Part shown: piece after piece, positions 1 to 64,000 of the stretch
Position numbering within the stretch: the first letter of the stretch is position 1
How the letters are laid out: each line of letters begins with the position of its first letter
Assembly: GCA_963758425.1 (NCBI GenBank)
Contig: CAVWVV010000019.1
Span: 20,129-84,128 of the forward strand
Direction: 5' to 3'
DNA: 64,000 nt
Source of the DNA: an uncultured Verrucomicrobiae bacterium
Lineage (GTDB): Bacteria; Verrucomicrobiota; Verrucomicrobiia; Chthoniobacterales; UBA10450
Position numbers and translations under genes: made by a program
The notes under the pieces: model-generated
What the model was told of the DNA's origin: nothing
Seen by the model: the letters and a program-made list of their open reading frames with translations, nothing else
Databases searched by the model: none

Positions 1-301
1 TGAAAGCACACTTGATTAGGTTATCCGCGTGTAAAATCGCCAGCCTTATCGCGATTTGCGTATGTTTTCTGGCTTCACACTATCTTCGCCCAAGAAACAA
101 ACATTCAGAAGGCGAGCGGAAGTCAGGGCCATTGCCGGAGTCCTTTCATTTGTTTGGAAGGGGAGAGGACTCAGGTGAGGGGTTGCATCGTCTAGACGTC
201 GATTGCCCAACCTGAACCCTCAACCTCACCCTTATGAAGGGCGATGCGACCCATGCGCCTCAAAAATGATTTGATCTGCCATTGCACCGCTGCGCAGGCT
301 T

Positions 302-1780
302 TCACGTTTTCTGTTGCCTCTGGGAGATCGACGGACGCGCCTTATGCCAGTCTGTGCTCTGCTCGTAGGCGTGCGCCATTTGCAGAATGCGCGCTTCATC
401 CAGCGGTCGGCCTAACAACTGCAAGCCAATCGGTAGGCGATGCCCGTCTACCTCCGCGAAACCGCACGGCACACTGATTCCGCAGATTCCAGCCAGGTTG
501 GCTGCGATCGTGAAAATATCGGCGAGATACATTTGCAACGGATCTGCGGTGCGTTCGCCTAGTCTGAACGCCGGCACCGGCGACGTCGGTGAAATCAATG
601 CGTCGACTTTTTCAAACGCGTTCGCGAAATCCTGGCGGATCAGCTCGCGCACTTTTTGTGCACGCAAATAATAGGCGTCGTAATAGCCGGAGCTCAAAAC
701 ATAGGTGCCGAGAATGATGCGCCGCTTGACTTCGGGCCCGAAACCTTGCTCACGCGTGCGGCCATAAAGATCGAGCATGTCCTTGGGATTTTCCGCTCGA
801 TATCCATAACGCACGCCATCAAAGCGAGCGAGGTTGGCGGAGGCTTCTGCCGTGGCCAGAATGTAATAGACCGCGACCGCGTAATCAGTATGGGGCAATG
901 AGACATCGACAATCTCGGCCCCTAACGAATTCATCTGTTTCACCGCGGCGTCGGTCGCAGCTTTCACTTGTGGATCGATCCCTTCGATCATGTATTCCTT
1001 CGGCAGACCCAACCGGACTCCGCGCAAATCGTTTCCGAGTTTTGCAACATAGTCAGGCACCGGCTCGTTGAGAGAAGTGCTGTCTTGCGGATCATGACCT
1101 GCGATGGCGTTGATGATAAGCGCGGCGTCGCGGACGGTTTTGGTCAATGGCCCGATTTGATCGAGTGACGAAGCGAACGCGACGAGACCAAATCGCGACA
1201 CCCGCCCGTAAGTCGGTTTGAACCCGACGACACCCGACATCGCAGCGGGTTGCCTAATTGAGCCGCCAGTATCGCTGCCTAATGCGCCGAACGCTGCGTC
1301 CGCCGCGACTGCTGCCGCCGAACCGCCACTGGAGCCGCCCGGTACGCGCGACAAATCCCACGGATTGCGCGTCAACTTCACTCCAGAATTTTCGGTGGAC
1401 GAACCCATGGCAAACTCGTCCAGGTTGGTTTTTCCAAATGGGATTGCCCCTGCAGCGCGCAATCTTTGAACGACGGTGGCGTTGTATGGGGCTCGATAAC
1501 CGCGCAAGATCTTTGAGGCGCACGTGCAAGGCTGACCCATCACATTGATGATGTCTTTGATTGCAAGCGGGACGCCGCCCAATGGAAGATCGACATTCGC
1601 CTCCTCCGCTTCTTTAATCGCAGCATCAGTGTCCAGCGACAGATAAGCGCCAATCTGTCCATCGACAGCTTCAATGCGTTCTCGCAGAGCATCGATGACT
1701 TCACGCGCGGAAACCTGCCTGCGACGCAACAATGATTGCAGATCGGCGATGCTAAGCGCCGGCAGATCCTTATCCGTCAT
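302..1780 (-). CDS. gatA: Glu-tRNA(Gln)/Asp-tRNA(Asn) amidotransferase subunit A
   Basis: 492-aa ORF with the amidase-signature region ([11 protein letters not shown]..., [25 protein letters not shown]). Its start overlaps the gatC stop by 4 nt. Confidence 0.95.
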
Positions 1781-2067
1781 TCCACAACTTTAGGGACGAT
1801 AAAAAGACCGTTCGCCTTTCGGGGGGCATTGCTCAACGCTTGTTCCGCCGTAAACCAGTCACGCGGCGCGTCCTCGCGGAAAACATTGAAAATCGGAAGT
1901 GCGTGAGCAGCCGCTTCCACACGGCTCACGTCAGCCTGGCGAAGTTTTTCGACGTAATTGAGCACATCGCCCAATTGCTCCTGGAAAGCGTTCGCTTCCT
2001 CTTCAGACAGATTGATCCGCGCCAGTCTGGCGACGTACGCAACATCAAGATCCGCGGCCCCGGCCAT
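1777..2067 (-). CDS. gatC: Glu-tRNA(Gln)/Asp-tRNA(Asn) amidotransferase subunit C
   Basis: 96-aa ORF with a typical GatC sequence ([16 protein letters not shown]...[15 protein letters not shown]). Translationally coupled to gatA. Confidence 0.9.
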
Positions 2068-2076
2068 GGTCGTCGT

Positions 2077-2418
2077 TCAAGAATGCAGGTTGCTGATTAG
2101 CCAGATGACGGCTCCTGCAATCGCGACCAGAAGAAGGAGAAAAATGATTTGGCCGTCTCGCCGCTCTTTGCGCATCGAACGAGGACGCTTGGAACGTCTG
2201 CTTTCGCGCTGGTCTTGCGCCGCGACCGAGACGCGGAATCGTTTATTGGTTCGATTATCCTTTGATCCTTGTTCCGCCCTGTTTTTCTCGATCAGCGGCA
2301 CCTTCGCAACAAGCCGCTCGAGTTTTTCGAGTCTTTCGTGCAGGTCCGCTTCCTGTCGTGCAATTTCTTCCTGCCTGCGACGAAGCGGCGGGCTGGACTT
2401 GGGCGAACGACGAAACAT
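2077..2418 (-). CDS. hypothetical basic protein with C-terminal transmembrane anchor
   Basis: ORF 2077..2514 trimmed to the internal ATG at 2418, which lies immediately after the stop of the upstream ORF. The body is Arg/Lys/Glu-rich and ends in a hydrophobic helix (IIFLLLLVAIAGAVIWLISNL). Confidence 0.45.
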   Translation of the reverse strand: MFRRSPKSSPPLRRRQEEIARQEADLHERLEKLERLVAKVPLIEKNRAEQGSKDNRTNKRFRVSVAAQDQRESRRSKRPRSMRKERRDGQIIFLLLLVAIAGAVIWLISNLHS

Positions 2419-2420
2419 CG

Positions 2421-3044
2421 CTATCGCTGGTTCGCCATCCAAACGAAAAGAGCGAGGGCAACAGCGCCAAAGATAATCAGGGGCAAAGTGAGTGCGACGC
2501 CAATCTGGAACCACTGAAAAAATGAACGCCTGTCGCTGCTCTCGTAAGCGTCTGTCCCCACGTCAGGCAGTGACGCATCGCCTTCATTTCCACCCGCTGC
2601 CTGCAACCGGCTGCGTTGCTCATTGTAGACCGTGCGCGCCTCATCCACTGTGCTCAAAGCCCGGCTCAACTCCTTGTGCAAATCGGAGGGGTTCCAACTC
2701 TTTGGATCAATCGCTTCAATCAATTCCAAATGCTGGCCGAAACTCTCCCGGGCTGCGCGAATTTGCTCGAGCCGGCTTTGTGCATTGTACCCCTCACGCT
2801 CGAGCACAACGAGCGAGCGAGTCAGTTTATCGGCAATCTCCGCGCGACCGTGCTCCAATTCCTCCTGGCGACGACTTAGTTCCTCCAGCTCGCGCTTTTG
2901 TTTTTCGATCTGCTCTTGCTGGCGTTTGAGCTGGAGCAGTTGCTCCTGCGCCTTTTGTACTTGCGAATCCAGATGCTCGGGAGAGAGCGATTCGTCCTCG
3001 CTCAATTCGAGCATTTGTTCAACCTGTCGAAGTTTTTCTGCCAT
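2421..3044 (-). CDS. coiled-coil protein with C-terminal transmembrane anchor
   Basis: 207-aa ORF with a long Glu/Gln/Leu-rich heptad-like region and a terminal hydrophobic helix (IGVALTLPLIIFGAVALALFVWM). Same strand as gatCA and directly downstream of it. Confidence 0.5.
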   Translation of the reverse strand: MAEKLRQVEQMLELSEDESLSPEHLDSQVQKAQEQLLQLKRQQEQIEKQKRELEELSRRQEELEHGRAEIADKLTRSLVVLEREGYNAQSRLEQIRAARESFGQHLELIEAIDPKSWNPSDLHKELSRALSTVDEARTVYNEQRSRLQAAGGNEGDASLPDVGTDAYESSDRRSFFQWFQIGVALTLPLIIFGAVALALFVWMANQR

Positions 3045-3144
3045 GACAAATCGGGACTCGCCGTCCGGGCGCGCTGTAGCGCCACATTAAATGGCTCAAT
3101 ACAAAATTCCAGATATTTCTCGCTTTCATCGCAACTAATCACCG

Positions 3145-4314
3145 TCATCGTCCCGGCATCATTTCCAGAAGGAAACCTTTGAAATATTCCGTTTCGGGAA
3201 TCGTGGGCAGCACGGGATGATCAGGCGCCTGCTCGAACCGGCGCAATCGTCGCGCGGAACGCCGGGCATCGACAAGCGAATCGGCGATTGTCTGCGAAAA
3301 TGCGGTATCGCTCAAGTGATGGGAGCATGAAAAAGTGGCCAGGAGGCCATCCTTCGACAAGAGCTTGAACGCGCGCATGTGCAATTCCCGATAGCCCCGC
3401 AGCGCGTCGTGCAATCCGCTCCTGGTTTTTGTAAAAGACGGCGGATCGAGAACAATCAAATCATACTGCGCCTCGGCTTTTTCGGTCGCCCGCAGGAACT
3501 GAAAAACATCCTGCTCGATCCATCGCGCTTTCAAATCGTTGCGAACCGCGTTTCGTTTCGCACCTGCAATGTTCTCGGAGCTTTTTTCAACACCGATCAC
3601 GTCCGCCGCACCCGCGCGGGCGCAGGTCAGCGCAAATGCTCCCTGATTTGTGAAGCAATCCAGCACGCGTCGGCCAGGCGCGAATTCGGCAACGATAAAA
3701 TAATTGTGTTTTTGATCGAGATAAAAACCGGTCTTTTGTCCATGCAAAAGATCGATTTCGAACTTTACGCCTTGGATTTCGATCTCGATTTGCGATGCAC
3801 TGTCTCCGCGCAAAACGCCTGCGTGCAATTCCAATCCTTCCGCCTTCCGAACAGGCGCGTCATTTCGCTCGATGATCGTGGCGTTCCCAAAAAGATCAAT
3901 AATCGCATTGGCGAGCAAATCTCTTCGCATGTCCATCGCGAGCGTGAGCGTTTGCATCACGAAATGATCGCCGTATCTGTCGATGATTAACCCCGGCAAT
4001 CCGTCGCTTTCGCTCCAAACAACACGGCAGAGTTTTGGATCGACACCGCGTCGTGTCCGGTATTCTGCCGCTTGCGCGATGCGTCGTTTGAAGAAATCCA
4101 GGTCCAATTCCTGTTTCCGACGCGAAAAACGCCGCGCCACAATTTGTGACTTGGAATTGTAGATCGCACTGCCGATCAGACGATCCTTACCGTCCTTGAG
4201 GGAAATGACATCGCCATCCGCCGGTTTTCCAAAGACCTTCAGCACTTCGCTGGAAAATACCCAATCGTGTCCGTGCAAAATTCGCGCCCGCGGTTTGACA
4301 ACAATTCCGGCCAT
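3145..4314 (-). CDS. rlmI: class I SAM-dependent rRNA (cytosine-C5) methyltransferase, RlmI/YwbD-like
   Basis: 389-aa ORF. It has a PUA-like N-terminus, a SAM-binding stretch (RVLDCFTNQGAFAL) and motif IV (LIVLDPPSF). Confidence 0.8.
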   Translation of the reverse strand: MAGIVVKPRARILHGHDWVFSSEVLKVFGKPADGDVISLKDGKDRLIGSAIYNSKSQIVARRFSRRKQELDLDFFKRRIAQAAEYRTRRGVDPKLCRVVWSESDGLPGLIIDRYGDHFVMQTLTLAMDMRRDLLANAIIDLFGNATIIERNDAPVRKAEGLELHAGVLRGDSASQIEIEIQGVKFEIDLLHGQKTGFYLDQKHNYFIVAEFAPGRRVLDCFTNQGAFALTCARAGAADVIGVEKSSENIAGAKRNAVRNDLKARWIEQDVFQFLRATEKAEAQYDLIVLDPPSFTKTRSGLHDALRGYRELHMRAFKLLSKDGLLATFSCSHHLSDTAFSQTIADSLVDARRSARRLRRFEQAPDHPVLPTIPETEYFKGFLLEMMPGR

Positions 4315-4323
4315 ACTTGAAGT

Positions 4324-4414
4324 GAGACGTGAGATGTGAAAGGTGAGAAGTAATTAACCGATAACATCTCACATCTCACATCTCACATCTCACATCTCAC
4401 ATCTCACATCTCAC
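4324..4414. repeat. inverted arrays of a 7-nt tandem repeat (4 degenerate GAGATGT copies, 12-nt spacer, 7 perfect ACATCTC copies)
   Basis: Read directly. Left arm 4324-4351: GAGACGT GAGATGT GAAAGGT GAGAAGT. Right arm 4364-4412: ACATCTC x7, plus a partial AC. Confidence 0.95.
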
Positions 4415-4429
4415 CAATCACAGCTGCTT

Positions 4430-5326
4430 ATGCAAACTGACGTTCAATCCTCAATCGACCTTCCCGGAATCAAAAAACTGCGCAGCGGCAAGGTGCGCGA
4501 AGTCTTTGATCTTGGCGACACGCTACTGTTTGTCGTAACCGATCGCATCTCGGCTTTCGATGTGATCCTGCCCGACCCGATTCCTCACAAGGGCGCGGTC
4601 CTCAACCAAATTTCCGCGTTTTGGTTCAAGCGTTTCGAGACGATCCAGAATCACCTTGTGACGTCGAATTTCGAAGAGTTCCCGAAGGAGTTGCAACCGT
4701 TCCGCGAGCAACTCGCAGGGCGTTCGATGATCGTTAAGAAAACGAAGCCGCTCGCGGTGGAATGCGTGGTGCGCGGTTATCTTGCTGGATCCGGTTGGAA
4801 AGAATATCAGCAATCGCAGAGCGTTTGCGGAATAAAACTTCCAGCCGGGCTAGAGCTGGCGTCGCAATTGCCGGAGCCGATCTTCACGCCGGCGACAAAG
4901 GCAGAGCAAGGTCATGACGAGAACATCGACATGAAACAATGTGCTCAGATTCTCGGCGACGAAATCGCCAACCGCGTGAAAAAGTTAAGTCTCGAAATCT
5001 ATTCGCGCGGCCGCGAGCACGCCGCACAGAAGGGAATTATCGTTGCAGACACGAAATTCGAGTTTGGCATCGTCGATGGAGAATTGCTTTTGATCGACGA
5101 ATGCCTCACGCCGGACTCTTCGCGATTCTGGCCGAAAAATGAATACGTCGTCGGGCAGAGCCCGCCTAGCTTCGATAAACAATTCGTGCGCGATTATCTG
5201 GAGACGCTCGACTGGGACAAAACTCCGCCTGCGCCGCGTCTGCCGAACGATGTGATCGAGAAAACGTCGGCGAAATACCTCGAAGCTTTCCGCCGCCTAA
5301 CGGACCGCGAACTCGCAACCGCCTAG
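4430..5326 (+). CDS. purC: phosphoribosylaminoimidazole-succinocarboxamide (SAICAR) synthase
   Basis: 298-aa ORF with PurC hallmarks ([26 protein letters not shown]). Confidence 0.95.
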
Positions 5327-5364
5327 CCGTGAAGCCTACAACAAGGTCTTTGCGCTTCTGCCCG

Positions 5365-5470
5365 CCTCTCCCCTTGCCACAAGGGGAGAGGATTCAGGTG
5401 AGGGGTTCTGGACAACGTAGAAGGCAAACCGCAATCCCTCACCCTGCCCTCTCCCTTGTAAAGGGAGAGG
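5365..5470. repeat. REP-like palindromic element, family A (inverted doublet)
   Basis: Hairpin CCTCTCCCCTTGCCACAAGGGGAGAGG followed by CAGGTGAGGGG. This faces CCCTCACCCTG followed by hairpin CCCTCTCCCTTGTAAAGGGAGAGG. Related copies lie at 158-245 and 7130-7169. Confidence 0.7.
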
Positions 5471-5553
5471 CGAATTACGCGCTAATGCAAAGAAAAAAGG
5501 CGTTAGCCGCACCGCACTAGCGATTCGCGCGTCTGCGCAGAATCTTCGAGAAA

Positions 5554-7074
5554 ATGTCACCGAGCCGACCCGATATACTGTTTATCATGACGGACCAACA
5601 GCGGTTCGATACCATCGCTGCGCTCGGTAACTCGCACATTTACACCCCTAACCTCGATCGACTGGTGCGCAGGGGACTCAGCTTTTCTAATGCATACGCG
5701 ACTTGTCCAGTTTGCGTTGCCGCTCGGTATACCATTCGCACGGGATGTGAACCGCCGACGACCCGCGTTTTCAGCAATGTGAAGGCAAATCCTGTGGCCG
5801 GCCAGGCTGCGGAGATGGAAGCCCGTTGCGGGCCGTATCTGGGGCGGATCATGTCGCGCCTGGGGTACCGGACTTTCGGAATCGGAAAGTTCCATACATA
5901 TCCGTGGAATGAAGACTTGGGTTACGAAACGCTGTGGCGGAGCGAAGAGATGTACCATCCGAACAAGCGGCAGGGCGACGATTACGCTTCGTGGCTGGCT
6001 CGCGAGCATCCGGCATTCGATTTCCTGGAGCAACCAATGGGCGAACGCACCGAGATGTATTACATTCCACAGCGCAGTCCGTTTCCGCCGGAGCTAGGCG
6101 TCGAATGGTGGGCTGCCGATCGCGCCGTGCAGGGGATTACAAGCTCAGATGATCCACGGCCTTTTTTCGGGTTTGTATCATTCGTCGGCCCGCATCCGCC
6201 GCTGGCTCCCCCAATTCCTTTCAATCGGATGTACAATCCCGATCGCATGCCGGACCTCGTTTACGGCAGCGTCGAGGAAGATCATCTGGATGAAGAGATT
6301 CCATTCATGCGATATGCCATTTGGGCGGATGCGATCAACCCGGCGTTGGCACGAATCGTGAAGGCCCGATACTACGGCGAGATCAGTTATCTGGATCATT
6401 GCCTTGGCCGAATACTTGATGCTGTCGAAGCGCGACCGAACTCGGAGAATGTCCTTATCTGCTTTTTTTCGGACCATGGCGATCTTATGGGCGATCATCA
6501 CGGCTGGCAAAAACAAAACTTCTTTGAGGCTGCATGCCGTGTTCCTTTCCTGCTCAGTTGGCCGGCGCTGCTACCGGCGGGAGCTATGCGGGATGAGTTA
6601 ATCAGCCTTGCGGACTTGTTCGGAATCGCGACTGAGGCGGCTGGCGAGTGCGACGTGCGGGAGGGCACGAACGTTTTGAAAATGCTGCGAGGCGAGTGCG
6701 CGCCGCGTGATTATCTTATTGGTATGGTTGAACCGCCCGGCTCACACGATTTCAAACTCATGGTCGTGACCGACGAGTGGAAATATATTTTCATGGCGAA
6801 CGGTGGCCGGGAACAGCTTTTCAATCTCAGGCGAGATCCCAAGGAACTGTCGAACTCCGTCGCATCGGATTCTAAAATCAGGAACGATCTGCACGCTTTG
6901 GGTGTGCAAGCATGCCAGGTTCCAGGCGCAATGGACGCGCTCGATAGCGACGAGCTTCGCACTTTTCCTTTTCGCGAACGCCCGCGGACGCGCATCTATC
7001 AATTCGACCAGTCGCGTGGCGTCGTTGGATTTCCCGATGCCCCACAGAACGCATTGAAAGGTTTCGACTGGTAG
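5554..7074 (+). CDS. sulfatase (formylglycine-dependent arylsulfatase family)
   Basis: 506-aa ORF. It has an N-terminal ILFIMTDQQRFD motif, a C-x-A-x-R type active-site motif (CVAAR, followed by YTIRTG) and a downstream FFSDHGD motif. Confidence 0.85.
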   Translation: MSPSRPDILFIMTDQQRFDTIAALGNSHIYTPNLDRLVRRGLSFSNAYATCPVCVAARYTIRTGCEPPTTRVFSNVKANPVAGQAAEMEARCGPYLGRIMSRLGYRTFGIGKFHTYPWNEDLGYETLWRSEEMYHPNKRQGDDYASWLAREHPAFDFLEQPMGERTEMYYIPQRSPFPPELGVEWWAADRAVQGITSSDDPRPFFGFVSFVGPHPPLAPPIPFNRMYNPDRMPDLVYGSVEEDHLDEEIPFMRYAIWADAINPALARIVKARYYGEISYLDHCLGRILDAVEARPNSENVLICFFSDHGDLMGDHHGWQKQNFFEAACRVPFLLSWPALLPAGAMRDELISLADLFGIATEAAGECDVREGTNVLKMLRGECAPRDYLIGMVEPPGSHDFKLMVVTDEWKYIFMANGGREQLFNLRRDPKELSNSVASDSKIRNDLHALGVQACQVPGAMDALDSDELRTFPFRERPRTRIYQFDQSRGVVGFPDAPQNALKGFDW

Positions 7075-7129
7075 TGTTGTAAATGGTTATTTGGTGTTCA
7101 GGCGGATAGTTGCGCCTGAGAACCTCGGA

Positions 7130-7169
7130 CCCCTCACCTCGATCCTCTCCCCTTGCCCAAGGGGAGAGG
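7130..7169. repeat. REP-like palindromic element, family A (single unit)
   Basis: CCCCTCACCTCGATCCTCTCCCCTTGCCCAAGGGGAGAGG has the same hairpin and flank as the 5365-5470 doublet. Confidence 0.6.
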
Positions 7170-7246
7170 CGAAACAAACGCCGTGGAACTGATAATTGAC
7201 CAACGCTACTGTTTTGATCGCTGCCAATTGAAGCGCATGAAGTAAT

Positions 7247-8722
7247 ATGGAGCTACCTCAGGAAAGTTTGGGCGTCGGTCTGAAGCCCGGGGATGCGCAT
7301 TACCGCGCGTATGTCGGTCCTCCGGACGATTACGACTTGATCGCAGCGATGGCGTTCAATCTCTTGACCACGCTGGGTCTGCGGCAGCATCATTCGCTAC
7401 TCGACGTCGGATGCGGTTCTCTTCGGATCGGTCGCTTGTTAATTCCTTATCTGAATCGCGGAAAGTATTTTGGCGTGGAGCCGAATGAATGGCTGGTCGA
7501 GGAAGGAATTAAACGGGAGCTCGGTGAAGCGTTGTTGGAAATTAAACGCCCGACATTCTTTTTTTCCGATTCACCGGAGACGATTGCCCAGGCGAAAGTC
7601 TCCTTCGATTTCGCGCTGGCCCAATCGATTTTTAGTCACTGTGGACTGGATCTGATCAAAAATTGGCTGTCCGCAATTTCGCGCTCACTTTCTGAAAATG
7701 GAGCTTTGGTCGCCACATTCCTGCCCAGCGAGGAGGACTCGCCAACCAAGGGTTGGGTCTATCCTGAATGTGTGAGTTACAGGCTAGCCACACTGAGACG
7801 CGAAGCGGCAGGAGCCGGTTTGCGATTCGAAATGCTGGATTGGAAGCATCCCAGGCAGAAATGGGCGCTTTTCGCCGCACCGAAGTTTGACTCAGGATGG
7901 TTCAAGAACAAACCCCTCACCTGGAATGCTGGACTGGAAAAAGTGCTCGCGAAAAACAAAGCCGGAGATGTCGCCCCGGCAGTACCAGCGATTCCCGCCG
8001 ATCTTTCGCACGCGCAAGGCCACGTCTACGATCAGGACGGACTGCGATCGATTCACAATCATGAATTCATGGACGATCCGGCTTTTCGAAAAGCTTACCA
8101 GCGCGGTGTTCGCGCCGCCGGCGACGATTATCGATGGCACTGGCGGGTTCACATCGGTCTATGGGCCGCGGCCAGCGCCGCTCAACTAAAAGGAGACTTC
8201 GTCGAGTGTGGCGTGAACCGAGGTTTTCTCTCCTCGACGATCATGGATTATCTGAACTGGGATTCCTTGGGAAAACAGTTTTATCTGCTGGATACTTTTC
8301 GCGGCCTGGATGAACGGTTTGTTTCATCCGCAGACAGGGCTTCAGGCGCAGTGGAGAAAAACAGAAAGAGCCTGGATTCGGGCTTTTATGTTCAGGGGAT
8401 CGAAGAAGTGCAGGCGAATTTTTCTCAATGGAAAAATGTCTCTCTCATCGAAGGATCGATTCCGGAAACTCTGCCGCAGGTTCGCGCGGAGAAGATCGCC
8501 TACCTGCATCTCGATATGAATTGTTCGGCGCCCGAGATTGCAGCGATCCACTTCTTTTGGGAGCGTCTCGTCCCGGGCGCATTTGTGCTTCTCGATGACT
8601 ACGCCTATTACGGCTATCTTTCGCAAAAAATTGCGATGGATCAGTTCGCCCAGGAAAAAGGGATCAAAATTTTGTCGTTGCCCACTGGCCAGGGGCTCTT
8701 GGTGAAGCCGGTCGACAGTTAG
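7247..8722 (+). CDS. two-domain methyltransferase (class I SAM MTase + TylF/MycF-type O-methyltransferase domain)
   Basis: 491-aa ORF. The N-terminal half has LLDVGCGSLRIG (SAM motif I). The C-terminal half has FVECGVNRG ... YLHLDMN ... FVLLDDY, typical of macrocin-O-methyltransferase-like proteins. Confidence 0.7.
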   Translation: MELPQESLGVGLKPGDAHYRAYVGPPDDYDLIAAMAFNLLTTLGLRQHHSLLDVGCGSLRIGRLLIPYLNRGKYFGVEPNEWLVEEGIKRELGEALLEIKRPTFFFSDSPETIAQAKVSFDFALAQSIFSHCGLDLIKNWLSAISRSLSENGALVATFLPSEEDSPTKGWVYPECVSYRLATLRREAAGAGLRFEMLDWKHPRQKWALFAAPKFDSGWFKNKPLTWNAGLEKVLAKNKAGDVAPAVPAIPADLSHAQGHVYDQDGLRSIHNHEFMDDPAFRKAYQRGVRAAGDDYRWHWRVHIGLWAAASAAQLKGDFVECGVNRGFLSSTIMDYLNWDSLGKQFYLLDTFRGLDERFVSSADRASGAVEKNRKSLDSGFYVQGIEEVQANFSQWKNVSLIEGSIPETLPQVRAEKIAYLHLDMNCSAPEIAAIHFFWERLVPGAFVLLDDYAYYGYLSQKIAMDQFAQEKGIKILSLPTGQGLLVKPVDS

Positions 8723-8995
8723 GAGCCTGTTGAGATACCCAGCCATGCCGCGTTGTTGCCGATCTTTCGTCTTTCCAAGGCGCGAGGAGTGCGCATACCC
8801 GCAGCGGTCTGTAACCAACGAGCAACGCCGGGAAGGCGAAAAAACGGCGCAACCCGGAGGGCGAGAGCGCCTTGGGCTGTCTGGCTGCGTTGCTCGCTCC
8901 TCACAGGTCACTGCGGACATGCTCGTCGCTCGCGCCTTGCCATCCACCCCAAACCACTCTCGCGCGGCGTGGCTGGGTATTTCAACAGGCTCCTA
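8720..8995. mobile_element. MITE-like / REPIN-like imperfect palindromic element (about 276 bp, 31-nt terminal inverted repeats)
   Basis: Left arm 8722-8752 (GGAGCCTGTTGAGATACCCAGCCATGCCGCG) matches the reverse complement of 8963-8993 at 29/31 positions. The interior halves are also roughly inverted copies. No ORF with protein-like sequence. Confidence 0.55.
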
Positions 8996-9001
8996 GGCAG
9001 A

Positions 9002-9712
9002 ATGGGTGCGCCGTCGCCGAGTTTGGAAATTTGTCCGGTATGCGGCGGCGGGCGGTTTACAAACGAACCAGTGCTCTGGCCGGAACTGGTCGAGCAATGG
9101 GAGTTGTCACCTAACGAAGTCGCTTACGTCAATCTACAGCAGGGTTTTTGCTGCGCGGCTTGCAAAAATAATCTGCGGACAATGACGTTGGCTGCGGCGA
9201 TGACCAAAGCGTTCGGATTCGCCGGCAGTTTCAAGGATTTCTGCCGCAACGACCCCGCGATTCGGCAACTTACTGTGATTGAAATCAATCCTGCCAAGAA
9301 TTTGTCCCCTTTTCTTCAGGCCCTTCCCAAACATGCGCTTCATTCCTTCCCCCAGCTCGACATGCAACGAATGAGCTTTGCGGATTCATCGATCGACGTC
9401 ATCATTCATTCCGACACGTTGGAACACGTTCCAGACTCAAAGGCCGCTCTGAAAGAGTCCCTGCGCGTTCTAAAACCGGGCGGCCATTTATTTTATACCG
9501 TGCCGATTGTTATTGGGCGCTTGACCCGGACACGGCACGGTTTGCCTCGAAGCTATCACGGAAGACCGGGAGTGAACCGGGACGATTGCATTGTGCAAAC
9601 GGAATACGGCGCCGATTTCTGGTCTGAGATTTTCGAGGCCGGATTTCGTGAACTGCGCCTGACGAGTCTGATCTTTCCTGCTTCCGTGGCGATCCATGCA
9701 ATCAAAACATAG
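9002..9712 (+). CDS. class I SAM-dependent methyltransferase with N-terminal Cys4 zinc-ribbon
   Basis: ORF 8753..9712 trimmed to the ATG at 9002, because the upstream part runs through the palindromic element. Motifs: CPVCGGG...CCAAC, then FADSSIDVIIHSDTLEHVPD and LKPGGHLFYTVP (Methyltransf_11-like). Confidence 0.7.
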   Translation: MGAPSPSLEICPVCGGGRFTNEPVLWPELVEQWELSPNEVAYVNLQQGFCCAACKNNLRTMTLAAAMTKAFGFAGSFKDFCRNDPAIRQLTVIEINPAKNLSPFLQALPKHALHSFPQLDMQRMSFADSSIDVIIHSDTLEHVPDSKAALKESLRVLKPGGHLFYTVPIVIGRLTRTRHGLPRSYHGRPGVNRDDCIVQTEYGADFWSEIFEAGFRELRLTSLIFPASVAIHAIKT

Positions 9713-10455
9713 CAACGACAAAATTTTTGCCGTTCCGCAGAAGGTAAAAAGCATCGGCGATTGTTACTTTTACCACACTATAGAGCTCCCTGGTCATGGA
9801 GTGATGAATGGAGATTGGGATTTGCGTCGCGGGGTAGACGATTACCTGGGAAAAGTCGTCTTCGCCGGTAAACGAGTCTTGGAAATCGGTCCAGCCAGCG
9901 GTTTTCTGACTTTCGAGATGGAAAAGCGCGGCGCCGAGGTGACCTCGGTCGAAGTAACAGCGGAGCACGGGTGGGATTTTGTTCCGTACCCGGCGTCCAG
10001 GTTGGAAGAAGTGTTCGGGCCGCGGCGAATCGTGATGGAACGCTTGAAGAATTCCTATTGGTTCAGCCATGCGGCGCAACAGTCCAAAGCGAAAGTGTAC
10101 TACGGAGACGTTTACAATTTGCCTTCTTCTCTGGGAGAATTCGACATCGCAGTAATGGGAGCAGGTACTATTGCATTGCCGAGACCCGCTCCGAATCGTG
10201 GAGCAATGCGCGGAAAAAGCCAGGTCTCTCATTATTACCGACATGTTCCACCCAGATTTGGAAGGAGCGCCGATCTGCCGTCTTGCGCCGACTCCACAAA
10301 ATTTTCTCTGGCACACCTGGTGGCATTTCAGCACGCAGTTCTTCACCCAATTTCTAGCGGTCATGGGGCTCACGACGACGCAACTTTCAACGCATCAGCA
10401 ATATCATCGCGGAAGAGCGCATACGCTCTTTACTGTCGTCGGCCAAACACGATGA
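9696..10455 (+). pseudogene. class I SAM-dependent methyltransferase with a 1-nt frameshift near 10164
   Basis: Frame 0 reads ...KRVLEIGPASGFLTFEM...EFDIAVMGA. The expected continuation (V)LLHCRDPLRIVEQCAEKARSLIITDMF... is in ORF 10171..10455. The break is at GCAGGTA, where one extra G is apparent. After the break the annotated frame turns Arg/Ser-rich and runs into mdh. Confidence 0.7.
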
Positions 10456-10480
10456 GGACAACCTGGCGCTGTCGAGAATG

Positions 10481-11464
10481 CTACGAAATCAATTCGCCAA
10501 CGAGGGACTTCTCTTCTTTTAATTCTGCCACCGACGTATCGATTTTCGCGCGGCTGAAATCATTGATCGGTACTCCCTGCACGATTTCCCATTTTCCGCC
10601 GTGCACACGAACCGGGAACGACGAGATCAATCCCTTGTCGACTTCGTAACTTCCATCGGAACAAACCGCCACGCTGTGCCAGTCGTTACCCGGTGTGTCG
10701 TTGGTAAGCGAAAAGACGGTGTCAACGACCGCGTTCGCCGCGGAACCGGCTGACGAAAGTCCTCGTGCTTTGATTACTGCGGCGCCGCGTTGTTGAACAG
10801 TGGCAATGAATTCTTCCTTCAGCCATTTCTTGTCTTCGATTACTTCGTTCGCCGGACGATTGTCGATCCTGGCATTGTAGAAATCCGGATACTGCGTCGA
10901 GGAGTGATTTCCCCAGATGGTCATGTTCGTGACCAGGCCAATGCCTACACCGGCTTTGTGTGCAAGCTGCGCGCGTGCACGGTTCTCATCCAGCCGGGTC
11001 ATTGCAAACCAGCGGTCGTGCGGAATTTCTTTCGCGTTATTCATCGCAATCAGACAATTCGTATTGCAGGGATTTCCAACCACGAGCACGCGCACATCGG
11101 AGGCAGCGTTTTTTTCAATTGCCTGACCTTGTCCGATGAAAATCTTTCCGTTGATCCCAAGCAAATCCTTCCGTTCCATGCCGGCCTTGCGCGGAACACT
11201 TCCGACCAGTAACGCCCAATTAATATCGCGGAAGCCTTCATTGAGGTCAGCCGTTGGTACAACTGACTCGAGCAGCGGAAACGCGCAATCGTGCAATTCC
11301 ATTACGACGCCATCCAGCGCGCCGAGCGCATCCGGAATTTCGATCAAATGGAGTATGAGCGATTGGTCCGGTCCGAACATCTGTCCAGAGGCGATGCGGA
11401 ACAGAAGCGCGTAACCAATTTGCCCAGCGGCGCCTGTCACAGCGACCTTAATCGGAGTTTTCAT
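10481..11464 (-). CDS. mdh: malate dehydrogenase (NAD-dependent, long/Thermus-type)
   Basis: Starts [27 protein letters not shown]; active-site region [10 protein letters not shown]. Trimmed to the ATG at 11464 (327 aa). Confidence 0.95.
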
Positions 11465-11527
11465 AACGCAATTAGCCATAAACGCTTTGGTGAGCAAAGC
11501 CAAGGCGTGATAGTTTAACGACGGTCC

Positions 11528-11983
11528 ATGTTTCCAGCCAAGCTAAACAAGATCATCAATCTCTTCGAGTCGCTCCCCGAGGATGAGCGGCGCGAGACAC
11601 TTGTTTCGTACGCGGACAACGCGAAGAAGCAGGAGCCGCGCGAAGGCGAGAACTTCGATCTTGTCGATGTGCGGAAAGACGAGGAATGCACGGACACCGT
11701 CGGCGTTTATCTGCACGTAGATGAAAACGGCAGGGCGCACATTCGCATGACGCTCGGTCCGGAAGTGCAAACACTTACCCGCTCCATGACGGCGATTCTT
11801 TGCAAAGGGCTGGAGGGCTCCACGCCCCAGGAGATTCTTGAGCTCCCGAGTGATTTCGTCAGACGCATCGTCGGGACAGAGCTGGTGCGCATCCGCAGCC
11901 AGACTGTCTATTACGTGCTCACACGCATCAAGAGCATCTGCAAAGTCTGGCTGGACCGGCAGCGTATGGCAGAGGTGGCGTAA
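11528..11983 (+). CDS. sufE: SufE-like cysteine desulfuration (sulfur acceptor) protein
   Basis: 151-aa ORF. N-terminus [24 protein letters not shown], conserved Cys region [13 protein letters not shown], and SufE-like length and layout. Confidence 0.7.
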
Positions 11984-11987
11984 TGGA

Positions 11988-12059
11988 GGTTAGGCTGCTA
12001 GCCTGACTTGGCTGGCAGGCTGCCAGCCTGCCGGGTCAGCCAAGCTGGCTGACATCCAC
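11988..12059. repeat. REP element, family B
   Basis: Nested palindromes (GGCAGGCTGCCAGCCTGCC within GACTTGGCTG...CAGCCAAGC) ending in GGCTGACATCCAC. Related copies lie at 13541-13670, 14311-14360 and 17006-17106. Confidence 0.7.
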
Positions 12060-12112
12060 TTACATTCTCGCGTGAACTTCTCGCGATTTCGTTTAGTGTC
12101 CGCGCTGCGCAG

Positions 12113-13663
12113 ATGCCGCGAAATAACGAGCTCAACAAAATCCTGCTGATCGGCTCCGGTCCAATCGTAATCGGACAGGGTTGCGAATTTGATTATTCCG
12201 GCGTGCAAGCGTGCAAGGCGTTGCGCGAGGAAGGGTATGTGGTCGTGCTGGTCAATTCCAACCCGGCGACCATCATGACCGATCCAGAATTCGCGGACCG
12301 CACTTATATCGAGCCGATCACTCCGGAAGTGATCGAAGCGATCATGGAACGCGAAAAACCGGACGCTATTTTGCCAACTCTGGGCGGACAAACTGCGCTT
12401 AATGCTGCGATGGAGTTGAACCGCAACGGCGCATTGGCGCGACACGGAGTGAAGTTGATTGGCGCAAGCGCCCAGGCGATTGCAAAAGGCGAAGATCGCC
12501 AATTGTTCAAGGAAGCGATGTTGCGCATCGGGCTGGACGTACCGCGTTCCGGCGTAGCACGTTCTCTCGGAGATATCGATCGGATCGTTGGTGAGATCGG
12601 AACATTCCCGCTCATTATTCGGCCGGCGTTCACTCTGGGCGGCACCGGCGGCGGCATCGCTTACAATCGCGAAGAGCTCGATGCCATCGTTGCACGCGGG
12701 CTCGATCTCTCGCCGGTCCACGAAGTGCTGATCGAGGAATCGCTGGTCGGATGGAAAGAATTCGAGATGGAAGTGATGCGCGATCGGATGGACAACTGCG
12801 TGGTTGTTTGTTCCATCGAGAATTTCGATCCGATGGGTGTGCATACCGGCGACTCGATCACTGTCGCGCCGGTGCAGACGCTCACCGACAAGGAATACCA
12901 GTTGATGCGCGACGCCGCGTTCGCCGTCATTCGCGAGATCGGCGTGGAGACCGGCGGGTCGAACATTCAGTTTGCAGTGAATCCTGACAACGGACGCATG
13001 GTTGTAATTGAAATGAACCCGCGCGTCTCGCGTTCCAGCGCGCTGGCATCGAAGGCAACGGGATTTCCGATTGCGAAAATCGCGGCAAAGCTCGCGGTTG
13101 GATACACGCTCGATGAAATCAGGAACGATATCACACGCGAAACGCCGGCATGCTTTGAGCCGACCATCGATTACTGCGTGGTTAAGGTACCGCGGTTTAC
13201 GTTCGAAAAGTTTCCACAGGCCGAAGCGACGCTTACGACGCGAATGAAAAGCGTCGGCGAAGCGATGGCGATCGGACGGACGTTTAAGGAAGCCTTGCAA
13301 AAAGCGCTGCGCAGCCTGGAGATCAAACGCTTCGGTCTATGTGGCGATGGCGCAAATAAAGATGTCGATTCTGAGACGTTGCGCTTAAAGCTGGCGATCC
13401 CGAACGCGGAACGGATTTTTTATCTAGCCCAGGCGTTTCAAGACGGGATGCCAATCGATGAGGTTTTCGAATTAACGAAGATCGATAGGTGGTTTTTGAG
13501 CAATGTGCAGCAGATCGTGGAGGAAGCGGATCGGATGTCGCGCTGCCAGCGTGACTCGGCGAGCGGGCTGCCAGCCCGCGTTGGTCATGTTTGCCGAGCT
13601 GGCAGCTTGGCGGCCGAGTCAGCCAAGTTCGCCACGGCGAATCGCCTCTGGCGGACTGGCTGA
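12113..13663 (+). CDS. carB: carbamoyl-phosphate synthase large subunit, N-terminal part (carboxyphosphate domain plus the start of the oligomerisation domain)
   Basis: CarB sequence is unmistakable from [30 protein letters not shown] to ...[17 protein letters not shown]. The last roughly 45 codons are REP-B derived (..[12 protein letters not shown]..). The ORF stops at a TGA inside the REP 13-mer GGCTGACATCCAG. Confidence 0.9.
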
Positions 13664-16121
13664 CATCCAGTTCCACGACCTCGACAAACAGGCGCCGATC
13701 AAGATAACCAGACGTCACCTGCCTCATTGGGAGCAACCCGGCGTGACCTACTTCGTTACGTTTCGGTTAGCGGATGCCATCGCGAGTGACGTCCTCGCAC
13801 AATGGCGGGAAGAACGTGCCCAGTGGCTCAAGTTTCATCCTGAGCCTTGGGACTGGAAAACCGCTCGCGAATATATGCGGCGATTCGAAGAAGAACGCGA
13901 GCAGTGGCTCGATCAAGGCCAGGGCTCCTGTTTGCTGCGGAACCAACGTGTACACGAGATCATTGTGGAGAACCTCAATCATTTCGATCGCGACCGTTAT
14001 GTTCTGGATGCGTTTGTGGTGATGCCTAATCACGTGCATGTCATTGTGAAGCCGATCGAGCTGAATTCCCTGAACACAATCCTGCATGCTTGGAAGTCTT
14101 ACACTAGCAATCGGGTCAACGAACTACTTAAACGAAAAGGCCCGCTCTGGATGGCGGAAACATTCGATACGATCGTGCGGGATTCTGCACATCTGGCTGC
14201 CTGCCGCGATTATATCGAGCGTAATCCAAAGCAGGCGAACTTGAGAGATGTTGAATTTGTTCTAGAGCTGCGTGATGCGCTCGTTGCGGATGGCGATGAG
14301 CCGCAGATACAGCAGGCTGGCAGCCTGCCTGCCGAGTCAGGCTGGCAGCCTGACATCCAGCAAGAGAAATTGCTGCGCGCGAAGAAACTCGGGTTTTCGG
14401 ATCGGCAACTCGCGGTGGCGAGTGGACTTAGCGCAACCGAAATCCGCGCGAAGCGGCAGTCGTCGGGCGTAGTTCCCACTTATCGCCTCGTCGATACCTG
14501 CGCGGCAGAGTTTGAAGCTTACACGCCGTATTACTACTCGACGTATGGCGACGAGAACGAGCGGCGTGAAAGTGGTAAGCGAAAGATCATGATCCTGGGT
14601 GGCGGACCGAACCGGATCGGCCAGGGAATTGAATTCGATTACTGTTGTGTGCACGCTGCATTCGCGCTGCGCGAGCTCGGATTCGAAACGATCATGGTTA
14701 ACTCGAATCCGGAAACCGTCTCCACGGATTACGACACGAGCGACAAACTCTATTTTGAACCCCTCACCCTCGAAGACGTGCTCAATATTTATGATCAGGA
14801 GAAACCCGAGGGCGTGTTCGTCCAGTTTGGCGGTCAAACCCCGTTGAATCTGGCCAGCGGATTGAAAGCGGCAGACGTGCCGATTCTTGGCACACAGCCC
14901 GAAAGCATCGAGACGGCTGAAGATCGACGCCTGTTCGCGGATATGCTCGACAAACTTGGTCTTCGCCAAACCCCGAACGGTTCGGCGACAAGCACGGAAC
15001 AGGCTGTCGCGATAGCGAGGAAAATCGGCTACCCGGTACTCGTTAGGCCGAGCTTCGTCCTGGGCGGGCGCGCGATGGAGCTTGTCTATAATCAGGAAGA
15101 TCTTCGGCGTTACATGGCGAGCGCAATTGAAGTGACACCGGATCGTCCGGTGCTGATCGATCGTTTCCTCGAAGACGCCATCGAGGTCGATGTCGATTGC
15201 ATCTCGGATGGCGAAATGACGGTGATGGGCGCAATCATGGAGCACATCGAGGAAGCAGGCATTCACAGCGGTGACAGCGCATGCGTCATTCCCACATTCT
15301 CCTTGTCGCAAACAATTCTGGATGAGATTTCCGCTGCCACAAAGGCGATGGCGCGCGAGTTGAAGGTGCGAGGCCTGATGAATGTGCAATTCGCCGTGAA
15401 GGGCGACGACGTTTACGTGCTGGAAGTGAATCCACGCGCGTCCCGCACGGTTCCCTTCGTTAGCAAGGCAATTGGTGTCCCGCTTGCAAAACTCGCTGCC
15501 AAAGTGATGACCGGAAAATCATTGCGCGAGCTCGGTTTCACAAAGGAAATCGTGCCGAAACATTTCTCAGTGAAGGAAGCGGTGTTCCCCTTTCTGCGCT
15601 ACGAAGGCCTGGATATCTCGCTCGGACCGGAGATGAAATCGACCGGCGAAGTGATGGGGATGGATGTGGATCTCGGCCTTGCCTATGCAAAATCGCAAAT
15701 GGCGGCGCCGCCGCCGTTGCCGAAAAAAGGAAAAGTGTTCATCAGCGTCAAGGACACTGACAAGGAAGCGGTGATTCCGGTCGCGCGCGAATTTGTGAAG
15801 CTCGGCTTTGAAATCATTTCCACGAGTGGAACCGCAGTAGCGTTAACGAAAGCGAAAATCAAAGTGACCAAGGTCTTCAAAATTCACACAGGCCGCCCAA
15901 ATGTCCTCGACCGCATCAAGAATGGCGACATCAACTTCATCATCAACACGCCGAGCGGGAAAATTCCGCGCGAACACGAAGTGGTCATTCGCAATGCGGC
16001 GCTGGCGGCGAAGATTCCCATCATGACGACGGTGCGCGCGGCGCTTGCGAGCGCGAACGGAATACGGTCACTGCAAAAACGCAAAGTTCAGGTGCGCAGT
16101 CTGCAGGAATACCATACGTGA
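13503..16121 (+). CDS. carB: ORF fusing the RAYT domain to the C-terminal ~590 aa of CarB (rest of the oligomerisation domain, carbamoyl-phosphate domain, allosteric/MGS domain)
   Basis: There is no stop between the RAYT part and ...[19 protein letters not shown]...[10 protein letters not shown]...[24 protein letters not shown]... through to the end of CarB. This ORF is in a different frame from 12113..13663 and overlaps it by 161 nt. Confidence 0.85.
13541..14360 (+). mobile_element. REP-flanked RAYT unit (REP-associated tyrosine transposase, Y1 HUH family) inside carB
   Basis: Transposase-like sequence: [35 protein letters not shown] (HUH), WKSYTSNRV (candidate catalytic Tyr), [11 protein letters not shown]. 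It is flanked by family-B REPs. The 13-mers at 13658-13670 and 14348-14360 match at 12/13 positions and lie exactly 690 nt apart. Confidence 0.8.
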
Positions 16122-16393
16122 ATGACGAAATTCGAATGACGAATGACGAAACAAATCCGAACGATCGAAATGACAAATGCCCAACGTTCAAATTCTGTCA
16201 TTCCGAGCGAAGTCGAGAATGAAGCGGCTGGGGAAGCCGCGACATGGACGGGAAGGCCGGAGGCTGAGCGAACGGGAAGTGAGCGAATCAACTCTCTGAT
16301 TGATCATCAAGAGTGTCTCCAGCCTTCGCATGAAGCTACGGCTTGGCAGGCGACTTCGCTCGACATGACATTGCATTGATGTCATTTGTCAGC

Positions 16394-16996
16394 ATGAAAT
16401 TCTCAATCCTCCTTGCCGCACTGTTAAGCACTGTGGTCTTTGCCGCCGAAGAAAAGAAAGAAACTCCTTCTATGAGTAACCCAAACGAAGTCGCTGTGAT
16501 AAAAACGAACGAAGGCGAAATGGTCGTCCAGTTTTGGACCGATGCCGCGCCAAATACGATCGAAAATTTTAAGAAGCTGGCGCGTCAAGGCTTTTACGAT
16601 GGCACCATTTTCCACCGAATCGTCAAAGGATTCATGGTTCAGGGCGGCGACCCAAACTCGAAAGACCCGGCGAAAGAGAGCACTTACGGAGCAGGCGACC
16701 CTGGTTACACAATCAAAGCCGAGTTTAACAATCATTCTCACGATCGCGGTGTCATCTCGATGGCGCGCGGGCCCAATCCGGACTCGGCCGGGTCGCAATT
16801 CTTTATCTGCCTCGCGCCCGTTCGGAGGCTTGATGGGCAATACACCACATTCGGCAAATTGATCAAAGGCGTCGATGTACTCGAGAAAATCGGCGACACA
16901 TCGGTCGAGCGCAATGCACAGGGCGAAATGAGCAGGCCAACGAAACGGATCGTGATCGAAAGCGTGAAAATCGTGCCGGCGAATTCAGTGAAGTAG
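16394..16996 (+). CDS. peptidyl-prolyl cis-trans isomerase, cyclophilin type, secreted
   Basis: Trimmed to MKFSILLAALLSTVVFAAEE (signal peptide). Cyclophilin motifs: FHRIVKGFMVQGGDP, GVISMARG, GSQFFI. Confidence 0.9.
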   Translation: MKFSILLAALLSTVVFAAEEKKETPSMSNPNEVAVIKTNEGEMVVQFWTDAAPNTIENFKKLARQGFYDGTIFHRIVKGFMVQGGDPNSKDPAKESTYGAGDPGYTIKAEFNNHSHDRGVISMARGPNPDSAGSQFFICLAPVRRLDGQYTTFGKLIKGVDVLEKIGDTSVERNAQGEMSRPTKRIVIESVKIVPANSVK

Positions 16997-17005
16997 AGGA
17001 ACGGA

Positions 17006-17106
17006 GGTCAGGCTGCCAGCCTGACTCGGCCGGCGAGCTGCCGAGCTTGCCGGATCCTCGACATGCTGGCAGCATGTCGTCCGAGACAGGCAGGTTGCCT
17101 GTCATC
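17006..17106. repeat. REP family B cluster (four consecutive hairpins)
   Basis: TCAGGCTGCCAGCCTGA and GACATGCTGGCAGCATGTC are perfect hairpins; GAGCTGCCGAGCTT is an imperfect palindrome; GACAGGCAGGTTGCCTGTC is near-perfect. Confidence 0.65.
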
Positions 17107-17125
17107 TAACCGTTGCATCCCTTCA

Positions 17126-18016
17126 ATGGCTACCGAACCAACCACAACAAACATCGCTCTCATCCAGATGCGATGCGGCCCGGAGCTGGAGAAGAATTTC
17201 TCGCGAGCGATTGAATTCATTCGCGAAGCGGCACAAAAAGGCGCCCAGATCGTTTGCTTGCCGGAGCTTTTTCGGTCGCAATATTTTTGCCAGACAGAAG
17301 ATCACAAGAATTTCGATTTGGCTGAGGAAATTCCGGGCAAATCAACATCGGCATTGGGAGAAGTAGCGCGAGAAACCGGCGCAGTAATCATTGCCTCACT
17401 TTTCGAGAAACGCAGCCCCGGCCTCTATCACAACACCGCCGCAATCATTGACGCGAATGGAAAATTGCTCGGCAAATACCGCAAAATGCATATCCCGGAC
17501 GATCCGCTGTATCACGAGAAGTTTTATTTCGCGCCAGGCGATCTTGGATTTCAGGCGTGGCCAACAACCCAAGGTAAGATCGGCGTCTGCGTTTGCTGGG
17601 ACCAATGGTATCCGGAAGCGGCGCGACTGACGGCGTTGCACGGCGCGGAGATTATTTTTTATCCAACAGCAATCGGCTGGCATCCATCGGAAAAGAAGGA
17701 GTTCGGCGCAGCGCAATATTCTGCATGGGAAACAATTCAGCGCAGTCACGCAATTGCGAATGGTTGCTATGTAGCGGTGCCAAATCGCGTCGGCCATGAA
17801 ACGCCTGCGGGTGGAGAAGGGATTGAATTTTGGGGACAAAGCTTCGTTTGCGCACCGGACGGCGAAATCATGGCCAAAGGTTCGGTCGATCGCGAGGAGA
17901 TCGTGATGGCCGATGTAGATTGGGGCCGCGTAAACGAGCAGCGCACGCATTGGCCATTTTTGCGCGATCGCCGCGTTGATGCCTTTTCGGAAATCCAGCA
18001 GCGTCTGATCGACTAA
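17126..18016 (+). CDS. aguB: N-carbamoylputrescine amidase (carbon-nitrogen hydrolase family)
   Basis: Trimmed to MATEPTTTNIALIQ, because the longer ORF start lies inside REPs. Motifs: CLPELF, YRKMHIPDDP, GVCVCWDQWYPEAAR. Confidence 0.85.
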   Translation: MATEPTTTNIALIQMRCGPELEKNFSRAIEFIREAAQKGAQIVCLPELFRSQYFCQTEDHKNFDLAEEIPGKSTSALGEVARETGAVIIASLFEKRSPGLYHNTAAIIDANGKLLGKYRKMHIPDDPLYHEKFYFAPGDLGFQAWPTTQGKIGVCVCWDQWYPEAARLTALHGAEIIFYPTAIGWHPSEKKEFGAAQYSAWETIQRSHAIANGCYVAVPNRVGHETPAGGEGIEFWGQSFVCAPDGEIMAKGSVDREEIVMADVDWGRVNEQRTHWPFLRDRRVDAFSEIQQRLID

Positions 18017-18183
18017 TCTCTGCGGACGGTTGAATGACATTCAGGAGGTCGGGGTTCGAGCGCCTAGGTTCCACCAGTCAATTGGAATCACTTGAGGGTC
18101 TCGCGAAGCGATCGCGGCAAACTTGGCGTAACGAGTGCAACGAAACGGCATCGTGAGGAGCATGGGCATCGAACGATAATCGA

Positions 18184-18444
18184 TTAAGCGCCAGGCGGCA
18201 TCTGGCCGGCATTGGCTTCCCGAAACTTTTTCAGATTTCGCTTAATTTGCCCTCCCTTGTCGCGTCCGGTAGCTTCGAGATACTGTTCGACTTCATTGAG
18301 CAGCGTCTGCAACCCAGGATGGCCCGCCGCAACTCCCAGGCCGAGGAGCGCGCGAATGGCATAGTGCAGCGGCATCGCACTGACCCTATCCTCCCCCGCT
18401 TTTAGGCGTTCCATCTCTGCTTCGATGCACTCGGCGAGAGTCAC
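18184..18444 (-). CDS. hypothetical 86-aa helical protein (GTG start), overlapping the end of the TIR gene
   Basis: AAGGAG lies 10 nt upstream of the GTG at 18444. The sequence looks protein-like (ECIEAEMERLKAGEDRVSAMPLHYAIRALLGLG...). It could alternatively be the frameshifted C-terminus of the TIR protein. Confidence 0.4.
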   Translation of the reverse strand: MTLAECIEAEMERLKAGEDRVSAMPLHYAIRALLGLGVAAGHPGLQTLLNEVEQYLEATGRDKGGQIKRNLKKFREANAGQMPPGA

Positions 18445-19531
18445 GGACGATTGGCTCCTTTGCTTGCTCTTTCGATTTCTCCATCAGAAGGTAGAAGACG
18501 ATTCGGTCCAGTTCCCAGATACTCGCACGCCAACTCAAAGTTTGTGCTTCCGGAAAGGCGAGTTCGCCGTCGTTAATCGCCCGTTGCTTGGCGCGCACCA
18601 ATTCCTTCCTCTCGGCAAAATCAGTCATGCGAGAGAACTCAATCGATTCCGGGATCACCGGTGCTGCCGATGGGCTGTCCAGGAGGAATCGCAGCCTCCG
18701 AATCTGCCTCAAACGCCGTTCGGAAGCGGCAGAAACGACCCCAAGCGTGGGCGAGCCGTCCGAAGCCTTGGTGAAATCCACATCGCCCTCTTCGCTAACC
18801 CAGAACTTCTTTTCTTCAATCAAGAAGCTCTTCAACAGTCCGGCGTAGCCGTCGATTGAGCTAATGAGCTGGTTAAAGAGCTCCTTTTGGTACGGCTCGC
18901 AGATGCGGTCGATCATGGTCTTATAACCCTGCAAGGTTTTTAGGGTTTCGCGGGCGCCCGAGTAGCGGTCTACCCACGTCTGGTGGGTGCACTCACGGAG
19001 CTCTTCCTGAAAAGTTTTTCGCTCGAAAAGCTCCCGAAAATTCGCAACGACGTGTGAAATGCGATCAACCTTGAGCTTCTCCATGCGCTCGTTGAGAGCT
19101 TTCCAATGGGCGTCGTAATCGGCGGGGGGCTCAGTTCCGGCCAGTTTGCAAAGATCATGGGCGAGACGCCGGGTATCGTCTTCCTTATTGGTGGTTCCCT
19201 GAAAAGCACTCAATGGGCCTTTCAAATCCTCTGAACGAACCCCAAACAAGTACGGAAACACTCTGTTCTTTTCTAGCCGCCCGAGCACAGCTCCCGCTTC
19301 GAAGTGCAGCCATTGAGATTGAGTGTTCTCCGCAGTCATGCAGATCAAAGCGGCGTCGGCTTCGGCGAGTTCGCGCCGGACTGCCTCGAACCACTCGATG
19401 CCTTTCTCTATCTGAGGCGAAAAGAAGATGTCTTCATTAGAAAGTCCAGGGACGACATGGATCAGCCATTCTTTCAAGGATTCGGCGAGTTTCTGACTAC
19501 GGATCTGAGACCAGCAAAGGAATATTTTCAT
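18386..19531 (-). CDS. TIR-domain protein with an uncharacterised ~245-aa C-terminal domain
   Basis: The N-terminal ~135 aa follow the bacterial TIR pattern: MKIFLCWS, LKEWL, GIEWFEAVRRELAEADAALICMTAEN, and SQWLHFEAGA with the conserved Glu. I recognise no motif in the C-terminal part. Confidence 0.8.
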   Translation of the reverse strand: MKIFLCWSQIRSQKLAESLKEWLIHVVPGLSNEDIFFSPQIEKGIEWFEAVRRELAEADAALICMTAENTQSQWLHFEAGAVLGRLEKNRVFPYLFGVRSEDLKGPLSAFQGTTNKEDDTRRLAHDLCKLAGTEPPADYDAHWKALNERMEKLKVDRISHVVANFRELFERKTFQEELRECTHQTWVDRYSGARETLKTLQGYKTMIDRICEPYQKELFNQLISSIDGYAGLLKSFLIEEKKFWVSEEGDVDFTKASDGSPTLGVVSAASERRLRQIRRLRFLLDSPSAAPVIPESIEFSRMTDFAERKELVRAKQRAINDGELAFPEAQTLSWRASIWELDRIVFYLLMEKSKEQAKEPIVRDSRRVHRSRDGTPKSGGG

Positions 19532-19558
19532 GGCGCCGAGTGTATAGGTCTGCGTTCG

Positions 19559-21013
19559 CTAGGAATTCCACCAGCCTGCCTTCTTGAGGCCCGCGTCGGT
19601 CTTGATGTTGGGGTCCGATTGGTGCGGGAACTCATGCAGTTGGTTGCTACCGTTCACGATGTCCTGGCCATCAGCCTTGGACACGCGTCGAGGGTGAATT
19701 CCGTAGCGAGCACCAACCGGCATCTGTTTTCCGCCGAGCGCGTTGAGCTTCTGCGTGATCAGGTCATACAGGGCCTGCATATTGAAGCCGTTCGGGTCAC
19801 CATGGTAGTCGTCGGGGTGGTCCCGAACTTTGTCCCAGTGTTTGCCTGTGCCGGCGCGAATCTCCGCCGCCGAGTATTCCCGCCAGATGACTGACCGGCC
19901 CAGGTTGCGGTCCGTTTCCTTGTGGACCGTGATTGTGAGCAGGTGTCGCGCGCGGACTGAGGCGAAGATGTACAGGTCGGCCAGGACGTCGATCGCCGCC
20001 TTGGTCCATTTGTAATAGGTGACTTTCTTGCCCTTCCGCCTGTAGCCTATGGACGCGTACTGGTCGGCACTGGAGGGGTCGCCGCGCGATCCGTCGGACT
20101 TGTCGGGCACGTCGGACTCGACGTCGGGGACGGTCTCGATGTTGATCGTGTGCTCGTTCACGTATTTTTTCCCGTTCTTGCTCAGGAACTCATAGACGGT
20201 GCCCTGCTTGTTCTTAGTGAAGTCGTGAGTGGCCGCGTAGTAGCCGGCGCGGTTGAGGAAGCCGTGCACAGCGCCGCCTTTCGTCTTGGGCTGGTTGGCC
20301 TTGAAACGCCTGTCCTTTAACGTCGCCTTTGCGCCCACGTCGTGGATGATGAACCAGCCCTTGATGATGTCGCTGGTTTTCAGGTCGGCGTTGGGTTCGT
20401 TGGCCGCCTCCTTGAGCGCCGCGTGTTCATCGAGCCACTTCGTTATGAACTCGCGGCGGTTCTTGCCCTTGAGAAACTCGTCGAACTTCGTGCCGTCCAT
20501 TTCGACAGCGGCGTCGCGCTTCGGGTCATCAAAGCGTCCCGGAATCTCGAGCATCACCTTGAGGTAGTCGGGGATCGAGACGCTGGCGACGTGGCCTTGT
20601 GCGATGCTCATGCGCTCGACCTTATGTCCTGCGCCGTCCTCCAGCACGAACCCTATTTCGGCCGCGCTCCCTTCTTCCAAAATGTCCTGGCGGGGGTTCC
20701 ACAGGTGGAAGGCCTTGCTCCCCAGCCAGAGGATGACATCGGGCTTCTTGGTAGCCCTGTAGCTCTTCTCCAACTTGGCGTTAGCCCACTTGGCATTGGC
20801 CACCGCCACGTGAGGAATAGCTGTTTTGGCTGGTTTCTTGACGAACTTGGGGTTGGGCTCCAGGTCCAACGTGAACTCCGCCATCTGGACGTTGTTCGCC
20901 GTTGGGGCGTCCGAGCGTCCGGGCTCGCTGGTGTCGCACTTGTAAACCTTGAGACGAGCACCGCTGACCTTGCTGGCGTCCGCGGTTCCCCAGCGGTCGA
21001 CGATGAGCGCCAC
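19559..21013 (-). CDS. hypothetical 484-aa protein with weak Amidase_2/PGRP-like motifs
   Basis: Intact ORF with a GTG start. Candidate motifs, all divergent: WFIIHDVG, VHGFLNRAGYY, NEHTINIE, LTITVHKETDR. It is in frame with the upstream acidic ORF across a single TAA. Confidence 0.5.
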   Translation of the reverse strand: MALIVDRWGTADASKVSGARLKVYKCDTSEPGRSDAPTANNVQMAEFTLDLEPNPKFVKKPAKTAIPHVAVANAKWANAKLEKSYRATKKPDVILWLGSKAFHLWNPRQDILEEGSAAEIGFVLEDGAGHKVERMSIAQGHVASVSIPDYLKVMLEIPGRFDDPKRDAAVEMDGTKFDEFLKGKNRREFITKWLDEHAALKEAANEPNADLKTSDIIKGWFIIHDVGAKATLKDRRFKANQPKTKGGAVHGFLNRAGYYAATHDFTKNKQGTVYEFLSKNGKKYVNEHTINIETVPDVESDVPDKSDGSRGDPSSADQYASIGYRRKGKKVTYYKWTKAAIDVLADLYIFASVRARHLLTITVHKETDRNLGRSVIWREYSAAEIRAGTGKHWDKVRDHPDDYHGDPNGFNMQALYDLITQKLNALGGKQMPVGARYGIHPRRVSKADGQDIVNGSNQLHEFPHQSDPNIKTDAGLKKAGWWNS

Positions 21014-21064
21014 CTCCGCCGGCGTGCTACCGGTCCTGGCCTTGTTGTTTACGATGCGGGCGGC

Positions 21065-21694
21065 TTAGGCGACACCCGGCAGCATTTCGGAATCCTCGTC
21101 CTCAAGCTCAAGCTCCGTTTCCTCTTCCTCTTCGTCGGCGTTGGGTTTATCAGAATCGCCCTCTGAAACTCGCCGAGTTCCCTCCTTTTCGCTGTACATA
21201 TGGAGAACAGACCTGCGTCTCGGGCTGATAGGCGATTTCCCCTTCCTCTTCAAGCGTCTGGGTACGGCGCCTCGTCCTCGGGGGTTAAAAGTCCCTCTAG
21301 CTCCTCGTTTCCTTCGTTCAGCGGAGCTTCCTCGCTAGCTCCGCTGAGATATTCATCAGATCCTTCAGTTGCAAGGTTCTCATCTTCCTCCGGCTCCGAC
21401 TCGGCGATATGAGGCTCCGAAAGTTCAACTCCTTCGCTCTCGCCAAGCTCGTGTGTTACCAGTTCCTTTAACCCCGCTTCAGTGCCGAAGTCGATCGGGG
21501 CGTCGGTGACGCCGAAATCTTTGGCGAAGGTCATCCACATGATATTCTTCTTCCGATGCGGCGAGGTTCACAGAAGCTCCGGTCAGTCCCTTAAGAAACG
21601 GGCTCTCCTTTGCAAGCCTCTCGACTGTGGAATCGAAATCGGGCCGCGGTTCAGCGCCCAGTAACTCTTCATCAAGAAACGGAGACTTCATCAT
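21065..21694 (-). pseudogene. acidic ESPF-motif protein, readable only across three frames
   Basis: The pieces are 21479..21694 (MMKSPFLDEELLG...KESPFLKGL), 21250..21540 and 21065..21253 (Asp/Glu-rich). The start overlaps the upstream stop as ATGA. Confidence 0.45.
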
Positions 21695-22817
21695 TCAACA
21701 GTCGCCACGAAATCGTCTTCGGGAAAAAACATCTCCGGGTGGATTCCGGAGAGATCCCCAGACCGCATGGCTTTTTGCAGTTCTTTTCGATATGCCTCCA
21801 CTGCGTCAAGAAGCGGAACGTCGGGGTTCGTTTCAATAATCGAAACGCCTTGGGGCACGCGCTGCTGATTGGCGGCGAGGTCGTCGTTGATCTCTTTGAT
21901 CAGCGGTCCTCTTCATTATCCAGCTTCTCGCCTTGGCTGCTGATTCGCTTTCTCGAAACTTGCGGCATGCCGCTGGATTTCGTCGATGACCCGAGCGCGC
22001 AGCACATTGCCCCTTCCATCCTTTGCGGCTTCGAGTCGCTGTTGCAATGTTGCCCACGAAGCACGCACCGCGTCCGAATGCTCCCTCGCAATGTTGGCGA
22101 GCAACGCATTGTGCTTGAGGTACCGCAAGTGCGGAGGAGACTTGGGGAGCCCGGGACCGGCAGGGCCAAGCTTCTTCTCCGACAGCTTGCAGACCTCTTT
22201 CCATAACGCCTTTGCGTCCGAAGGTTTCGACGTGAGTGGTCTTACAACATAGGGCGTCCTCATTCCCCGATACATAGCCTGGACCACCCTCTGCTGCTGT
22301 CTCGTTGGATTCCCCAGCGTCGAGTTCGTGGACCTCAGCGTGTTTGTTGTTGATACTGATGACGACATGCCGATTGAACGTCAGGTCCGCTCGAATCATC
22401 GCTCCGACATGAGCAGGCATCTCGACCAAGAAAATGCGCGGATTTGCGATCCCCAGAGGTGTCGAGCCGGGCGATAAAAGGCGCCCGAGTTTGTGCAGCC
22501 AGCGCACCGCATAGACGAAGCAATCGTGCACCAGCGAACCCGTGATCGCGCGCGGGAATGCACGAATCAGAGTAATCTGGGACACCGCATCCCTCGCGAA
22601 GGTCGTGCGGAGCGTGAACGGTGAAAGCCTCGAGGGACCCGCTACGTAATTCAGAATCATTTCTAACTTCGTCTCCCTCCGCAGCAACGGTGAGTCCCAC
22701 GTTTCCCTTACCCAGGCCTGCCAGGAGTTAGTGTCGTGCAGCTTCGGAAGAGGGTCGGCCTCTCTCTTTTTCCGCAGGCGCTCGATGAAATCTCAGCTTG
22801 ACGCTGTCGAAATACAT
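21691..22817 (-). pseudogene. hypothetical protein, at least 4 frame breaks
   Basis: The ATG at 22817 overlaps the upstream TAA (TAATG). Protein-like segments are spread over ORFs 21833..22687 and 21916..22368 and an unlisted tail (LIKEINDDLAANQQ...FVATVE). That tail lies behind in-frame TAA TGA codons. Confidence 0.45.
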
Positions 22818-23284
22818 TAGCAGGCAGTTGTGTTCATCCCCGTTATCGGGATAGGTGTGGGAGTGTAGTGCTGGTAGCCGATATCGCTGGCACCGGCGGG
22901 ATTGAAGTAATCCCGATACAAGGTAGGCGTTAGGCGAAATGTCGGAGCCAGCGCGTTCTCATCGTCGACAAGGTGTGTTATCGCGGCGGTCTCCAAGTCT
23001 TTCTCCCATTCCTTGTTCACCACTTCCCATCTCAGCCGGCTTTTCGCCGCAGCCTCCAAGACACCGTCTTGCAGCGCCTGATAATGCCGCCAGAGTATCT
23101 GCACCGCCAGCGTTCGGTACGCGAGCAGCAGGTTGTTATCGACGAAAATAGGGGCACGACTCGTAAGTTCCGACTGAAAGAAGCGAAACATGGCGGCTGC
23201 CCGGTTCATCTGCCGCCGGTGGGTTAGTGGTTTGACCACAATGGGGGAAATCTGATGAAGGCGCCGCATCGCGAAGCTGTACAA
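22817..23284 (-). CDS. hypothetical 155-aa protein
   Basis: Uninterrupted ORF with a TTG start. No motif recognised. Confidence 0.4.
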   Translation of the reverse strand: MYSFAMRRLHQISPIVVKPLTHRRQMNRAAAMFRFFQSELTSRAPIFVDNNLLLAYRTLAVQILWRHYQALQDGVLEAAAKSRLRWEVVNKEWEKDLETAAITHLVDDENALAPTFRLTPTLYRDYFNPAGASDIGYQHYTPTPIPITGMNTTAC

Positions 23285-23348
23285 ATTTTTGCCCCATCAG
23301 CGCCAGTAAGCGCGCTGCCTAGACGGTCGGGGTGGTCCACGAAGTTGC

Positions 23349-23784
23349 TTACCTGTTGCCGGGCTCCGTCGGAGTGTCCAGAATGAACGCCTCCGCCCCT
23401 AAACGGGCCACATGAATCCTGAATCTCTGCGACGGCCCTCCCCGTAGCGACTCAAATGTCGCATTCAGCGCGGCGGGAAGTCTGTTGCTGAATTTCACCG
23501 GATCTCCGAACACGGCAAACGCCGCGTCCAGCGCCTTGGCTTGCGCTGTGCCCATTGCCTGCAATTGCCCGCGCAGGGTTGCGTCATTCGGAAGCCCCGG
23601 AAGACCCGCGGGCAGCGTTAGGATCTGCTCCTCCAACTCGGGAGTAGGCGTCGGCGGTTTCATCCTCGTCGTGCTCCTCCTCGTCCCGGGCTTCGGCCAT
23701 CTCCTCGTCTTCAAATTCAAGTTCCTCGTCAGGTTTCTCAGCGTGAGCAAGCTCATCCCTGGCCGTTAACGCGCTCTTCGTCAA
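23349..23784 (-). pseudogene. small protein with an acidic N-terminus, split between two or three frames
   Basis: 23584..23784 (..DEELEFEDEEMAEARDEEEHDEDE..) continues plausibly as 23349..23756 (KPPTPTPELEEQILTLPAGLPGLPNDATLRGQL...). Confidence 0.4.
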
Positions 23785-24257
23785 AGTCTTCGGCGTTCGC
23801 CATCCTGCTCCCGTGGTTCTTCGAACTCGGAGCCTCGTTCGGGCTCAGTGCCGCTGGACAACGGCGGCGCTGCGGGCTCCTCGGCTTCTTCTTCACTCGG
23901 CGCATCTAGAAGCCCGTCATGCAACATGACTTCTTCTTCGGCAAGCAGGTCTTCGCCGAGTTCATCGGATCCTCCCAGCTCCCGCTCAACGAGTATCCCG
24001 GGTTCCTCGACCAAGGCACCTTGGAAAGGGCTCTCCGCTATCAGGGCAGCCACACGCGGTTCCAACTCCTCCTCGGCTCTCTTGGCGAAGAGCTCTCGAT
24101 GGAGGAAAAGGAGACTCGCCGGCCCCGTATGGTCCGTGGACGAGTGCTGCTCCAAGAAGATTGCGCTTTCGTGCTCGAAAGCCGGGGTTTTGCGGGTCGG
24201 CGCGGCGCTCGCAGTTCGCACCTGAGGACAGGGGACAACAGCTTGCTTTGCGGGCAT
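23781..24257 (-). CDS. acidic ESPF-motif protein
   Basis: 158-aa ORF containing AFEHESAIFLEQ and LIAESPFQGALVEE, with a Glu-rich C-terminus. Confidence 0.45.
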   Translation of the reverse strand: MPAKQAVVPCPQVRTASAAPTRKTPAFEHESAIFLEQHSSTDHTGPASLLFLHRELFAKRAEEELEPRVAALIAESPFQGALVEEPGILVERELGGSDELGEDLLAEEEVMLHDGLLDAPSEEEAEEPAAPPLSSGTEPERGSEFEEPREQDGERRRL

Positions 24258-25804
24258 GCCGCGCGCATCACGTCGTTCGCCGCGCGCACACCCGACCGTA
24301 GCGCGCCCTCCATGTATCCGAAGAAGTCCATCTGCGTGTGCTCACCCGCAAAAAACAGCCGTCCCTGCAATGGCTCGCTGAGCTTTTTGCCAATTGTGAA
24401 GATCTGTCCTTTCTTCGGTGACGCGTAGCCTGACCTAATGAATTGCTCCTGGGACCAGTCAACCAGCAGTGGGGTCGACTTAAGATTTTTCTCGTAGTTC
24501 CGATAGAGATCCATCAGACCCTGCCGGAACTTTTTTCGGGAGGAATGTGTCCGCCGGGCAAAGACGGAAAACACGATCCCCTGACCAGCACGTTGCGTTT
24601 GGTTGTCGGTTCCCTCCCAGACCATGCCAATATCCAATGAACCGCCGTTGGGCGCGGCCTTATCCTTGATCCAAAAGCGTTCGGTCATGTTGCTGAAGAA
24701 TTTCACCGCGTCCCCCATCCCCATCATGTCGACCATTTTCGGGCCCTTCGGATCTAGCGTGATGCTCAATTTCCCCCAAACGCTAGGCGGGATCGCTAGG
24801 ATCACGTAGTCGAAGTCTTCTTTCGATTCCTTGCGATAGATGGGCTCTCTGTTGGAACGGGGACTACCGTCAGCGTGACGCGATTCGAGATGTCTATTCC
24901 CTTTACCATCCTGTTCAGCTTAATCTCAGGCGGCTTGGTGCGGCCTTTGACCATGGCCTCGAATTTCCGCCGCCATTTTAGTCGCGAGCTTCTGATTGCC
25001 GTCGGCGCATCGAAAGATCTCTAACTCATCCCAATAACCCATCAGGTCAGTGTCCTTCGGCGTGAACGGGCCGCCCTTCACCAGACAGAGGAGACCGAGA
25101 AAGTTCAGTTCGTGGAGCGGCGCCACGTAATTGTTCAAGACCAGCATCTCCATCGCTTTCCAAAGCCGGCCGTTTTTCCTTATCTTCAGAACCCCGAGCG
25201 CGTCAGCGACGGACATCTTGTCAAACTTCTCCAGGCCCTTCTGGTCCCACGGTCGGGACGGATATTTGATCTGTCTTGCCAACTTGGCGATCGGCTTCAG
25301 GATCTTGTCTCTCAAGTCCTTCTCAAGCTTCTCGATCTCGGCCATTGATAGAGGCTTATCCAACCGGAGCTTCAACTCGAGGCCTGCCTTGGCATAAAGA
25401 TCTTTGTCCATCCTCCCTATCCATGTCAGGCCGTATCCAAGTGCGAGTTCGCGCCACATCAGGTGGAACGATCCGATAAGCTCCGCCCCGCCTCGGGCGA
25501 TCCGGCCCGCGCTGAATGTCGTGTCGCTGCGGACGCGTCCGCCCACCTCTTTGTGCGCTTCAAACAGACTGACCCTGGCCAGGCTGTGTTTGGTAAGCCA
25601 CCTTGCCGCCGCCAAACCGGCGAAGCCCCCGCCCACAATCGCCACCGAAGTGTTTTTCAGCCAGGCGCATTCAATCGGAAACAACGGTGGCTGCCAGCGT
25701 GAGTGCTCGAGGCGGAGATTCTCCTCGATCCGAGCAAGGCGTTCGGACCCGGTGAGCGTTGGTCCAAAGAAACTGTGGAGTTGGGTGTAGAGCGAGCGTG
25801 ACAT
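24041..25804 (-). pseudogene. FAD-dependent amine oxidase (flavin monoamine/L-amino-acid oxidase family), disrupted
   Basis: The N-terminus has VAIVGGGFAGLAAARWL..FEAHKEVGGRV. The C-terminus has FFAGEHT..GYMEGALRSGVRAA. ORFs 24926..25804 and 24041..24805 share a frame but are separated by TGA and TAA. The expected middle segment (EIKLNRMVKGIDISNRVTLTV) is readable only in another frame. The last ~70 codons are an out-of-frame read of the next gene. Confidence 0.75.
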
Positions 25805-26089
25805 GGCGGGCGGATACTAGGGCGAAACGCTGCCCATGGACGACGTTCGGCGCCGGTCCGTCGAGGATGAGGGTTTGCTGCCAGCGGCAGAACTAGGCCG
25901 ATCAAGTAGTTTCTTCGCGGCCTGGCCGCGACGGGGTTTTGAGCCATGAACACTAACAAACACAAGGCAATCTCCTGAGATCAACGAGGAAACCGGCCCC
26001 GCTCACATTCAAATATCTTCAAAGACCTGAGCCCGGCCTCCTGACATTGACAGTGCCGAAGCAAATGCAAGCGCGGACATGGTCGACCT

Positions 26090-27525
26090 TTAGCTGGTCG
26101 CAACCTTGCTAGCCTTCACATCGCGGCCGGTGATCGCGGTCCAGTGAGTGATGATCGTCAGCATGTCGGCTCTCACCGGATTGTCATTGCCGTCGGCGTC
26201 CTTAGGCTCTGTACAACGCCTGCACTGCTGAAGTCGCATTTTCGCTGTAAGTGTCCATTCCGATTTGGATCAAGAGGCGAGAAATCGGATCTGCGATGTC
26301 AAAGAAGTTCTTGGATAAGCCATGCGCAGGCAATCCGACCCGCTCGGCGATCTTGAATAGACGGTTTTCGGGACCGTTTGCCTCCGCACGAAGGGATTTC
26401 ACGATGGGAGAATCAAACTCGAGGTCAAATGGAACCAAGCCATCATGGACACGAAAGCAAACTCTTCCCGGAAGGTTTCCTGCCAGCCTTCGAGACTGAA
26501 GCATGTCATGCAAACTTTCGGCTAACTCCGAAATCTTAGAATCATCGGTCTGCTTGACCCCGCTGGTATTGACGACATTCGTGATACCCACCCATACCTC
26601 CCGCAGGAATTCTTCGAACGTCTTAACAAATTCCGAATTGGCCGCCTCGGCCTTGACATAGGGGTAAGGTTGTCCGGCATCTGTCCCGTGGTTAAGCTCC
26701 ATGCCAAACATCCGCTGATACGCATTGCGGCGGCTCGCCCTTAGGTCTGAACGGATGTGGCTCGATACGTTCGTGATTAGGAATGGGGCAGGATCGCTGT
26801 AAAACAATTCCGCGTGGCGCGCAACCAATGCTGCGTGTCCGCCAGATCGGTCGAGGTGGTGCCGAGGAGTGGGGTGCCGAACTTCTCCCCATGGCGATAT
26901 TCGTGCAATACTCGCCGGAATATCTCGTAAATTCGCGTGTTCTCGATCATGTACGCGTAGATCAAGTGGTCCCAGCGGAGAAGCGCAAACTTTCCGTTAC
27001 CGTTGATAACATCGTCCACCGGCACGCCCGCTATCCCGATCGGCGGCAATGGCACTATTGGAGGCGATGCCCCTGGGCTAAGGACTATTCCAGACCGATG
27101 GTTCGGCGCTAAGAAAGTTCGGGTGGCCGACGGTAAGGTCTGGGTTAACAACCGTTGGGGCCCCGGCCCAGTACGTCGAGATAGGCCGCTAATTCCAGTG
27201 GGTGAGTGCGAAGCACACCTCTCGCGTTCTCTTCCGGGGTTGTCGAACCAAAAACAAGGGTCTCACCGGCTGAATTGGTGAAAAGACGTTTGGGAAGTTG
27301 TCTGAACATAATGATTCCTCGCTTTAAGGCGCTATTTTGATAGCGGAAGGTGTTATGAGATTTAGCCTTGATGGCCTCGGATGGCTCTATTGCTTTTTCC
27401 CCCAGGGAATTCGGCTCTATTACGCTTGCCACGCCACGCGGCGCGGCATTTTTTTGCAGAGCTTTAGTTAAGGCCTGAACGACCTCCGTCGTTGAAGCCG
27501 AAGGTTGTGTTTTTTTCGTTGCCAT
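26090..27525 (-). pseudogene. hypothetical protein (WDHLIYAYMIENTRIYEIF segment), at least 3 frame breaks
   Basis: The pieces are 27145..27525, 26777..27151, 26202..26828 and an unlisted tail (KDADGNDNPVRADMLTIITHWTAITGRDV..) ending at 26090. Confidence 0.4.
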
Positions 27526-27610
27526 TTTTTCCTCCTCTTGTCTTTGATTTCACGCAGCCTGTAATGCCCCGCCTAGCCTTAGCATTGCCTGCTCCTGTAG
27601 GTTTAGGATG

Positions 27611-28814
27611 TTATTCAAATCTCGCGGCCTGCTGGCGAGCTGGAAACCCGTGAGCGCGAGAATCCTCATTGGCTCCGACCAGAGCCAGTGTGCGGAAGTA
27701 AACAAGGCCGGACCGATTCGTCAATCGAGTCACCCAGCTCTTCGCCGGGCTCACTCGCTCTGGTTGAATCAGCGCCCGAAGTGAGCGCCCATTGAAGGCG
27801 CGCATCGTAATATCGAGCGTCAGGCGAACCACGGTGTTCAGTATCGGAAGAGAGTCTTCCAGCAAACTGCGAACATCCGATGGCGCATTAGTCGTCGGAT
27901 GCAGAACCGTCCACGAGAACGCCAGATCATCCCACGGACCAGCGCAATAAAAATATGGGGCATATCTCGACGCCCAACAACACCCGGATGTAACTCACCG
28001 GGTGCGGGTCGCCCTGGGTGTATCGAAACACCATGGGCAGGTCGCCGGCCAGGATGTTGCGTAATGCGGCCACGCTCGCGAAGCCAGTGTGCACAAAGGC
28101 GAAAGCATCTGCCGCGATCTCGGACGACCAACTAGCCCAGGCATCGGCAAACTCGTTCGATCTTCCAGAGATGCCTGAGAAAGGGTGGCGGCGAGTTCGT
28201 CGTTCCATCCCGCGATATGGGCTACATGGTGCGCGGCCTCGTGGATCAATGTCGTGGGTTGCAACAAATTGTGGTGAACGATCTTGATCGCGGCCACCGG
28301 GCTCACTTCTCCTCCATCCCATAAGCGAAGTCCCGCTTTCAGAATGGACGCGCCAAGTCCTTTATCCAGGTAGGTCAGGGCAATGGGCGTTGTCTTGCCA
28401 ATCTGGTCGAGCAGTTGCGTCATGCTTCGATAAGCAAGCGTGTCACAGGCTAGAAGAAAGGGCGGCTATTTGTGGATTCGTTCGCACGTTGATGGCATCG
28501 GCAAAAAAGTCCAGCGTCGTTTCCGTCCGGAGATACTGTTTCCGAAAGGCGAGCAGTTTCCGACGAATCTTAGCCATAGCGGTCGGGCTGTGGGCTGCGC
28601 GCTGCATGGCGGTCAAGACATTCGCGTCGCCCTGAAGTCGATCGAATGATGCTGCGAAATGGCGCCGCAAAGAGACCCCCAGATATCGCTCAAGACGCCC
28701 CCAGGCTTCCTGCGAAGCCAGGTCATCTAGCTTGAGACGAGAGGCCGCGAGCGCCCAATGCGCGATTTGCCGCTCGGTTTGAGTTTGAACATTCTGGATC
28801 TGATGAGTGCACAT
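27611..28814 (-). pseudogene. HExxH zinc-metallopeptidase-like protein, fragmented
   Basis: TLIHEAAHHVAH (HExxH) lies in 27995..28423. A candidate third ligand (SSEIAADAFAF) lies in 27927..28322. The pieces occupy all three frames (28443..28814, 27995..28423, 27927..28322, 27838..28131, 27611..27865). Confidence 0.5.
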
Positions 28815-31221
28815 TTATGCCCCGGGAAGACGTTGACGCGAATGATGGGCTGACTACCTTGACCGATCGCTTCGGCGACCTTGTTGCTTGGACACTTTTC
28901 GACCAGCGCTTGACCGAGTTCTTTCAGTCCTTGCGGGTGCTCGATCGTGAACTGAAGGGTCACGCCGTATGCCGGATCTTCCGTGGCGGCGAGGTATTTC
29001 TGCGACTGCGTCTTGATGAAATCAGAGAAGCCATGCACCAGCCACTCCTGCATTTTCGTAATGAAAACTTGTGGAACAACGCCCGGCAGTCTCTGCAAAA
29101 TGGATTCTGGAGATTGTCCGGGGCGTATTCCAGGGTTTACGATCCGAAGCCGCCGGGGCCGTTCGCCGCGCAGGATATGTGACAGTCTGGGGGCCACAGC
29201 CTTGCTGAAGCGAACCGCCAGAGATCCGGCGTGCGATTGCTGGCGCAGCCGGACGGCGAGCTTCTGGGCCTTCACCTCGCTGAGGTAGATGCAGACATGA
29301 ATTTGATCTTGCGGACCATCCAATGTCACGTTGATATGAAAGAGCCGCTGATCATGATGACGGTGCCATCTTCCGGGGACGGTTAGCGGTCGCCTTCCTG
29401 GAATATCCAGATGAAATAACCGTTGTCCTGAGGCCACGTTCTGCCTGTCTGAACCCCGGAGTGGGCTACGGCCGAGACCAGGCTTACCGAGCAGGGCCGA
29501 CGCGGCCTCCTCTGTCAGCGGATGCAACTGGGAGACGGTAGCTTCGTCTGAGGCGCCCAGACCTGGGGTCTCGCTTTCGCCGCGCGCAATATCGGCGACG
29601 GTTGTGCCGGGCAGAGCTTCGTAGAGATGCACTTCCGCCTGACCTCGGCACCTCTGGCAGTCCGAGCTGATCCTGCAGGTAGTCGGATAGAGGAACGCCT
29701 TCGAAGCTTTCGACTTCCTCAGCCATGTGCGGCGTGATTCTTACTTTGAAAGCTCGGGTACACCGTTTGTATCGCTTGCGCCCACGCAAGGGCATGAACA
29801 GCCATGCAGCGTTGACGCCTGCCTACCAAAAGTTCGGCCGCTGTTGATAGGTTGCCTCGGAAAGCACGGCGGGTAAGTTCGCGGCCGCCGCCTACTGAAA
29901 CGCCTCCAGCACGAATCCTTCCAGCAACCTGGTTATCGAGGATATAATCCAGCAACGAGGTGACTCGATTGATAGTCTCTTCGACCGTTCCCGCTACTGC
30001 AGAAGCAGCAAGACCGGATTTCTCCTGGTCCGACATTTCGAGAGTCAAGAGTTTTAGTCCCGCGTCTACAATCGCTTTGGAGAGCGCAGGAGCCTGCTCC
30101 GGGCCAATAAGTTTCGAGATCAATTTGGCCAGCAGTTGAGCCAGAAAGTTCACGACGTTTTTCCGTCCACCCAGACGTATCGCCAGACGGAGCGCAGGTA
30201 GAACTGCAGGCAGGAAGTTCTGGACGTAAGGCTCGGGACTCTCGCCTGGCTTGAGGTTATCGAGCTCTTGAATGAATTGATCGCGCACATCATCGAGATT
30301 AGCGAAGACAGGAGTCGCGACCGCGGAGGAATTGCTCCGCAGTACCGGCTGCTTCCATGTCGGGTTCAGCTTCATCCTGCGCCAGCAAGGCCCCTGCGAT
30401 CTGTGCGTCAAACTGCTGTTGCATCGTGGGAAGGTCGCTGCCAGCAGCGGCTTGGACCGGCGATCCGGCATTTTCCGGAGGTATCGCCGCGTCGCCGCCC
30501 GCCGCCGTCGCCGGTTCCGCTACTTTCGGCGCGGCAAACCCAACTTTGCCTCAAGTTTCTGGGCCGCCGGTTGAATAGCTTCCGGAAGCTTTCCGATCGC
30601 TTTCTGCAGAACCCGATTCAAAAGCGGCTTAATCAGCGCCTTAATCTTGTTGAGGATGGGGCCGAGTCCAATCTTCGCTATCCCCTTGGCCACGCCCTTC
30701 ACCGCCGAGCCAACTTTTTTTAGCAACTTTCCGAAGAAGTTCTCGAACTCCGGGTCGATCTGCCCAGAAGGCGAATATTGTCCAAAGAAAGACTCGATCT
30801 CGCTTTCGACCAACCCGGTCCCATCACGCGAGCCGAACTCTCGCGCTACCGCATCCACCATGGCTTCCGATTCCCGCACCAAGTGAGAAAAGTGTTGCGT
30901 GACCACTCGGTCGGCTTCGCTGGAAGAATAACCGGAAGCGAGATGATTCTGATGCAAGTTTCGGACGTCGGTCATTAGCTCGAACAGCGCCTCGTCAAAT
31001 TCTTCATCGTAGAGGTTATTGACGATTGTCGCATACGCCTCGCGGACAGGGTCGTCGTATTCGCCCTCACCTTGAATCGACTCGTAGACGGAAACGAACG
31101 GCGAACGAATTGGGGTTGTCGCGCGAACTTCCGCTTCCTCCGCCTCTGCATTTTCAAGCTCGAAGCTCGTAGAATTCAAGAAAGGTACCGCAGCGTTTCC
31201 AGCCGTCATAAGATCGTTCAC
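28815..31221 (-). pseudogene. large hypothetical protein (acidic FELE/SPF N-terminus, Lys-rich amphipathic segment), fragmented
   Basis: The pieces are 30520..31221, an unlisted alternative-frame segment (FAAPKVAEPATAAAGG...TAEQF), 29719..30471, 29484..29795 and 28727..29632. A TAA lies immediately before the ATG of the next gene at 28814. Confidence 0.45.
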
Positions 31222-31295
31222 CTAGATTTAGAGTGCGGCCAACTTTGTAGAATGGACGCCTTTCGACGCTAGACCCCTAAAAGGCTAAATAATTC

Positions 31296-32450
31296 TTGTG
31301 TCTGAAGAAAAATTTTCAGACGCTGGCGGATGCAGTGAAACCCCCTAGTATTTTGAAACGCCTGGCGCGTGGCGCTCGGTGCGACGGCCCACGCTCGATT
31401 AACCTGATGGCGCGAGAAGGACACCGAGCGGACATCATGCGTTGTTGCGCGCTACAACGAAACGGTCTATCGCTCGCTGAGGCGTGGCATGGCGTATTCA
31501 CCCAACTATTCCACGCACTGATCGCGAATGGGGCGATACAAATTCTCCTCGTTGAAAACCGATCAAACTCGACCGGTTCGCGAGTTGTCTCATTCTGCGC
31601 GGCGATTTTTGCAACTGACGAATTTTGTGCTGACGTGCAGTCCACGCTTGGGCCTCATGTCGGTGTGCAGGTAGCGCGGTATTATCGTTTGCGGAAACTG
31701 CCCGTCTTGGATCGGGAGCAGTTGGCTCGAGTGAATTCCTGCGACGGAGTGAATTTGGTTCTGTGCTTCGGAGGCTTGGAATCCGATGGGCTGTCGGTCG
31801 ACGAAATCTTGGCGGTGCGCGAAAAGCAGAAGGAAGCGTTTCGCCTTGCCTGTAGCGGCTATCACCTGAAACAGTTCCTCGGTGATTCCATCGGAGACGA
31901 AGAAGTAGGGTGGATGCTCGGTGCCGGCGCTCGCATCAGGCGCGACTATTCGCGTTATTTCAAGAAGCGCGGCGTGCCGATTCCAGAGTCTTCAGAACGT
32001 CCTTGGCTGGTGGGGTTGACAAGAGAGGAGGCCTTCGCGAATCCCGGTAGCCAGCTCGCGAGCCTTTTCGTTTATTCGCCACCGCGGTTTCATTTCAGTC
32101 ATTCCGAGCAAGCACTGTTGCAGCACGCGCTATTGGGAGAAACGTCCGACGACCTGGCGAGATCGTTGTTCGTTTCTCGGTCGACCGTGAAAAAACGCTG
32201 GCAAGCGATTTACGAAAAGGTCGCAGACGTCGATCGCGAACTGCTGCCGCCGCTGCTCACCAACGGTCTCGTCGCGACATCACGCGGAGCGGAACACAGA
32301 CGGCACCTGCTTCATTATCTGCGCCAGCACCCCGAAGAACTCCGGCCCTACGCGTGGGCCAGACAGGCGGCCACAAATATTCTGCCGCTGGCAATCGATT
32401 TCCTTCTGGGTCCAGAGTTCTTGGACGGTGCTGCGATGTTCTTCTCGTAA
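31296..32450 (+). CDS. LuxR/GerE-type HTH transcriptional regulator with an uncharacterised N-terminal domain
   Basis: The C-terminus (SEQALLQHALLGETSDDLARSLFVSRSTVKKRWQAIYEKV) matches the GerE HTH pattern. The start is uncertain: TTG 31296, ATG 31407 or ATG 31437. It is divergent from the island operon. Confidence 0.7.
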   Translation: MCLKKNFQTLADAVKPPSILKRLARGARCDGPRSINLMAREGHRADIMRCCALQRNGLSLAEAWHGVFTQLFHALIANGAIQILLVENRSNSTGSRVVSFCAAIFATDEFCADVQSTLGPHVGVQVARYYRLRKLPVLDREQLARVNSCDGVNLVLCFGGLESDGLSVDEILAVREKQKEAFRLACSGYHLKQFLGDSIGDEEVGWMLGAGARIRRDYSRYFKKRGVPIPESSERPWLVGLTREEAFANPGSQLASLFVYSPPRFHFSHSEQALLQHALLGETSDDLARSLFVSRSTVKKRWQAIYEKVADVDRELLPPLLTNGLVATSRGAEHRRHLLHYLRQHPEELRPYAWARQAATNILPLAIDFLLGPEFLDGAAMFFS

Positions 32451-32624
32451 CAATCGGTACGCCGTGGGATTAAACTACGCCGTGAAATCGGGTGCCGGTT
32501 GGTCGACCAAGCTGGTCGACGTGGGACAGCGCTGGACTCCTGGTCTAGTCCTAGACTCCGAGGACAATCCCCACATGGTCTTCTACGACGCCGAGCACGG
32601 CGCACTGATCTACGCGACACGATC

Positions 32625-32831
32625 GTCGGGCACGGAATCGAATTCGGTGGCAAAGTTTCATGTGCGCGCCGAGCGGAATGATCGTTGCCAAGGGCTCGGT
32701 CGATCGCGAAGAGATCGTCATAGCTGAGATCGACTGGGAGCGCGGGAGATCGACATCGTACTCATTGGCTGTTCCTGCGGGATCGGCGCGTCGATGCTTA
32801 CGGCGGCCTCGAGCAACGGATGCTAGACTGA
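32625..32831 (+). pseudogene. decayed second copy of the aguB 3' end
   Basis: Aligns by eye to 17820-18016. GIEFGGK..(frameshift)..IVAKGSVDREEIVIAEIDWER...FLRDRRVDAYGGLEQRMLD* compares with GIEFWGQSFVCAPDGEIMAKGSVDREEIVMADVDWGR...FLRDRRVDAFSEIQQRLID*. Confidence 0.75.
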
Positions 32832-32877
32832 TTTTTTTTGGGCGGTCTGCTGCGCGGTTTATGTTAATACGGTGGCG

Positions 32878-32994
32878 ATGACCGCGAGAGTTCCTCAGCG
32901 CATACGCCGGCCATGGTATCGGCCGTCGTTGACGGTGCAGATCATGATCGGGTTAGTTGTCGGCGGTGTGACCGGCTGGCTGAGGTCCGATTGA
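32878..32994 (+). pseudogene. truncated 5' copy (38 codons) of the downstream DAACS symporter gene
   Basis: MTARVPQRIRRPWYRPSLTVQIMIGLVVGGVTGWLRSD* compares with MTARVSQPVLRPWYRPSLTSQIMIGLVVGGVIGWLRPEW... at 34048. The upstream leader is also duplicated. Confidence 0.8.
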
Positions 32995-33081
32995 AATCAT
33001 TTGTTCCAACGTCTCCTTGGAAATGGCGGAGTCCTTCGTGCTCCGTTACGCTCCTATGTTATACTGCACCTACACGCAATC

Positions 33082-33525
33082 ATGAACTCCCGCGAATCGG
33101 CACTCGAGGAGTGTGATAGATTAGCCAAGCATTTCGACGAGCGGGCGAAAAGAAACAAGAGAAAGTTTGTGCGTTACACATACTCCAGCGTAGCGCTTAC
33201 GGTTGGTGTAACCGTCATCTCGGCTCTACAGGGCATCTATCAGCCAGTCCCCTTTTGGGCGTGGGTTCTGCCAGTGGTCAGTGGCTTGGCTGCATTCTGC
33301 ACCACCATGGTGCACGCTACAAATGCGCAGGAATTATGGCTGCGAGCCCGGTCTATGACGCACCGTCTAAACACAGAGCGGTTTCTGTTTCTGCAAGGTG
33401 CAGGCATCTATTCGGAGTCGGAGGAGACCGACTCGGTGAAGCTGTTTTCCAACCGTCTGATGGATATTTGGGCAGGTGGGCATGAGCAATGGGAGAGAGC
33501 GGCTGAGCGTCAAAAGGGAACCTAA
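33082..33525 (+). CDS. SLATT/DUF4231-like two-transmembrane protein
   Basis: Trimmed to the ATG at 33082. Two hydrophobic helices (SSVALTVGVTVISAL, WVLPVVSGLAAFCTTMV) are followed by the QELWLRARSMTHRLNTERFLFLQGAGIY pattern typical of DUF4231. Confidence 0.65.
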   Translation: MNSRESALEECDRLAKHFDERAKRNKRKFVRYTYSSVALTVGVTVISALQGIYQPVPFWAWVLPVVSGLAAFCTTMVHATNAQELWLRARSMTHRLNTERFLFLQGAGIYSESEETDSVKLFSNRLMDIWAGGHEQWERAAERQKGT

Positions 33526-33578
33526 AAAGTCCGAGACGCGGCTTGCTGAAATTAAGTTATGGAAAGAAGAAGTTAGCC

Positions 33579-34004
33579 ATGGATAAAGAGCAGATATTAC
33601 TCGCTGAATACACAGAAGTTTGTAAAACCTATCATGCCATCTCCGATTTCAGAGGAAAGCTGCTGGCATTGCTGCCAATCGTATCTGGGGCAGGGATTTC
33701 GCTGTTGATCAGTAAGAATCATTCACCAGATTCATCGCATCTTTTGGCCGTAGGGATTTTCGGGGTGCTTGTCACATTGGGCCTCTTCTTTTACGAGCTG
33801 CGAGGAATTCAGAAATGCAAAAGTTTGATCATCCTCGGTGGTAAAATAGAAAGTGAACTGAAAATCGAGCTGGGACAGTTCAACGATCGTCCGAGACGGA
33901 TCGCTGGTTTTATAGGCGCGGAGACAGCGGGTTGGGTAATCTACATGGCCGTATTGGCGGCCTGGCTCTACGTTGCGTGGGTCGGAATTTGCGGGCCGCG
34001 CTAA
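33579..34004 (+). CDS. hypothetical small membrane protein (3 predicted TM helices)
   Basis: The ATG at 33579 is preceded by GGAAAGAAGAAG. Hydrophobic helices: LLALLPIVSGAGISLLI, LLAVGIFGVLVTLGLFFY, GWVIYMAVLAAWLYVAWVGI. Confidence 0.5.
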   Translation: MDKEQILLAEYTEVCKTYHAISDFRGKLLALLPIVSGAGISLLISKNHSPDSSHLLAVGIFGVLVTLGLFFYELRGIQKCKSLIILGGKIESELKIELGQFNDRPRRIAGFIGAETAGWVIYMAVLAAWLYVAWVGICGPR

Positions 34005-34047
34005 ACTGAGATCCGACTGTTGCGCGGTTCGTGTTAATACGAGTTCG

Positions 34048-35400
34048 ATGACCGCCAGGGTTTCTCAACCGGTGCTTCGGCCGTGGTATCGGCCGTCTTT
34101 GACGTCGCAGATCATGATCGGGTTGGTTGTCGGCGGTGTAATCGGGTGGCTGAGGCCCGAATGGGGGAACGCGGTTTATTTTTTGCGCGACATCTTCATT
34201 AACCTGATCAAATCCATCATCGCGCCCCTGGTGTTCTCGACCATCGTGGTTGGAATCGCAGGCGCCGGTGCATTGCGAAAAGTAGGACGGATGGGCGTGA
34301 AAGCGCTCGTCTATTTCGAGATCGTCACTACAGCGGCGTTGTTCATTGGCCTGGCTGTAGTCAATTTCACGAAGCCTGGCATAGGGGTAACTCTCGCCGC
34401 CACCAACACCGACGTCATTAAGACAATCGAGCAAAGTCATCCAAAGACTCTGGTCGAAACGATCGTCCATGCGTTCCCGTCGAGCGTGATCGAAGCAATG
34501 GCGCGCGGTGACGTTTTGCAAATCGTCATGTTTAGCGTGCTATTTGCGCTCGCTGTATCAGCGATTGGCGAAAAGGGGAAACCAATCGTCCGGGCGATGG
34601 AGAGCCTCGCCCAGATCATGTTCAAGTTTACGAACTATGTGATGCTCTTCGCACCGATTGGAGTAGGCGCGGCGATGGCGCATACTATTGGCACGCAGGG
34701 TCCCGGTGTGTTGGTGAATCTCGGCAAATTGATCGGCTCACTTTATCTGGCCCTCGTGATTTTCATCCTGTCGATCTTCGGACTGGTGATTTGGATCACG
34801 CGGATTCCGGTGCGGCAATTCATCAGGGCGGTGCGCGAGCCTGCGACGCTCGCCTTCGCAACCACGAGCAGCGAATCGGCGTTGCCGAAAGCGATGGAAT
34901 CGATGGAGCGCTTCGGCGTGCCGCGACACATCGTCGGGTTTGTGATGCCAACCGGTTATTCGTTTAATCTCGACGGCTCGACACTTTACCTCGCGCTCGC
35001 CTCCGTGTTTGTGGCGCAAGCCGCTGAAACGACCATGGGTTGGCACATGGGTTTTGGTCAGCAGCTTGTGATGATGCTCACGCTCATGCTTACGTCCAAA
35101 GGCGTCGCCGCCGTGCCACGCGCGTCGCTGGTTATTTTACTCGGGACACTGAACAGTTTTTTGCCAGCAGGTCTCGGCCCGATCGGCGTCGCGATAATTT
35201 TCGGCGTGGATGAATTGATGGACATGGGGCGCACCTGCGTGAATGTGATCGGCAACTGTCTGGCGACCGTGGTCGTCGCGCGCTGGGAAAAAGAATTCGA
35301 TGAAACCCGCGCTCGCGTTTTTGGCACGCCCGATGAAGCGGAGTTAGATTTGAAGTCAGGTGATGTTGCCTTCGCCGACGCAGTCGCCCAAGGTGATTGA
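34048..35400 (+). CDS. dicarboxylate/amino acid:cation symporter (DAACS family)
   Basis: 450 aa from the ATG at 34048. Typical DAACS motifs: FATTSSESALP, PTGYSFNLDGS, FGVDELMDMGRT..NVIGN. Confidence 0.9.
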   Translation: MTARVSQPVLRPWYRPSLTSQIMIGLVVGGVIGWLRPEWGNAVYFLRDIFINLIKSIIAPLVFSTIVVGIAGAGALRKVGRMGVKALVYFEIVTTAALFIGLAVVNFTKPGIGVTLAATNTDVIKTIEQSHPKTLVETIVHAFPSSVIEAMARGDVLQIVMFSVLFALAVSAIGEKGKPIVRAMESLAQIMFKFTNYVMLFAPIGVGAAMAHTIGTQGPGVLVNLGKLIGSLYLALVIFILSIFGLVIWITRIPVRQFIRAVREPATLAFATTSSESALPKAMESMERFGVPRHIVGFVMPTGYSFNLDGSTLYLALASVFVAQAAETTMGWHMGFGQQLVMMLTLMLTSKGVAAVPRASLVILLGTLNSFLPAGLGPIGVAIIFGVDELMDMGRTCVNVIGNCLATVVVARWEKEFDETRARVFGTPDEAELDLKSGDVAFADAVAQGD

Positions 35401-35512
35401 GTGCAACATCCGATCGGAGGATATGCCGCCGGTTGACTCGCGATAATTGCTCCTATCTTGACATTCGAGGGGATCGACAAAGCTAGATCGTTGCAGCTAA
35501 GCTTCGTGAGCC

Positions 35513-35926
35513 ATGGCACCTTTTCACACACCTAGTGGAGCAATTCATCTGCTCCAGATTTTCGGCTCCGCTTTTCTTGCGATTCTCTTTCTTCAATCCG
35601 GGATTGATAAAGTCATCGATCACCGTGGTAACCTTGAATGGCTAAAGGGACATTTTGCCAAGAGCCCGCTGGCCGGAGTTGTGCACGTTCTATTGACGGC
35701 GATCACGCTTCTCGAAGTTGGAGCCGGAGCACTAAGCGCGATTGGATGCCTGATGCTAATCGTTTCGCGAGAAACGACCATCGCCTTCTACGGCGCCGTC
35801 AGTTCAGCAGTTGCCCTCGTTGCGCTGTTCTTCGGACAACGCATGGCGAAGGATTACGCTGGGGCAGCCGTGCTTGTTCCGTACTTCTTGTTGACGCTGA
35901 TCACAATTTATCTGCTCGCACAGTGA
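35513..35926 (+). CDS. DoxX-family membrane protein
   Basis: 137-aa ORF with four hydrophobic helices and a DoxX-like N-terminus (LLQIFGSAFLAILFLQSGIDKV). Confidence 0.7.
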   Translation: MAPFHTPSGAIHLLQIFGSAFLAILFLQSGIDKVIDHRGNLEWLKGHFAKSPLAGVVHVLLTAITLLEVGAGALSAIGCLMLIVSRETTIAFYGAVSSAVALVALFFGQRMAKDYAGAAVLVPYFLLTLITIYLLAQ

Positions 35927-35939
35927 CAAGTGGGAAGCT

Positions 35940-36413
35940 CCAAATCCCAAACGTCAAATCCCAAGCAAACTATCAAATCCCAACTCCAAAAATGGACGGC
36001 GCGAAGCCACGAGATCTTGAGGACCGGACGTTTCGATTTGCGGAATTGGTGCGTATGTTTGTAAAGGAGTTGCCTAGAACAGCGAGCAATATCGAAGATA
36101 TCCGGCAGTTGGTACGTGCATCAGGCTCGGTCGCGGCAAATTGGATCGAAGCGGACGAGGCTTTGAGCAAGAAGGATTTTGTGATGCGAGTCAAAATTTG
36201 CCGAAAAGAAGCGAAGGAGAGTCGGTTGTTTTTACGATTGGTCGACACGGCTCAACAAAAGCCACGAGCGCTACCCGTGAGGGGCTAGCAGGTGAGGCGC
36301 GCGAGCTAACGCTTATTTTTTCGTCGATTATTTCGAAGAGCGAATGATTGATTTTTTGGGAATTGGAAACTGAGATTTACCTGGGCTTTGGGTTTTGGAA
36401 ATTGGGATTTGGG
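35940..36413. repeat. inverted decamer arrays bracketing the four-helix-bundle ORF
   Basis: CAAATCCCAA occurs 3 times upstream (35941, 35955, 35974). Downstream lie TTGGGAATTGG, TTGGGTTTTGG, and TTGGGATTTGG, which contains the exact complement at 36402-36411. Confidence 0.75.
35992..36347 (+). pseudogene. four-helix-bundle protein ('23S rRNA intervening-sequence protein' family) with a 3' frameshift
   Basis: DLEDRTFRFAELVRMFVKELP...QLVRASGSVAANWIEA...SKKDFVMRVKICRKEAKESRLFLRLV. The expected C-terminus (EGLAGEARELTLIFSSIISKSE) is in ORF 36141..36347. The break is at the A-run CAACAAAAGCC. Confidence 0.7.
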
Positions 36414-36427
36414 GCTTCTAGCGAAAC

Positions 36428-36889
36428 CTATTTCTTGCCGATCTTTGGCGGCAAAAGCCAAAGGAGTTTTCCTTCCTCGGACTCAGCATCCACATCGACC
36501 AGCGCAACGCCAGCCTTGGAAAGTTTGAGCGACGCCCCGGTTAATCCTGAAATAACATTGGTGAAGTCCGGTTCGTGGCCGACGAGCATCAGAACGTTTG
36601 CTCGATGCCGCTTCACTACTGTTCGCAATTTGCTTCTCCCAAATCCCGGTGCGAGCGATTCATCCTTGCGCACCTTCGCTTTGAGATAGTCGGCGGCGAT
36701 TTCGGCGGTCTCCGCCGCCCGGGGCAATGGGCTGGTCACGATCAAGTCGGGCCGCACTTTCAGGCGGTCTAGAAATTTCGCTACGTCGCGCATTTCTCTC
36801 TTTCCGCGCTTGGTCAAGGGGCGTTCGTCATCGGGTTTTTTCCAACCCGGCCAGTCGGCTTCACCGTGTCTGAGAAAATAGAGTTTCAT
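36428..36889 (-). CDS. sixA: phosphohistidine phosphatase SixA
   Basis: MKLYFLRHGEA (RHG motif), VTSPLPRAAETAE, VGHEPDF. Confidence 0.8.
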   Translation of the reverse strand: MKLYFLRHGEADWPGWKKPDDERPLTKRGKREMRDVAKFLDRLKVRPDLIVTSPLPRAAETAEIAADYLKAKVRKDESLAPGFGRSKLRTVVKRHRANVLMLVGHEPDFTNVISGLTGASLKLSKAGVALVDVDAESEEGKLLWLLPPKIGKK

Positions 36890-37005
36890 CCGGATACCTT
36901 ATCCTAACGAGTAAGAATAAGGAGTACAAATAGGAGAAGCAACCCTGCAAGCTTTCAGCGACGCCTGTCGCTGATTCTTATTCATATTCGATAATTCAAC
37001 TCGGC

Positions 37006-37695
37006 TCATAAGACCTGCCACTTCGGTCGACGTGTGCGTGAGTCAATTTGCCAGAGTCGCACTCCACCCAGAAACGCATTCCGGTTATGTCCAAGTTCAA
37101 TTCCTTTCGGGATCTCGCTCAAATCCTTGGCATTTCCACCACCGAGCACGACATAATCGGCAATGAGTGATTTCTTTAATTGTACCAGGGCGTACTGGAC
37201 ATCGCGCTGCCAGGCTTTCTCGCCGAGCCGTGCCTGGCCGGCTTTGCCAACGTAATCCTCAATGATGCTGCCGTTGCGATAGGGTAAGTCACCTAATTCG
37301 AGAGGAAGGACGTAATTGTCCCAAACCAGGGCGGATCCAAGTCCGGTCCCGAGCCCGAGAAAGAGCATCCGGCGGCCACGGTAACTGCCAAGCGCCTGCA
37401 TGGCTGCGTCATTGATGATTCGCACTGGTTTGCCCAGCGCTTTCTGGAAGTCGAACCTCACCCAGCCTTTACCCAGATGCTTCGGTTCGCTCACGATCTT
37501 ACCGTTGCGCACAGGAGAAGGAAACCCGATGGAGATGGCGTCGAATTTCCAATCGGCGACCAGCGGTTTGATTTGCGCTACCATGCCGCGCGGCGTCATC
37601 TTCCATCCCGATTTGAACTTTCTCCGCTCCGCAGGCGAGACCATCAGCTTCACATTTGAGCCGCCGACGTCAACAACCAGGATTCTCTTCTTCAA
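37006..37695 (-). CDS. ROK-family sugar kinase, polyphosphate glucokinase-like
   Basis: ILVVDVGGSNVKL (ATP-binding), INDAAMQALG, GLGTGLGSAL. It overlaps the ppk stop by 4 nt. Confidence 0.6.
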   Translation of the reverse strand: MKKRILVVDVGGSNVKLMVSPAERRKFKSGWKMTPRGMVAQIKPLVADWKFDAISIGFPSPVRNGKIVSEPKHLGKGWVRFDFQKALGKPVRIINDAAMQALGSYRGRRMLFLGLGTGLGSALVWDNYVLPLELGDLPYRNGSIIEDYVGKAGQARLGEKAWQRDVQYALVQLKKSLIADYVVLGGGNAKDLSEIPKGIELGHNRNAFLGGVRLWQIDSRTRRPKWQVL

Positions 37696-40016
37696 GATTT
37701 CTTGGGGGCGGCAGCCGGAGACGATGAACCGGGCTCTGGCATAGCCGGTGGTGACGACTTCTGAGCGCTTTCGGTGTCCGGATTCGTCGCAACTGGGTTG
37801 TCGGGGGCGACCGTGATCGGAGTTAATTTGGCCGCACGCAATTTCTTCTTCGATCCGCTCATTTTTTTCGTGCGCTCGCGAGAGACTTCACGGAAATGCC
37901 ATTGCGCCTGGGCACGCGGCTCTGATCCTTCGGGCTTCAAACGGCGGTACTTTCCATCAGGCTGCAACTCCCGCGCCTTGACACGATCGTGCAAGATGCT
38001 CGGAAGCACTTCATTGATGATCTGATCGCGCAGTCCCGGGTTCTCAACAGGGAATGCCAGTTCGATGCGGCGATAAAAATTACGCGGCATCCAATCCGCG
38101 CTTGAGAGAAAGACCTTGGGCTGGCCGGCATTCTCAAAATAAAAAATTCGGCTGTGTTCCAGAAAACGGCCCACAATGCTGATGACGCGGATATTGTCGC
38201 TTAAGCCGTGCATTTTTGGCCGCAAGCAACAGATGCCCCGGACGATCAAATCAATGGTCACACCCGCGCATGAAGCTTCATACAGTTTCTCGATGATTTC
38301 CTGATCGACCAGCGCGTTCAGTTTGGCAACGATGCGAGCGGGTTTGCCTGTCAGGGCATGATCGCGCTCCCGCTCAATCAATCCGATGAAACGACTGTGC
38401 ATATCAAACGGCGCGACGATTATTTTTTTCAGTCCTGGATAACCGGCCAGGCCGGTGAGGGTATTGAAGACGGTTGCTACTTCCTCCGTCAATTTCGGTT
38501 CGCTCGTCAATAAACTAAAGTCGGTGTAAATGCGCGCGGTGCGCGGATGATAATTGCCCGTGCCGAGGTGCACGTAGCGCCGGAGCTGGTCTGCGTCGCG
38601 GCGAACGATCAGCAGCGCTTTGCAATGTGTTTTGAGGCCGACCACGCCATAGATGACGTGCGCACCAGCTTCCTCCAGACGCCGGGCCCACTGAATGTTG
38701 CTCGCCTCATCAAACCGTGCGCGCAGCTCAACAATGGCCGTAACCTGTTTCCCGGCATTGGCGGCATCGATGAGCGCTTCGACAATAGGCGAATCACCGC
38801 TCGTTCGGTAAAGCGTGATTTTGATTGCCAGCACCTGTGGATCCTGTGCAGCGTCTTCGATCAATTCGACAACCTGATCGAAACTGTCGTAAGGATGATG
38901 GAGGAACACGTCCTGGCGCCGCAAGACCTCGAAAAAATCAACGTGCGGCGGAAGCGCTGGATCGCGCGCCGGCTGAAAGGGCCGGTCCTTTAGCTTGGCA
39001 AACGCATCGTTTGTCACAAGCGGCATGAGATGCGTCATCGAAATCGGGCCGTCTAGTTTGTACGCGTCGACCTCTGTCAGGTCGAAGAACCGGAGCAGCA
39101 ATTCCAAAACATCTTTTGGACAATCCGCTTCCACTTCGAGCCGAACAGCCTTGCCTCGACTTGAGCGCCGCAGCTCCTGCTCGATGCTGCGCAGCAGGTT
39201 TTCCGCTTCCTCGTCGTCGATGTAGAGATCGCTGTTGCGCGTGACTCGAAACGCGTGAACCTCATCCAGGATCAAGCCGGGAAACAATTCACCGATGTGT
39301 TGTTTGATAAGGGAGGCGAGATAAATATACTCCCACGGTTCGTCCGCGCTCTTGCCACGTGGCAGGGCGATCAGACGCGATACCGCCCTGGGCACCTGCA
39401 CGATTGCATGCAGCGATTCGCCACCTCGCTCCAATTTTGCCCGCACCAGCAGGTTATGGCTTCGGTTCAAAAGATGCGGAAAAGGGTGGCTGGCATCCAC
39501 GGCCAGGGGGGTGAGCATTGGAAGGACTTCCTGTTGAAAATAACGATGTGCCCACGCCGCGCGTTTTGCTGACAGTTCCGCCATCTCGCGCACGTAGATT
39601 TCGTTCTTCCCAAGTTCGGGCAACAATTCATTTTTCCACAGCGCGCATTGCGTCGCGACGAGCTCGCGCACGGTTTTCTGGATACGATTAAATGTGTCCG
39701 TCGGACTTAGACCGTCCGGCCCGATGTCGCTCGTTTCGCTTTTGATTTGCTGCTTGATCCCGGCTACCCGAATTTCGAAAAACTCATCCAGGTTAGAGCT
39801 GAAGATCGTGAGGAACTTCACCCGCTCGATGAGTGGCTGCGTTGGGTCCTGAGCTTCCTCGAGAACCCGCCGATTAAACTCAAGCCAGCTTAGTTCGCGG
39901 TTGATAAAGTTTTCGGGATCCGAAAAACGCACTTCTTGAGGACGATCGTTCTGTACCAGCTCGACCGGAGCGGGAGGCTCCTGGGCAACGCTCGTTTTCT
40001 CGGCCGCAGTAGGCAT
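37692..40016 (-). CDS. ppk: polyphosphate kinase 1
   Basis: 774-aa ORF with FINRELSWLEFNRRVLEEA at the N-terminus and two PLD-like HKD regions (GLKTHCKALLIVR, FLEHSRIFYF). Confidence 0.95.
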   Translation of the reverse strand: MPTAAEKTSVAQEPPAPVELVQNDRPQEVRFSDPENFINRELSWLEFNRRVLEEAQDPTQPLIERVKFLTIFSSNLDEFFEIRVAGIKQQIKSETSDIGPDGLSPTDTFNRIQKTVRELVATQCALWKNELLPELGKNEIYVREMAELSAKRAAWAHRYFQQEVLPMLTPLAVDASHPFPHLLNRSHNLLVRAKLERGGESLHAIVQVPRAVSRLIALPRGKSADEPWEYIYLASLIKQHIGELFPGLILDEVHAFRVTRNSDLYIDDEEAENLLRSIEQELRRSSRGKAVRLEVEADCPKDVLELLLRFFDLTEVDAYKLDGPISMTHLMPLVTNDAFAKLKDRPFQPARDPALPPHVDFFEVLRRQDVFLHHPYDSFDQVVELIEDAAQDPQVLAIKITLYRTSGDSPIVEALIDAANAGKQVTAIVELRARFDEASNIQWARRLEEAGAHVIYGVVGLKTHCKALLIVRRDADQLRRYVHLGTGNYHPRTARIYTDFSLLTSEPKLTEEVATVFNTLTGLAGYPGLKKIIVAPFDMHSRFIGLIERERDHALTGKPARIVAKLNALVDQEIIEKLYEASCAGVTIDLIVRGICCLRPKMHGLSDNIRVISIVGRFLEHSRIFYFENAGQPKVFLSSADWMPRNFYRRIELAFPVENPGLRDQIINEVLPSILHDRVKARELQPDGKYRRLKPEGSEPRAQAQWHFREVSRERTKKMSGSKKKLRAAKLTPITVAPDNPVATNPDTESAQKSSPPAMPEPGSSSPAAAPKKS

Positions 40017-40172
40017 CTTAGGTCGTTGTTAAACGGGTGACCCAAAAGCAGTGCCTGCGTCGCACCAGCCGCAGCGGGCCAAAGGTCCCACGCCACTCTT
40101 GGTTGCCCGTATCATTCAAGCAACCACTGCTTGGAAAATTAGGCAAGACCAGCTGCGTCTGCCGATGGTCCC

Positions 40173-40859
40173 TCACGTCGTGGCAGTGAGGGATGGATGC
40201 CGAATATCCTGGGCAGCCGCGGCGTAAACTGCGTCTTCGGCAATATTGGTAGCGTGGTCGCCCACGCGTTCGAGGCAACGGCCAACAAAAATAAGGTTCA
40301 AATAGCCGCGCAACTCTTTCCGGTCCTGCGCCATGCGCTCGACTAATTTGCGACTGGCTTCATGGTTTAACTCATCCAGTTTTTCGTCGCGCGTAACCAC
40401 CGCGCAGCCAAGATCGACATCCTCGCGCACGAACGCATCGATGCTGTCTTTGAACATCGACATGGCATGCTCGTACATCGGCCTCATCAGTTCGATTTCC
40501 TCCAGGGGCGGATGCCGATTCAGCTTCCGCGCGCGCCGCGCAATCGTGGTTGCTTGATCGGCCATACGTTCCAGATTTGTTGAAAGTTTCATTGCGGCAA
40601 CGACACGGCGCAGATCCGACGCGACCGGTTGAAAGCGCAACAGAATATCGACGCCGTCCTTATCGATCTGCATCTCGAGTTGATCGATCTCTTCATCATC
40701 GGCGATTGTGGTTGCGCAAAGATCGTCATCGCGATCGAACAAGCCTTTCATTGCTCGCTCAAGGCTGCGCTCAGTCAACCCAGCCATCATGAGCACGTTG
40801 TTGCGTAGTGATGCCAGCGATTCATCAAATGTTCCGAGAATATGTTTTGGCGCAATCAT
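40173..40859 (-). CDS. phoU: phosphate signalling complex protein PhoU
   Basis: 228-aa ORF with two PhoU repeats (ERMADQATTIA, ERVGDHATNIAE). Directly downstream of pstB. Confidence 0.9.
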   Translation of the reverse strand: MIAPKHILGTFDESLASLRNNVLMMAGLTERSLERAMKGLFDRDDDLCATTIADDEEIDQLEMQIDKDGVDILLRFQPVASDLRRVVAAMKLSTNLERMADQATTIARRARKLNRHPPLEEIELMRPMYEHAMSMFKDSIDAFVREDVDLGCAVVTRDEKLDELNHEASRKLVERMAQDRKELRGYLNLIFVGRCLERVGDHATNIAEDAVYAAAAQDIRHPSLTATT

Positions 40860-40946
40860 CGCTTATCAATCTTTAATCGTATTCTATTGGTATGTTGCTC
40901 CTGCTCCTATTACGGCGAGCCTGGTAGTTCGCACTCTCCCCACGAC

Positions 40947-41795
40947 CTATCCAAATCGGCCCGTAATATAATCCTCTGTCTGTTTCTCAGTCGGATTTGT
41001 GAAAATCTTCGTCGTCGGTCCAAACTCGATCAACCTGCCGAGGTACATGAAGGCGGTGAAATCCGAAATGCGGCCGGCTTGCTGCATGTTATGCGTCACG
41101 GTCACAATCGTGTATTTCGCTTTTAGTTCGTGGATCAGTTCCTCGATTTTCGCCGTGGCGATCGGATCGAGCGCCGAACAAGGCTCATCCATCAAGATCA
41201 CTTCCGGCTCCACGGCGAGCGAGCGCGCGATGCAGAGCCGCTGCTGCTGGCCACCCGAGAGACTGGTGCCTGGCTTGTGCAAATCGTCCTTAACTTCGTC
41301 CCAAAGAGCAGCCATGCGTAGCGATTTTTCCAGCCGTTCATTAAGAAATTTGTGATTGCGCACTCCATTCAATCGCAAGCCGACGATGACATTTTCGCCA
41401 ATCGTCATCGTCGGAAACGGATTCGATTTCTGGAAGATCATGCCAACTCGGCGTCGAACAATTGCGGGATCAACGGTTTTGGAATAAAGATCCTCGCCAT
41501 GAAGAAGGACCGTTCCGTCCATCCGCGTCTTTGGCACCAGTTCGTGCATCCGATTGAGGGCCCGGAGAAACGTTGATTTTCCGCAACCGCTAGGCCCAAT
41601 GATCGCTGTCACGGCGTTGGAAGCGATGTCGAGGCTCACATTCTCAATGGCCCGCTTTTCCCCGTACCAGATCGAGACATTCTTTGCCTCAAAAGTTAAC
41701 TTTGGTGCAGGCTCCGCGCTGACCGGCGGCTGGGCAGGCCGCTCGACGCGCTCCGTAACCGTTTGTTCGGGTGTTGGCATAATGACGTTAACCAT
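40947..41795 (-). CDS. pstB: phosphate ABC transporter ATP-binding protein
   Basis: Walker [13 protein letters not shown] signature LSGGQQQRL, Walker B ILMDEP. PstB-type C-terminus [10 protein letters not shown]. Confidence 0.95.
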
Positions 41796-41804
41796 TTTAG
41801 GACG

Positions 41805-42665
41805 CTAAACGACTGACGCGCCGCGTCCGCGAGTCAGGATTCTTACAAGCACATTAACGCAGAAAATTCCGGTGACGAGCACAAGCGCGCCGGCCCAAGC
41901 CTGCCGATGCCAGTCGTCATAGGGAGAAATTGCGTAGGTGAAAATTTGCAATGGGAGCGCAGAAATGGGCTGGCTGAGGCTGTGATTCCAAAAGCGATTG
42001 CCGAAAGCAGTGAAAAGAAGCGGAGCTGTTTCGCCGCCCACGCGAGCGAGGGCGAGCAAAATCCCGGTGATGATCCCCTTGGACGCGGTCTTCATCACGA
42101 TATGGACAATTGTTTTCCACCGGCTAACACCCAGGGCAAGCGCGGCTTCGCGATAACCATTCGGTACCAACAGAACAACCTCTTCTGTTGTGCGCAGGAT
42201 CAGTGGAATCATGATCAGGCCCAACGCGAGGCCGCCTGCGTACGCCGAAAAGCCTTTAAACCGCAAAACGACCAGCCCGTAAACGACCACACCCCAGGTG
42301 ATCGACGGAACGCCGTTGAGCACATCAGCCAAGAAACGGAGAATAGAGTTGAGCCGAGCCGAGCCGTATTCCGCCAGATAAACTCCGCCCAAAACGCCAA
42401 TCGGTATTCCAATGACACCAGCAAGAGCGAGTAATTCAAGTGAGCCGACAATCGCATTCACCATGCCGCCCCCAACGGCTCCTACCGGCGCCGGTAATTT
42501 TGTGAAAAAGTCCCAGTTCACGGAACTGGCGCCATTGATGACAAGATGAAAGAAGACCAACCCCAAAGGCGTCACCACAAGCACCGCAGAAACAAAGGCA
42601 ATCCCGCATGCCAGCGTGCTTTTGATTTTGCGCCAGGTGTGATTGTGTGCTCGTTCCAAATGCAT
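41805..42665 (-). CDS. pstA: phosphate ABC transporter permease PstA
   Basis: Polytopic permease with an EAA-type loop (YREAALALGVSRWKT). Occupies the third position in the pstSCAB order. Confidence 0.9.
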   Translation of the reverse strand: MHLERAHNHTWRKIKSTLACGIAFVSAVLVVTPLGLVFFHLVINGASSVNWDFFTKLPAPVGAVGGGMVNAIVGSLELLALAGVIGIPIGVLGGVYLAEYGSARLNSILRFLADVLNGVPSITWGVVVYGLVVLRFKGFSAYAGGLALGLIMIPLILRTTEEVVLLVPNGYREAALALGVSRWKTIVHIVMKTASKGIITGILLALARVGGETAPLLFTAFGNRFWNHSLSQPISALPLQIFTYAISPYDDWHRQAWAGALVLVTGIFCVNVLVRILTRGRGASVV

Positions 42666-42667
42666 GG

Positions 42668-43672
42668 CTATTGCACCGCACGGGTTGCTGACGTTGTTGA
42701 AATGGTCCGCAGGAGCAGTTGCGCGAGAAGGTTCACCAGGATGGTTATCCCAAAAAGGACCAGCCCAATTTCGAACAATGCCTGCAGATAAATATCAGTT
42801 GTCGCTTCGGTGAATTCATTGGCAAGGACGCTCGCCAGGGTGTATCCGGGCTGGAAGAGCGACGCGACGATCTGCGGGGTGTTGCCTATCACCATCGTTA
42901 CGGCCATCGTTTCGCCCAGGGCCCGTCCCAACCCAAGAATCACTGCGCCGAACAACCCTTTCTTCGCATAACTCAGCACCGCAATCCGCGTTGCCTCCCA
43001 GCGAGTCGCGCCAAGACCGTAGGCCGCTTCCCGCTGCAAATCCGGAACACTGCGCAAAATCTCGCGCGAGACCGAAACGATGATCGGCAAAATCATAACC
43101 GCGATAATGATTCCGCCGGCGAGCATGCACGGACCGTAAATCGATCCACTGAACAAGGGTGTCCAACCGAAGAACCGCTTGAGCCATGCGAAGGGATAAT
43201 CGCGTAGCCACGGAATCATTACAAAAATGCCCCAGAGCCCAAGGATGACACTGGGAATTGCAGCCAACATCTCGATCAACGAAACCAGGGGCTGCCGAAT
43301 CCAAAGGGGAGCAAGCTCGGTCAGATACGCTGCCGTTGCAATGCCCAACGGGACCGCAATCAACAGCGCAATTAGAGAAGAAACGAGTGTCCCATATATA
43401 AATGGGAGAGCGCCAAATTGGTTCGCGACTGGGTCCCAGGTGGATGTGACAAGGAAATGGAATCCAAATTTTTTGATGGCTCCCACCGACCCGATCCACA
43501 GCTCCCACCCGGTCAGAATCACCAGCACAACCACCGTCAGCGCCATGGCGCATGTGAGCCACTCAAACGCTTTGTCGCCGAAGCGCGAGGGCCGCGCCAT
43601 CACCTGGCGCGCTGATACGGGCTCACCGGGCGCCCCGACAGTTTTCGAGGCTGGAGCTGTAGCAACCTCCAT
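42668..43672 (-). CDS. pstC: phosphate ABC transporter permease PstC
   Basis: Polytopic permease with an EAA-type loop (QREAAYGLGATRWE). Occupies the second position in the pstSCAB order. Confidence 0.9.
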   Translation of the reverse strand: MEVATAPASKTVGAPGEPVSARQVMARPSRFGDKAFEWLTCAMALTVVVLVILTGWELWIGSVGAIKKFGFHFLVTSTWDPVANQFGALPFIYGTLVSSLIALLIAVPLGIATAAYLTELAPLWIRQPLVSLIEMLAAIPSVILGLWGIFVMIPWLRDYPFAWLKRFFGWTPLFSGSIYGPCMLAGGIIIAVMILPIIVSVSREILRSVPDLQREAAYGLGATRWEATRIAVLSYAKKGLFGAVILGLGRALGETMAVTMVIGNTPQIVASLFQPGYTLASVLANEFTEATTDIYLQALFEIGLVLFGITILVNLLAQLLLRTISTTSATRAVQ

Positions 43673-43683
43673 GCTTCCTCACA

Positions 43684-44703
43684 TCACATTTTGATTTCGT
43701 TGATCCGCTTCAAAACACGCTCTTGCACGGTGTCTGGCAAAGGAGCGTAATCGAGGTCTTTGGCCATCTGTTCACCGTCTTTTGCAGCCCATTTTAGAAA
43801 CTCCACGAGCTTTTTCCCCTTCGCAGGATCTTTCTGCTGCTCATAAACGAGCAACCATGTCGCACCGCAAATCGGATAGGCATCTTTTCCCGGCGCGTTT
43901 GTCATTGAGAACCGGAAGTCGTCCGGGATCTCGGCAGTCGCGAGCGCCGCGGTCACCGATCCGATTGTAGGCTCCACAAATTCGCCTGCTGCGTTCTTGA
44001 CCTGAGCGTCCGGCATTTTGTTTTGGATCGCGTAAATCAATTCGACGTAACCGATAGCGCCTGGCGTCTGTTTGATTTGTCCCGATACGCCTTCGTTGCC
44101 TTTGCCGCCGATGCCAGTCGGCCAATTAACAGATGTGTTATTGCCGGCTTTCTGCTTCCATTCGCTGCTCACTTTGCTGAGGTAATCGGTAAAAATAAAT
44201 GTGGTTCCACTGCCATCGGATCGGTGTACCACCACGATATCTTGATCGGGCAATTTAGCGCCCGGATTCAACGCTGTCAGCTTTGGATCGTTCCACTTTT
44301 TGATCTGACCGAGATACATTCCCGCGATTGTGTCCCCATCGAGTTTCAGTTTCGGACTTCCAGGCAAATTGTAGGTCAATACCACCGCTCCGGCGACCGT
44401 CGGAATGTGGAGAATCTTCCCCGGCGCTTTGCCAAGGTTGTCGTCGCTCATTGGGCCATCGGAGGCGCCGAAATCGACCGTCTGCGCGAGGATCTGTTTT
44501 TGGCCTCCGCCCGATCCGATGGATTGATAATTAAACCGGACCGAGGGATCGACTTTCACATACTCATCGAACCATTTTGAATAGATGGGATAGGGGAAAG
44601 TCGCCCCAGCACCGTTAATCATCATCTGAGCCGATGCCGTCGCGCTGACGCCGGCCAATAGCACTATTGCCAGGAGTTTGTGGGTAAAATTGCGGGATTT
44701 CAT
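43684..44703 (-). CDS. pstS: phosphate ABC transporter substrate-binding protein
   Basis: Trimmed to MKSRNFTHKLLAIVLLAGVSATASA (signal peptide). Motifs: GAGATFPYPIYSKW, SIGSGGG, RSDGSGTT. Confidence 0.9.
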   Translation of the reverse strand: MKSRNFTHKLLAIVLLAGVSATASAQMMINGAGATFPYPIYSKWFDEYVKVDPSVRFNYQSIGSGGGQKQILAQTVDFGASDGPMSDDNLGKAPGKILHIPTVAGAVVLTYNLPGSPKLKLDGDTIAGMYLGQIKKWNDPKLTALNPGAKLPDQDIVVVHRSDGSGTTFIFTDYLSKVSSEWKQKAGNNTSVNWPTGIGGKGNEGVSGQIKQTPGAIGYVELIYAIQNKMPDAQVKNAAGEFVEPTIGSVTAALATAEIPDDFRFSMTNAPGKDAYPICGATWLLVYEQQKDPAKGKKLVEFLKWAAKDGEQMAKDLDYAPLPDTVQERVLKRINEIKM

Positions 44704-44745
44704 AGAACATTCAGCCTGCCGTAGCGCGCGCCGAAGCGTCAAAAA

Positions 44746-44770
44746 GTTTAATGTGACTTTTGTGTGACAG
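44746..44770 (-). promoter_or_regulatory. candidate Pho box upstream of pstS
   Basis: The minus strand reads CTGTCACACAAAAGTCACATTAAAC. This gives two 7-nt direct repeats (CTGTCAC / AGTCACA) at 11-nt periodicity, about 43 nt upstream of the pstS ATG. Confidence 0.5.
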
Positions 44771-44881
44771 GAGGCTTCGCGTTCGTTCAATCGTTGACGG
44801 TTGATCTGTTAAAACGGATGCGTGTTCTCGGCCTCGTGCTTTAGAGCCCGCACAGCTTCAACACTGCAACGCTTTAACGTT

Positions 44882-46159
44882 TCAACCCGCCGAACGCAGC
44901 GGCAGCACTACACGGATCGTCGTTCCACGCCCCGGCTCGCTCTCAGCCTCGACGCGTCCACCGTGCAATTGGGCGATATGTTTCACAATCGCCAATCCTA
45001 AACCGGTGCCCCCCAGTTCGCGGCTGCGAGCTTTATCAGCGCGATAAAAGCGCTCGAAAATTCGCGGCAAATGCTCTTTGCCGATCCCAAGTCCGTTATC
45101 AGCCACGCTCAATACCATTTCAGAATCGCGACGCACTGCATGTAAGTGAATCTGCCCGTTTTCCCGTGAAAATTTCACCGCGTTATCAAGTAGATTGTGA
45201 AGGACTTCCTCCAGGCGCGTTCCGTCGGCATGAAGCGTGAACGCCTCCGGAGTCAAATCGACAATCACTTTCAGATTCTTCGTGGCGAGTTTTTCTTTCC
45301 AATCACGGATGAGGTTATTCAACAACTCATCCACCCGCACGACGCTGGGCTCCAGCGTCGCCTGGGACGACTCCAGTTGCGCAAGGCTTAGCAGGTCATC
45401 AACCAGCCGCCGGAGTCGTTTGGAATGCCGTTCCATAATTGAGAGGATCCGTGTCAATTCCTCTCGTGACGTCTCCGGCTCATCAAGCAACACCTCGATG
45501 TAACCGCGTAAAATCGACAACGGCGTTCGCAGCTCGTGCGAAACATTCGCGACAAACTCCCGCCGGATTTGATCCAGCTGCTTCAACTCGGTGATATCGT
45601 GGAAAAGCACAACCGCGCCGGACATTTCATCGTCAGCCTTCTTGATTGGAACGGCACTGATCTCTATGTGTCGCTCGCCATGGGCGCGCGGATCCGCTAC
45701 GCTCAACTCGCTTCGCATTGCCTCGCCAGTTTTCAGCGTTTCCGCAACCAGTTGATCCAGCGTTGCGTGACGGACGGCCTCGACCAAAGGAATCCCCACT
45801 GCTGGATCGCGCAGATCGAATAGTTTCTGAAAAGTAGGATTCATTAGCGTAATGCGGCTGCGCGCATCGACCACGAGCACGCCATCCTGCATCGCGCCCA
45901 GAATTGTTTGCGTGTCCGATTCGCGCCCCGCGATCTGGCGCTCGAGTTCCTGCTGGCGCGCAAAAATAGTCTCCAGCGCCAGGCCAACGCGATGGGGACC
46001 CGCTCCACCGTTTACCAGAAACGTAGATGGGCTTTCACCCCGGGCTATTTGCGAAACGAGTTGCTCGATTTGCGGCCACGGCGTGGCCCATTTTTGCCAG
46101 AAAAGCAGCGCTGTCACTGCGAACAGAGCGCAGAACACGCCGAGGATTAGCCAAAACAT
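44882..46159 (-). CDS. phoR: phosphate regulon sensor histidine kinase
   Basis: N-terminal TM helix, PAS-like region, H-box FVANVSHELRTPL, and N/G boxes (LHNLLDNAVKF, DNGLGI, GGTGLGLAIV). Adjacent to phoB. Confidence 0.85.
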   Translation of the reverse strand: MFWLILGVFCALFAVTALLFWQKWATPWPQIEQLVSQIARGESPSTFLVNGGAGPHRVGLALETIFARQQELERQIAGRESDTQTILGAMQDGVLVVDARSRITLMNPTFQKLFDLRDPAVGIPLVEAVRHATLDQLVAETLKTGEAMRSELSVADPRAHGERHIEISAVPIKKADDEMSGAVVLFHDITELKQLDQIRREFVANVSHELRTPLSILRGYIEVLLDEPETSREELTRILSIMERHSKRLRRLVDDLLSLAQLESSQATLEPSVVRVDELLNNLIRDWKEKLATKNLKVIVDLTPEAFTLHADGTRLEEVLHNLLDNAVKFSRENGQIHLHAVRRDSEMVLSVADNGLGIGKEHLPRIFERFYRADKARSRELGGTGLGLAIVKHIAQLHGGRVEAESEPGRGTTIRVVLPLRSAG

Positions 46160-46166
46160 CTTGGCC

Positions 46167-46859
46167 TTACTTTTCTTTCAGTCGATAGCCGAAACCGCGC
46201 ACACTTTCAATCACATCGGCAGCTCTGCCAAGTTTCTTGCGCAACCTCCGCACGTGTGTGTCCACTGTGCGCGTGTCAATGACACTTTCGTAACCCCATA
46301 CATCGTTGAGCAAGCGGTCACGCGCCTGGACACGACCGCGTCGCTGCATCAGCGTGCGCAAAAGTTTAAATTCAAGGCTGGTAAGATTGATCCGCTTGCC
46401 GTTGACAGAGACTTCATAACGCGCCGGATCAACCGTGATGGGGCCGGCAGTCAAGCGTTCATCGTCTTGTTTCGTCTCGCCGCGGCGCATGATCGCTCGA
46501 ATGCGTAACACGACTTCCCGCGGACTGAACGGTTTTGTCACGTAATCGTCTGCGCCAAATTCCAAACCGACTATCCGGTCGATTTCTTCAGCTTTCGCCG
46601 TGAGCATCATAATCGGGACCCGGCGAGTTCCCGGGTCGCTTTTCAGAATTTTGCAAACTTCCAGCCCGGGCATCTTCGGCAGCATGAGATCAAGAATAAT
46701 CAAAGATGGCTTTTCCCTGCGCGCTTTCTCCAGCCCAGCAGCGCCATCGGGCGCGGTGGAGGTCGCGAAACCTGCCTTGCGCAAATTGAGTGCGAGAAGA
46801 TCGACCACATCACGTTCGTCCTCGATAATCAGGACTGTGTTTCCGGACGCGGGTTCCAT
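46167..46859 (-). CDS. phoB: phosphate regulon response regulator (OmpR/PhoB family)
   Basis: Receiver domain (LIILDLMLP, phospho-acceptor Asp) plus a winged-helix domain (LTSLEFKLLRTL...RTVDTHVRRLRKKL). Confidence 0.9.
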   Translation of the reverse strand: MEPASGNTVLIIEDERDVVDLLALNLRKAGFATSTAPDGAAGLEKARREKPSLIILDLMLPKMPGLEVCKILKSDPGTRRVPIMMLTAKAEEIDRIVGLEFGADDYVTKPFSPREVVLRIRAIMRRGETKQDDERLTAGPITVDPARYEVSVNGKRINLTSLEFKLLRTLMQRRGRVQARDRLLNDVWGYESVIDTRTVDTHVRRLRKKLGRAADVIESVRGFGYRLKEK

Positions 46860-47112
46860 GGCAGTTCGCCTTTATCGCCGAAACTGTTCCGGTTCGCCAG
46901 CGAACTTTTCGCCGAATCAATTGTTTAAGTCGAGTAACTGATCCCAAAACGGCATTCGATATATTTCCTTCAAGCTTTTCTGCTGGAGAAAGGATGCCCT
47001 TGTGCTTAAGTCAAGGCCACTGGGTTCCGTTGAGAACTACATAGCCTGATAGATGATCGATGAGCTTCCAAAGTAACGCCGCATTCGCTCCTTTTTAGAA
47101 TTCTTTTGAGTT

Positions 47113-48177
47113 ATGTCCGAGGCATGCCTTGAAAAGACAACCCATTCCGATTCGCAGCGGTATCGCGAGCCGTTACGGCAATCGCCTTATATCGCGACCA
47201 CGACTGAAGCGATCAAGAATTACAAAGAAAATTGGGCTGGCGTTTGGTTCAAGGAGAACGTCGACGCAAGTGACCCCGCTGGCAATTTCGCGTTCCAGCG
47301 GCTACGCCACACCTGGTTTACCCCTAGAATCGATCCTAAATTCAGACTCCGGCGCGATGACAAATTTTACGCTATCGGCTCATGTTTTGTGCGCGGCCTC
47401 GAAAACGCCCTGAAAATGCACAAGGTCGCTGTGGAAAGCGCCGCGCCGGAGCTTGCGAGGTTGCAACCAGCCAAGAAGGAAATATCCCCAATTGGATTTG
47501 CCAACAAGTACAACACCTATTCGATATTGAACGAACTGCGCTGGGCGCTTGATCCCCGCGCCGAATTCCCGCGAGAGTCTATTGTCCAATTGACAAAGAC
47601 AACCTGGGACGACCCACACACGACCCCCATCTTGGAGTTTGCCGATTTGGAGGAAACACTCGAACGTCGCGCGCTAATGCAAACAGTTACAAAGCGCATA
47701 AAGGAGTGTCGCGCCGTGATCGTCACCCTTGGGCTTGCGGAGGTGTGGCGCGACGTCAAGACGGATGTCTTCGTCAATCGAACTCCCATTCCATCTTTCT
47801 TAAAGACTGAACCAGACCGATACGAATTTCATCTTACTGGTTTCGCTCAAAACTTGGCCAATCTGGAGGCCATACACGCCTTGCTAACCCAGCACGGACA
47901 TCCCGATGTTCATATCGTCGTCACCGTCTCGCCAGTCGCTCTGATGAACACGTTTTCAACTATGGACATTGTCGTGGCAAACACTTGGGGAAAATCGATG
48001 TTAAGAGCGGTCGCCCATGAATGGGCTGGTATGCATTCCAATGTGGACTACTTCCCGAGTTACGAAATCGTGCACAACTCGGATCGGGCCGCAGTATGGG
48101 AGAGTGATCTAAGGCACGTCAAGGGCGCCGGTGCACAGCGCGTCATAGAATTATTTCTGCGGAACTATCTCGAGTAG
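47113..48177 (+). CDS. GSCFA-domain protein (SGNH/GDSL-like fold)
   Basis: The eponymous motif appears as FYAIGSCFVRGLE. Length is typical of GSCFA-family proteins. Confidence 0.65.
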   Translation: MSEACLEKTTHSDSQRYREPLRQSPYIATTTEAIKNYKENWAGVWFKENVDASDPAGNFAFQRLRHTWFTPRIDPKFRLRRDDKFYAIGSCFVRGLENALKMHKVAVESAAPELARLQPAKKEISPIGFANKYNTYSILNELRWALDPRAEFPRESIVQLTKTTWDDPHTTPILEFADLEETLERRALMQTVTKRIKECRAVIVTLGLAEVWRDVKTDVFVNRTPIPSFLKTEPDRYEFHLTGFAQNLANLEAIHALLTQHGHPDVHIVVTVSPVALMNTFSTMDIVVANTWGKSMLRAVAHEWAGMHSNVDYFPSYEIVHNSDRAAVWESDLRHVKGAGAQRVIELFLRNYLE

Positions 48178-48289
48178 AGTTTGCCTCGACTCGGTTTTCG
48201 CGCCCACCGGGTTTGCTTGTGGAGTGCCCCTTTGACGCGGCGTTATCTCGAAGTGTCCGCACAGATTATGTTACACTTAATGAGCGGTA

Positions 48290-50626
48290 GTGGCTGTTAA
48301 GCTGATGACTCAAGAGCAAGCCCACCACAGTCGTGCTTTGGACAGCTTTGCCGTTTTCGCGCTGGTGATTACGTTTATTCTTCGTTATGCGCACTTCTTA
48401 ACCGCGCACCAGCTCTTTGCGCCTTTTGTCGACAATGTCCATATGTACGGACCTATATTTTCGGAGGTTTCGCGGCTAGCGTTGGCCGGTGCTGTTCCCT
48501 ATTACCTGCCAGACATTGGGACGGGTTTTCCATTGTTTGAAAGCCCCCACTTTTCGATTCTCTATCCCTTTTATTTTTTTGGGCTAATTAACTATGGGGG
48601 GCCGCTGGCATCCCTCTACACGTTGACCTATTTAACGTTAGTCCATCTGTTCGTTTTTTACATCAACCTATATGTCCTACTGCGGTGCGCCGCCATTACG
48701 CCTTGGGCCTCTTACATTGGTGCATCCGTTGGGATGCTGGCCTGGAATATGTATCTCTACGCAAGTTGGATCACAATCATAGCTAGCTACGCATGGTTGC
48801 CGTTAGTGCTTGCTGGAGGCGTATTATTATTGCGATTCCCCGGCAAATCTTGCGGAATACTTGTCTTTTCCATCGCTGCCGGCCTGCTTGCGCTAGCCAG
48901 CGCTTCCCAGCCGCTAATTCATACCGCTCTGAGCTGTCTGATGCTATTTGGGACAGGCATTGGGTGGTTGTCTCTCCAGCGACGTTTCGCAGACCTCCGA
49001 CGCTTAACATGGTCCCTCGCGATATGTGCCGGCATCGTAATTGGACTCGCCGGGGCCGCGATGCTCCCAATGTACCTCGCCACCGGCGAGATGATCCGCC
49101 ACATCGGCGCTGGCGCGGCAGTGATCGGGCACGCCCACATTCCTTGGGAAAATTTCAACTTACATCAGCTGTCGTTGAGCCAGGCAATCGGCGTTGTAAT
49201 AAGGCCAACGTGGATTAACATCGTCGGTAGCCCTTACGTCGGCCCGCTCGGTGTCATTGGAACGTTCGTAACAGTGATTTACTTCCGGCGGCTTGCCCCT
49301 TTCTTGCGCATGTTGGTTTTAGCGTTTGGAATAGTTTCTCTTTATGGGCTGCTTTCAAGTTTCGGAACGAACCTGGGATTTGCGTACGTCAACTTTCATC
49401 TTCCTCTTATTAACCGGATCCGCGAGGCGGGACGGCATCTTATTCTCTTCGTAATTGGCGTTTCGTTCCTGAGCGGCTTGGGTTACAGCCTCCTTGCGCG
49501 AAACTTCCAACGGTACAAACAGACCCATCAGGTTGGCCCGCTTATTCTGCCGGCAATACTACTGCTAATCTTTAGCGGGATTATCTTGTGGGAGCTTTGT
49601 CAATATGGTTACAGGTGGTGGCCGGCACGATTTTTGATCGTCTGCCTGGCTCCGATCCTGTTCGCTCTTGGTCGCGCCTGTAAATTGCCAGGGTCCGGCA
49701 AAGTTGTTTCAGCCACGACACTCGTTTCGGCGGCTGCCATGGTTGTTCCGATATGGGGACTTCCGCTGTCGCGATCAGATTTCACGAAACCCGTTAATCT
49801 ACTTAGTCACCGTGTTATTGGGGATCTCGCAGGCAGGCTCAATGCAAACGGCTATCGGATGGATTTTCGCGACGCAATCTTTCCAAGCTCGTTTTGGGCA
49901 ATGAACGCGAGTTACTATGGAATAAAAAGCTTCTACAACCAGCTTACTCCACAGCCGTATGCGCAATTTCGTTTCATGCTTGCGGCAAATGTTCCACGCA
50001 TGCGTGCGATGATGGGCGCGCGTTATGTCCTGTGCGGGCCTGCTTTTTCGCCCACGGATGCGGGCGCAAAGCAGATTCTGGAGCTTGAAGGCTACCGACT
50101 ATACGAAAACGCCAATCCGATGGGGCGACTCACCCTGGTGCATCAGGTCGCAGGCTTCGACAACGGCGAGAGTGAATTCATAAAAATTATTACGAAGGGC
50201 TTCGACTACGTCTCCACGGCCTATGTGACAGCTGCCGAACTCGAGGCGGTCACAAGATTTTTAGGAAATTCCCCGCGCTTGGCGCGCGCAAGAGACCGTA
50301 TCGTAACGATAGTCGACCAACCCAATCGGAGTCATTCGACAGTGGTGTCTGCTTCGCCTTCGCTTCTGGTTTTGAACGAGTGGTTCACGCCAGCTTGGAA
50401 GGTTTGGGTAAACGGCACCAAACAACGGGCCCTGCGAGTAAACCAGTGGCAAACTGGCGTTATGCTGCCCGCTGGAAAAAACCGTGTCGAATTCGAATAT
50501 CGCCCCACGCTGTTTCGAGCCTTGATGGTCTTGAATCGAATTACGATCTTATTGCTTCTCCTTTTTGTGCTGTTCCAGGTTCTCCGAAGGCGCCGGTTAG
50601 GTATCGTTAGATTTCAGCCAGCGTGA
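48290..50626 (+). CDS. YfhO-like polytopic membrane protein (putative GT-C glycosyltransferase)
   Basis: More than 12 hydrophobic helices, then a C-terminal soluble domain ending WKVWVNGTKQRALRVNQWQTGVMLPAGKNRVEFEYRP plus a final TM helix. This is the YfhO-family layout. Confidence 0.6.
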   Translation: MAVKLMTQEQAHHSRALDSFAVFALVITFILRYAHFLTAHQLFAPFVDNVHMYGPIFSEVSRLALAGAVPYYLPDIGTGFPLFESPHFSILYPFYFFGLINYGGPLASLYTLTYLTLVHLFVFYINLYVLLRCAAITPWASYIGASVGMLAWNMYLYASWITIIASYAWLPLVLAGGVLLLRFPGKSCGILVFSIAAGLLALASASQPLIHTALSCLMLFGTGIGWLSLQRRFADLRRLTWSLAICAGIVIGLAGAAMLPMYLATGEMIRHIGAGAAVIGHAHIPWENFNLHQLSLSQAIGVVIRPTWINIVGSPYVGPLGVIGTFVTVIYFRRLAPFLRMLVLAFGIVSLYGLLSSFGTNLGFAYVNFHLPLINRIREAGRHLILFVIGVSFLSGLGYSLLARNFQRYKQTHQVGPLILPAILLLIFSGIILWELCQYGYRWWPARFLIVCLAPILFALGRACKLPGSGKVVSATTLVSAAAMVVPIWGLPLSRSDFTKPVNLLSHRVIGDLAGRLNANGYRMDFRDAIFPSSFWAMNASYYGIKSFYNQLTPQPYAQFRFMLAANVPRMRAMMGARYVLCGPAFSPTDAGAKQILELEGYRLYENANPMGRLTLVHQVAGFDNGESEFIKIITKGFDYVSTAYVTAAELEAVTRFLGNSPRLARARDRIVTIVDQPNRSHSTVVSASPSLLVLNEWFTPAWKVWVNGTKQRALRVNQWQTGVMLPAGKNRVEFEYRPTLFRALMVLNRITILLLLLFVLFQVLRRRRLGIVRFQPA

Positions 50627-50728
50627 TATAAATGATGAGGCTATCCGGCTCTACGCGGCGAGCTACAAACCAACCGTGTGCACCGGTTAAACGCGCACCA
50701 GAAATGACGGAGCTTAGCAAGGCACGAT

Positions 50729-53030
50729 CTATTCACAAAAAACACCGTGTCGAAGCTGCCTTGAGCCTCCAGCCTTGATGCCGTTCAATCTCGGAATGGC
50801 AAACACAGCGACCAGAGTGCTCCAACTAAGAAGAACGAGCGCGAAATACAGGTGCTGCGGATAATAAAATTGGACTGTATTCTCGCCCGCACGAACACGC
50901 ACCGCTCGAAAAATGAAGTTTCCGCCGAAGACTTCTACTGCGAATTCCGTTCACTTTGGCGTGCCAGCCAGCCGCCCATCGGTCAGTTACCAGTAGCCAG
51001 CCATCCGCGGGACAAGAAACTCTGAGCTTCAAATCGTTCGGGGTGTACTTAAGAACTTTCACTGGGATGTTCTGAGCCGGCGGCAAGCGAGAGATAGAGG
51101 CGAGTTGAGCTTTATCCGGGACTCCCCCCCAACCAATCCTACTATCTTTTACCATTTCCGAGGGAGGAAGCACCACCAGCACTGGCGCCCCCAACTGTTC
51201 GCTTCGATTTATAAGAGCTAAGTACGCGAGGTCCGAAGGAGCGGCAATCGTAGCATCTTTGCTAAACCAGGTTCTGTCGGCACCCAATCCCATATTCAGT
51301 AAAACGGGGTGCTGGGCAAACCAAATATGAAAGCGATTTTTCATAGTGCACTGATTGTAGAACGTCGCAATTCTGAGCGGGACATTCTGGTTTTGGTTCC
51401 CGCCACCGAAAAGGCTGGGAGTCTCCAACTCGCGCCGAAGACTGCTTAGCGTCAGTAGTGTCTTGTGGCCTGCATCCACGCGACCGAGCAATGCGCGCAC
51501 CTGGCGCCCGTCGGACATAAAATCTTGCGACAGGCGCAGCGTTAGAGCTGCGTCCAGGATGGCAACAACGGCAAATAAAACCGCGATCCATTTCCTTGTG
51601 CCCCAAAACAAAAGCAGTGACAGAGAAACTCCAACTGCTCCGAACCAAATACCAACCAGATGTAAATTGCTAAGACCAATCTGGTTTCCCAGATTGACGA
51701 CGTGAGACAAAGCACGCACGTAAACACCCACGGCAGCAATACTCGCTACCAATGAAACCAGCAGTAGGTGCCGCCATATTCGATTTTCTGGCTTCGAAAT
51801 TGCCGCATCAAGATCTCGTATAGCGAGCAGAGCGAGTACCATTGCCGAAAACATTGCGTAACCACGAAATATGCCTGGATGTGTGAAGTATCGCGACGGC
51901 GGAAAATAATCATAGAGCCAGCCACGAACAGGCAATCTGTCACCCACTGCGCACGCAAGGAAAAAAGCAATACTTCCAGCCAGCCACCACCTCCAGCCTG
52001 ATCGTGGCCGTTGCCAGAGCGCCAATAGACTTAAAATGAAAGGCAGAACGCCAATGTAAACGTCAGCGACCGAGATATCACTGCCCGGCCACAGTTTTGA
52101 ATTCCCAGGTAGCAACTTTAACGCAGTAAGATAAGGACTTGCAAATGTCGCAAACGCCCCGGGATTAAGAGCATTTTGCGTGGCAGCGGTTGCTGCCCGG
52201 CGCGTCATCGCTCCCGCTCTCTCAGTATAACCGAGGGCCTCCTTGAAGAATGCCAGATAGGTTGGGGCGAGAATTGCTAAGCCGACAAGAAGAACCACTA
52301 GCAGCGCTAAAAAGGTAAACCTGAATCGGTATAGAGTCGGTCGTCCATAGATCAACAGCGTATCGCCGTTGCCGCTGCAGCAGCACCGACCCAAGCCCCA
52401 TAAGAACAACATTCCTCCGCTCAGAATCACGATAGCTGGATAACCACCCAACGCGGATAATCCCCAGAGGGCTCCCGCCTCCGCAGCTGGTCTGAGGCGA
52501 AGCGATGTGAGCGCCACGTCCAACCGCCAAATAAACCAAGGCACGAACGAGAAAGAATAGAGAATAGTTGTGTGTTCAGCATGCGCCGTATAGAAGCCGC
52601 AAAAAGCAAATCCCAAGGCAACTATGAAAGCGCCCCATGGAGGAACACCGAGGTGGCGTGCTAACAGGAGCAGTCCCAGCGGTCCCAACATCCAGATCAA
52701 AAGCCAGTAAGCCCGAAAAGCTCCGGTAGTTCCGCCCCCTATTAAACCCACAATTATTGCAACGGGAGAAGCAGCTGCCACTTGTGGATCAGCAAAATCT
52801 GGTGTGCCGGCTGCCAGCCAGGGATTCCATAGAAGCAACTCTCCCTTACGAGCGTGATCAGCAACGAGCATGAATGCCGGGGTATAAAACGAACAAGCAT
52901 CCCAGGTCTGAACTCTCGCTCCGCTTAGTAATTCTCGATTGTTGATCAGGAAAACGGCGACCAACAACAACGCCGCTAAGAGCCAGGCAGAGATTTTCAA
53001 CGGTTTGGAATTCAAGGGTTGTTGTTCCAT
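50729..53030 (-). pseudogene. second YfhO-like membrane protein with a C-terminal 1-nt frameshift near 50945
   Basis: ORF 50826..53030 ends ...WHAKVNG and then becomes Arg/Ser-rich. The expected family ending (EFAVEVFGGNFIFRAVRVRAGENTVQFYYPQHLYFALVLLSW...) is in another frame and stops at 50729. Confidence 0.6.
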
Positions 53031-53324
53031 CTCTTTTTGATGTCACTGTTTTGGCAAACAGTGGTCCTTCCGTACCTTTACGTGTTGACCAATTCGTCGG
53101 CGTTCGCTGTTGGAATCCCTGCGTATGTTATCAGGATGAGCTGTGCCAACCAACACAATCTCAGTGGAGCCACCAACCATAGGCAACAGGGTGCGGCTTT
53201 CTGCCAACCATGAGACTGGATCCGTATTGATAATCATTGCTGTGCGGTTTCGTGTTTTACAATTCTCGCGATGACCAAAAACGGCGGATACAGATGCATG
53301 GCGAACTTTGAGCAAGTCCTTGCT

Positions 53325-54068
53325 TTAACTTTTTCGGGCCACTGCGAACGCAGAGACACCGAATGGAAAATTCAAATACCGCAGGAAAAAGCGTTCTCCG
53401 CTAAAAAGGGTGAATAGCACGGCGTTTGATGGCTTGCGAACATAGGCGAAGTCTCCCTCGGCTTCGTATGGTTGACCTCTATAGCGCGCAATCAACCGAA
53501 CTACGGCGATCGGCAGAAATAGGAACGTGTTGAAGTACGTCATGCGCTCAATCGTAAAATGGGCGGCCTCCAATTTCCGTCTGAGCTCAGTCAGCGTGTA
53601 ACGCCTGCAATGTTGATTTACGATGTCCTGCTGTCCCCACAACCACATATAGGCCGGAACGGCCAACACGATTCGACCGCCGTGTCGCAGTTTTCGGTTT
53701 ACGATCTGGAGTGCGCGTGCGTCATCTTCAATATGTTCGAGCACGTCAAACATTGTAACGCCATCATAACATCCGTCCTGGATTTCCGATGGAAGCCGAT
53801 CGATCGACGCTTGGAAAACCCGTGCCGGACCCCGTTTTGCTGCCAATCTGGCAAGCTCCTCATCTGGCTCAATGCCTTCGAGGCGAGCATCCAGCGGGTA
53901 CACTTCGAGAAGATTGTGCCCAGGTCCGACACCAATTTCTAAAATTCTCGGCTGCTGCGGCCATTCAAGAGGCGTAAGCAGATCTCGCAGTATCGCCCGG
54001 CGCGCCCGAAACCACCAATGCTCTCCTTCAAGCAGTGCATAGTGCTGGGCGTAACTCCTTTCCATCAA
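53325..54068 (-). CDS. class I SAM-dependent methyltransferase
   Basis: RILEIGVGPGHNL (motif I), YDGVTMFDVLEHIED, LRHGGRIVLAVP. Confidence 0.8.
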   Translation of the reverse strand: MMERSYAQHYALLEGEHWWFRARRAILRDLLTPLEWPQQPRILEIGVGPGHNLLEVYPLDARLEGIEPDEELARLAAKRGPARVFQASIDRLPSEIQDGCYDGVTMFDVLEHIEDDARALQIVNRKLRHGGRIVLAVPAYMWLWGQQDIVNQHCRRYTLTELRRKLEAAHFTIERMTYFNTFLFLPIAVVRLIARYRGQPYEAEGDFAYVRKPSNAVLFTLFSGERFFLRYLNFPFGVSAFAVARKS

Positions 54069-54142
54069 ACCGTTATCCTATGCCAGTTGCCAATACCCCA
54101 CTGGCACAATTGACCAAGATCGTGACTCTGCGATGATCTGCA

Positions 54143-54889
54143 TTGAATACAATGGTCGAAGCGCCCGTCGAGTTTTCCATTGCGGTCCTTTGTTATCGTG
54201 CGGAAGAAAAAATCATTCCATTTATAGAGAATCTTCACAAGATAATGTCGCTGTTTCGCTTTGAATGGGAATTGCTTCTGGTGGCAAATTTCTGGCCAGG
54301 CACGGATGATCGGACGCCTGAAATCTGCCAGCGACTTGCTGAACGGTTGCCTTTTGTTCGCGTGCTGGCTGAGCCGAAAGAAGGGGCAATGGGATGGGAC
54401 ATGCGCCGCGGACTCGACGCTTGTCGCGGCAAGTATATCGGAGTAATTGACGGCGACGGCCAGTTTCCGGTCGAAGCGATATTCTCCTGCTTCGCGAAGA
54501 TAAAAAGCGACGATTTCGACCTTGTAAAGACATATCGAGTTCAACGCCAGGACAGCTTTTATCGGAGATTTATTTCGAGGGTTTACAACCTGCTCTTTCA
54601 TCTTTTCTTTCGCGGCTCCAGCAAGCTTCGAGATATGAACTCAAAGCCGAAGATCATGACACGCGAAGCGTACGAACGGATGACGCTGCAGTCTGACGAC
54701 TGGTTTATTGATGCGGAGCTGATCTTAAACAGCGTCAATCTGAACCTCCGCATTTATGAGATTCCAGTTGAATTCCAATCTCTGGAAACCCGAAAATCGT
54801 TCGTGAAGCCGGGCGCAATTTTAGAATTCCTCAAGCACATGATTGAGTATCGGTTCGGTTCACGTTCGCCAACCGGAAACAGCAAATGA
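54143..54889 (+). CDS. family 2 glycosyltransferase (polyprenyl-phosphate sugar synthase-like)
   Basis: FSIAVLCYRAEEKI, YIGVIDGDGQFP (DxD region). The start may be the ATG at 54152. Confidence 0.8.
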   Translation: MNTMVEAPVEFSIAVLCYRAEEKIIPFIENLHKIMSLFRFEWELLLVANFWPGTDDRTPEICQRLAERLPFVRVLAEPKEGAMGWDMRRGLDACRGKYIGVIDGDGQFPVEAIFSCFAKIKSDDFDLVKTYRVQRQDSFYRRFISRVYNLLFHLFFRGSSKLRDMNSKPKIMTREAYERMTLQSDDWFIDAELILNSVNLNLRIYEIPVEFQSLETRKSFVKPGAILEFLKHMIEYRFGSRSPTGNSK

Positions 54890-55779
54890 TTGAAACCGTC
54901 TTTGTCACCGGTGGCAGCTCAACATTAGGTCAACATGTCCTGTGCAGGTTGATGTCGCACTTCCACGTGCTCGCAGTGGTGCACCGGCACAAGGTTGAAA
55001 TTCCGGATGCCGAAATTGAACTGTTGCATGGAGGACTGGAAGAGACTGTTCGCGACCCGCGGGCATTGCAGAGAGCACAGGTGGTCCTGCATATGGCTGC
55101 GGTCACACATGCAGAAGATCCGGCCGAATACTTTCACGTGAACGCGGAGTTAACCAAACAATTGGTGTCGGCCTGCAGCGCGTCGCAGCATTTTATATAT
55201 GTCAGCACAATCTGCGCGCACCCTGATGGCGGCGCCTATGGGCGCTCCAAATGGCTTGCCGAAGAAGCAATCCGCGGCAGTCGGTTGGATTATACCATTA
55301 TCCGGCCGTCGGAGATCTATGGTTCCGGGGATGGCGAGGGAATCGATGCGCTCATTGCAGTTGCGCGAAAAGTCCGCATCCTGCCGGACTTTCGGTATAG
55401 AGGGTCAATTAAGTATGCGCCGATCAGCACGCAGGAAGCCGCGCACTTTATTGCGGAGGCAGCAATTTATCGCCGTGAGGCGGGACAAACTTACACTCTT
55501 TGCGCTGATCATTTATGCACCGCCCCCGAGATGGCTCGAGCGCTCCGCAGCTCCGTGCGTCCTCTCTTTGTGATACCTGTGCCAATCATGATGCTTCGTG
55601 CGGCGAAGGCGCTTCGATTACCTATGCCATTCAAGCGCGATCAAATCGATCGACTCGTTCTACCAAAAGCGTACGACAGCACGCTGGCACGCCGCGATTA
55701 CGATTTTCAGCCTCAGTCCTTCATCGATTATCTGACCGGGAGCGGGAAAATCATGGCTCGCGCGGGTCCCGGGCGATGA
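54886..55779 (+). CDS. NAD(P)-dependent epimerase/dehydratase-family protein
   Basis: VFVTGGSSTLGQHV (Rossmann motif), YGRSKWLAEE (YxxxK). ATGA overlap with the GT2 gene. Confidence 0.75.
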   Translation: MIETVFVTGGSSTLGQHVLCRLMSHFHVLAVVHRHKVEIPDAEIELLHGGLEETVRDPRALQRAQVVLHMAAVTHAEDPAEYFHVNAELTKQLVSACSASQHFIYVSTICAHPDGGAYGRSKWLAEEAIRGSRLDYTIIRPSEIYGSGDGEGIDALIAVARKVRILPDFRYRGSIKYAPISTQEAAHFIAEAAIYRREAGQTYTLCADHLCTAPEMARALRSSVRPLFVIPVPIMMLRAAKALRLPMPFKRDQIDRLVLPKAYDSTLARRDYDFQPQSFIDYLTGSGKIMARAGPGR

Positions 55780-56386
55780 GGGCTTGAATCGTATAGCGAA
55801 ACAAATAGACCGGCCGGCGAATATGCTCTTCTACGGTCGCAAAATACTCCGATAGCAAGGCTCGCCATGCCTGATCGGTTTTTATGTTTCCACCGCGATC
55901 AAGCCGCATGAACATCCTCCCCACCCAATCATCGTTCGCGCTGAAGCAAGGCTCGTAGAAGATGAAACGACCACTGGGACGTAGACAGGCTCGTGCCATG
56001 CCCAATATTTCGTCAATCTGTTGGTCGGTAAGGTGATGGAGCACTCCCAGCGAAAGAAACGCGTCGGCATCCTGCGCCAACTCCCGAACTTGTGGGCTGC
56101 TTGCATCTCCGCAGAAGAATTCTCCACGGCTCCCATATCGTGACTGCGCCACGCGAATGTACTCCGGGTTAGGATCAAATCCGAAGTAATTCACCAAAGG
56201 CAGGAACTCGAGCGCTCCACCTGTGCCGCAACCTGCATCCACAACCTTCTCGTCGGAGCGGAAAGCGACATGCGTTCTAACAAAAGCTGCGCGGTCCCGG
56301 CCACCGCCCACCAATCGCTGCACCAGGTTGTAAAACCGCGGCAACCGCAACGGGGCATAGACCGTATCGCGAGAGAAAGTCGCCAT
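55751..56386 (-). CDS. class I SAM-dependent methyltransferase
   Basis: VVDAGCGTGGALEFL (motif I), ADAFLSLGVLHHLTD, LRPSGRFIFYEP. Confidence 0.75.
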   Translation of the reverse strand: MATFSRDTVYAPLRLPRFYNLVQRLVGGGRDRAAFVRTHVAFRSDEKVVDAGCGTGGALEFLPLVNYFGFDPNPEYIRVAQSRYGSRGEFFCGDASSPQVRELAQDADAFLSLGVLHHLTDQQIDEILGMARACLRPSGRFIFYEPCFSANDDWVGRMFMRLDRGGNIKTDQAWRALLSEYFATVEEHIRRPVYLFRYTIQALIARDPREP

Positions 56387-56786
56387 TCTGTTAGAACTGT
56401 AAGTAACTTCTGGATGGCCAAGTGGGCAAATTCAAACCTGCCGGCGAGAGACCTGCTGCAGACAACTCTCCGCGGGCTGCCAGCACTCTTCGGCCGGAAC
56501 AAACCCGTGGCTATGCGATCATGCTTCGATTCAGTGTCATCGAAAAGCGAAGCAGCGAGCGGCCAACGCCGCAAAGTCTGAAAGCCCAGAGAGTTTTGAC
56601 GATGCTCTAATCGACAACGTCAGCTGGCATTGCATTTTGGAAGGGGCTGACCGGTGTTGACGCTTCCAAGTGACCCACCACCACAGAGTAGTAGAATGAA
56701 AGTGAGTTTAGTTTTGCACTGTGTGCGATCCTTCTTCATAAACTCCAAAGCGACTATCTTATGCAGGAAGCCAGCGCTTAACGCGA

Positions 56787-58403
56787 TTGCAATTTCGTGA
56801 CAATCGCATGATCCCTTCTTTAACTTCGCGTTGTATGGAGAGCCCAGAGACACAGCGGGCGTATCGGCCCACCGTAATTGATGTGATTTGCGTAGCCGCT
56901 CTCATCGGTTACTTCGTCTACTTTGCCCTTCCGGCGCTGCGCGGGGGTTTTCGTGAGGACGAGATGATGAATATGGGGATCTGCCGGTCTGCCGGGGCGC
57001 TAAAATCGCTCCTGGCAAACATCGCATTTTGGAAGTTATTTCTTTGTCCCGGAGGCGCTCTCTATGATCTGCCGCTCTACCTTTATCGCCCGGGCGGCGC
57101 TCTTTACTATCTGCCACTTTATCACTTCTTTGACCTGGATCCTTTGCCTTATCGAATTGTCCAGATCAGCATTCTCGTTGCTTCCATTCCCCTGATCTAT
57201 TACTTGAGCCGGCGTCTCACCTCCTCGCGCTCGATCGCTTTTCTCGCTGTCCTCGCTCTCTGTTATCACCCGCGACTTTTCGGTCTTGTGTTCGTCGGTG
57301 CGTTTATTTATGACGTGTTATGTGGATTCTTTTACTTCGCGGCATTGGCCTACTATGTGAATATCCGCGAGGACGGGGCCTCTTTGCGGCCGCTGCAATT
57401 GCTGGGATTTCTGGCCCTTTATGTTATGGCGCTAAACTGCAAGGAAATGGCAGTTACGCTTCCAGTGATCGTCCTAATTTATGAGTTTCTCAAATCTCCC
57501 GACTGGACGGACTGGAAAGCGTTCCTGCGCTGGATCCGGACTTATGCCGCTCCATCTTTGATTGCTGGATTACTCACAGTTTTTTATATCTACGGGAAAA
57601 CTCACGGTAGCGGCTCGTTGGCAAGTTTAGATCCTTATCGGCCCAAATATTCATGGCATAACTTCACAGCTTCCAATGCCAGTTTTGTTGGTCAATTGTT
57701 GTTTGCAGGGCATACAATCACGCCAATCGCGCTGCTACTCTTGTGGGCGCTGATTTTCATTTACGCCTTTGTGCGTCGGGACCGCACACTTCAGCTCATG
57801 GCGTTCTGGATAGTGATCGTGCCCCTTCCTGTGGCGTTTATCGTCCCCATGCGCGGCGATGCATCTCTTTATCTTCTGCTGTTCGGATGGGCAATGATCT
57901 TTGCAAAGGTTACGTTTGATTTCCTCACTCTGATTTCGAAATTCTCGGTATTCATTGGCAACCGTGCGCTGCCTGCAGCAACAGGCGCAATCATAGGGGA
58001 TGCTTCCAGGAAAATATCTCTTCGGGTTTTCCGGATCGTCGCGACGCTTTTAGTGGCTTTCGCTCTCGCAGCCTTTACGCAGCGAGAGAATCAGCGGCTT
58101 CGAGTGCCATGGGTCGATGTAGGGTCAAAAACCTCCCATGTAATCCAGGCGTTCCGTTCCCTGGGTTTGCGTCCACTACATGGCAGCAGCGTTCTCCTTT
58201 TGCTGAAGGAAAATATCTTCCAAAACAAGTGGAATGTTTTTTTTATAGCCTCTCTGGTCTGGAACGATCATTCCCTGCGTATTTGGGTCGAAAATGTAAA
58301 TGAACTCACTTCGCAGCAGCAGGCGAGCGTCGATTACATCATTTCAGTCAGTGAATTCGACGCAGATGTCATCCGTTCGCCAGAGCTTCCAAAGTCGGAC
58401 TGA
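56787..58403 (+). CDS. polytopic membrane protein, probable GT-C-type glycosyltransferase
   Basis: More than 10 hydrophobic helices. There is an acidic first-loop motif (FREDEMMNMG) where GT-C enzymes carry their DE/DD motif. The start is uncertain: TTG 56787, ATG 56808 or ATG 56835. Confidence 0.5.
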   Translation: MQFRDNRMIPSLTSRCMESPETQRAYRPTVIDVICVAALIGYFVYFALPALRGGFREDEMMNMGICRSAGALKSLLANIAFWKLFLCPGGALYDLPLYLYRPGGALYYLPLYHFFDLDPLPYRIVQISILVASIPLIYYLSRRLTSSRSIAFLAVLALCYHPRLFGLVFVGAFIYDVLCGFFYFAALAYYVNIREDGASLRPLQLLGFLALYVMALNCKEMAVTLPVIVLIYEFLKSPDWTDWKAFLRWIRTYAAPSLIAGLLTVFYIYGKTHGSGSLASLDPYRPKYSWHNFTASNASFVGQLLFAGHTITPIALLLLWALIFIYAFVRRDRTLQLMAFWIVIVPLPVAFIVPMRGDASLYLLLFGWAMIFAKVTFDFLTLISKFSVFIGNRALPAATGAIIGDASRKISLRVFRIVATLLVAFALAAFTQRENQRLRVPWVDVGSKTSHVIQAFRSLGLRPLHGSSVLLLLKENIFQNKWNVFFIASLVWNDHSLRIWVENVNELTSQQQASVDYIISVSEFDADVIRSPELPKSD

Positions 58404-58414
58404 GCGGTCAACCC

Positions 58415-60127
58415 ATGGTGTTACGGAGCCTGCCAATGAATAGTCGAGTCCGACAGTGGATCGCGATGCCAGGGTGGCTAGCCGCCGGTGGCGCGCTGTT
58501 AGCTGTGTTACTCCTGACACAGATGACAAGCTTGCATCACAAGGGGCTTACTACCGATGAGCCTCTCCACTACGAGTACGGCTATCGCGTGTTGAATGGA
58601 GCTCCGGAGAGAACGAGCGCCTTGAATAGCAGCACCATGCCTTTTTCAAGTGTGCACGCCATGACGAGCATCAATCTGGCCGTCCTTGTCCGAATGGCCG
58701 GACTTCCACTAGATACTTCCTGGTACGGACAAATAACACGTGGGCGGTACGCGACCATTGCGCTTTCGCTATTACTGGCGCTATACGTGTTGAAGTGGAG
58801 TTATGAACTCTATGGTCGTAGCGGGGCTCTTCTCTCGCTGAGTCTTTACGTCTTCGATCCCAATCTGTTGGCACATGGCCAGTTGGTGACGGCTGACTTG
58901 CCGGCCGCCTTGACGACGACCATGGCACTCTACCACTTTTGGCATTTTCTAAAGTTAGGCGGCGAGCGACGAGCTCTTTTTAGCGCGGTGACGCTCGGCT
59001 TAAGCCAACTGGCCAAATACTCGTGCGTTTATCTTTATCCGATCTTTTTGGCCATTGCAGCGATTTATTGTCGGTTTAGGCCAGCAACTGAAGGGGCAAA
59101 GCCTGACCCATCACACAGCCTGACCTGGAATCTGCGCCACTGGTTCATCGTAATAACGTTCTTCGCTGTGGTGAGTATCGTGACAATTAATCTGGGGTTC
59201 TGCTTCGCTGGAATTGGAACTCCCTTGTCCAGGTATACCTTGAAAGACCCAATCTTCAAAAAACTCCAGGCAACCCCGATCGTCCGCAACCTGCCTCTTC
59301 CACTGCCAGTGCCTTACGTCCAAGGCTTGGACCTGGTGAAGTTCGAGGAGAGGATGGGAGAAGCTTGGGGAAACATTTACATGGCAGGGCGACTTCGAGT
59401 GAATCATCATGACGGGACGCTTCGTGGGTTCCCGGGGTATTACTTCTACGCAGCCTTCTTCAAGGTGCCGATTGCGAAGCAAATCATATTTTTGGTGGCA
59501 TTGGTCGGATACTTTTCAAGCCGTGGCCAGCCAGCGGCGCGAGGACTTCGCCGAGAAGAGATTTTCTTACTCGTTCCAATTCTGGCTTACTGGATCTATT
59601 TCAACTTCTTCTTTAACGCGCAGATCGGCATTCGTCATGTATTGCCTGTATTCGCCCTGGCTACGATCTTTTGCGGAAGATTTTTAGCCGCCCCAGAATC
59701 CAGGCTTCGAAGATATGCCGCGGTAATTCTCGTCATTTGGGCTGCTGCATCGGCTCTCTCATATTATCCGAATTTTATCTCGTATTTTAATGAGTTTGTT
59801 CCAGACAGGAAACTCGCCTACCGACACCTTGCAGACTCGAACTTGGATTGGCGCGGAAACGAACGGTATCTAGCGGAATATATCCGCCGTCATCCTGGAG
59901 TTATCGTAGATCCTCGCAAACCACAGGCAGGTCGAATTGTTGTACCTGTCAACGCCCTGGTTGGAGTCAATCGAAGCCCTGAGGAGTACAGGTGGTTGAG
60001 AGAGCATTTTACTCCGGTGGATCACATTGCCTACTCGTATTTGGTTTATGATGTTCCTAAGGACATGCTTCCTCAAGGTGGCGGCGACTCCAAACGCCCG
60101 AAAGAACTGCCTCCGCGTACAAGGTAG
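58415..60127 (+). CDS. ArnT/PMT-like GT-C glycosyltransferase (GT39/GT83-like)
   Basis: The first periplasmic loop has GLTTDEPLHYEYGY. Multiple TM helices are followed by a C-terminal soluble domain. Confidence 0.6.
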   Translation: MVLRSLPMNSRVRQWIAMPGWLAAGGALLAVLLLTQMTSLHHKGLTTDEPLHYEYGYRVLNGAPERTSALNSSTMPFSSVHAMTSINLAVLVRMAGLPLDTSWYGQITRGRYATIALSLLLALYVLKWSYELYGRSGALLSLSLYVFDPNLLAHGQLVTADLPAALTTTMALYHFWHFLKLGGERRALFSAVTLGLSQLAKYSCVYLYPIFLAIAAIYCRFRPATEGAKPDPSHSLTWNLRHWFIVITFFAVVSIVTINLGFCFAGIGTPLSRYTLKDPIFKKLQATPIVRNLPLPLPVPYVQGLDLVKFEERMGEAWGNIYMAGRLRVNHHDGTLRGFPGYYFYAAFFKVPIAKQIIFLVALVGYFSSRGQPAARGLRREEIFLLVPILAYWIYFNFFFNAQIGIRHVLPVFALATIFCGRFLAAPESRLRRYAAVILVIWAAASALSYYPNFISYFNEFVPDRKLAYRHLADSNLDWRGNERYLAEYIRRHPGVIVDPRKPQAGRIVVPVNALVGVNRSPEEYRWLREHFTPVDHIAYSYLVYDVPKDMLPQGGGDSKRPKELPPRTR

Positions 60128-60210
60128 TAATCATTCACCTGATCGCTTCCCCTTAACGCGTGCACAAATTCGCACAGCTAATCATTTCCCTGCCGATTGT
60201 TGGCTTGCCG

Positions 60211-61272
60211 CTACTTTGGACGAGCACTGACTGCGCGATGAATTTCTTCCAGAATTTCTCGCAAACTGTAGCGAAATTCCCAGGTGGGATAGTGTTTCTG
60301 GAATTTTCCAACGTCGCTGATCCACCAGATGTGGTCGCCGATCCGGTTAGTCTCTTCATAGCTCCACGTTAGTTTGCGCCCACTTATTTCCTCACAAAGG
60401 GCGATCGCTTCTAGCATCGAACAGTTACTGTGCCGGCTGCCGCCGATGTTGTACACTTCTCCGCTGCGCGGCGCGCGAATGAATTCCACGAATGCTTCGA
60501 CCAAATCGAAGCTGTGAATGTTATCACGAACCTGTTTCCCCTTGTAGCCTAACACGCGGTAAGGCCTGCCGCTCACCGTACACATCATCAGGTAAGAAAG
60601 AAAACCGTGCAGCTCAGTGCCCGCGTGCGCCGATCCTGTGAGACAGCCACCGCGAAAAGAAACGGTCGGCATTCCAAAATAACGTCCATACTCCTGCACC
60701 AAAAGATCGGCCGCGGCTTTCGATGCCCCGAAGAGCGAGTGCTTACTGTAATCGATGCTCATGGTTTCCGAAACTCCCTGTTCATACTCATGCCCTGGCT
60801 CGATTTCCCATCGCGTCGGCAATTCTTGCAGTGGCAACTGGTTCGGCGTGTCGCCGTAAACTTTGTTTGTCGAAGTAAAAACGAACGGCGCTTCGGGAGA
60901 GAATGTTCTCGCCGCCTCGAGCAGGTTCAACGTGCCATTTGCATTAACGGTAAAATCGGTTTGAGGATCGCGGGCCGCCCAATCATGTGATGGTTGTGAG
61001 GCCGTATGAACAATCGCATCGATTTTTCCTGAATAACTCTTGAACAGCTCGGCAACTGCGGAAGCATCCCGAATGTCGAGGTTATGATGGTCATAGCCGC
61101 GGACGTTCGCGATCAGATCATCACGCGTCTTCTTCGTCGATGCTTCTGCGCCAAAGAATTGTGCGCGCATGTCGTTGTCGATCCCAACAACATGCGCCCC
61201 CTCTTTTGCGAACCGCTTTACGGTTCCCGAACCAATCAATCCAGCGGATCCGGTGACGATAATTGTGCGCAT
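60211..61272 (-). CDS. NAD-dependent epimerase/dehydratase (extended SDR)
   Basis: [13 protein letters not shown] (Rossmann motif), [11 protein letters not shown] (YxxxK-type region with F in place of Y), long extended-SDR C-terminus. Confidence 0.8.
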
Positions 61273-61340
61273 TTAGTCGACGATAATCACCAAGACGGTT
61301 TTACCTAGGAATCCTGGTCATATCACTCTGTGAAATGTGG

Positions 61341-62114
61341 CTACACAATTAATCCGCCCAATTGTGGACCTGGCCCGCGGCTACGATGGGCGAAAAGGTT
61401 AACATACCAGGAAATATCGTTTCGGACGTCATGTGCATCGAAGGGAACCAAACCAGAGGATTTCACCAGGGTCAGATTCATATTTAAAGCTTGAAGCATC
61501 TCGACAAGTTCTTCCGATCCGACGCCCGCCTGCTTCAAACCAGCAGGCCAAAACTCGAGCAAAAGGTTGATGTCGGAGTTTTCCTGTAGCACGCGCTGCG
61601 CGCCGCGTAACGCATGAAGCTCGTATCCTTGAATATCCATCTTGATCAGGTCAACGCGTTCGCCGGGTTTGAAATAATCGTCGAGCGCGACCATTTCAAT
61701 GGAAATGGCGCGGCGTGAATCGCCATCGGCGCTGTACGTTCTATGATCGACGTTTAGCTTGTCTGAAACATAAAGCTTGCACTCGCCGCTCCGCTCTCCA
61801 ACGGCAGCATGGGTGAGTCGGACATTTGAAAGATCACGTGTGGCAGCAGACAATCGCCTGAAGTTATCCTGAGATGGTTCGAAGGAATGAACCAGGCCGG
61901 TCGGGCCAACACAGCGGGAAAGAAACTCCGAGTAAATTCCAATGTTAGCGCCGACATCTACGACAACAGCGCCTTGAAACAAAATCTTCCTAAGCATCTG
62001 TCGCTCCGCGCGATCAGCGTAGGTCTTGTAGGCGGCGTAAAGCGGCCGATAGATGGGAAAGGCGCGTTCGTAGACCTTATTGGCGGCGCGACGTAGGACT
62101 GAAGTTGTGGACAT
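61341..62114 (-). CDS. FkbM-family methyltransferase
   Basis: VVDVGANIGIYSEFL, VHSFEPSQDNFRRL, IKMDIQGYELHAL. Confidence 0.8.
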   Translation of the reverse strand: MSTTSVLRRAANKVYERAFPIYRPLYAAYKTYADRAERQMLRKILFQGAVVVDVGANIGIYSEFLSRCVGPTGLVHSFEPSQDNFRRLSAATRDLSNVRLTHAAVGERSGECKLYVSDKLNVDHRTYSADGDSRRAISIEMVALDDYFKPGERVDLIKMDIQGYELHALRGAQRVLQENSDINLLLEFWPAGLKQAGVGSEELVEMLQALNMNLTLVKSSGLVPFDAHDVRNDISWYVNLFAHRSRGPGPQLGGLIV

Positions 62115-62246
62115 CAGCTTCAGGTCAGGTTGCTATAAGGAGAGATCCCACAAAAGCCGGAGCGACAGCTCAGTAGATACACTTTAGCCCCCCGCTCAGG
62201 CGCACTCAAACCACGGCCTAGTGATACATCAGGGATAGTTGCATTT

Positions 62247-63815
62247 ATGACAATCAACGTTGGAAAAGATATTAGGAAGCCATACGTTCGTCCAATGCGG
62301 TTTCACTGGAGAGAGATGTTTACGTCAAAGGTGGGCGCGGCGGCGCGCTGGGATCGCTGGGATTTTATTGTTCTCGCCATTGCTGTGTTCACCGCCGCTT
62401 GGGTCTTCGCGCTTAAACTTAAGACATTCTACGATCTCAGCTACTCAGGGGACCTCTTCATGAATACTCAGCTTGCTCGAAGTTGGCTTGAGGGGCGAGG
62501 CTTGCTCCAGGACAACTGGTTTGGGAACTTCCTTACTATTCACACCTACTTTTTGCTTGTCCCGCTCGGACTTATGGCAAAACCATTCGGCGCGCCAGGC
62601 TTGCTATTTGTGCTCGCTGCGTTCGTAGGAGCGACTTACTTCTTGGCAGCGCGTGTAATGCGCCTCCTGGGCGTCGCTGGGCCTGTCGCCGCAATCGCCG
62701 CCGGAGTGCTCCTCGCCTCGCCGCTTTCCGTCGCATTTTACCAGGAGGCGGGCAGTGGGTTCTATGTCGAGACTCTTGCCCTGGCGTTATGTTTAATCCT
62801 GTTCTACTTCCTACTTCAGCGGCGGATGATCGCGTCAATCGTGACGGCCCTGGTTGTCATCAGCGTGAAAGAGGACGCGCCAATAGCCGCAGCTATGGTA
62901 GCGATTGTAGCAGGCGTTGAAACATGGCTTTCTTCACCAGGCAAACCCCGGCGTTATCGTTTCAACTGGCCTGCAGCGATCACACTTATTCTGTCGGCTT
63001 CTGCGATCCCCGTTTTGCTGGCGATTTCCTGGGCGCAGTCGCCGCCGATGTACGCCCATCATTCGTTTGACCGCATCGGTGTCGTGGCGCCGGGAAGCTT
63101 CTCCAGCCCGGGAACGCTTTTCATATTTGTCGCATCCAATATTCCTCATTGGCTTGGCAGCAGTGTTGTCCGTCAATGGCTGTGGGTCATGATCGTCGGC
63201 ACTTTTGGAACAGTCTTGTTGCGTCCGTATTATTTGGTCGTTGGTGTTCCTACAACGGGAGTCGCATGGCTCATGAATCGCAACGATCTCCTGTGGGCGC
63301 CACGATTTTTCCCCGCCGAGGCGCTGCTTTGGTGTATCACGTTGGTAGGTTTTGCTTCGGTTGCACGCGCAGTACCGCGCTCCAGTGAAAGGATGCGGAC
63401 TGCACTGTTTACAACCTCAATTGTAATCGCAGCGTTATCAGTATCTGCACAACTTGCCCTCGTGCCGTGGTTTGCCCGCGGGGCGTACCTTCTTCGGTCG
63501 ACCAGCCATTACTCGTCATCAGAGCGACAAGAGGCTGACGCCGTGTTCGGGCGCTACCGCCGTGAAGGCAAACCGGAGGAACCGGTTGTTGCCTCGTTTT
63601 TTCTTCTTCGCTACGCGCATGACCGAAACCTTTTCTGGCTGACCCAACTGCATGGCCGTCCCGCGCCGATCTGGATCCTTGGCGACAGCGAGGACGTCTA
63701 CGCGCCGCTCAGGATTAGCTCAGACACAATAAACCCGGTGTCTGGGATTCACATCGAAGACTACTCACTACTTGACCGTCGCGGTCGTTTCGTGTTGCTC
63801 AAAAAAAGGGAGTAA
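62247..63815 (+). CDS. polytopic membrane protein (DUF2079-like / putative glycosyltransferase)
   Basis: 522-aa ORF with about 12 hydrophobic helices. The call rests on context in the glycosylation cluster; there is no diagnostic motif. Confidence 0.4.
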   Translation: MTINVGKDIRKPYVRPMRFHWREMFTSKVGAAARWDRWDFIVLAIAVFTAAWVFALKLKTFYDLSYSGDLFMNTQLARSWLEGRGLLQDNWFGNFLTIHTYFLLVPLGLMAKPFGAPGLLFVLAAFVGATYFLAARVMRLLGVAGPVAAIAAGVLLASPLSVAFYQEAGSGFYVETLALALCLILFYFLLQRRMIASIVTALVVISVKEDAPIAAAMVAIVAGVETWLSSPGKPRRYRFNWPAAITLILSASAIPVLLAISWAQSPPMYAHHSFDRIGVVAPGSFSSPGTLFIFVASNIPHWLGSSVVRQWLWVMIVGTFGTVLLRPYYLVVGVPTTGVAWLMNRNDLLWAPRFFPAEALLWCITLVGFASVARAVPRSSERMRTALFTTSIVIAALSVSAQLALVPWFARGAYLLRSTSHYSSSERQEADAVFGRYRREGKPEEPVVASFFLLRYAHDRNLFWLTQLHGRPAPIWILGDSEDVYAPLRISSDTINPVSGIHIEDYSLLDRRGRFVLLKKRE

Positions 63816-64000
63816 CACGTAAGGAAACCGCTTCGTTCCTCACCTGTCGACATCAACGACGTGTCAGGGCTACAGTAAAAAAAGCTGCGCAGAAACCCGG
63901 AAAGCGGCGACTCATGGCGAGATCCACCAAGAATAACCAGCGATAAACAAAATGTGGGATCGGGAGTGTTCGCGAGATTCCTCCCGTAGCCATGTAGGAT

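Follow-up and report, generated by a model that had tools for sequence, protein, structure and literature searches.

Mobile elements that reside in essential genes are known to do so by protein splicing, as inteins do, or by RNA splicing, as introns and IStrons do. Inteins with homing endonucleases are in-frame selfish inserts with no start or stop codon of their own, found at conserved sites in essential proteins, many of which handle nucleic acids (DnaE, helicases, aminoacyl-tRNA synthetases), as filled, empty, and degraded alleles whose phylogeny is incongruent with that of the host gene. IS200/IS605 elements encode a Y1 transposase with sub-terminal hairpins, and the related IStrons lie inside genes without killing them. 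In the REP/RAYT system (REPIN-RAYT), which includes E. coli TnpA_REP (PDB 4ER8) and the Pseudomonas RAYTs, a free-standing Y1 HUH transposase with its own start and stop is surrounded by inverted REP hairpins, and RAYT and REP types co-vary. The carB gene is naturally split in Aquifex aeolicus and Methanocaldococcus jannaschii, at conserved gene boundaries between its two homologous halves. Palindromic repeats can also lie in frame within genes and add peptide segments to functional proteins when translated, as do the Rickettsia palindromic elements (RPEs) and intragenic REPs (Di Nocera et al. 2013, PMC3733652).

We analyzed a 64-kb stretch of DNA (the window) from a Ca. Udaeobacter-like verrucomicrobium in which CarB sequence ends at position 13528 and restarts at 14361. 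The intervening DNA encodes a RAYT core of 196 codons with a REP-derived linker on either side. The locus contains the following features.

11991..12057, no strand assigned: REP cluster of the family that flanks the RAYT, in the intergenic region separating sufE from carB.
12113..13528, + strand: carB 5′ segment, CarB residues 1–472, with the pre-ATP-grasp, first ATP-grasp, and first half of the oligomerisation domain (Pfam D1/D2/D3; TIGR01369 positions 2–475 in the intact orthologue).
13529..13667, + strand: N-linker, encoded by REP DNA in a REPIN-like doublet that folds into strong hairpins (dG −86 kcal/mol, z −6.5).
13533..13579, − strand: left REP copy, inverted; left arm of a 47-nt inverted repeat (repeat comparison).
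13598..13670, + strand: second, degenerate REP copy in direct orientation, whose 3′ end is the 11-mer CTGACATCCAG.
13643..13644, + strand: frame-break site, where two bases of both intact close relatives are absent (AATC-G-CC; alignment to relatives).
13668..14255, + strand: RAYT (Y1 HUH transposase) core, 196 codons, without its own start or stop (Pfam, NCBIfam, 4ER8 alignment, AF2/Foldseek).
14031–14039, + strand: HUH motif, H-V-H, inside MPNHVHV (14022–14042).
14211–14213, + strand: catalytic Tyr in RDYIERNP (alignment to 4ER8, invariance).
14256..14360, + strand: C-linker, whose last 49 nt form a translated two-hairpin REP (14312–14358), the right arm of the inverted repeat.
14361..16121, + strand: carB 3′ segment including the stop codon, with the rest of the oligomerisation domain, the second pre-ATP-grasp and ATP-grasp, and the MGS-like allosteric domain (Pfam; PRK05294 positions 478–1058 in the intact orthologue).
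17007..17099, no strand assigned: downstream REP cluster, again of this family, in the intergenic region separating the PPIase gene from the CN-hydrolase gene.

The gene is read as two open reading frames in different frames, 12113..13663 (516 aa) and 13503..16121 (872 aa), which overlap by 161 nt. Among the window ORFs, no start of its own lies near the RAYT N-terminus and, as an earlier note on this DNA had described, no stop separates RAYT from the CarB C-terminal half. That note also placed the RAYT and its REPs in the oligomerisation domain, and Pfam bears this out. The first ORF contains CPSase_L_D1 and D2 plus D3 profile positions 2–55; the second contains Y1_Tnp, D3 positions 57–77, D1, D2, and MGS in order. 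Because the D3 profile is divided in this way between the ORFs, the oligomerisation domain is cleanly split at 55|57. The full CarB domain set (D1-D2-D3 / D3-D1-D2-MGS) is present. In the intact orthologue, the insert is bounded by CarB model positions 475|478. The note had proposed placing the site on a CarB structure; the site aligns with E. coli CarB loop 472–489 (approximate limits), which is variable and belongs to the oligomerisation domain. The gene annotation gives the window's gene as a 792-aa fragment.

Relatives carry the same architecture uninterrupted. At least 120 protein clusters from Ca. Udaeobacter/Chthoniobacterales encode it as one ORF of 1305–1400 aa; the 120 clusters among the matches listed cover 97–100% of RAYT plus the CarB C-terminal half at 76–94% identity. 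JGI names these fusion clusters ‘carbamoylphosphate synthase large subunit/REP element-mobilizing transposase RayT’. The relatives P0001 and P0391 are intact at 1336 aa. The first of them, an orthologue, reaches 1682 bits against PRK05294, whose cut-off is 599, and 1518 bits against TIGR01369, whose cut-off is 1027. Two syntenic Illumina contigs, L001 and L084, likewise carry an intact 1336-aa carB; the 5′ segment of the window's gene is 99% identical to that of L001 at the amino acid level. These nearest relatives are 96–98% identical to the window in nucleotide sequence (dS about 0.02). The CarB/cassette junctions recur in independent JGI, ENA, and NCBI assemblies and in 11 GTDB species representatives. 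None of the at least 120 related clusters has carB split at this point. The earlier note wrote of an interruption and a possible inactivation of carB and likened it to naturally split carB genes; the insert is instead in frame, selected, and intact across these clusters, and the split is conserved in no relative. Judged from these comparisons, the cassette in carB is a lineage-wide, selected, in-frame feature and not a fresh disruption.

The profile search that the note had proposed, the 4ER8 alignment, and the predicted fold all identify the inserted ORF as a true relative of HUH/Y1 RAYTs. Pfam Y1_Tnp matches the second ORF with E 1.3e-6 and 28.9 bits, above its gathering score of 23. The HUH motif aligns with PEHMH of 4ER8, and Y701, located in helix 173–189 of the model, aligns with the Tyr of HVDYIYINP, which we take to be the catalytic Tyr115 of 4ER8. 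Residues H641, H643, Y701, N705, and WKS661–663 are invariant in all 120 carB-fusion sequences. The AF2 model of the RAYT core has a pLDDT of 90.5, and its first-ranked Foldseek match is 4er8_A (E 1e-4, TMt 0.55), TnpA_REP bound to a REP hairpin, followed by the IS200/IS608/ISDra2 TnpA proteins; by this model, the inserted fold is closest to E. coli TnpA_REP. The domain therefore has the Y1 HUH fold, the HUH motif, and the C-terminal-helix Tyr in Y-I-x-x-N-P of known RAYTs. It differs from them in a clade-specific helical insertion, some 60 aa long, that follows strand β1 in the model, and its match to NF047646 (REP_Tyr_transpos) reaches 66 bits, below the NCBIfam equivalog cut-off of 80, over profile positions 25–136 only. 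Because of this lower score and the helical insertion, the role of the embedded RAYT may differ from REP mobilization. RAYT and CarB are both under purifying selection, with a dN/dS of 0.085 (L008–L009) and 0.09 (window–L084) for RAYT and 0.04–0.17 for CarB.

The linkers surrounding this domain are made of REP DNA. The 47-nt inverted repeat (13533–13579 / 14312–14358) flanks the transposase with 85% complementarity. The earlier note reported 13-mer direct repeats exactly 690 nt apart, with the TGA of the first ORF inside; the spacing (13660–13670 / 14350–14360) and the TGA (13661–13663) stand, and the exact word is the 11-mer CTGACATCCAG. As protein, the N-linker has a mean pairwise identity of 32%, and its dN/dS is about 0.9 against L084. 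Linker hairpins were found in 12 of 12 carB loci examined, in which the left and right REP arms are 84–100% identical within a genome but different between genomes. The REP core CAGGCTGSCAGCCTG occurs eight times in the window against 0.11 expected, and the family is confined there to the carB neighborhood, with seven of the eight cores within 11991–17076. The cluster between sufE and carB shows a 19-nt presence/absence difference from L084 at 11985–12003. Beyond the window, the family recurs in dispersed copies: the same two-hairpin consensus is shared by at least 120 metagenomic stretches, whose source organisms may differ from the carriers of the carB cassette, and 77 of 80 such loci fetched have no RAYT nearby. 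The window itself contains one RAYT only. Inverted REP hairpins around the gene, a dispersed REP family, and co-variation of RAYT and REP type are all shared with the REP/RAYT system, from which the carB RAYT differs in being apparently translated inside a host ORF and in having cassette types that are exchanged among close hosts and are not strictly vertical.

Strict vertical inheritance of the cassette was rejected. RAYT distances correlate poorly with CarB distances (r = 0.25), and the relatives P0065 and P0091 have identical flanks around inserts that are 42% divergent. The RAYT cluster follows the linker (REP) type, and near-identical carB backgrounds hold different RAYT+REP cassette types at one site. 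The earlier note had suggested a search of relatives for empty or REP-only versions of the site; both occur, the latter as the solo-REP alleles P0302 and P0380. Given this variety of cassettes at one site in near-identical carB genes, together with the empty and REP-only alleles, sequence comparison indicates that carB-site cassettes turn over horizontally. Part of the mosaicism could stem from recombination within carB or from chimeric metagenome contigs (P0020/P0026).

CarB is one of many hosts. The RAYT-like Y1 clade has about 25,000 database relatives, and of 81 loci that belong to it, 51 lie in frame within other genes. The same RAYT domain is found in more than 15 unrelated host proteins, including ValRS, LeuRS, DnaE, DinG, HsdR, type IIG restriction-modification enzymes, the CCA-adding enzyme, and MqnA. 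The HUH motif and Tyr are invariant in 39 of 39 embedded proteins of these other hosts.

The cassette resembles inteins in its in-frame position, its lack of a start and stop, its filled, empty, and degraded alleles, its incongruence with the host gene, and its choice of host proteins. Its enzyme, however, is an ssDNA HUH transposase and not a LAGLIDADG or HNH endonuclease. No Hint/intein Pfam match was obtained, and the junctions have no conserved Cys/Ser/Thr or Asn; junction residues are variable, and CarB resumes with Q/R-E-K-L-L. An intein reading was rejected on these grounds, and for the same reasons protein splicing is not expected and the insert would be retained in the mature protein. 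The solo-REP carB alleles are exactly the kind of translated repeat represented by RPEs and intragenic REPs; those are short non-coding repeats, whereas the carB cassette carries a whole transposase gene that is apparently translated with its host. A Y1 transposase with sub-terminal hairpins also recalls IS200/IS605 elements, and harmless residence inside a gene recalls IStrons, but the carB insert would be harmless through in-frame translation and not RNA splicing. Y1_Tnp is the sole Pfam domain of the 830-nt insert, which has no tnpB and, by the Pfam search, no group I intron. Neither a promoter nor a start of its own can be made out in the insert, which holds only the RAYT domain and linkers and is not an autonomous unit of the IS200/IS605 kind.

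The window's carB departs from its relatives by a −2 frame break, so that it lacks the single uninterrupted frame that more than 120 relatives have. The window reads AATC-G-CCTCTGG where two intact relatives have AATCCGTCCTCTGG and AATACGTCCTCTGG, a difference of two single-base gaps around CG. This is the only frame-breaking carB difference from L001 and L084, and putting back two bases at 13643/13644 yields a single 1336-codon ORF. The earlier note had foreseen one long ORF (about 1336 codons) that includes the transposase in frame and is broken by one indel; P0001 and P0391 support the length and architecture, and the two gaps around CG do not fit the homopolymer slip that it proposed. A programmed +1 frameshift at GGC-UGA-C was rejected, as the site has no slippery or RF2-like context and the relatives need no shift. 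Five more same-strand ORF pairs in the window that resemble frameshifts proved to be separate genes. The gap appears to be either a sequencing/consensus error or a very recent mutation.

If the gap is real, the predicted products would be CarB-N (516 aa, the last five residues out of frame) and a separate RAYT–CarB-C protein starting at ATG 13503 or 13587, associating non-covalently. Such a truly split carB is possible but on the whole unlikely. The frame break is present in the given sequence and lies in the N-linker, the sole segment without protein-level constraint, and the −2 shift puts both ATGs in frame with RAYT–CarB-C. In the 24 kb aligned to L084, all other coding indels preserve the frame, so the break cannot be dismissed as the product of an indel-ridden assembly, and an assembly error becomes a weaker reading. 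However, a methyltransferase gene at 10164 is likewise frameshifted relative to L001, no Shine-Dalgarno-like sequence precedes either ATG, and two separate 1-nt gaps around CG look more like a base-calling or consensus artefact; none of the related clusters is split here, and the nearest relatives are intact. The two polypeptides would be broken near the middle, as in naturally split carB, but the break is a strain-specific indel in the inserted linker, and carB is undivided in all relatives. The same frame break and the frameshifted methyltransferase could also mark a recently inactivated pseudogene, with another carB or external arginine and pyrimidines used instead; Ca. Udaeobacter reportedly has a reduced genome with auxotrophies. 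This is very improbable: the CarB halves differ from those of intact L084 by only two and four residues (dN/dS 0.10 and 0.17) and show no other lesion.

Two further explanations concern the insert itself. Repeats at both ends with a frame break beside them could reflect a misassembly or a recent disruptive hit by an IS-like element that fits the frame by coincidence, which is scarcely credible given the junctions shared by independent assemblies and species representatives and the strong purifying selection on the insert. A RAYT fully exapted as a structural or regulatory CarB insert, or as a nucleic-acid-binding moonlighting domain with fossil REP flanks and no transposase role, would agree with the long residence in carB, the conserved frame, the sub-threshold NCBIfam score, and the extra helices. 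We nevertheless consider it improbable. A purely structural role leaves the invariant HUH and Tyr unexplained, and exaptation accounts neither for REP arms that preserve hairpins and match within but not between genomes, nor for RAYT/REP co-variation and cassette replacement in near-identical carB genes, nor for the same domain in so many unrelated proteins.

Most probably, then, the locus is a start- and stop-less REP–RAYT–REP cassette expressed as a CarB insertion, filling an intein-like niche without splicing. Lacking start and stop codons of its own, the cassette would be translated in frame with carB, so that relatives would make a single polypeptide of about 1336 aa, with the RAYT tethered by two REP-encoded linkers. 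The tethered domain is predicted to be a working REP-binding and REP-cleaving enzyme that would borrow the transcription and translation of its host gene. Location in an essential gene may shield the cassette from deletion, since only precise or in-frame loss would be viable, and cassettes could spread or be replaced either by inserting anew or by recombining across the conserved carB flanks. There is an even chance that this is the lifestyle of a whole RAYT-like clade, with start- and stop-less cassettes inside host ORFs (CarB, ValRS, LeuRS, DnaE, helicases, restriction enzymes, MqnA), expressed as inserted domains, shielded by essentiality, and exchanged or re-inserted at the same sites to give filled, empty, and solo-REP alleles. 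The full-text literature searched, whose coverage leaves out most subscription journals, yielded papers on intragenic REPs and RPEs but none on a transposase that is translated as part of its host gene; by this absence, the lifestyle is seemingly undescribed.

An in-frame stay in a tolerant loop, translated with the host, would be a third route for mobile elements in essential genes and, if true, would parallel inteins in function with no need for splicing. The host proteins provide a natural map of sites permissive for a 250–300 aa domain in CarB, aminoacyl-tRNA synthetases, DnaE, and restriction enzymes. Such genes may be read as disrupted, fused, or pseudogenes by gene callers and curators. 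The role and mode of expression of RAYTs are still debated, and the embedded cassettes offer a new context in which RAYT expression would be tied to a housekeeping enzyme. The cassette carriers, Ca. Udaeobacter, matter to soil microbiology: a statement in PMC7343977 places them among the most abundant soil bacteria. If the proposed expression is true, the Ca. Udaeobacter carB polypeptide could itself carry the enzyme that maintains the REP population of the genome.

The carB gene of the window carries a cassette in which a REP-associated tyrosine transposase (RAYT) core is framed by REP-derived linkers. ORF listing and Pfam searches confirmed the arrangement of carB, transposase and REPs described in an earlier note on this DNA. 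Two ORFs in different frames overlap by 161 nt; CarB sequence runs to position 13528 (...QQIVEEA) and restarts at 14361, leaving an 832-nt insert of three pieces.

Features of carB and its insert in the window
12113..13663, + strand: ORF 1; Pfam matches to CarB D1, D2 and the first 55 profile positions of the oligomerisation domain D3
13503..16121, + strand: ORF 2; Pfam matches to Y1_Tnp, then D3 from profile position 57, D1, D2 and the MGS-like domain
13529-13667, + strand: N-linker, with two REP copies
13668-14255, + strand: RAYT core, 196 codons
14256-14360, + strand: C-linker, with a two-hairpin REP at its end

The outer REPs of the insert form a 47-nt inverted repeat. The direct repeats have the 690-nt spacing noted earlier, although the exact word they share is an 11-mer rather than the 13-mer proposed.

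A search of a protein collection with RAYT plus the C-terminal part of CarB (8000 matches scored) returned 120 clusters among the matches listed, nearly all 1305–1400 aa long, with 97–100% query coverage and 76–94% identity; the exception in length, P0016, is the window's own 792-aa fragment. All listed clusters contain CPSase domains, most have a precomputed Y1_Tnp match, and some are assigned by NCBI to Candidatus Udaeobacter. The JGI pipeline labels them 'carbamoylphosphate synthase large subunit/REP element-mobilizing transposase RayT'. The reading frame is continuous in the closest relatives: an intact carB of 1336 codons lies on two syntenic Illumina contigs, L001 (96.2% nucleotide identity to the window) and L084 (98.3% across carB), bearing out the earlier suggestion of a single ORF of ~1336 codons broken by one indel. 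The only frame-breaking difference from these contigs in carB is at 13643/13644, where the window reads AATC-G-CCTCTGG and the relatives read AATCCGTCCTCTGG or AATACGTCCTCTGG. Putting the two bases back yields a 1336-aa window protein that differs at 12 residues from P0391, the product of L084 carB.

All other coding indels relative to L084 preserve the frame over 24 kb of alignment, and five further suspicious ORF pairs proved to be distinct genes, so indels are not a general problem of this assembly. The break also falls in the sole segment without protein-level constraint, the N-linker (dN/dS ~0.9). These observations favor a real, recent split of carB, a reading that we consider possible and the weaker one. 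Against it, the lesion consists of two separate 1-base gaps around a CG, no relative shares it, and a second frameshift relative to L001 affects a methyltransferase gene 3.5 kb upstream. Neither CarB half has decayed (dN/dS versus L084 of 0.10 and 0.17), and pseudogenisation of carB appears very improbable. On balance, we lean modestly toward a sequencing or assembly artefact.

The upstream gene, of Methyltransf_23 type (9696-10455), carries a +1 G frameshift at 10164 compared with the intact 252-aa L001 orthologue and continues in ORF 10171..10455; the whole gene is absent from L084. Paired +1/-1 indels a few bases apart in coding regions (5962-5971, 7038-7040, 39608-39614 and 40319-40323) are short compensated frameshifts relative to L084 that keep the downstream frame. 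An intergenic tandem repeat of ~5 heptamers (CACATCT/CATCTCA) at 4357-4395 aligns poorly to L084, whose sequence differs in this interval. Positions 17983-34027 (~16 kb), encoding a TIR-domain protein (18386-19558) along with ORFs that for the most part could not be annotated, are missing from the otherwise syntenic L084 and L001, where CN-hydrolase is immediately followed by the 34028 region; this may be a strain-specific island. An amine-oxidase gene at 24041-25816 on the minus strand comprises two same-frame ORFs (Pfam Amino_oxidase positions 1-216 and 243-443) parted by TGA-GAT-TAA at 24928-24920, and could be nonsense-disrupted or naturally split.

Selection acts on the insert, which is related to RAYTs. 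By sequence, the best solved structure for the RAYT core profile is E. coli TnpA_REP (4ER8), whose HUH motif and Tyr115, which we take to be the catalytic tyrosine, align with the core. The NCBIfam REP_Tyr_transpos model matches only the C-terminal two thirds of the domain, at 66 bits against an 80-bit cut-off, because of an extra helix pair after strand β-1 predicted by AlphaFold (pLDDT 90.5). Foldseek ranked 4er8_A first for this model, followed by IS200/IS608/ISDra2 transposases. Across the window and 119 fused homologues, both HUH histidines, the tyrosine, N705 and a WKS motif are invariant, with mean identities of 62% for the RAYT domain, 91–93% for CarB and 32–39% for the linkers. The dN/dS of the RAYT core is 0.085 in the best unsaturated pair and 0.12–0.23 in saturated pairs.

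The linkers, judged from their sequence, appear to be live REPs. Folding placed REP-type hairpins with 3-nt loops in both linkers at all 12 carB loci with DNA, where left and right arms are 84–100% identical within each genome and differ in sequence across genomes. The hairpins are maintained through stem changes that look compensatory, such as GTCAGGC/GCCTGAC versus CACAGGC/GCCTGTG. The hairpin core occurs eight times in the window (0.11 expected), with seven copies within 11991-17076. A 19-nt hairpin scan of metagenomes matched at least 120 stretches; RAYT was absent nearby in 77 of 80 fetched loci, whose flanks carry the same two-hairpin consensus, and the hairpins therefore constitute a dispersed REP family. 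Upstream of carB, 19 nt of REP hairpin (11985-12003) present in the window are missing in L084, a presence/absence polymorphism between 98%-identical strains.

Cassettes turn over at the carB site. RAYT and CarB distances correlate poorly (r = 0.25), and up to six RAYT types more than 25% different occur inside one carB cluster of less than 5% divergence. Specifically, the proteins P0065 and P0091 have identical CarB up to both junctions and inserts that are 42% divergent. RAYT clusters follow linker (REP) types: cluster 1 goes with GSLPAESGW (27 of 28), cluster 4 with TGKMPVPQ and cluster 6 with GSMRDGSGKMPELR. The earlier note had proposed looking for empty or REP-only versions of the site, and both exist. 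In relatives 83–90% identical in the flanks, for example at the syntenic loci L082 and L083, the site is empty, with just a loop of 4–8 residues; others retain REP-only remnants of 11–47 residues, and that of P0302 joins the N-linker end to the C-linker end of a P0091-type cassette. The empty-site carB of L082 and L083 is called in 2–3 pieces of at most 650 aa on long contigs, probably from frameshifts in long-read assemblies, and a junction-spanning protein search consequently returned short CarB fragments alone. More distant lineages, a 'Chthoniobacter' MAG and a Verrucomicrobiales MAG, have RAYT at the same carB site. In a Chthoniobacter sp. MAG (L006:602-1168), it lies elsewhere in CarB, in the second ATP-grasp domain, with CPSase_L_D2 restarting at profile position 80 after the cassette.

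The carB insert exemplifies a wider pattern in this RAYT clade. GTDB species genomes were scanned with the RAYT profile and each match was extended to the bounding stop codons. Of the 81 loci, 51 carry 100 or more in-frame codons on each side of the RAYT and just 18 are free-standing genes; Pfam identifies same-frame host domains on both flanks. The hosts are as follows.

Host genes of embedded RAYTs
Translation/RNA enzymes: ValRS (same site in four genomes), LeuRS, CCA-adding enzyme
DNA replication/repair: DnaE, DinG-like helicase, XseA
Restriction-modification: type I HsdR, type IIG Eco57I/MmeI-like enzymes, DUF1156 methyltransferase
Metabolism/other: MqnA, UDPGP, PdxA, HypF, adenosine deaminase, radical-SAM proteins

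The HUH motif and tyrosine are invariant in all 39 proteins with RAYT embedded in other hosts. In the best 150 of 24,996 family representatives, both flanks reach 100 residues or more in 39 proteins and one flank does so in another 38. RAYTs group by host gene, with MqnA and second-site CarB copies nested inside the carB group, and CarB- and ValRS-embedded copies occur together in one genome (L004, L045). At L024:4657-7608, one continuous ORF comprises a zinc-ADH-like protein, RAYT and a GFO/IDH/MocA oxidoreductase; here the cassette may have joined two neighboring genes.

In-frame translation has already been described for intragenic REPs and Rickettsia RPEs (PMC3733652). Two-domain CarB/RAYT proteins have been flagged by automated annotation, and a full-text literature search of incomplete coverage found no report of a RAYT or Y1 transposase translated inside a host gene; the arrangement is probably, but not certainly, new.

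Positions 475 and 478 of CarB family models bracket the insert, which aligns to the E. coli oligomerisation-domain loop (residues ~472-489), whose length already varies, being 9–12 residues longer in E. coli than in empty-site relatives. E. coli mutants unable to oligomerise reportedly stay catalytically active (Kim and Raushel 2001), which by analogy would make this loop a tolerant site. Inteins occupy a similar niche, but the insert lacks a Hint domain and a conserved junction residue and so must remain in mature CarB. In the best-supported model, a REP-RAYT-REP cassette devoid of start and stop codons is translated as an inserted CarB domain. The sequences demonstrate ORF continuity, selection, upkeep of the REPs, co-variation of cassette and REP type, turnover and the spread over several hosts. 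In this model, the tethered RAYT would be catalytically active on REPs, the cassette might be replaced through renewed insertion or through recombination across the conserved flanks, and its location in an essential ORF would shield it against loss.

Follow-up and report, generated by a model that had tools for sequence, protein, structure and literature searches.

The stretch of DNA analysed here (the window, 64,000 nucleotides) belongs to a chromosome of Candidatus Udaeobacter (Verrucomicrobiota), in which two inserted blocks, I1 and I2, and a 370-nt relic between them separate an intact aguB gene from a working SDF/DAACS symporter gene (Table 1). Among NCBIfam models, the aguB product matches TIGR03381 (N-carbamoylputrescine amidase) best, at an E of 5e-91 that falls short of the curated cut-off, and it also matches Pfam CN_hydrolase (E 4e-61). 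The maximal open reading frame of aguB starts at 17063, and the protein shares 73-93% amino-acid identity with its counterparts in 80 Chthoniobacterales loci. In about 25 species-level genomes of related Udaeobacter soil bacteria, the locus comparison places aguB and the symporter directly next to each other, with a spacing of roughly 40-170 nt. The ancestral order aguB-symporter, which the original prediction had deduced from the window, is thus seen directly, and the island genes are found in 0 of the 80 related loci compared. Two other assemblies carry the same structure. The ENA contig_100833 has the same architecture as the window, and its two ends fall inside aguB and the beginning of the symporter. 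The contig L087 has a deleted I1, the relic, I2 and then one more aguB 3' fragment, the third, with sodC behind it; distant lineages have this aguB-sodC neighbourhood.

Table 1. Features at the aguB-symporter junction, in coordinates of the window.
Feature	Coordinates	Strand	Evidence
Intact aguB, N-carbamoylputrescine amidase-like CN_hydrolase	17126..18016	+	NCBIfam TIGR03381; Pfam CN_hydrolase
Resident-type part (a5) of the repeated aguB 3' segment	17819..17978	+	best matches in close relatives
tail_I, last ~13 codons of aguB (ending AFSEIQQRLID, stop)	17979..18016	+	part of the island block
I1, 14.6-kb cargo	18017..32624	.	absent from 80 loci; deviant composition; contig_100833 match
TIR-domain protein	18386..19531	-	PADLOC TIR-TM E 1.4e-31; Pfam TIR_2 E 4e-6, just under cut-off
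484-aa ORF, beta-sandwich domains and weak AmpD-like amidase-type domain	19559..21013	-	conserved residues; predicted fold
Flavin amine oxidase gene	23781..25965	-	Pfam Amino_oxidase
Homologues of conserved 790/419/70/401-aa genes	26093..31221	-	tblastn; fragmented by indels in the window
Putative HTH regulator, divergent	31296..32450	+	Pfam GerE (GerE/LuxR) E 5e-3, below cut-off
Truncated ORF fragment, I1 right edge	32460..32624	+	100% identical in contig_100833
Frameshifted orphan of the final ~200 nt of aguB	32625..32831	+	E 7e-18; codon-position differences
Orphan symporter leader and 38 codons	32847..32993	+	E 2e-36
I2, 1-kb cassette	32994..34016	+	absent from 80 loci
SLATT/DUF4231 two-TM protein (I2)	33082..33525	+	NCBIfam SLATT_1 75 bits (cut-off 41); Pfam DUF4231 5e-12
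Membrane partner protein, 153 aa (I2)	33543..34004	+	
Working symporter, SDF/DAACS	34017..35400	+	Pfam SDF 1e-112; ATG at 34048

Together with tail_I, I1 spans 17979-32624. Its GC content is 0.568, and its tetranucleotide composition correlates with the rest of the window at 0.72-0.86, against 0.93-0.95 for the flanks. The claim that the DNA between aguB and its second copy is inserted material therefore holds on both counts, deviant composition and absence from the related loci, and none of these relatives carries the same genes in that position. Most of the contents listed in the original prediction were recovered. The TIR protein is 448 aa long in the cleaner second assembly, contig_100833. 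The 484-aa ORF with weak amidase-like features is a member of a rare family, with 25 homologues among 5.8 billion proteins. Residues H286/D287, H312, E355, H419, H426, E428 and D430 are invariant, and the conserved columns (H/H/E/H-D) are amidase-like; the predicted structure has a pLDDT of 82, and the best fold matches, AmpD (2y28), the endolysin PlyP100 and AmiE, are weak (E at least 0.05). The flavin amine oxidase gene is interrupted in the window, intact in contig_100833 (827 aa) and a single gene in L081 and L082 (827 and 819 aa), and its homologues have a weak SprT-like C-terminal domain. With a 661-aa protein and the 790/419/70/401-aa genes it makes up a six-gene module, which is collinear in L082-L084 and also occurs elsewhere in unrelated contexts; by tblastn, homologues of the last four genes fall into multiple frames in the window and show fewer breaks in contig_100833. 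The presumed LuxR regulator has only the weak GerE/LuxR match of Table 1. At the right junction, the orphan fragment is indeed a truncated ORF, but its assignment to a propeller-type protein found no match in a Pfam search; L087 lacks the fragment, and the aguB orphan there reaches ~45 nt further upstream. In agreement with the earlier reading, no integrase or transposase was found among the called genes of the window and contig_100833 copies, and a tRNA search of the island found none. Since most I1 proteins are without annotation, a recombinase may have gone unrecognised.

A sensitive blastn search of the whole 64-kb window with 32400-33100 as query gave only two non-self matches well above noise (next-best E at least 0.45). 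The first pairs 32634-32797 with 17819-17982 at the aguB 3' end (72.9% identity over 166 columns, E 6.7e-18), so that the by-eye estimate of 70-75% stands in a formal alignment. The second pairs 32847-32993 with 34017-34163, which covers the symporter leader and some 38 initial codons, at 81.6% identity without gaps over 147 columns (E 2.3e-36); a repeat search recovered this 147-nt pair independently. The duplicated aguB end and symporter start around the island are therefore real features of this DNA. The predicted 1-nt deletion in the aguB copy lies near 32648 and is common to both other assemblies; a further small indel near 32745 is not. The orphan symporter start has its ATG at 32870 and a premature stop at 32984-32986. 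The relic between I1 and I2 retains an aguB tail, an intergenic region and a symporter start, all of the resident type.

Because the symporter start is duplicated, 32994-34016 is a second insertion. The original prediction pictured a single insertion, which is right for I1 and misses I2. Homologues of I2 (71-92% identity) lie in unrelated contexts. The orphan symporter leader and start is 91% identical to L003 and L004, and the working copy 78-85%. Within the working symporter, 34017-34163 is 79-86% identical to L002, L003, L005 and L008, and the next 150 nt reach 93-95%. Hence I2 appears to have brought the symporter its current leader and its opening ~38 codons. The right end of I2 lies at the same place, to within ~10 nt, in the window and in L087, although the genes to its right differ, and this common position hints at a defined end that lies outside what the recombination model explains.

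The orphan aguB fragment had been described as a decayed second copy. It is frameshifted, but simple decay does not fit: its differences from the intact copy number 13, 8 and 32 at codon positions 1, 2 and 3. Its 5' part is 70-79% identical to all compared alleles (best L057), with a mean of 70.8% to close relatives and 72.5% to distant ones, whereas the working copy is nearer to close relatives (81.4 versus 74.8). This third-position bias, with no greater closeness to near relatives, marks the orphan as a different aguB allele that diverged mostly while coding. The last 38 nt of the orphan match resident-type tails (L006 92%). In the working gene, the resident-type part matches close relatives best (L002 88%, L001 87%, L004 86%) and differs by ~13% from contig_100833. 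The tail that follows is identical in the window and contig_100833, and in L087 from about 17989 on, and aguB upstream of it differs by 10-20% among the three. This tail was found in none of the 80 related loci, its best matches (76-82%) being in distant lineages (L057, L061, L068). The near-identity block between the window and contig_100833 runs exactly from 17979 to 32625. The left edge of the island, first placed at 18017, therefore moves to 17979, about 38 nt inside aguB. By these alignments, the island-borne piece is the final ~13 codons with which the working aguB now closes, and the orphan keeps the resident-type tail, a reciprocal-chimera pattern that is drawn from pieces of 38-160 nt. 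A 17-mer of the orphan type inside the functional aguB of contig_100833 points to ectopic exchange between the two aguB copies. Since 'VDRHR' and an 'AYGGLEQR' tail also occur together in natural aguB alleles (P0078, P0081), the orphan is not necessarily a chimera.

Divergence among the assemblies is mosaic: I1 is ~99% identical between the window and contig_100833, and a difference of ~10% separates them in the flanks, among which the orphan and I2 are counted. The junctions of tail_I with I1, of the orphan aguB end, intergenic region and symporter start with each other, and of that start with I2 are common to three independent assemblies from different samples, with 5-10% divergence there. 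L087 carries two successive aguB orphans. The structure is layered and shared between lineages.

We consider a layered, horizontally acquired island at the aguB-symporter junction, gained by gene-end-anchored recombination with no island-encoded integrase, the best reading of this locus, with a probability of roughly 60%. The class of mechanism proposed originally, in which incoming DNA carries its own end of the target gene, fits with four refinements: the orphan is a different allele, tail_I is island-borne, I2 is a second insertion, and the structure is layered and lineage-shared. On this model, the entry point of I1 would lie in the final ~200 nt of aguB, so that its own 13-codon aguB tail now ends the working gene, and the previous aguB 3' end would have been displaced 14.6 kb downstream as an orphan, with the former intergenic region and symporter start still attached to it. 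I2 would be the mirror image at the symporter 5' end, bringing in a new leader and ~38 codons and orphaning the old start, and it probably preceded the current I1. The likely route would be host homologous recombination, in one of two forms that both fit. Either a fragment that had been circularised and bore about 150-250 nt from the end of the target gene was taken up by one reciprocal crossover, or linear DNA was joined on one side through homology-facilitated illegitimate recombination. Once installed, the complex may spread among Udaeobacter lineages via ordinary recombination in flanking homology. Searches for a circular form, empty-site reads or a donor arrangement found none. The flanking gene bodies were evidently overwritten by later recombination, which would have erased the original crossover points. 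The aguB copies, now only ~73% identical, would be a poor RecA substrate if the original partners had resembled each other no more than this.

Site-specific integration of the e14/phage-21 type, with an attP in an aguB-like 3' segment and a tyrosine or serine recombinase since lost or encoded elsewhere, is an unlikely alternative. Its end result would match icd/icdC around e14, where a replacement 3' end is supplied and the native end becomes a far-side pseudogene (PMC13626634), and the edges of I1 are sharp and common to independent assemblies. However, the called genes yielded no recombinase domain, even in the cleaner contig_100833 copy, and there is no tRNA. The exchange point also has no long identical core (the longest shared run is 14 nt, ~130 nt upstream of the stop), the 5' limit of the orphan varies (about -243 in L087, -200 in the window), and the same architecture recurs at the symporter 5' end with a 1-kb cassette, too small for an integrative element. 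Local duplication and decay of the host's own aguB and symporter ends, for instance through slipped replication or a tandem duplication around the inserted DNA, is disfavoured and highly improbable. It would account for the frameshift shared by three assemblies and for the by-eye impression of decay, but not for the third-position differences, the missing affinity of the orphan 5' part to close relatives or the atypical tail on the working gene; moreover, the 91% identity of the neighbouring orphan symporter start to relatives excludes uniform neutral decay. Equally hard to credit is ancestral presence followed by precise loss in all sampled relatives: direct repeats around I1 and I2 would permit deletion, and ectopic exchange between the aguB copies is seen, but each of ~25 species-level genomes would need a precise loss restoring the normal junction, and the composition of I1, the distant-lineage character of tail_I and the I1 module in unrelated contexts all speak against it. 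Least probable of all is a mis-join of fragments from co-occurring metagenome strains, for although contig_100833 terminates in aguB and the symporter start, and 59 1-nt indel events between its I1 genes and those of the window (only 18 in homopolymers) suggest lower consensus quality or strain mixing in the region, three independent assemblies share the diverged junctions and 73-82% repeats are unlikely to confuse assemblers.

The locus has precedents in e14/icd, Rhs-type C-terminal displacement and minimal mobile elements, and would be a clear, though not a first, example of gene gain without an integrase. In Escherichia coli, e14 or phage 21 supplies an alternative 3' end that keeps the housekeeping gene icd intact, the original end (icdC) persists as a diverged orphan beyond the element, and the two copies can recombine into chimeric genes (PMC13626634). 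The tail_I and orphan ends, and the orphan-type patch in the functional aguB of contig_100833, are the counterparts here. In contrast, e14 encodes an integrase and is excised upon SOS induction. At this locus no recombinase can be detected and the cargo is no prophage, and a second cassette has done the same to the 5' end of the adjoining gene. In Rhs, CDI and T6SS effector loci, C-terminal displacement and orphan arrays are proposed to arise via homology-facilitated illegitimate recombination (PMC5361080, PMC3240628); a conserved upstream gene segment is the anchor, new DNA enters downstream of it, and older 3' ends with a conserved stub are displaced downstream as nested orphans (PMC5361080), as in the successive orphans of L087. 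Here, however, a housekeeping amidase takes the place of the polymorphic toxin as anchor, what was displaced is a 13-80-codon gene tail that shows no toxin/immunity logic, and a mirror-image displacement exists at the downstream 5' end. Minimal mobile elements of Neisseria are cassettes between two conserved genes that are swapped by homologous recombination (PMC3082526). The absence of mobility genes, the different cassettes per genome at the same conserved junction and a mosaic divergence consistent with exchange via flanking homology are similar, but classical elements swap cleanly between intact flanks, and the duplicated and displaced gene ends here may also record primary non-homologous acquisition.

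TIR-SLATT pairs are a described defence configuration, type VII Thoeris (bioRxiv 10.64898/2025.12.03.692087), and the composite island encodes both proteins. Unlike such pairs, the two genes are on opposite strands with 14 kb between them, in separately acquired layers, and L087 keeps SLATT and has lost the TIR gene; they do not form an operon.

The site next to aguB is variable in other relatives too. In L025, an S8 protease replaces the symporter and an 80-nt orphan of the symporter start is kept, and in L010 other genes lie at the junction. Across genomes, its occupants are the symporter only, I1 with I2, the S8 protease, or an HD protein with a methylase.

Two insertions entered the formerly compact junction between aguB and a symporter gene, and each of them came with a replacement gene end while the old end was kept as an orphan. 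A sensitive blastn search of positions 32400-33100 against the whole window recovered two repeats, every other match having an E-value of at least 0.45. The first joins the aguB 3' end (17819-17982) to 32634-32797 with 72.9% identity (E = 6.7e-18), so that the recurrence of this end near 32625-32831, claimed in the original prediction, is significant in a formal alignment. The second is ungapped, joins 32847-32993 to 34017-34163 with 81.6% identity (E = 2.3e-36) and consists of the symporter leader and the first 38 codons. The duplicated symporter start had been seen in that prediction, which described a single 14.6-kb island, but the second insertion that it implies had been overlooked. The working aguB has an intact reading frame that ends in the last ~13 codons of the gene (tail_I, 17979-18016), which are counted as part of the larger insertion (I1). 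The orphan aguB end is frameshifted and carries a tail of the resident type, followed by an intergenic region and a symporter start that are also of the resident type. The smaller insertion (I2) separates this relic from the working symporter.

Features of the aguB-symporter junction and of its two insertions
Feature	Position in window	Size or place	Assignment or remark
aguB	17126-18016		CN_hydrolase; top NCBIfam match N-carbamoylputrescine amidase
I1	17979-32624	14.6 kb	between aguB and relic
TIR protein		I1	PADLOC TIR-TM, 1e-31
Flavin amine oxidase		I1	homologues fused to weak SprT-like domain
Rare-family protein		I1; 484 aa in window	AmpD-like (weak)
Four unknown proteins		I1	module members
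Weak GerE-type regulator		I1	divergently oriented
Relic	32625-32993		orphan aguB 3' end (32625-32831), intergenic region, symporter start
I2	32994-34016	1.0 kb	followed by leader and intact symporter
SLATT/DUF4231 two-transmembrane protein and small membrane partner		I2	profile match
SDF/DAACS symporter, intact	34048-35400		profile match

A scan for AguB in species-representative genomes gave 80 loci, all from Chthoniobacterales (Verrucomicrobiota) and the closest labelled Candidatus Udaeobacter, and these were searched with the window proteins by tblastn. In about 25 closer genomes the order is carB, peptidyl-prolyl isomerase, aguB, symporter, a 137-aa membrane protein and SixA, and the gap from aguB to the symporter is roughly 40-170 nt. 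The ancestral adjacency of the two genes, which had been predicted from the window, is thus seen directly in these relatives, while genes of I1 or I2 were found in none of the 80 loci. Duplicated aguB 3' or symporter 5' fragments were likewise absent from the relatives' loci, the sole related case being a symporter-start remnant in one of them (L025). The body of aguB is conserved across the 80 loci (73-93% amino-acid identity) and I1 starts at its last 13 codons; tail_I is absent from all 80 relatives. In more distant lineages, sodC directly follows aguB.

The aguB-symporter junction is a variable spot. In L025, a gene for a 760-aa subtilisin-like (S8) protease (10870-13641) stands in the place of the symporter and a symporter 5' remnant of ~80 nt lies between aguB and the protease gene, an independent rearrangement of this junction. 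In L010 (10880-13000), aguB is followed by genes for an HD-domain protein and an N4/N6 DNA methyltransferase, with no symporter there. In many relatives (L003, L005, L007, L011, L018, L019, L026, L027 and L029), ~2.5 kb of additional DNA follow the symporter and precede the gene for the 137-aa membrane protein, at about 12.3-14.9 kb of the locus; the window, L001, L002 and L006 lack this segment, which marks a second variable spot just downstream.

The composition of I1 deviates. Tetranucleotide usage correlates with that of the rest of the window at 0.93-0.95 in the flanks and at 0.72-0.86 across 18-32 kb, and the value recovers after 34 kb. The GC content is 0.568 in I1, 0.505 in I2 and 0.546/0.532 in the flanks. 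Two further stretches, 48000-54000 and 56000-60000, have a correlation of ~0.79-0.80 and a GC content of ~0.52, and judged by composition they may also have been acquired.

The differences between the two aguB copies fall on codon positions 1, 2 and 3 in the proportion 13/8/32, so most of the divergence arose while both sequences were coding. Each copy was split ~38 nt before the stop codon, and the pieces were compared with 77 relatives. The upstream 160 nt of the working copy are nearest to close relatives of the host (L002, 88%; L001, 87%), whereas no near relative matches its last 38 nt (tail_I, ..AFSEIQQRLID*), for which the best matches are in distant lineages (L057, 79%). The upstream 160 nt of the orphan share 70-79% identity with all relatives compared, L057 being the best, and its last 38 nt are resident-type sequence (L006, 92%). 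After the orphan tail come an intergenic region and a symporter start with 91% identity to L003/L004, as against 78-85% for the working symporter start. The working symporter shows 79-86% identity to L002/L003/L005/L008 in its duplicated segment and 93-95% in the 150 nt that follow. Both working genes thus have an atypical end beside the insertion, and the relic has the resident-type ends.

Exact-sequence look-ups of the aguB, symporter and SLATT proteins of the window gave no match, so the indexed collection does not contain the source assembly. The same structure was recovered in other assemblies. A metagenome contig, ENA ERZ25039463 contig_100833 (16,489 nt), holds a 99%-identical homologue of the 484-aa I1 protein and aligns to window positions 17609-34078 with an identical architecture. 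The divergence of I1 differs in pattern from that of its flanks: it is ~11-13% in aguB up to 17978, ~0-2% over 17979-32625 (~0.1% over 18.1-22.6 kb), and again ~8-11% over the relic and I2. The stretch that lacks homologues elsewhere in the population therefore runs from within aguB (tail_I) exactly to the start of the orphan aguB end. The window and contig_100833 have the same tail_I, which from ~17989 on is also that of L087 (WNGI01030635.1), while the aguB bodies differ by 10-20%; a 24-mer of tail_I retrieved this single record from the scanned collection of metagenome contigs.

In L087 the order is isomerase gene, aguB, I1, orphan aguB end, orphan intergenic region and symporter start, I2, a third aguB 3' fragment and sodC. 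Its aguB has a body 92% identical to L013/L033 and ends in tail_I, and its I1 has large deletions. The orphan aguB end is ~45 nt longer on its 5' side than in the window (5' limit at about -243 in L087 vs -200 in the window), and the sequences upstream of it differ. Directly after the SLATT cassette lies the third fragment, a 79-codon open frame 84% identical to L054, followed by a Cu/Zn superoxide dismutase gene (sodC) 93% identical to L069 (reverse-complement 4227-5011 for this region). In distant Chthoniobacterales, aguB-sodC is the usual neighbourhood. The island complex either sits in a junction of another lineage or has captured one.

A 1-nt deletion in the orphan aguB end is common to all three assemblies. 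The 17-mer GATCGACATCGTACTCA occurs in the orphan of the window (32751-32767) and of L087, whereas in contig_100833 it lies inside the functional aguB (13250-13266) and the orphan has a more canonical patch, which points to ectopic exchange between orphan and working gene. As the three assemblies come from different samples, a chimeric artefact is ruled out for the main junctions. A 56-aa ORF resembling the orphan (P0092) is 91% identical to the frameshift-corrected orphan peptide; together with P0012, a homologue of the rare I1 protein that carries a frameshift, it was taken as belonging to one ENA contig of 26,010 nt, which is probably a fourth island-bearing assembly. A protein search with the same corrected peptide also returned proteins of 79-129 aa named N-carbamoylputrescine amidase, which are common in the protein collection. 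These were not counted as orphans: the one inspected (P0088, L090) is a normal full aguB that a run of N at 1440-1540, a scaffold gap, splits into a short entry. Short aguB entries in databases need checking before they are counted as displaced gene ends.

Both I1 and I2 would have been inserted by host recombination anchored in gene ends, and two versions of this route fit the evidence, either of which may be the true one. In the first, linear DNA would enter by one-sided homology-facilitated illegitimate recombination, the suggested origin of C-terminal displacement at Rhs, CDI and T6SS loci (PMC5361080; PMC3240628). This version is favoured by a truncated ORF at the right edge of I1, by the differing 5' limits and upstream sequences of the orphan in L087 and the window, and by the nested third fragment in L087. 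A microhomology at one joint, itself only possible, would point the same way; the candidate is CCG(C)TGT where I2 meets the third fragment of L087. The joints of L087 and of the window may or may not stem from independent events. In the second version, one reciprocal (Campbell) crossover with a circularised fragment bearing ~200 nt of an aguB 3' end would make both products chimeric. The best-match pattern suggests such chimerism, both atypical pieces pointing to the distant lineage L057, and a strictly reciprocal crossover was first favoured from these four-piece matches. It was downgraded on two grounds. Natural aguB alleles pairing the 'VDRHR' motif with the 'AYGGLEQR' tail exist (P0078, P0081), so the orphan need not be chimeric, and each of the three assemblies with the island has an aguB body that resembles a different island-free lineage, so the original crossover points have probably been overwritten.

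The contrast of ~1% divergence in I1 with ~10% in the flanks, with boundaries at 17979 and 32625, fits recombination in the flanking genes and also overwriting of the flanks by island-free strains. Either I1 moved recently between lineages or island-free imports overwrote everything homologous up to its edges, and both readings imply recombination through flanking homology. It is unlikely, in our estimate, that the aguB 3' and symporter 5' fragments are working 'portable homology arms' of integrase-free cassettes and not mere scars. Under such a reading, any DNA bordered by a copied end of a conserved gene could be knocked in beside that gene by host recombination in any lineage and with any downstream neighbour, restoring the target gene and leaving nested orphans that provide the arms of a later transfer; L087, where sodC lies downstream of aguB, would be an example. 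Self-targeting units without a recombinase would then shape the flow of accessory genes, possibly for TIR/SLATT defence, in abundant uncultured soil Verrucomicrobia.

The end product is the same as that of the e14 element in icd, which supplies a 3' end and leaves an orphan icdC on its far side, with chimeras forming between both (PMC13626634); tail_I is likewise a replacement 3' end that keeps aguB intact. In contrast to e14, no recombinase was found at this locus and no identical att core stands as a direct repeat at both junctions: around the exchange point (about -38), identical runs in the aguB copies reach only 5-6 nt, and the longest stretch of identity, 14 nt, lies inside the repeat. 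Arrays of displaced C-termini resemble the locus in the conserved aguB anchor upstream of heterologous DNA and in orphan 3' ends with a conserved stub, present in the window and contig_100833 and nested in L087. They differ in that the anchor here is a housekeeping gene and that a mirror-image event affected the 5' end of the neighbour. Minimal mobile elements of Neisseria recombine via flanking homology (PMC3082526), and this junction similarly holds differing whole-gene cassettes without mobility genes. As in a classical genomic island, I1 is absent from relatives and atypical in composition, but it has no adjacent tRNA or tmRNA and no mobility genes. The phenomenon extends icd/e14, Rhs-type displacement and minimal mobile elements and overturns none of them.

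Mobility genes are absent from the locus. Neither the window ORFs, scanned with Pfam and PADLOC, nor the full set of called genes of contig_100833, searched with Pfam, revealed integrase, resolvase or transposase domains, which bears out the earlier claim of an island devoid of integrase and recombinase. There is no tRNA in the 64-kb window and no Rfam family in or beside the island, and scans for promoters and terminators gave nothing informative.

The cargo module is rare and unannotated and may be the more novel part of the locus. Six collinear genes encode the amine oxidase, the rare AmpD-like protein and four unknown proteins. The module is conserved in three other soil metagenome contigs (L082, 666-11986; L083; L084) as proteins of 790, 419, 70 and 401 aa, an amine oxidase (819 aa) bearing a weak SprT-like domain, and a 661-aa protein of the rare family, and there a sigma-54 activator and a DUF3467 gene precede it, in an unrelated neighbourhood. 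The family of the 484-aa protein has 25 homologues among 5.8 billion proteins. The confident AlphaFold model of a 546-aa member (pLDDT 82) has beta-sandwich domains and a further domain that best matches AmpD, an endolysin catalytic domain and AmiE in weak predicted-structure matches (Foldseek, E at least 0.05), and the family has invariant His/Asp/Glu columns. Sequence searches of the PDB with the 661-aa and 790-aa proteins gave no match. Compared with contig_100833, the I1 genes of the window (22600-31221) carry 59 indel events, mostly single-base and 18 of them in homopolymers, unlike the flanking core genes, which are intact; the amine oxidase is one gene of 827 aa in contig_100833 and interrupted in the window. 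These indels reflect either true pseudogenisation or a local consensus error. The role of the cargo is possibly cell-wall or oxidative antagonism, or defence, which is a guess. Homologues of I2 (71-92% identity) occur at unrelated loci. A Thoeris-like TIR+SLATT system (type VII), which the pair recalls, was rejected as unsupported, the genes being non-adjacent and separable: 14 kb lie between them, they occupy opposite strands and different layers, and L087 keeps SLATT without TIR.

Overall, the original prediction of foreign DNA between aguB and the symporter was correct and its interpretation sound, and the locus is a clear multi-layered case in which an island was acquired without an integrase and gene ends were displaced. 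Candidatus Udaeobacter is described in one account as uncultured and among the most abundant soil bacteria (PMC7343977), and being uncultured, its gain of accessory genes is known from sequence alone. The locus offers a readable record of integrase-free gene gain that spans three independent assemblies, with displaced and replacement ends, ectopic exchange and the ~1% vs 10% signature of transfer. It also flags the rare six-gene module, in which the amine oxidase has a putative protease domain, and the TIR protein and SLATT cassette are strain-variable cargo worth testing.

Upstream of the junction, carB (12113-16121) is divided between a pair of overlapping ORFs. The second of them, at 13503-16121, opens with ~285 aa of IS200-like/REP-associated tyrosine transposase sequence (Pfam Y1_Tnp, 2.7e-7), which continues in the same frame into the C-terminal half of CarB. 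Long tblastn matches cover the transposase-like part in several relatives (e.g., L002, L013, L018, L020 and L057) and not in L001, L003 and L005, so a RAYT-like insertion inside carB seems to be polymorphic and widespread.

Follow-up and report, generated by a model that had tools for sequence, protein, structure and literature searches.

Two overlapping ORFs at the edge of a genomic island read as one frameshifted gene of an uncharacterised TIR-domain family from soil bacteria

As judged from homologue alignments, two overlapping ORFs on the minus strand of the window (the whole 64,000-nucleotide stretch of DNA analysed here) are a single gene, the apparent pair having been made by a one-base frameshift (Table 1). 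The product, referred to below as TIR-X, begins with a TIR domain carrying a catalytic-type Glu, and by its sequence belongs to an uncharacterised family of soil-bacterial proteins with a fixed architecture of TIR plus C-terminal domain (C-domain). TIR-X is most likely a self-contained sensor-plus-TIR NADase that would act as a conflict or defence protein.

Table 1. Positions of the features discussed, in window coordinates
Feature	Position	Strand	Basis
Genomic island, ~14.8 kb, with TIR-X at its left edge	17983..32798		Zero depth in X25-X28; direct repeats
TIR-X, read as one gene (~448 codons after removal of one base; written as two overlapping ORFs)	18184..19531	-	Homologue alignments
ORF, 381 aa, ATG start	18386..19531	-	ORF list and sequence
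ORF, 86 aa, GTG start	18184..18444	-	ORF list and sequence
Single extra nucleotide splitting TIR-X	18442..18444	-	DNA alignment with L001 and L002, pairwise indel list
AAGGAG, coding (..AKEP..) in TIR-X	18455..18460	-	Sequence; L002 alignment
TIR domain, residues 1 to ~135	19127..19531	-	Pfam TIR_2, PADLOC PDLC03016, PHROG 13899, AF2, Foldseek
Glu78 GAA codon, putative catalytic Glu of TIR NADase site	19298..19300	-	Sequence, alignments
C-terminal domain, ~300 residues, all-alpha plus one beta-hairpin	18184..19084	-	AF2, homologue alignments
Upstream neighbour p546, final gene in a conserved operon with uncharacterised function	19562..21199	-	Homologue contexts

Results and discussion

A single extra base accounts for the apparent gene pair

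The initial annotation had described an intact, uninterrupted two-gene layout, in which the smaller ORF was either a translationally coupled partner or a frameshifted extension. The features on which this was founded are all present: the two ORFs overlap by 59 nt, and the GTG start of the smaller is preceded, at a distance of 10 nt, by AAGGAG (18460-18455). The homologues bear out the frameshifted extension and refute the coupled partner. An artificial fusion of the ORFs matched 39 homologues, 37 of which are single proteins running across both ORFs, or truncated versions thereof, and a separate small ORF was found in none of the 39. These proteins measure approximately 440-460 aa at identities from 96% down to 28%; the two closest, P0001 (96% identity, 448 aa) and P0002 (88% identity, 449 aa), each give 100% coverage of the fused query, while distant homologues (28-36% identity) cover 84-100% of it. 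In each homologue, the sequence of the small ORF forms the C-terminal end of that one protein.

Removal of one base from the window gene yields an open frame of 448 codons. At 18442-18444 the minus strand reads CGT-G-ACT in the window and CGTACC or CGTGCG in relatives, the extra base being missing from both related contigs to which the DNA was aligned (L001 and L002). Contigs from runs X1, X2, X3 and X6, Illumina-based assemblies of four independent soil metagenomes, likewise lack a base at 18442, where their depth is full, such that the insertion is private to the window with respect to all of these sequences. Its absence from the relatives and the four metagenomes implies that there is no partner gene, and that the window gene is not intact as written; the supposed two genes are halves of one. 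The window copy would thereby lose its last ~85 conserved residues. Either the gene was inactivated very recently, leaving a pseudogene in an island that is decaying, or it is intact and the assembly has a local error; in its written form it is probably non-functional. The island was present at no more than 57% of sampled words in every run searched.

Two other explanations of the local sequence were rejected. Programmed frameshifting was discarded because there is no slippery sequence and the relatives are in frame, and AAGGAG was dismissed as a ribosome-binding site because it represents Lys-Glu codons of TIR-X and lacks conservation, L002 (88% identity) having AAGCAG in its place.

It had further been suggested that these ORFs might be the undamaged part of the island still under selection. 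This finds no support, as TIR-X has the frame-breaking insertion and the upstream neighbour a private nonsense codon: p546 is cut in the window by a TAA at 21065-21067, at which site L001 encodes Tyr and a contig from X2 has TAT. Purifying selection is visible on the deeper lineage only, the dN/dS between the window TIR-X and L002 being 0.32.

An NADase-type TIR domain joined to a domain without database matches

The identification of the N-terminus as a TIR domain stands. The window protein matches the PADLOC model PDLC03016 over residues 1-158 (E 1.4e-31), P0002 matches PHROG 13899 (E 7e-29), and Pfam TIR_2 is found in 27 of 30 family members, with the window ORF itself scoring just below the 28-bit gathering cut-off (E 4e-6, 27.7 bits). 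A beta-alpha fold is predicted by AF2 at residues 3-131 (model pLDDT 86.8), and the top 24 Foldseek matches in the PDB are all TIR-domain proteins, comprising SPARTA TIR-APAZ, plant TIRs, SARM1, AbTir and TIR-STING alongside the best structural match, the TIR domain of SpbK (9phb; E 3e-4, TMt 0.71). Within the WLHFEAGA motif, whose Glu had been described as conserved, W74, F77, E78 and G80 are invariant in 30 aligned homologues, and the Glu was seen in all 60 further members fetched. Profile alignment places E78 against the Glu of SWCLDEL in the plant TIR 7xoz, a position that we take to be the catalytic Glu of TIR NADases. The combination of a TIR fold, a TIR profile match and a conserved Glu in the alpha-C region is that of an NADase-type TIR, and TIR-X would be expected to have this activity.

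The C-domain was reported to carry no recognisable motif, and this too is upheld. Searches of Pfam, NCBIfam, PADLOC and PHROGs with the 86-aa ORF and with the C-domain returned no match; no Pfam family was found in the C-domain of any of 30 members, and no NTPase family in any of the same number. A search of the PDB with the family profile detected no sequence similar to the C-domain, the matches of the full-length profile being confined to the TIR. Structure prediction by AF2 from the C-terminal alignment produced a confident fold (pLDDT 88, pTM 0.84), for which no counterpart was found in the PDB or BFVD. TIR-X has no transmembrane or other hydrophobic segment, its maximum Kyte-Doolittle mean over 19 residues being 1.32. 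The 86-aa ORF bears the invariant family motifs E372, MPLHYA and D.GGQ, which continue the fold of this domain, and the ~85 residues removed by the frameshift include both E372 and MPLHYA. The residues invariant in the C-domain comprise K172, C181, W186, Y229, K309, W339, D342, R343, E372 and MPLHY. A role as a sensor is proposed for the C-domain, yet its conserved polar residues (K172, C181, D342, R343 and E372) might instead belong to an enzymatic or ligand site, and not to a protein sensor.

A profile of the C-domain retrieved 478 clusters at E <= 1e-3, 331 at 1e-10 and 159 at 1e-30, such that the family comprises no fewer than 331 clusters at 50% identity. Its members are distributed across the Acidobacteriota, Chloroflexota, Nitrospirota, Methylomirabilota, Desulfobacterota, Pseudomonadota and other phyla. 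The same TIR is fused to the C-domain in all 90 of the full-length members inspected, in which the latter starts at about residue 130-230, and each of the 60 fetched members starts with a TIR of the CWSG..RS...HFEAGA type.

The island and the variable neighbourhoods of homologues

The placement of the gene at an island edge is borne out, as TIR-X lies ~200 nt inside the left boundary. The island sits within the 3' end of a CN-hydrolase gene, and imperfect direct copies of that 3' end flank it at 17811-17983 and 32625-32798 (repeats D2 and D3), the remnant translating as the CN-hydrolase C-terminus. Runs X25-X28 show zero depth throughout the island, a contig from X25 joins position 17982 to 34078, and the closest core-genome relatives are without the island, which itself bears many private indels. 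Neither a tRNA nor an integrase was found at the island ends, and a PADLOC search of the island proteins gave no match to a named system.

Elsewhere, the surroundings of TIR-X vary. No obligate neighbour was apparent in approximately 12 independent gene-level contexts or in a census of 129 neighbouring ORFs from 16 genomes, where the leading families were TIR_2 (4), TPR (4), nSTAND1 (3) and WD40 (3). Genes for other TIR, CHAT, STAND, TPR and SLATT proteins are often close by, though not always: some loci have 2-5 further TIR proteins and many have none, several contexts are without any conflict genes, and some loci lie amid housekeeping genes. The existence of several loci with many other TIR genes would also fit a role in a larger network.

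Comparison with known TIR systems

The view that this locus does not correspond to a named TIR system is sustained by comparison with each of the principal candidates. Thoeris ThsB, the TIR effectors of CBASS and Pycsar, and the TIR-APAZ of SPARTA share with TIR-X the TIR domain and its catalytic-type Glu. For Thoeris, there was no match to the Pfam ThsB_TIR family and no recurrent ThsA-like SIR2, SLOG or Macro neighbour. The matches of the window protein to PycTIR and CAP12 are weak and limited to the TIR (E 0.003-0.09); no cyclase was found in any TIR-X context, nor a SAVED, STING or cNMP-binding domain in the protein or beside it. The Foldseek matches to SPARTA TIR-APAZ span ~165 columns, representing the TIR alone, while the isolated C-domain matches no APAZ chain, and neither the gene-level contexts nor the most frequent neighbour families include an Argonaute. 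An assignment to TIR-STAND or Avs-like NLR proteins is opposed by the lack of a P-loop STAND NTPase in 30 members, the C-domain being a helical bundle with a beta-hairpin, and no conserved separate small ORF was found that would indicate a toxin-antitoxin-like or otherwise coupled two-gene TIR system.

By sequence, the closest TIR subtype is that of PDLC03016, 'TIR-TM', and PHROG 13899; approximately 60 genome loci have a PDLC03016-type TIR followed by a 'WP.L' helix. However, the alignment of TIR-X with the PADLOC 'TIR-TM' model is restricted to positions 1-164 of 293, and the C-terminal halves are unrelated. The membrane-spanning half of TIR-TM has no equivalent in TIR-X, in no member of which does a 19-residue window reach a mean hydropathy of 1.6. 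A search of the literature on 'TIR-TM' returned nothing relevant.

The fusion of TIR domains to variable sensor domains is a well-known theme, and the nearest parallels to TIR-X are of this kind. SpbK, a TIR NADase that forms a single-protein abortive-infection system and is encoded by ICEBs1 of Bacillus subtilis (PDB 9phb), is like TIR-X a single polypeptide with a helical non-catalytic domain and a TIR domain, does not require a partner gene, and is carried on a mobile element or island. The two differ in that the sensor of SpbK is N-terminal, whereas the helical domain of TIR-X is C-terminal, and in that the former is a 94-residue four-helix bundle and the latter extends over ~300 residues; beyond the TIR there is no likeness in sequence or fold. 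SARM1 (ARM-SAM-TIR) is conceptually similar, with an all-helical regulatory domain and a TIR NADase in one chain, but its domain order and fold are different, TIR-X has no SAM domain, and the match between the ARM domain and the C-domain is insignificant (7lcz, E 2.7, TM 0.27). At several loci TIR-X keeps the same company as the multi-component conflict systems of 'multicellular' bacteria (Kaur, Burroughs, Iyer, Aravind; PMC8195603), namely CHAT, TPR-S, nSTAND1, MAP3K_TRAF_bd, VWA, SLATT and further TIRs. Unlike the proteins of those systems, TIR-X has no detected effector-associated or Death-like adaptor domain and no NTPase.

Proposed function and alternatives

In SpbK, a phage portal protein clusters the TIR domains attached to the helical sensor, and thereby turns on the NADase (PMC12847820). 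A mechanism for TIR-X can be modelled on this and on other single-chain TIR NADases. The C-domain would at first prevent contact between TIR domains; once it had bound a trigger, for example an invader protein or stress-related ligand, the TIR domains would self-associate through the BE interface, and the associated domains would hydrolyse NAD+, resulting in cell arrest or death. That a single gene from an uncharacterised family, with a TIR and a ~300-residue C-domain, encodes a self-contained sensor-plus-TIR NADase working in this manner is judged moderately probable, and a role in defence is suggested. The broader proposal, that TIR-X constitutes an unrecognised and widespread single-gene immune or conflict system in which the C-domain is a new trigger sensor gating the TIR NADase, is plausible, though it is put forward more tentatively.

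A ThsB-like, signal-generating TIR is an unlikely alternative, according to which the C-domain would be an infection sensor and a cADPR-type or His-ADPR-type messenger would activate the SLATT, patatin or CHAT effectors of the same islands. Bacterial TIRs can indeed act as signal producers (PMC12847820), many homologues are situated amid SLATT, patatin, CHAT and other TIR genes, and the window itself has a SLATT/DUF4231 gene at 33001..33525. Nevertheless, that cassette was inserted separately and has direct repeats of its own, no effector family recurs beside TIR-X in the census, and neither the contexts without conflict genes nor the lack of ThsA-like proteins and of a ThsB_TIR match favours such signalling.

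It is more doubtful again that TIR-X is an accessory, whether guard, immunity or toxin component, of the adjacent sigma-54-linked operon (p848-p419-p63-p408-amine oxidase-p546). TIR-X begins 27 nt past p546 on the same strand, and in Rhodocyclaceae and Zoogloeaceae MAGs a TIR-X homologue is found less than 6 kb from homologues of p848-p419-p408. Against this, the operon occurs without TIR-X in L092-L095, and most TIR-X loci, including L002, are without the operon; furthermore, the loci from these two families nearly duplicate each other (~92% identity), leaving only two independent co-occurrences. The appearance of TIR-X beside p848-p419-p408 in two unrelated lineages hints at a link between them, and the repeated placement by this operon, with or without p546, may possibly reflect a functional tie to a second undescribed system.

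Slightly less probable still is a non-enzymatic TIR adaptor, a homotypic module that recruits, or is recruited by, the other TIRs of multi-TIR, CHAT or STAND islands. Adaptor roles have been proposed for such domains (PMC8195603), and neighbourhoods with 2-5 further TIR proteins are recurrent, but many loci have no other TIR, and the invariance of the Glu and of the W..FE.G motif argues for catalysis over an adaptor role. The two-gene system, with a 381-aa TIR protein translationally coupled to an 86-aa helical partner via the overlap and AAGGAG, is very improbable, for although its ORFs, GTG and spacing are truly there, the layout occurs in no homologue, all being fused, the small ORF holds motifs of the C-domain, the extra base is private and AAGGAG is not conserved.

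Conclusions

A one-base indel had made one gene resemble an intact effector with a coupled partner, an annotation trap that is corrected here. The result also draws attention to several hundred clusters, at 50% identity, of proteins in which a TIR of catalytic type is joined to a conserved domain that has no counterpart in Pfam, PADLOC or the PDB. Should this C-domain prove to be a sensor, the repertoire of TIR NADases would gain a new recognition module, in the form of a simple one-gene system.

Reconstruction of TIR-X as a single gene

The initial annotation described an intact TIR gene followed by a coupled small partner, and on re-reading of the sequence its letters proved accurate: both ORFs and their starts (see table), the 59 nt common to the two, and AAGGAG at 18460-18455 with the GTG of the 86-aa ORF 10 nt further on. 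The reading built on them does not hold, as homologues are single proteins spanning both ORFs and one extra base splits the frame. A query made by joining the two ORFs in silico returned 39 matches from a collection of 5.8 billion proteins. P0001 (448 aa, 96% identity) and P0002 (449 aa, 88%), encoded on the related contigs L001 and L002 respectively, are single proteins spanning 100% of this query, and the remoter matches, down to 28-36% identity, are likewise single proteins of approximately 440-530 aa with 84-100% coverage. In protein alignments, the C-terminal 85 residues of the homologues pair residue for residue with the 86-aa ORF, within which fall the family-invariant E372, M386-P387-L388 and Y390, along with the motif D.GGQ. 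On these alignments the supposed partner is the tail of TIR-X, belonging to the same gene. The proposal that AAGGAG serves as a ribosome-binding site was rejected, as it is coding (..AKEP..) in the restored gene and L002 reads AAGCAG there.

The extra base lies at 18442-18444, where the window has ...GTC CGT G ACT CTC..., L001 has GTC CGT ACC CTC and L002 has GTC CGT GCG CTC. One base is absent at 18442, at full depth, from the Logan contigs (95-99% alike) of all four independent soil-metagenome runs X1, X2, X3 and X6, and deletion of one base restores an open frame of 448 codons. TIR-X as written is not 'intact', whichever explanation of the frameshift holds, and the last ~85 conserved residues would be lost.

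Features of the island and its left boundary (window positions)
Feature	Position	Strand	Remark
CN-hydrolase gene	17063..18016		
86-aa ORF	18184..18444	-	GTG start
381-aa ORF	18386..19531	-	ATG start
p848, p419, p63, p408, amine oxidase, p337, p546	within 19562-31221	-	upstream of TIR-X; fragmented in window
Second direct repeat	32847-32993 and 34017-34163		147 nt, 82%
SLATT/DUF4231 gene	33001..33525		in 1.17-kb cassette between the 147-nt repeats
153-aa ORF	33543..34004		in the same cassette

Origin of the frameshift

Two explanations fit the pattern of indels: decay of an acquired island, or poor polishing of the island in a long-read metagenome assembly, as would follow if only some of the population carried it. 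Across 11.9 kb (window 17609-29521) the window is 98.3% identical to L001, from which it differs by 36 indel events, mostly of one base and many within homopolymer runs, and long genes in L001 correspond to fragments in the window. Illumina-based contigs agree with L001, not the window, at sites 27960 and 28459, and show more one-base differences from the window at 28.6-30.6 kb, past the stretch covered by L001. The p546 gene has a private TAA at 21065-21067 (minus strand, codon 45), where L001 and an X2 contig encode Tyr (TAT in X2). Within the flanking housekeeping genes the ORFs are long and open and indels are mostly compensated pairs or fall between ORFs, the sole exception in the flanks being a ~93%-alike X1 contig with five gaps. 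Natural inactivation of TIR-X does occur, because Illumina-based contigs from X2 (28x) and X3 (8.6x) lack one base at 19328, in codon 68 ahead of the putative catalytic Glu, a frameshift of other natural populations that is independent of the window's. Purifying selection acted on the deeper TIR-X lineage, the dN/dS against L002 being 0.32 overall, 0.27 in the TIR domain and 0.33 in the C-terminal domain. Programmed frameshifting is ruled out as a candidate, since no slippery sequence is present there and the relatives are in frame.

P0001 itself has a compensated -1/+1 pair within TIR-X (L001:11197 and L001:11250, equivalent to window 18333 and 18281), which leaves 17 residues of its C-terminal domain out of frame. 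This suggests that indel errors or decay are also present in the L001 contig.

A TIR domain joined to an undescribed domain

The identification of a TIR N-terminus with a conserved Glu was borne out. A Pfam TIR_2 match to residues 20-113 (E 4e-6) scores 27.7 bits, marginally below the gathering cut-off of 28 bits, and PADLOC PDLC03016 ('TIR-TM') matches residues 1-158 (E 1.4e-31). A PDB search with the family profile retrieves plant TIR NADases, and in the profile alignment Glu78 of ..SQWLHFEAGA.. lines up with that of the SWCLDEL motif in plants; W74, F77, E78 and G80 are unchanged in 30 homologues. With P0002 (88% identity) modelled by AlphaFold2 (mean pLDDT 86.8), the top 24 Foldseek matches in the PDB are all TIR-domain proteins, the best being the SpbK TIR filament 9phb (E 3e-4, TM 0.71 on the target), followed by SPARTA TIR-APAZ, plant TIRs, SARM1, AbTir and TIR-STING. 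By sequence, fold and putative catalytic residue, the N-terminus belongs to the TIR superfamily. This TIR subtype is common to ~60 other genome loci and PHROG 13899, there with different, shorter C-terminal regions.

Modelled alone from a 21-sequence alignment, the C-terminal domain is predicted to form roughly twelve helices and a single beta-hairpin (pLDDT 88, pTM 0.84). Foldseek searches with this model found no match, the best E being 0.68 in the PDB, with TM below 0.3, and 0.4 in BFVD; the domain profile had none among PDB sequences, and the 30 members compared with Pfam have no match outside the TIR. No hydrophobic segment was found in TIR-X. Run on 1.84 billion 50%-identity representatives, the domain profile retrieves 478 proteins with E <= 1e-3, of which 331 remain at E <= 1e-10 and 159 at E <= 1e-30. 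The domain starts at approximately residue 130-230 of full-length members, and the same TIR stands at the N-terminus of all 60 members fetched; hence the domain is not seen with any other effector. Conserved motifs comprise KTF.EP..EC.DQ.W..RY, DGY, S.W[DE][LF]DRI..YL, E.ER, MPLHYA.RAL and D.GGQ. Members occur, often in islands, in Chloroflexi, Acidobacteriota, Nitrospirota, Methylomirabilis, Desulfobacterales, Rhodocyclales and Mesorhizobium.

Island boundaries

Runs X25-X28 share the most sampled words (66-82%) with the first 9 kb of the window; over ~17983-34077 they have essentially no depth, with bin means that do not exceed 1.2, whereas the flanks have 8-34. An empty site is present in one X25 contig, which fuses 17982 straight to 34078. 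The 3' end of the CN-hydrolase gene, its final ~170 nt (17811-17983), recurs at 71-82% identity at 32625-32798 as a frameshifted remnant of the C-terminus; the repeat marks a ~14.8-kb insertion (17983-32798) into the 3' end of this gene. TIR-X lies outermost, with ~200 nt between the left boundary and its stop codon, in agreement with its initial placement at the island edge. For the two insertions neither an integrase nor a tRNA was found.

Compared with the nearest relatives by core genome, the window has its two insertions (17983-32798 and 32847-34163) next to one another. The last gene ahead of the right-hand island repeat is a 384-aa ORF (31296-32450, plus strand) with no family match, the C-terminus of which resembles, as judged by eye, a LuxR/GerE-type helix-turn-helix. 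Outside the island, carB (12113-16121, plus strand) consists of two overlapping ORFs; the first ~270 residues of the second (13503..16121) include a match to an IS200-like Y1 transposase (RAYT-type) and are followed, without a change of frame, by the second half of carbamoyl-phosphate synthase.

Genomic neighbourhoods

The homologue on L002 lies among TIR-WD40, TPR-S, SLATT, patatin, CHAT-TIR and TIR genes. Other members are found beside VWA-TIR, CHAT/TPR-S and TIR genes (a Chloroflexi MAG), TIR, nSTAND1, MAP3K_TRAF_bd/TPR-S and CHAT genes, DruA, ThsB-like TIR and Peptidase_C13 genes (a Methylomirabilis MAG), Tc-toxin genes, or a PLD/MZB and radical-SAM/AAA cluster, and some lie amid plain housekeeping genes. 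Pfam annotation of 129 ORFs within 6 kb of TIR-X in 16 species-representative genomes revealed no obligate neighbour family, the most frequent being TIR_2 (4), TPR_2 (4), nSTAND1 (3) and WD40 (3). Weak matches to 23S_rRNA_IVP/bAvd-like four-helix-bundle proteins lie near TIR-X at two unrelated loci (window 35638-36288, plus strand, and L003:4973-5335).

The operon that lies upstream of TIR-X in the window is conserved, and in other metagenome contigs it is intact, as p790/818-p419-p70/110-p401/382-(amine oxidase or p163)-p546 family (L092:2434-11986, L094:3921-12862); there it adjoins a sigma-54 activator and no TIR-X follows it. MAGs of Rhodocyclaceae and Zoogloeaceae have a TIR-X homologue with p848-p419-p408 homologues no more than 6 kb away (L020:11519-21176 and L023:11982-19396); TIR-WD40 or pentapeptide-TIR proteins and the p848-p419-p408 homologues come after the TIR-X homologue there. 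These loci give a second and independent case of TIR-X occurring together with the operon of the window. Amine oxidase apart, no operon protein matched Pfam or PADLOC. The p419 protein contains HEAGH, the small operon protein has 63-110 aa, and the p546 family ranges from 500 to 950 aa, one homologue being fused to VanY.

Proposed function

The simplest model is that TIR-X would be a self-contained sensor-effector, given its fixed architecture, the invariant putative catalytic Glu, the lack of a conserved partner and the scatter of members across phyla, often in islands. The C-terminal domain would detect a trigger and permit self-association of the TIR, after which NAD+ would be hydrolysed. 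The nearest worked example is SpbK, whose helical sensor domain binds the portal protein of the phage; the TIR domains are thereby clustered and the NADase is switched on (PMC12847820). TIR-X probably works like the SpbK-type single-chain TIR NADases, although outside the TIR these have no relation to it. Alternatively, TIR-X could be a signal-producing TIR, be linked to the neighbouring operon or act as an adaptor, but the genomic contexts favour none of these. TIR-X fails the defining tests of Thoeris, CBASS/Pycsar effectors, SPARTA, TIR-STAND proteins and the PADLOC 'TIR-TM' family. The claim behind its initial appeal, that an intact gene is coupled to a small partner, falls; TIR-X is a familiar effector joined to an undescribed domain.
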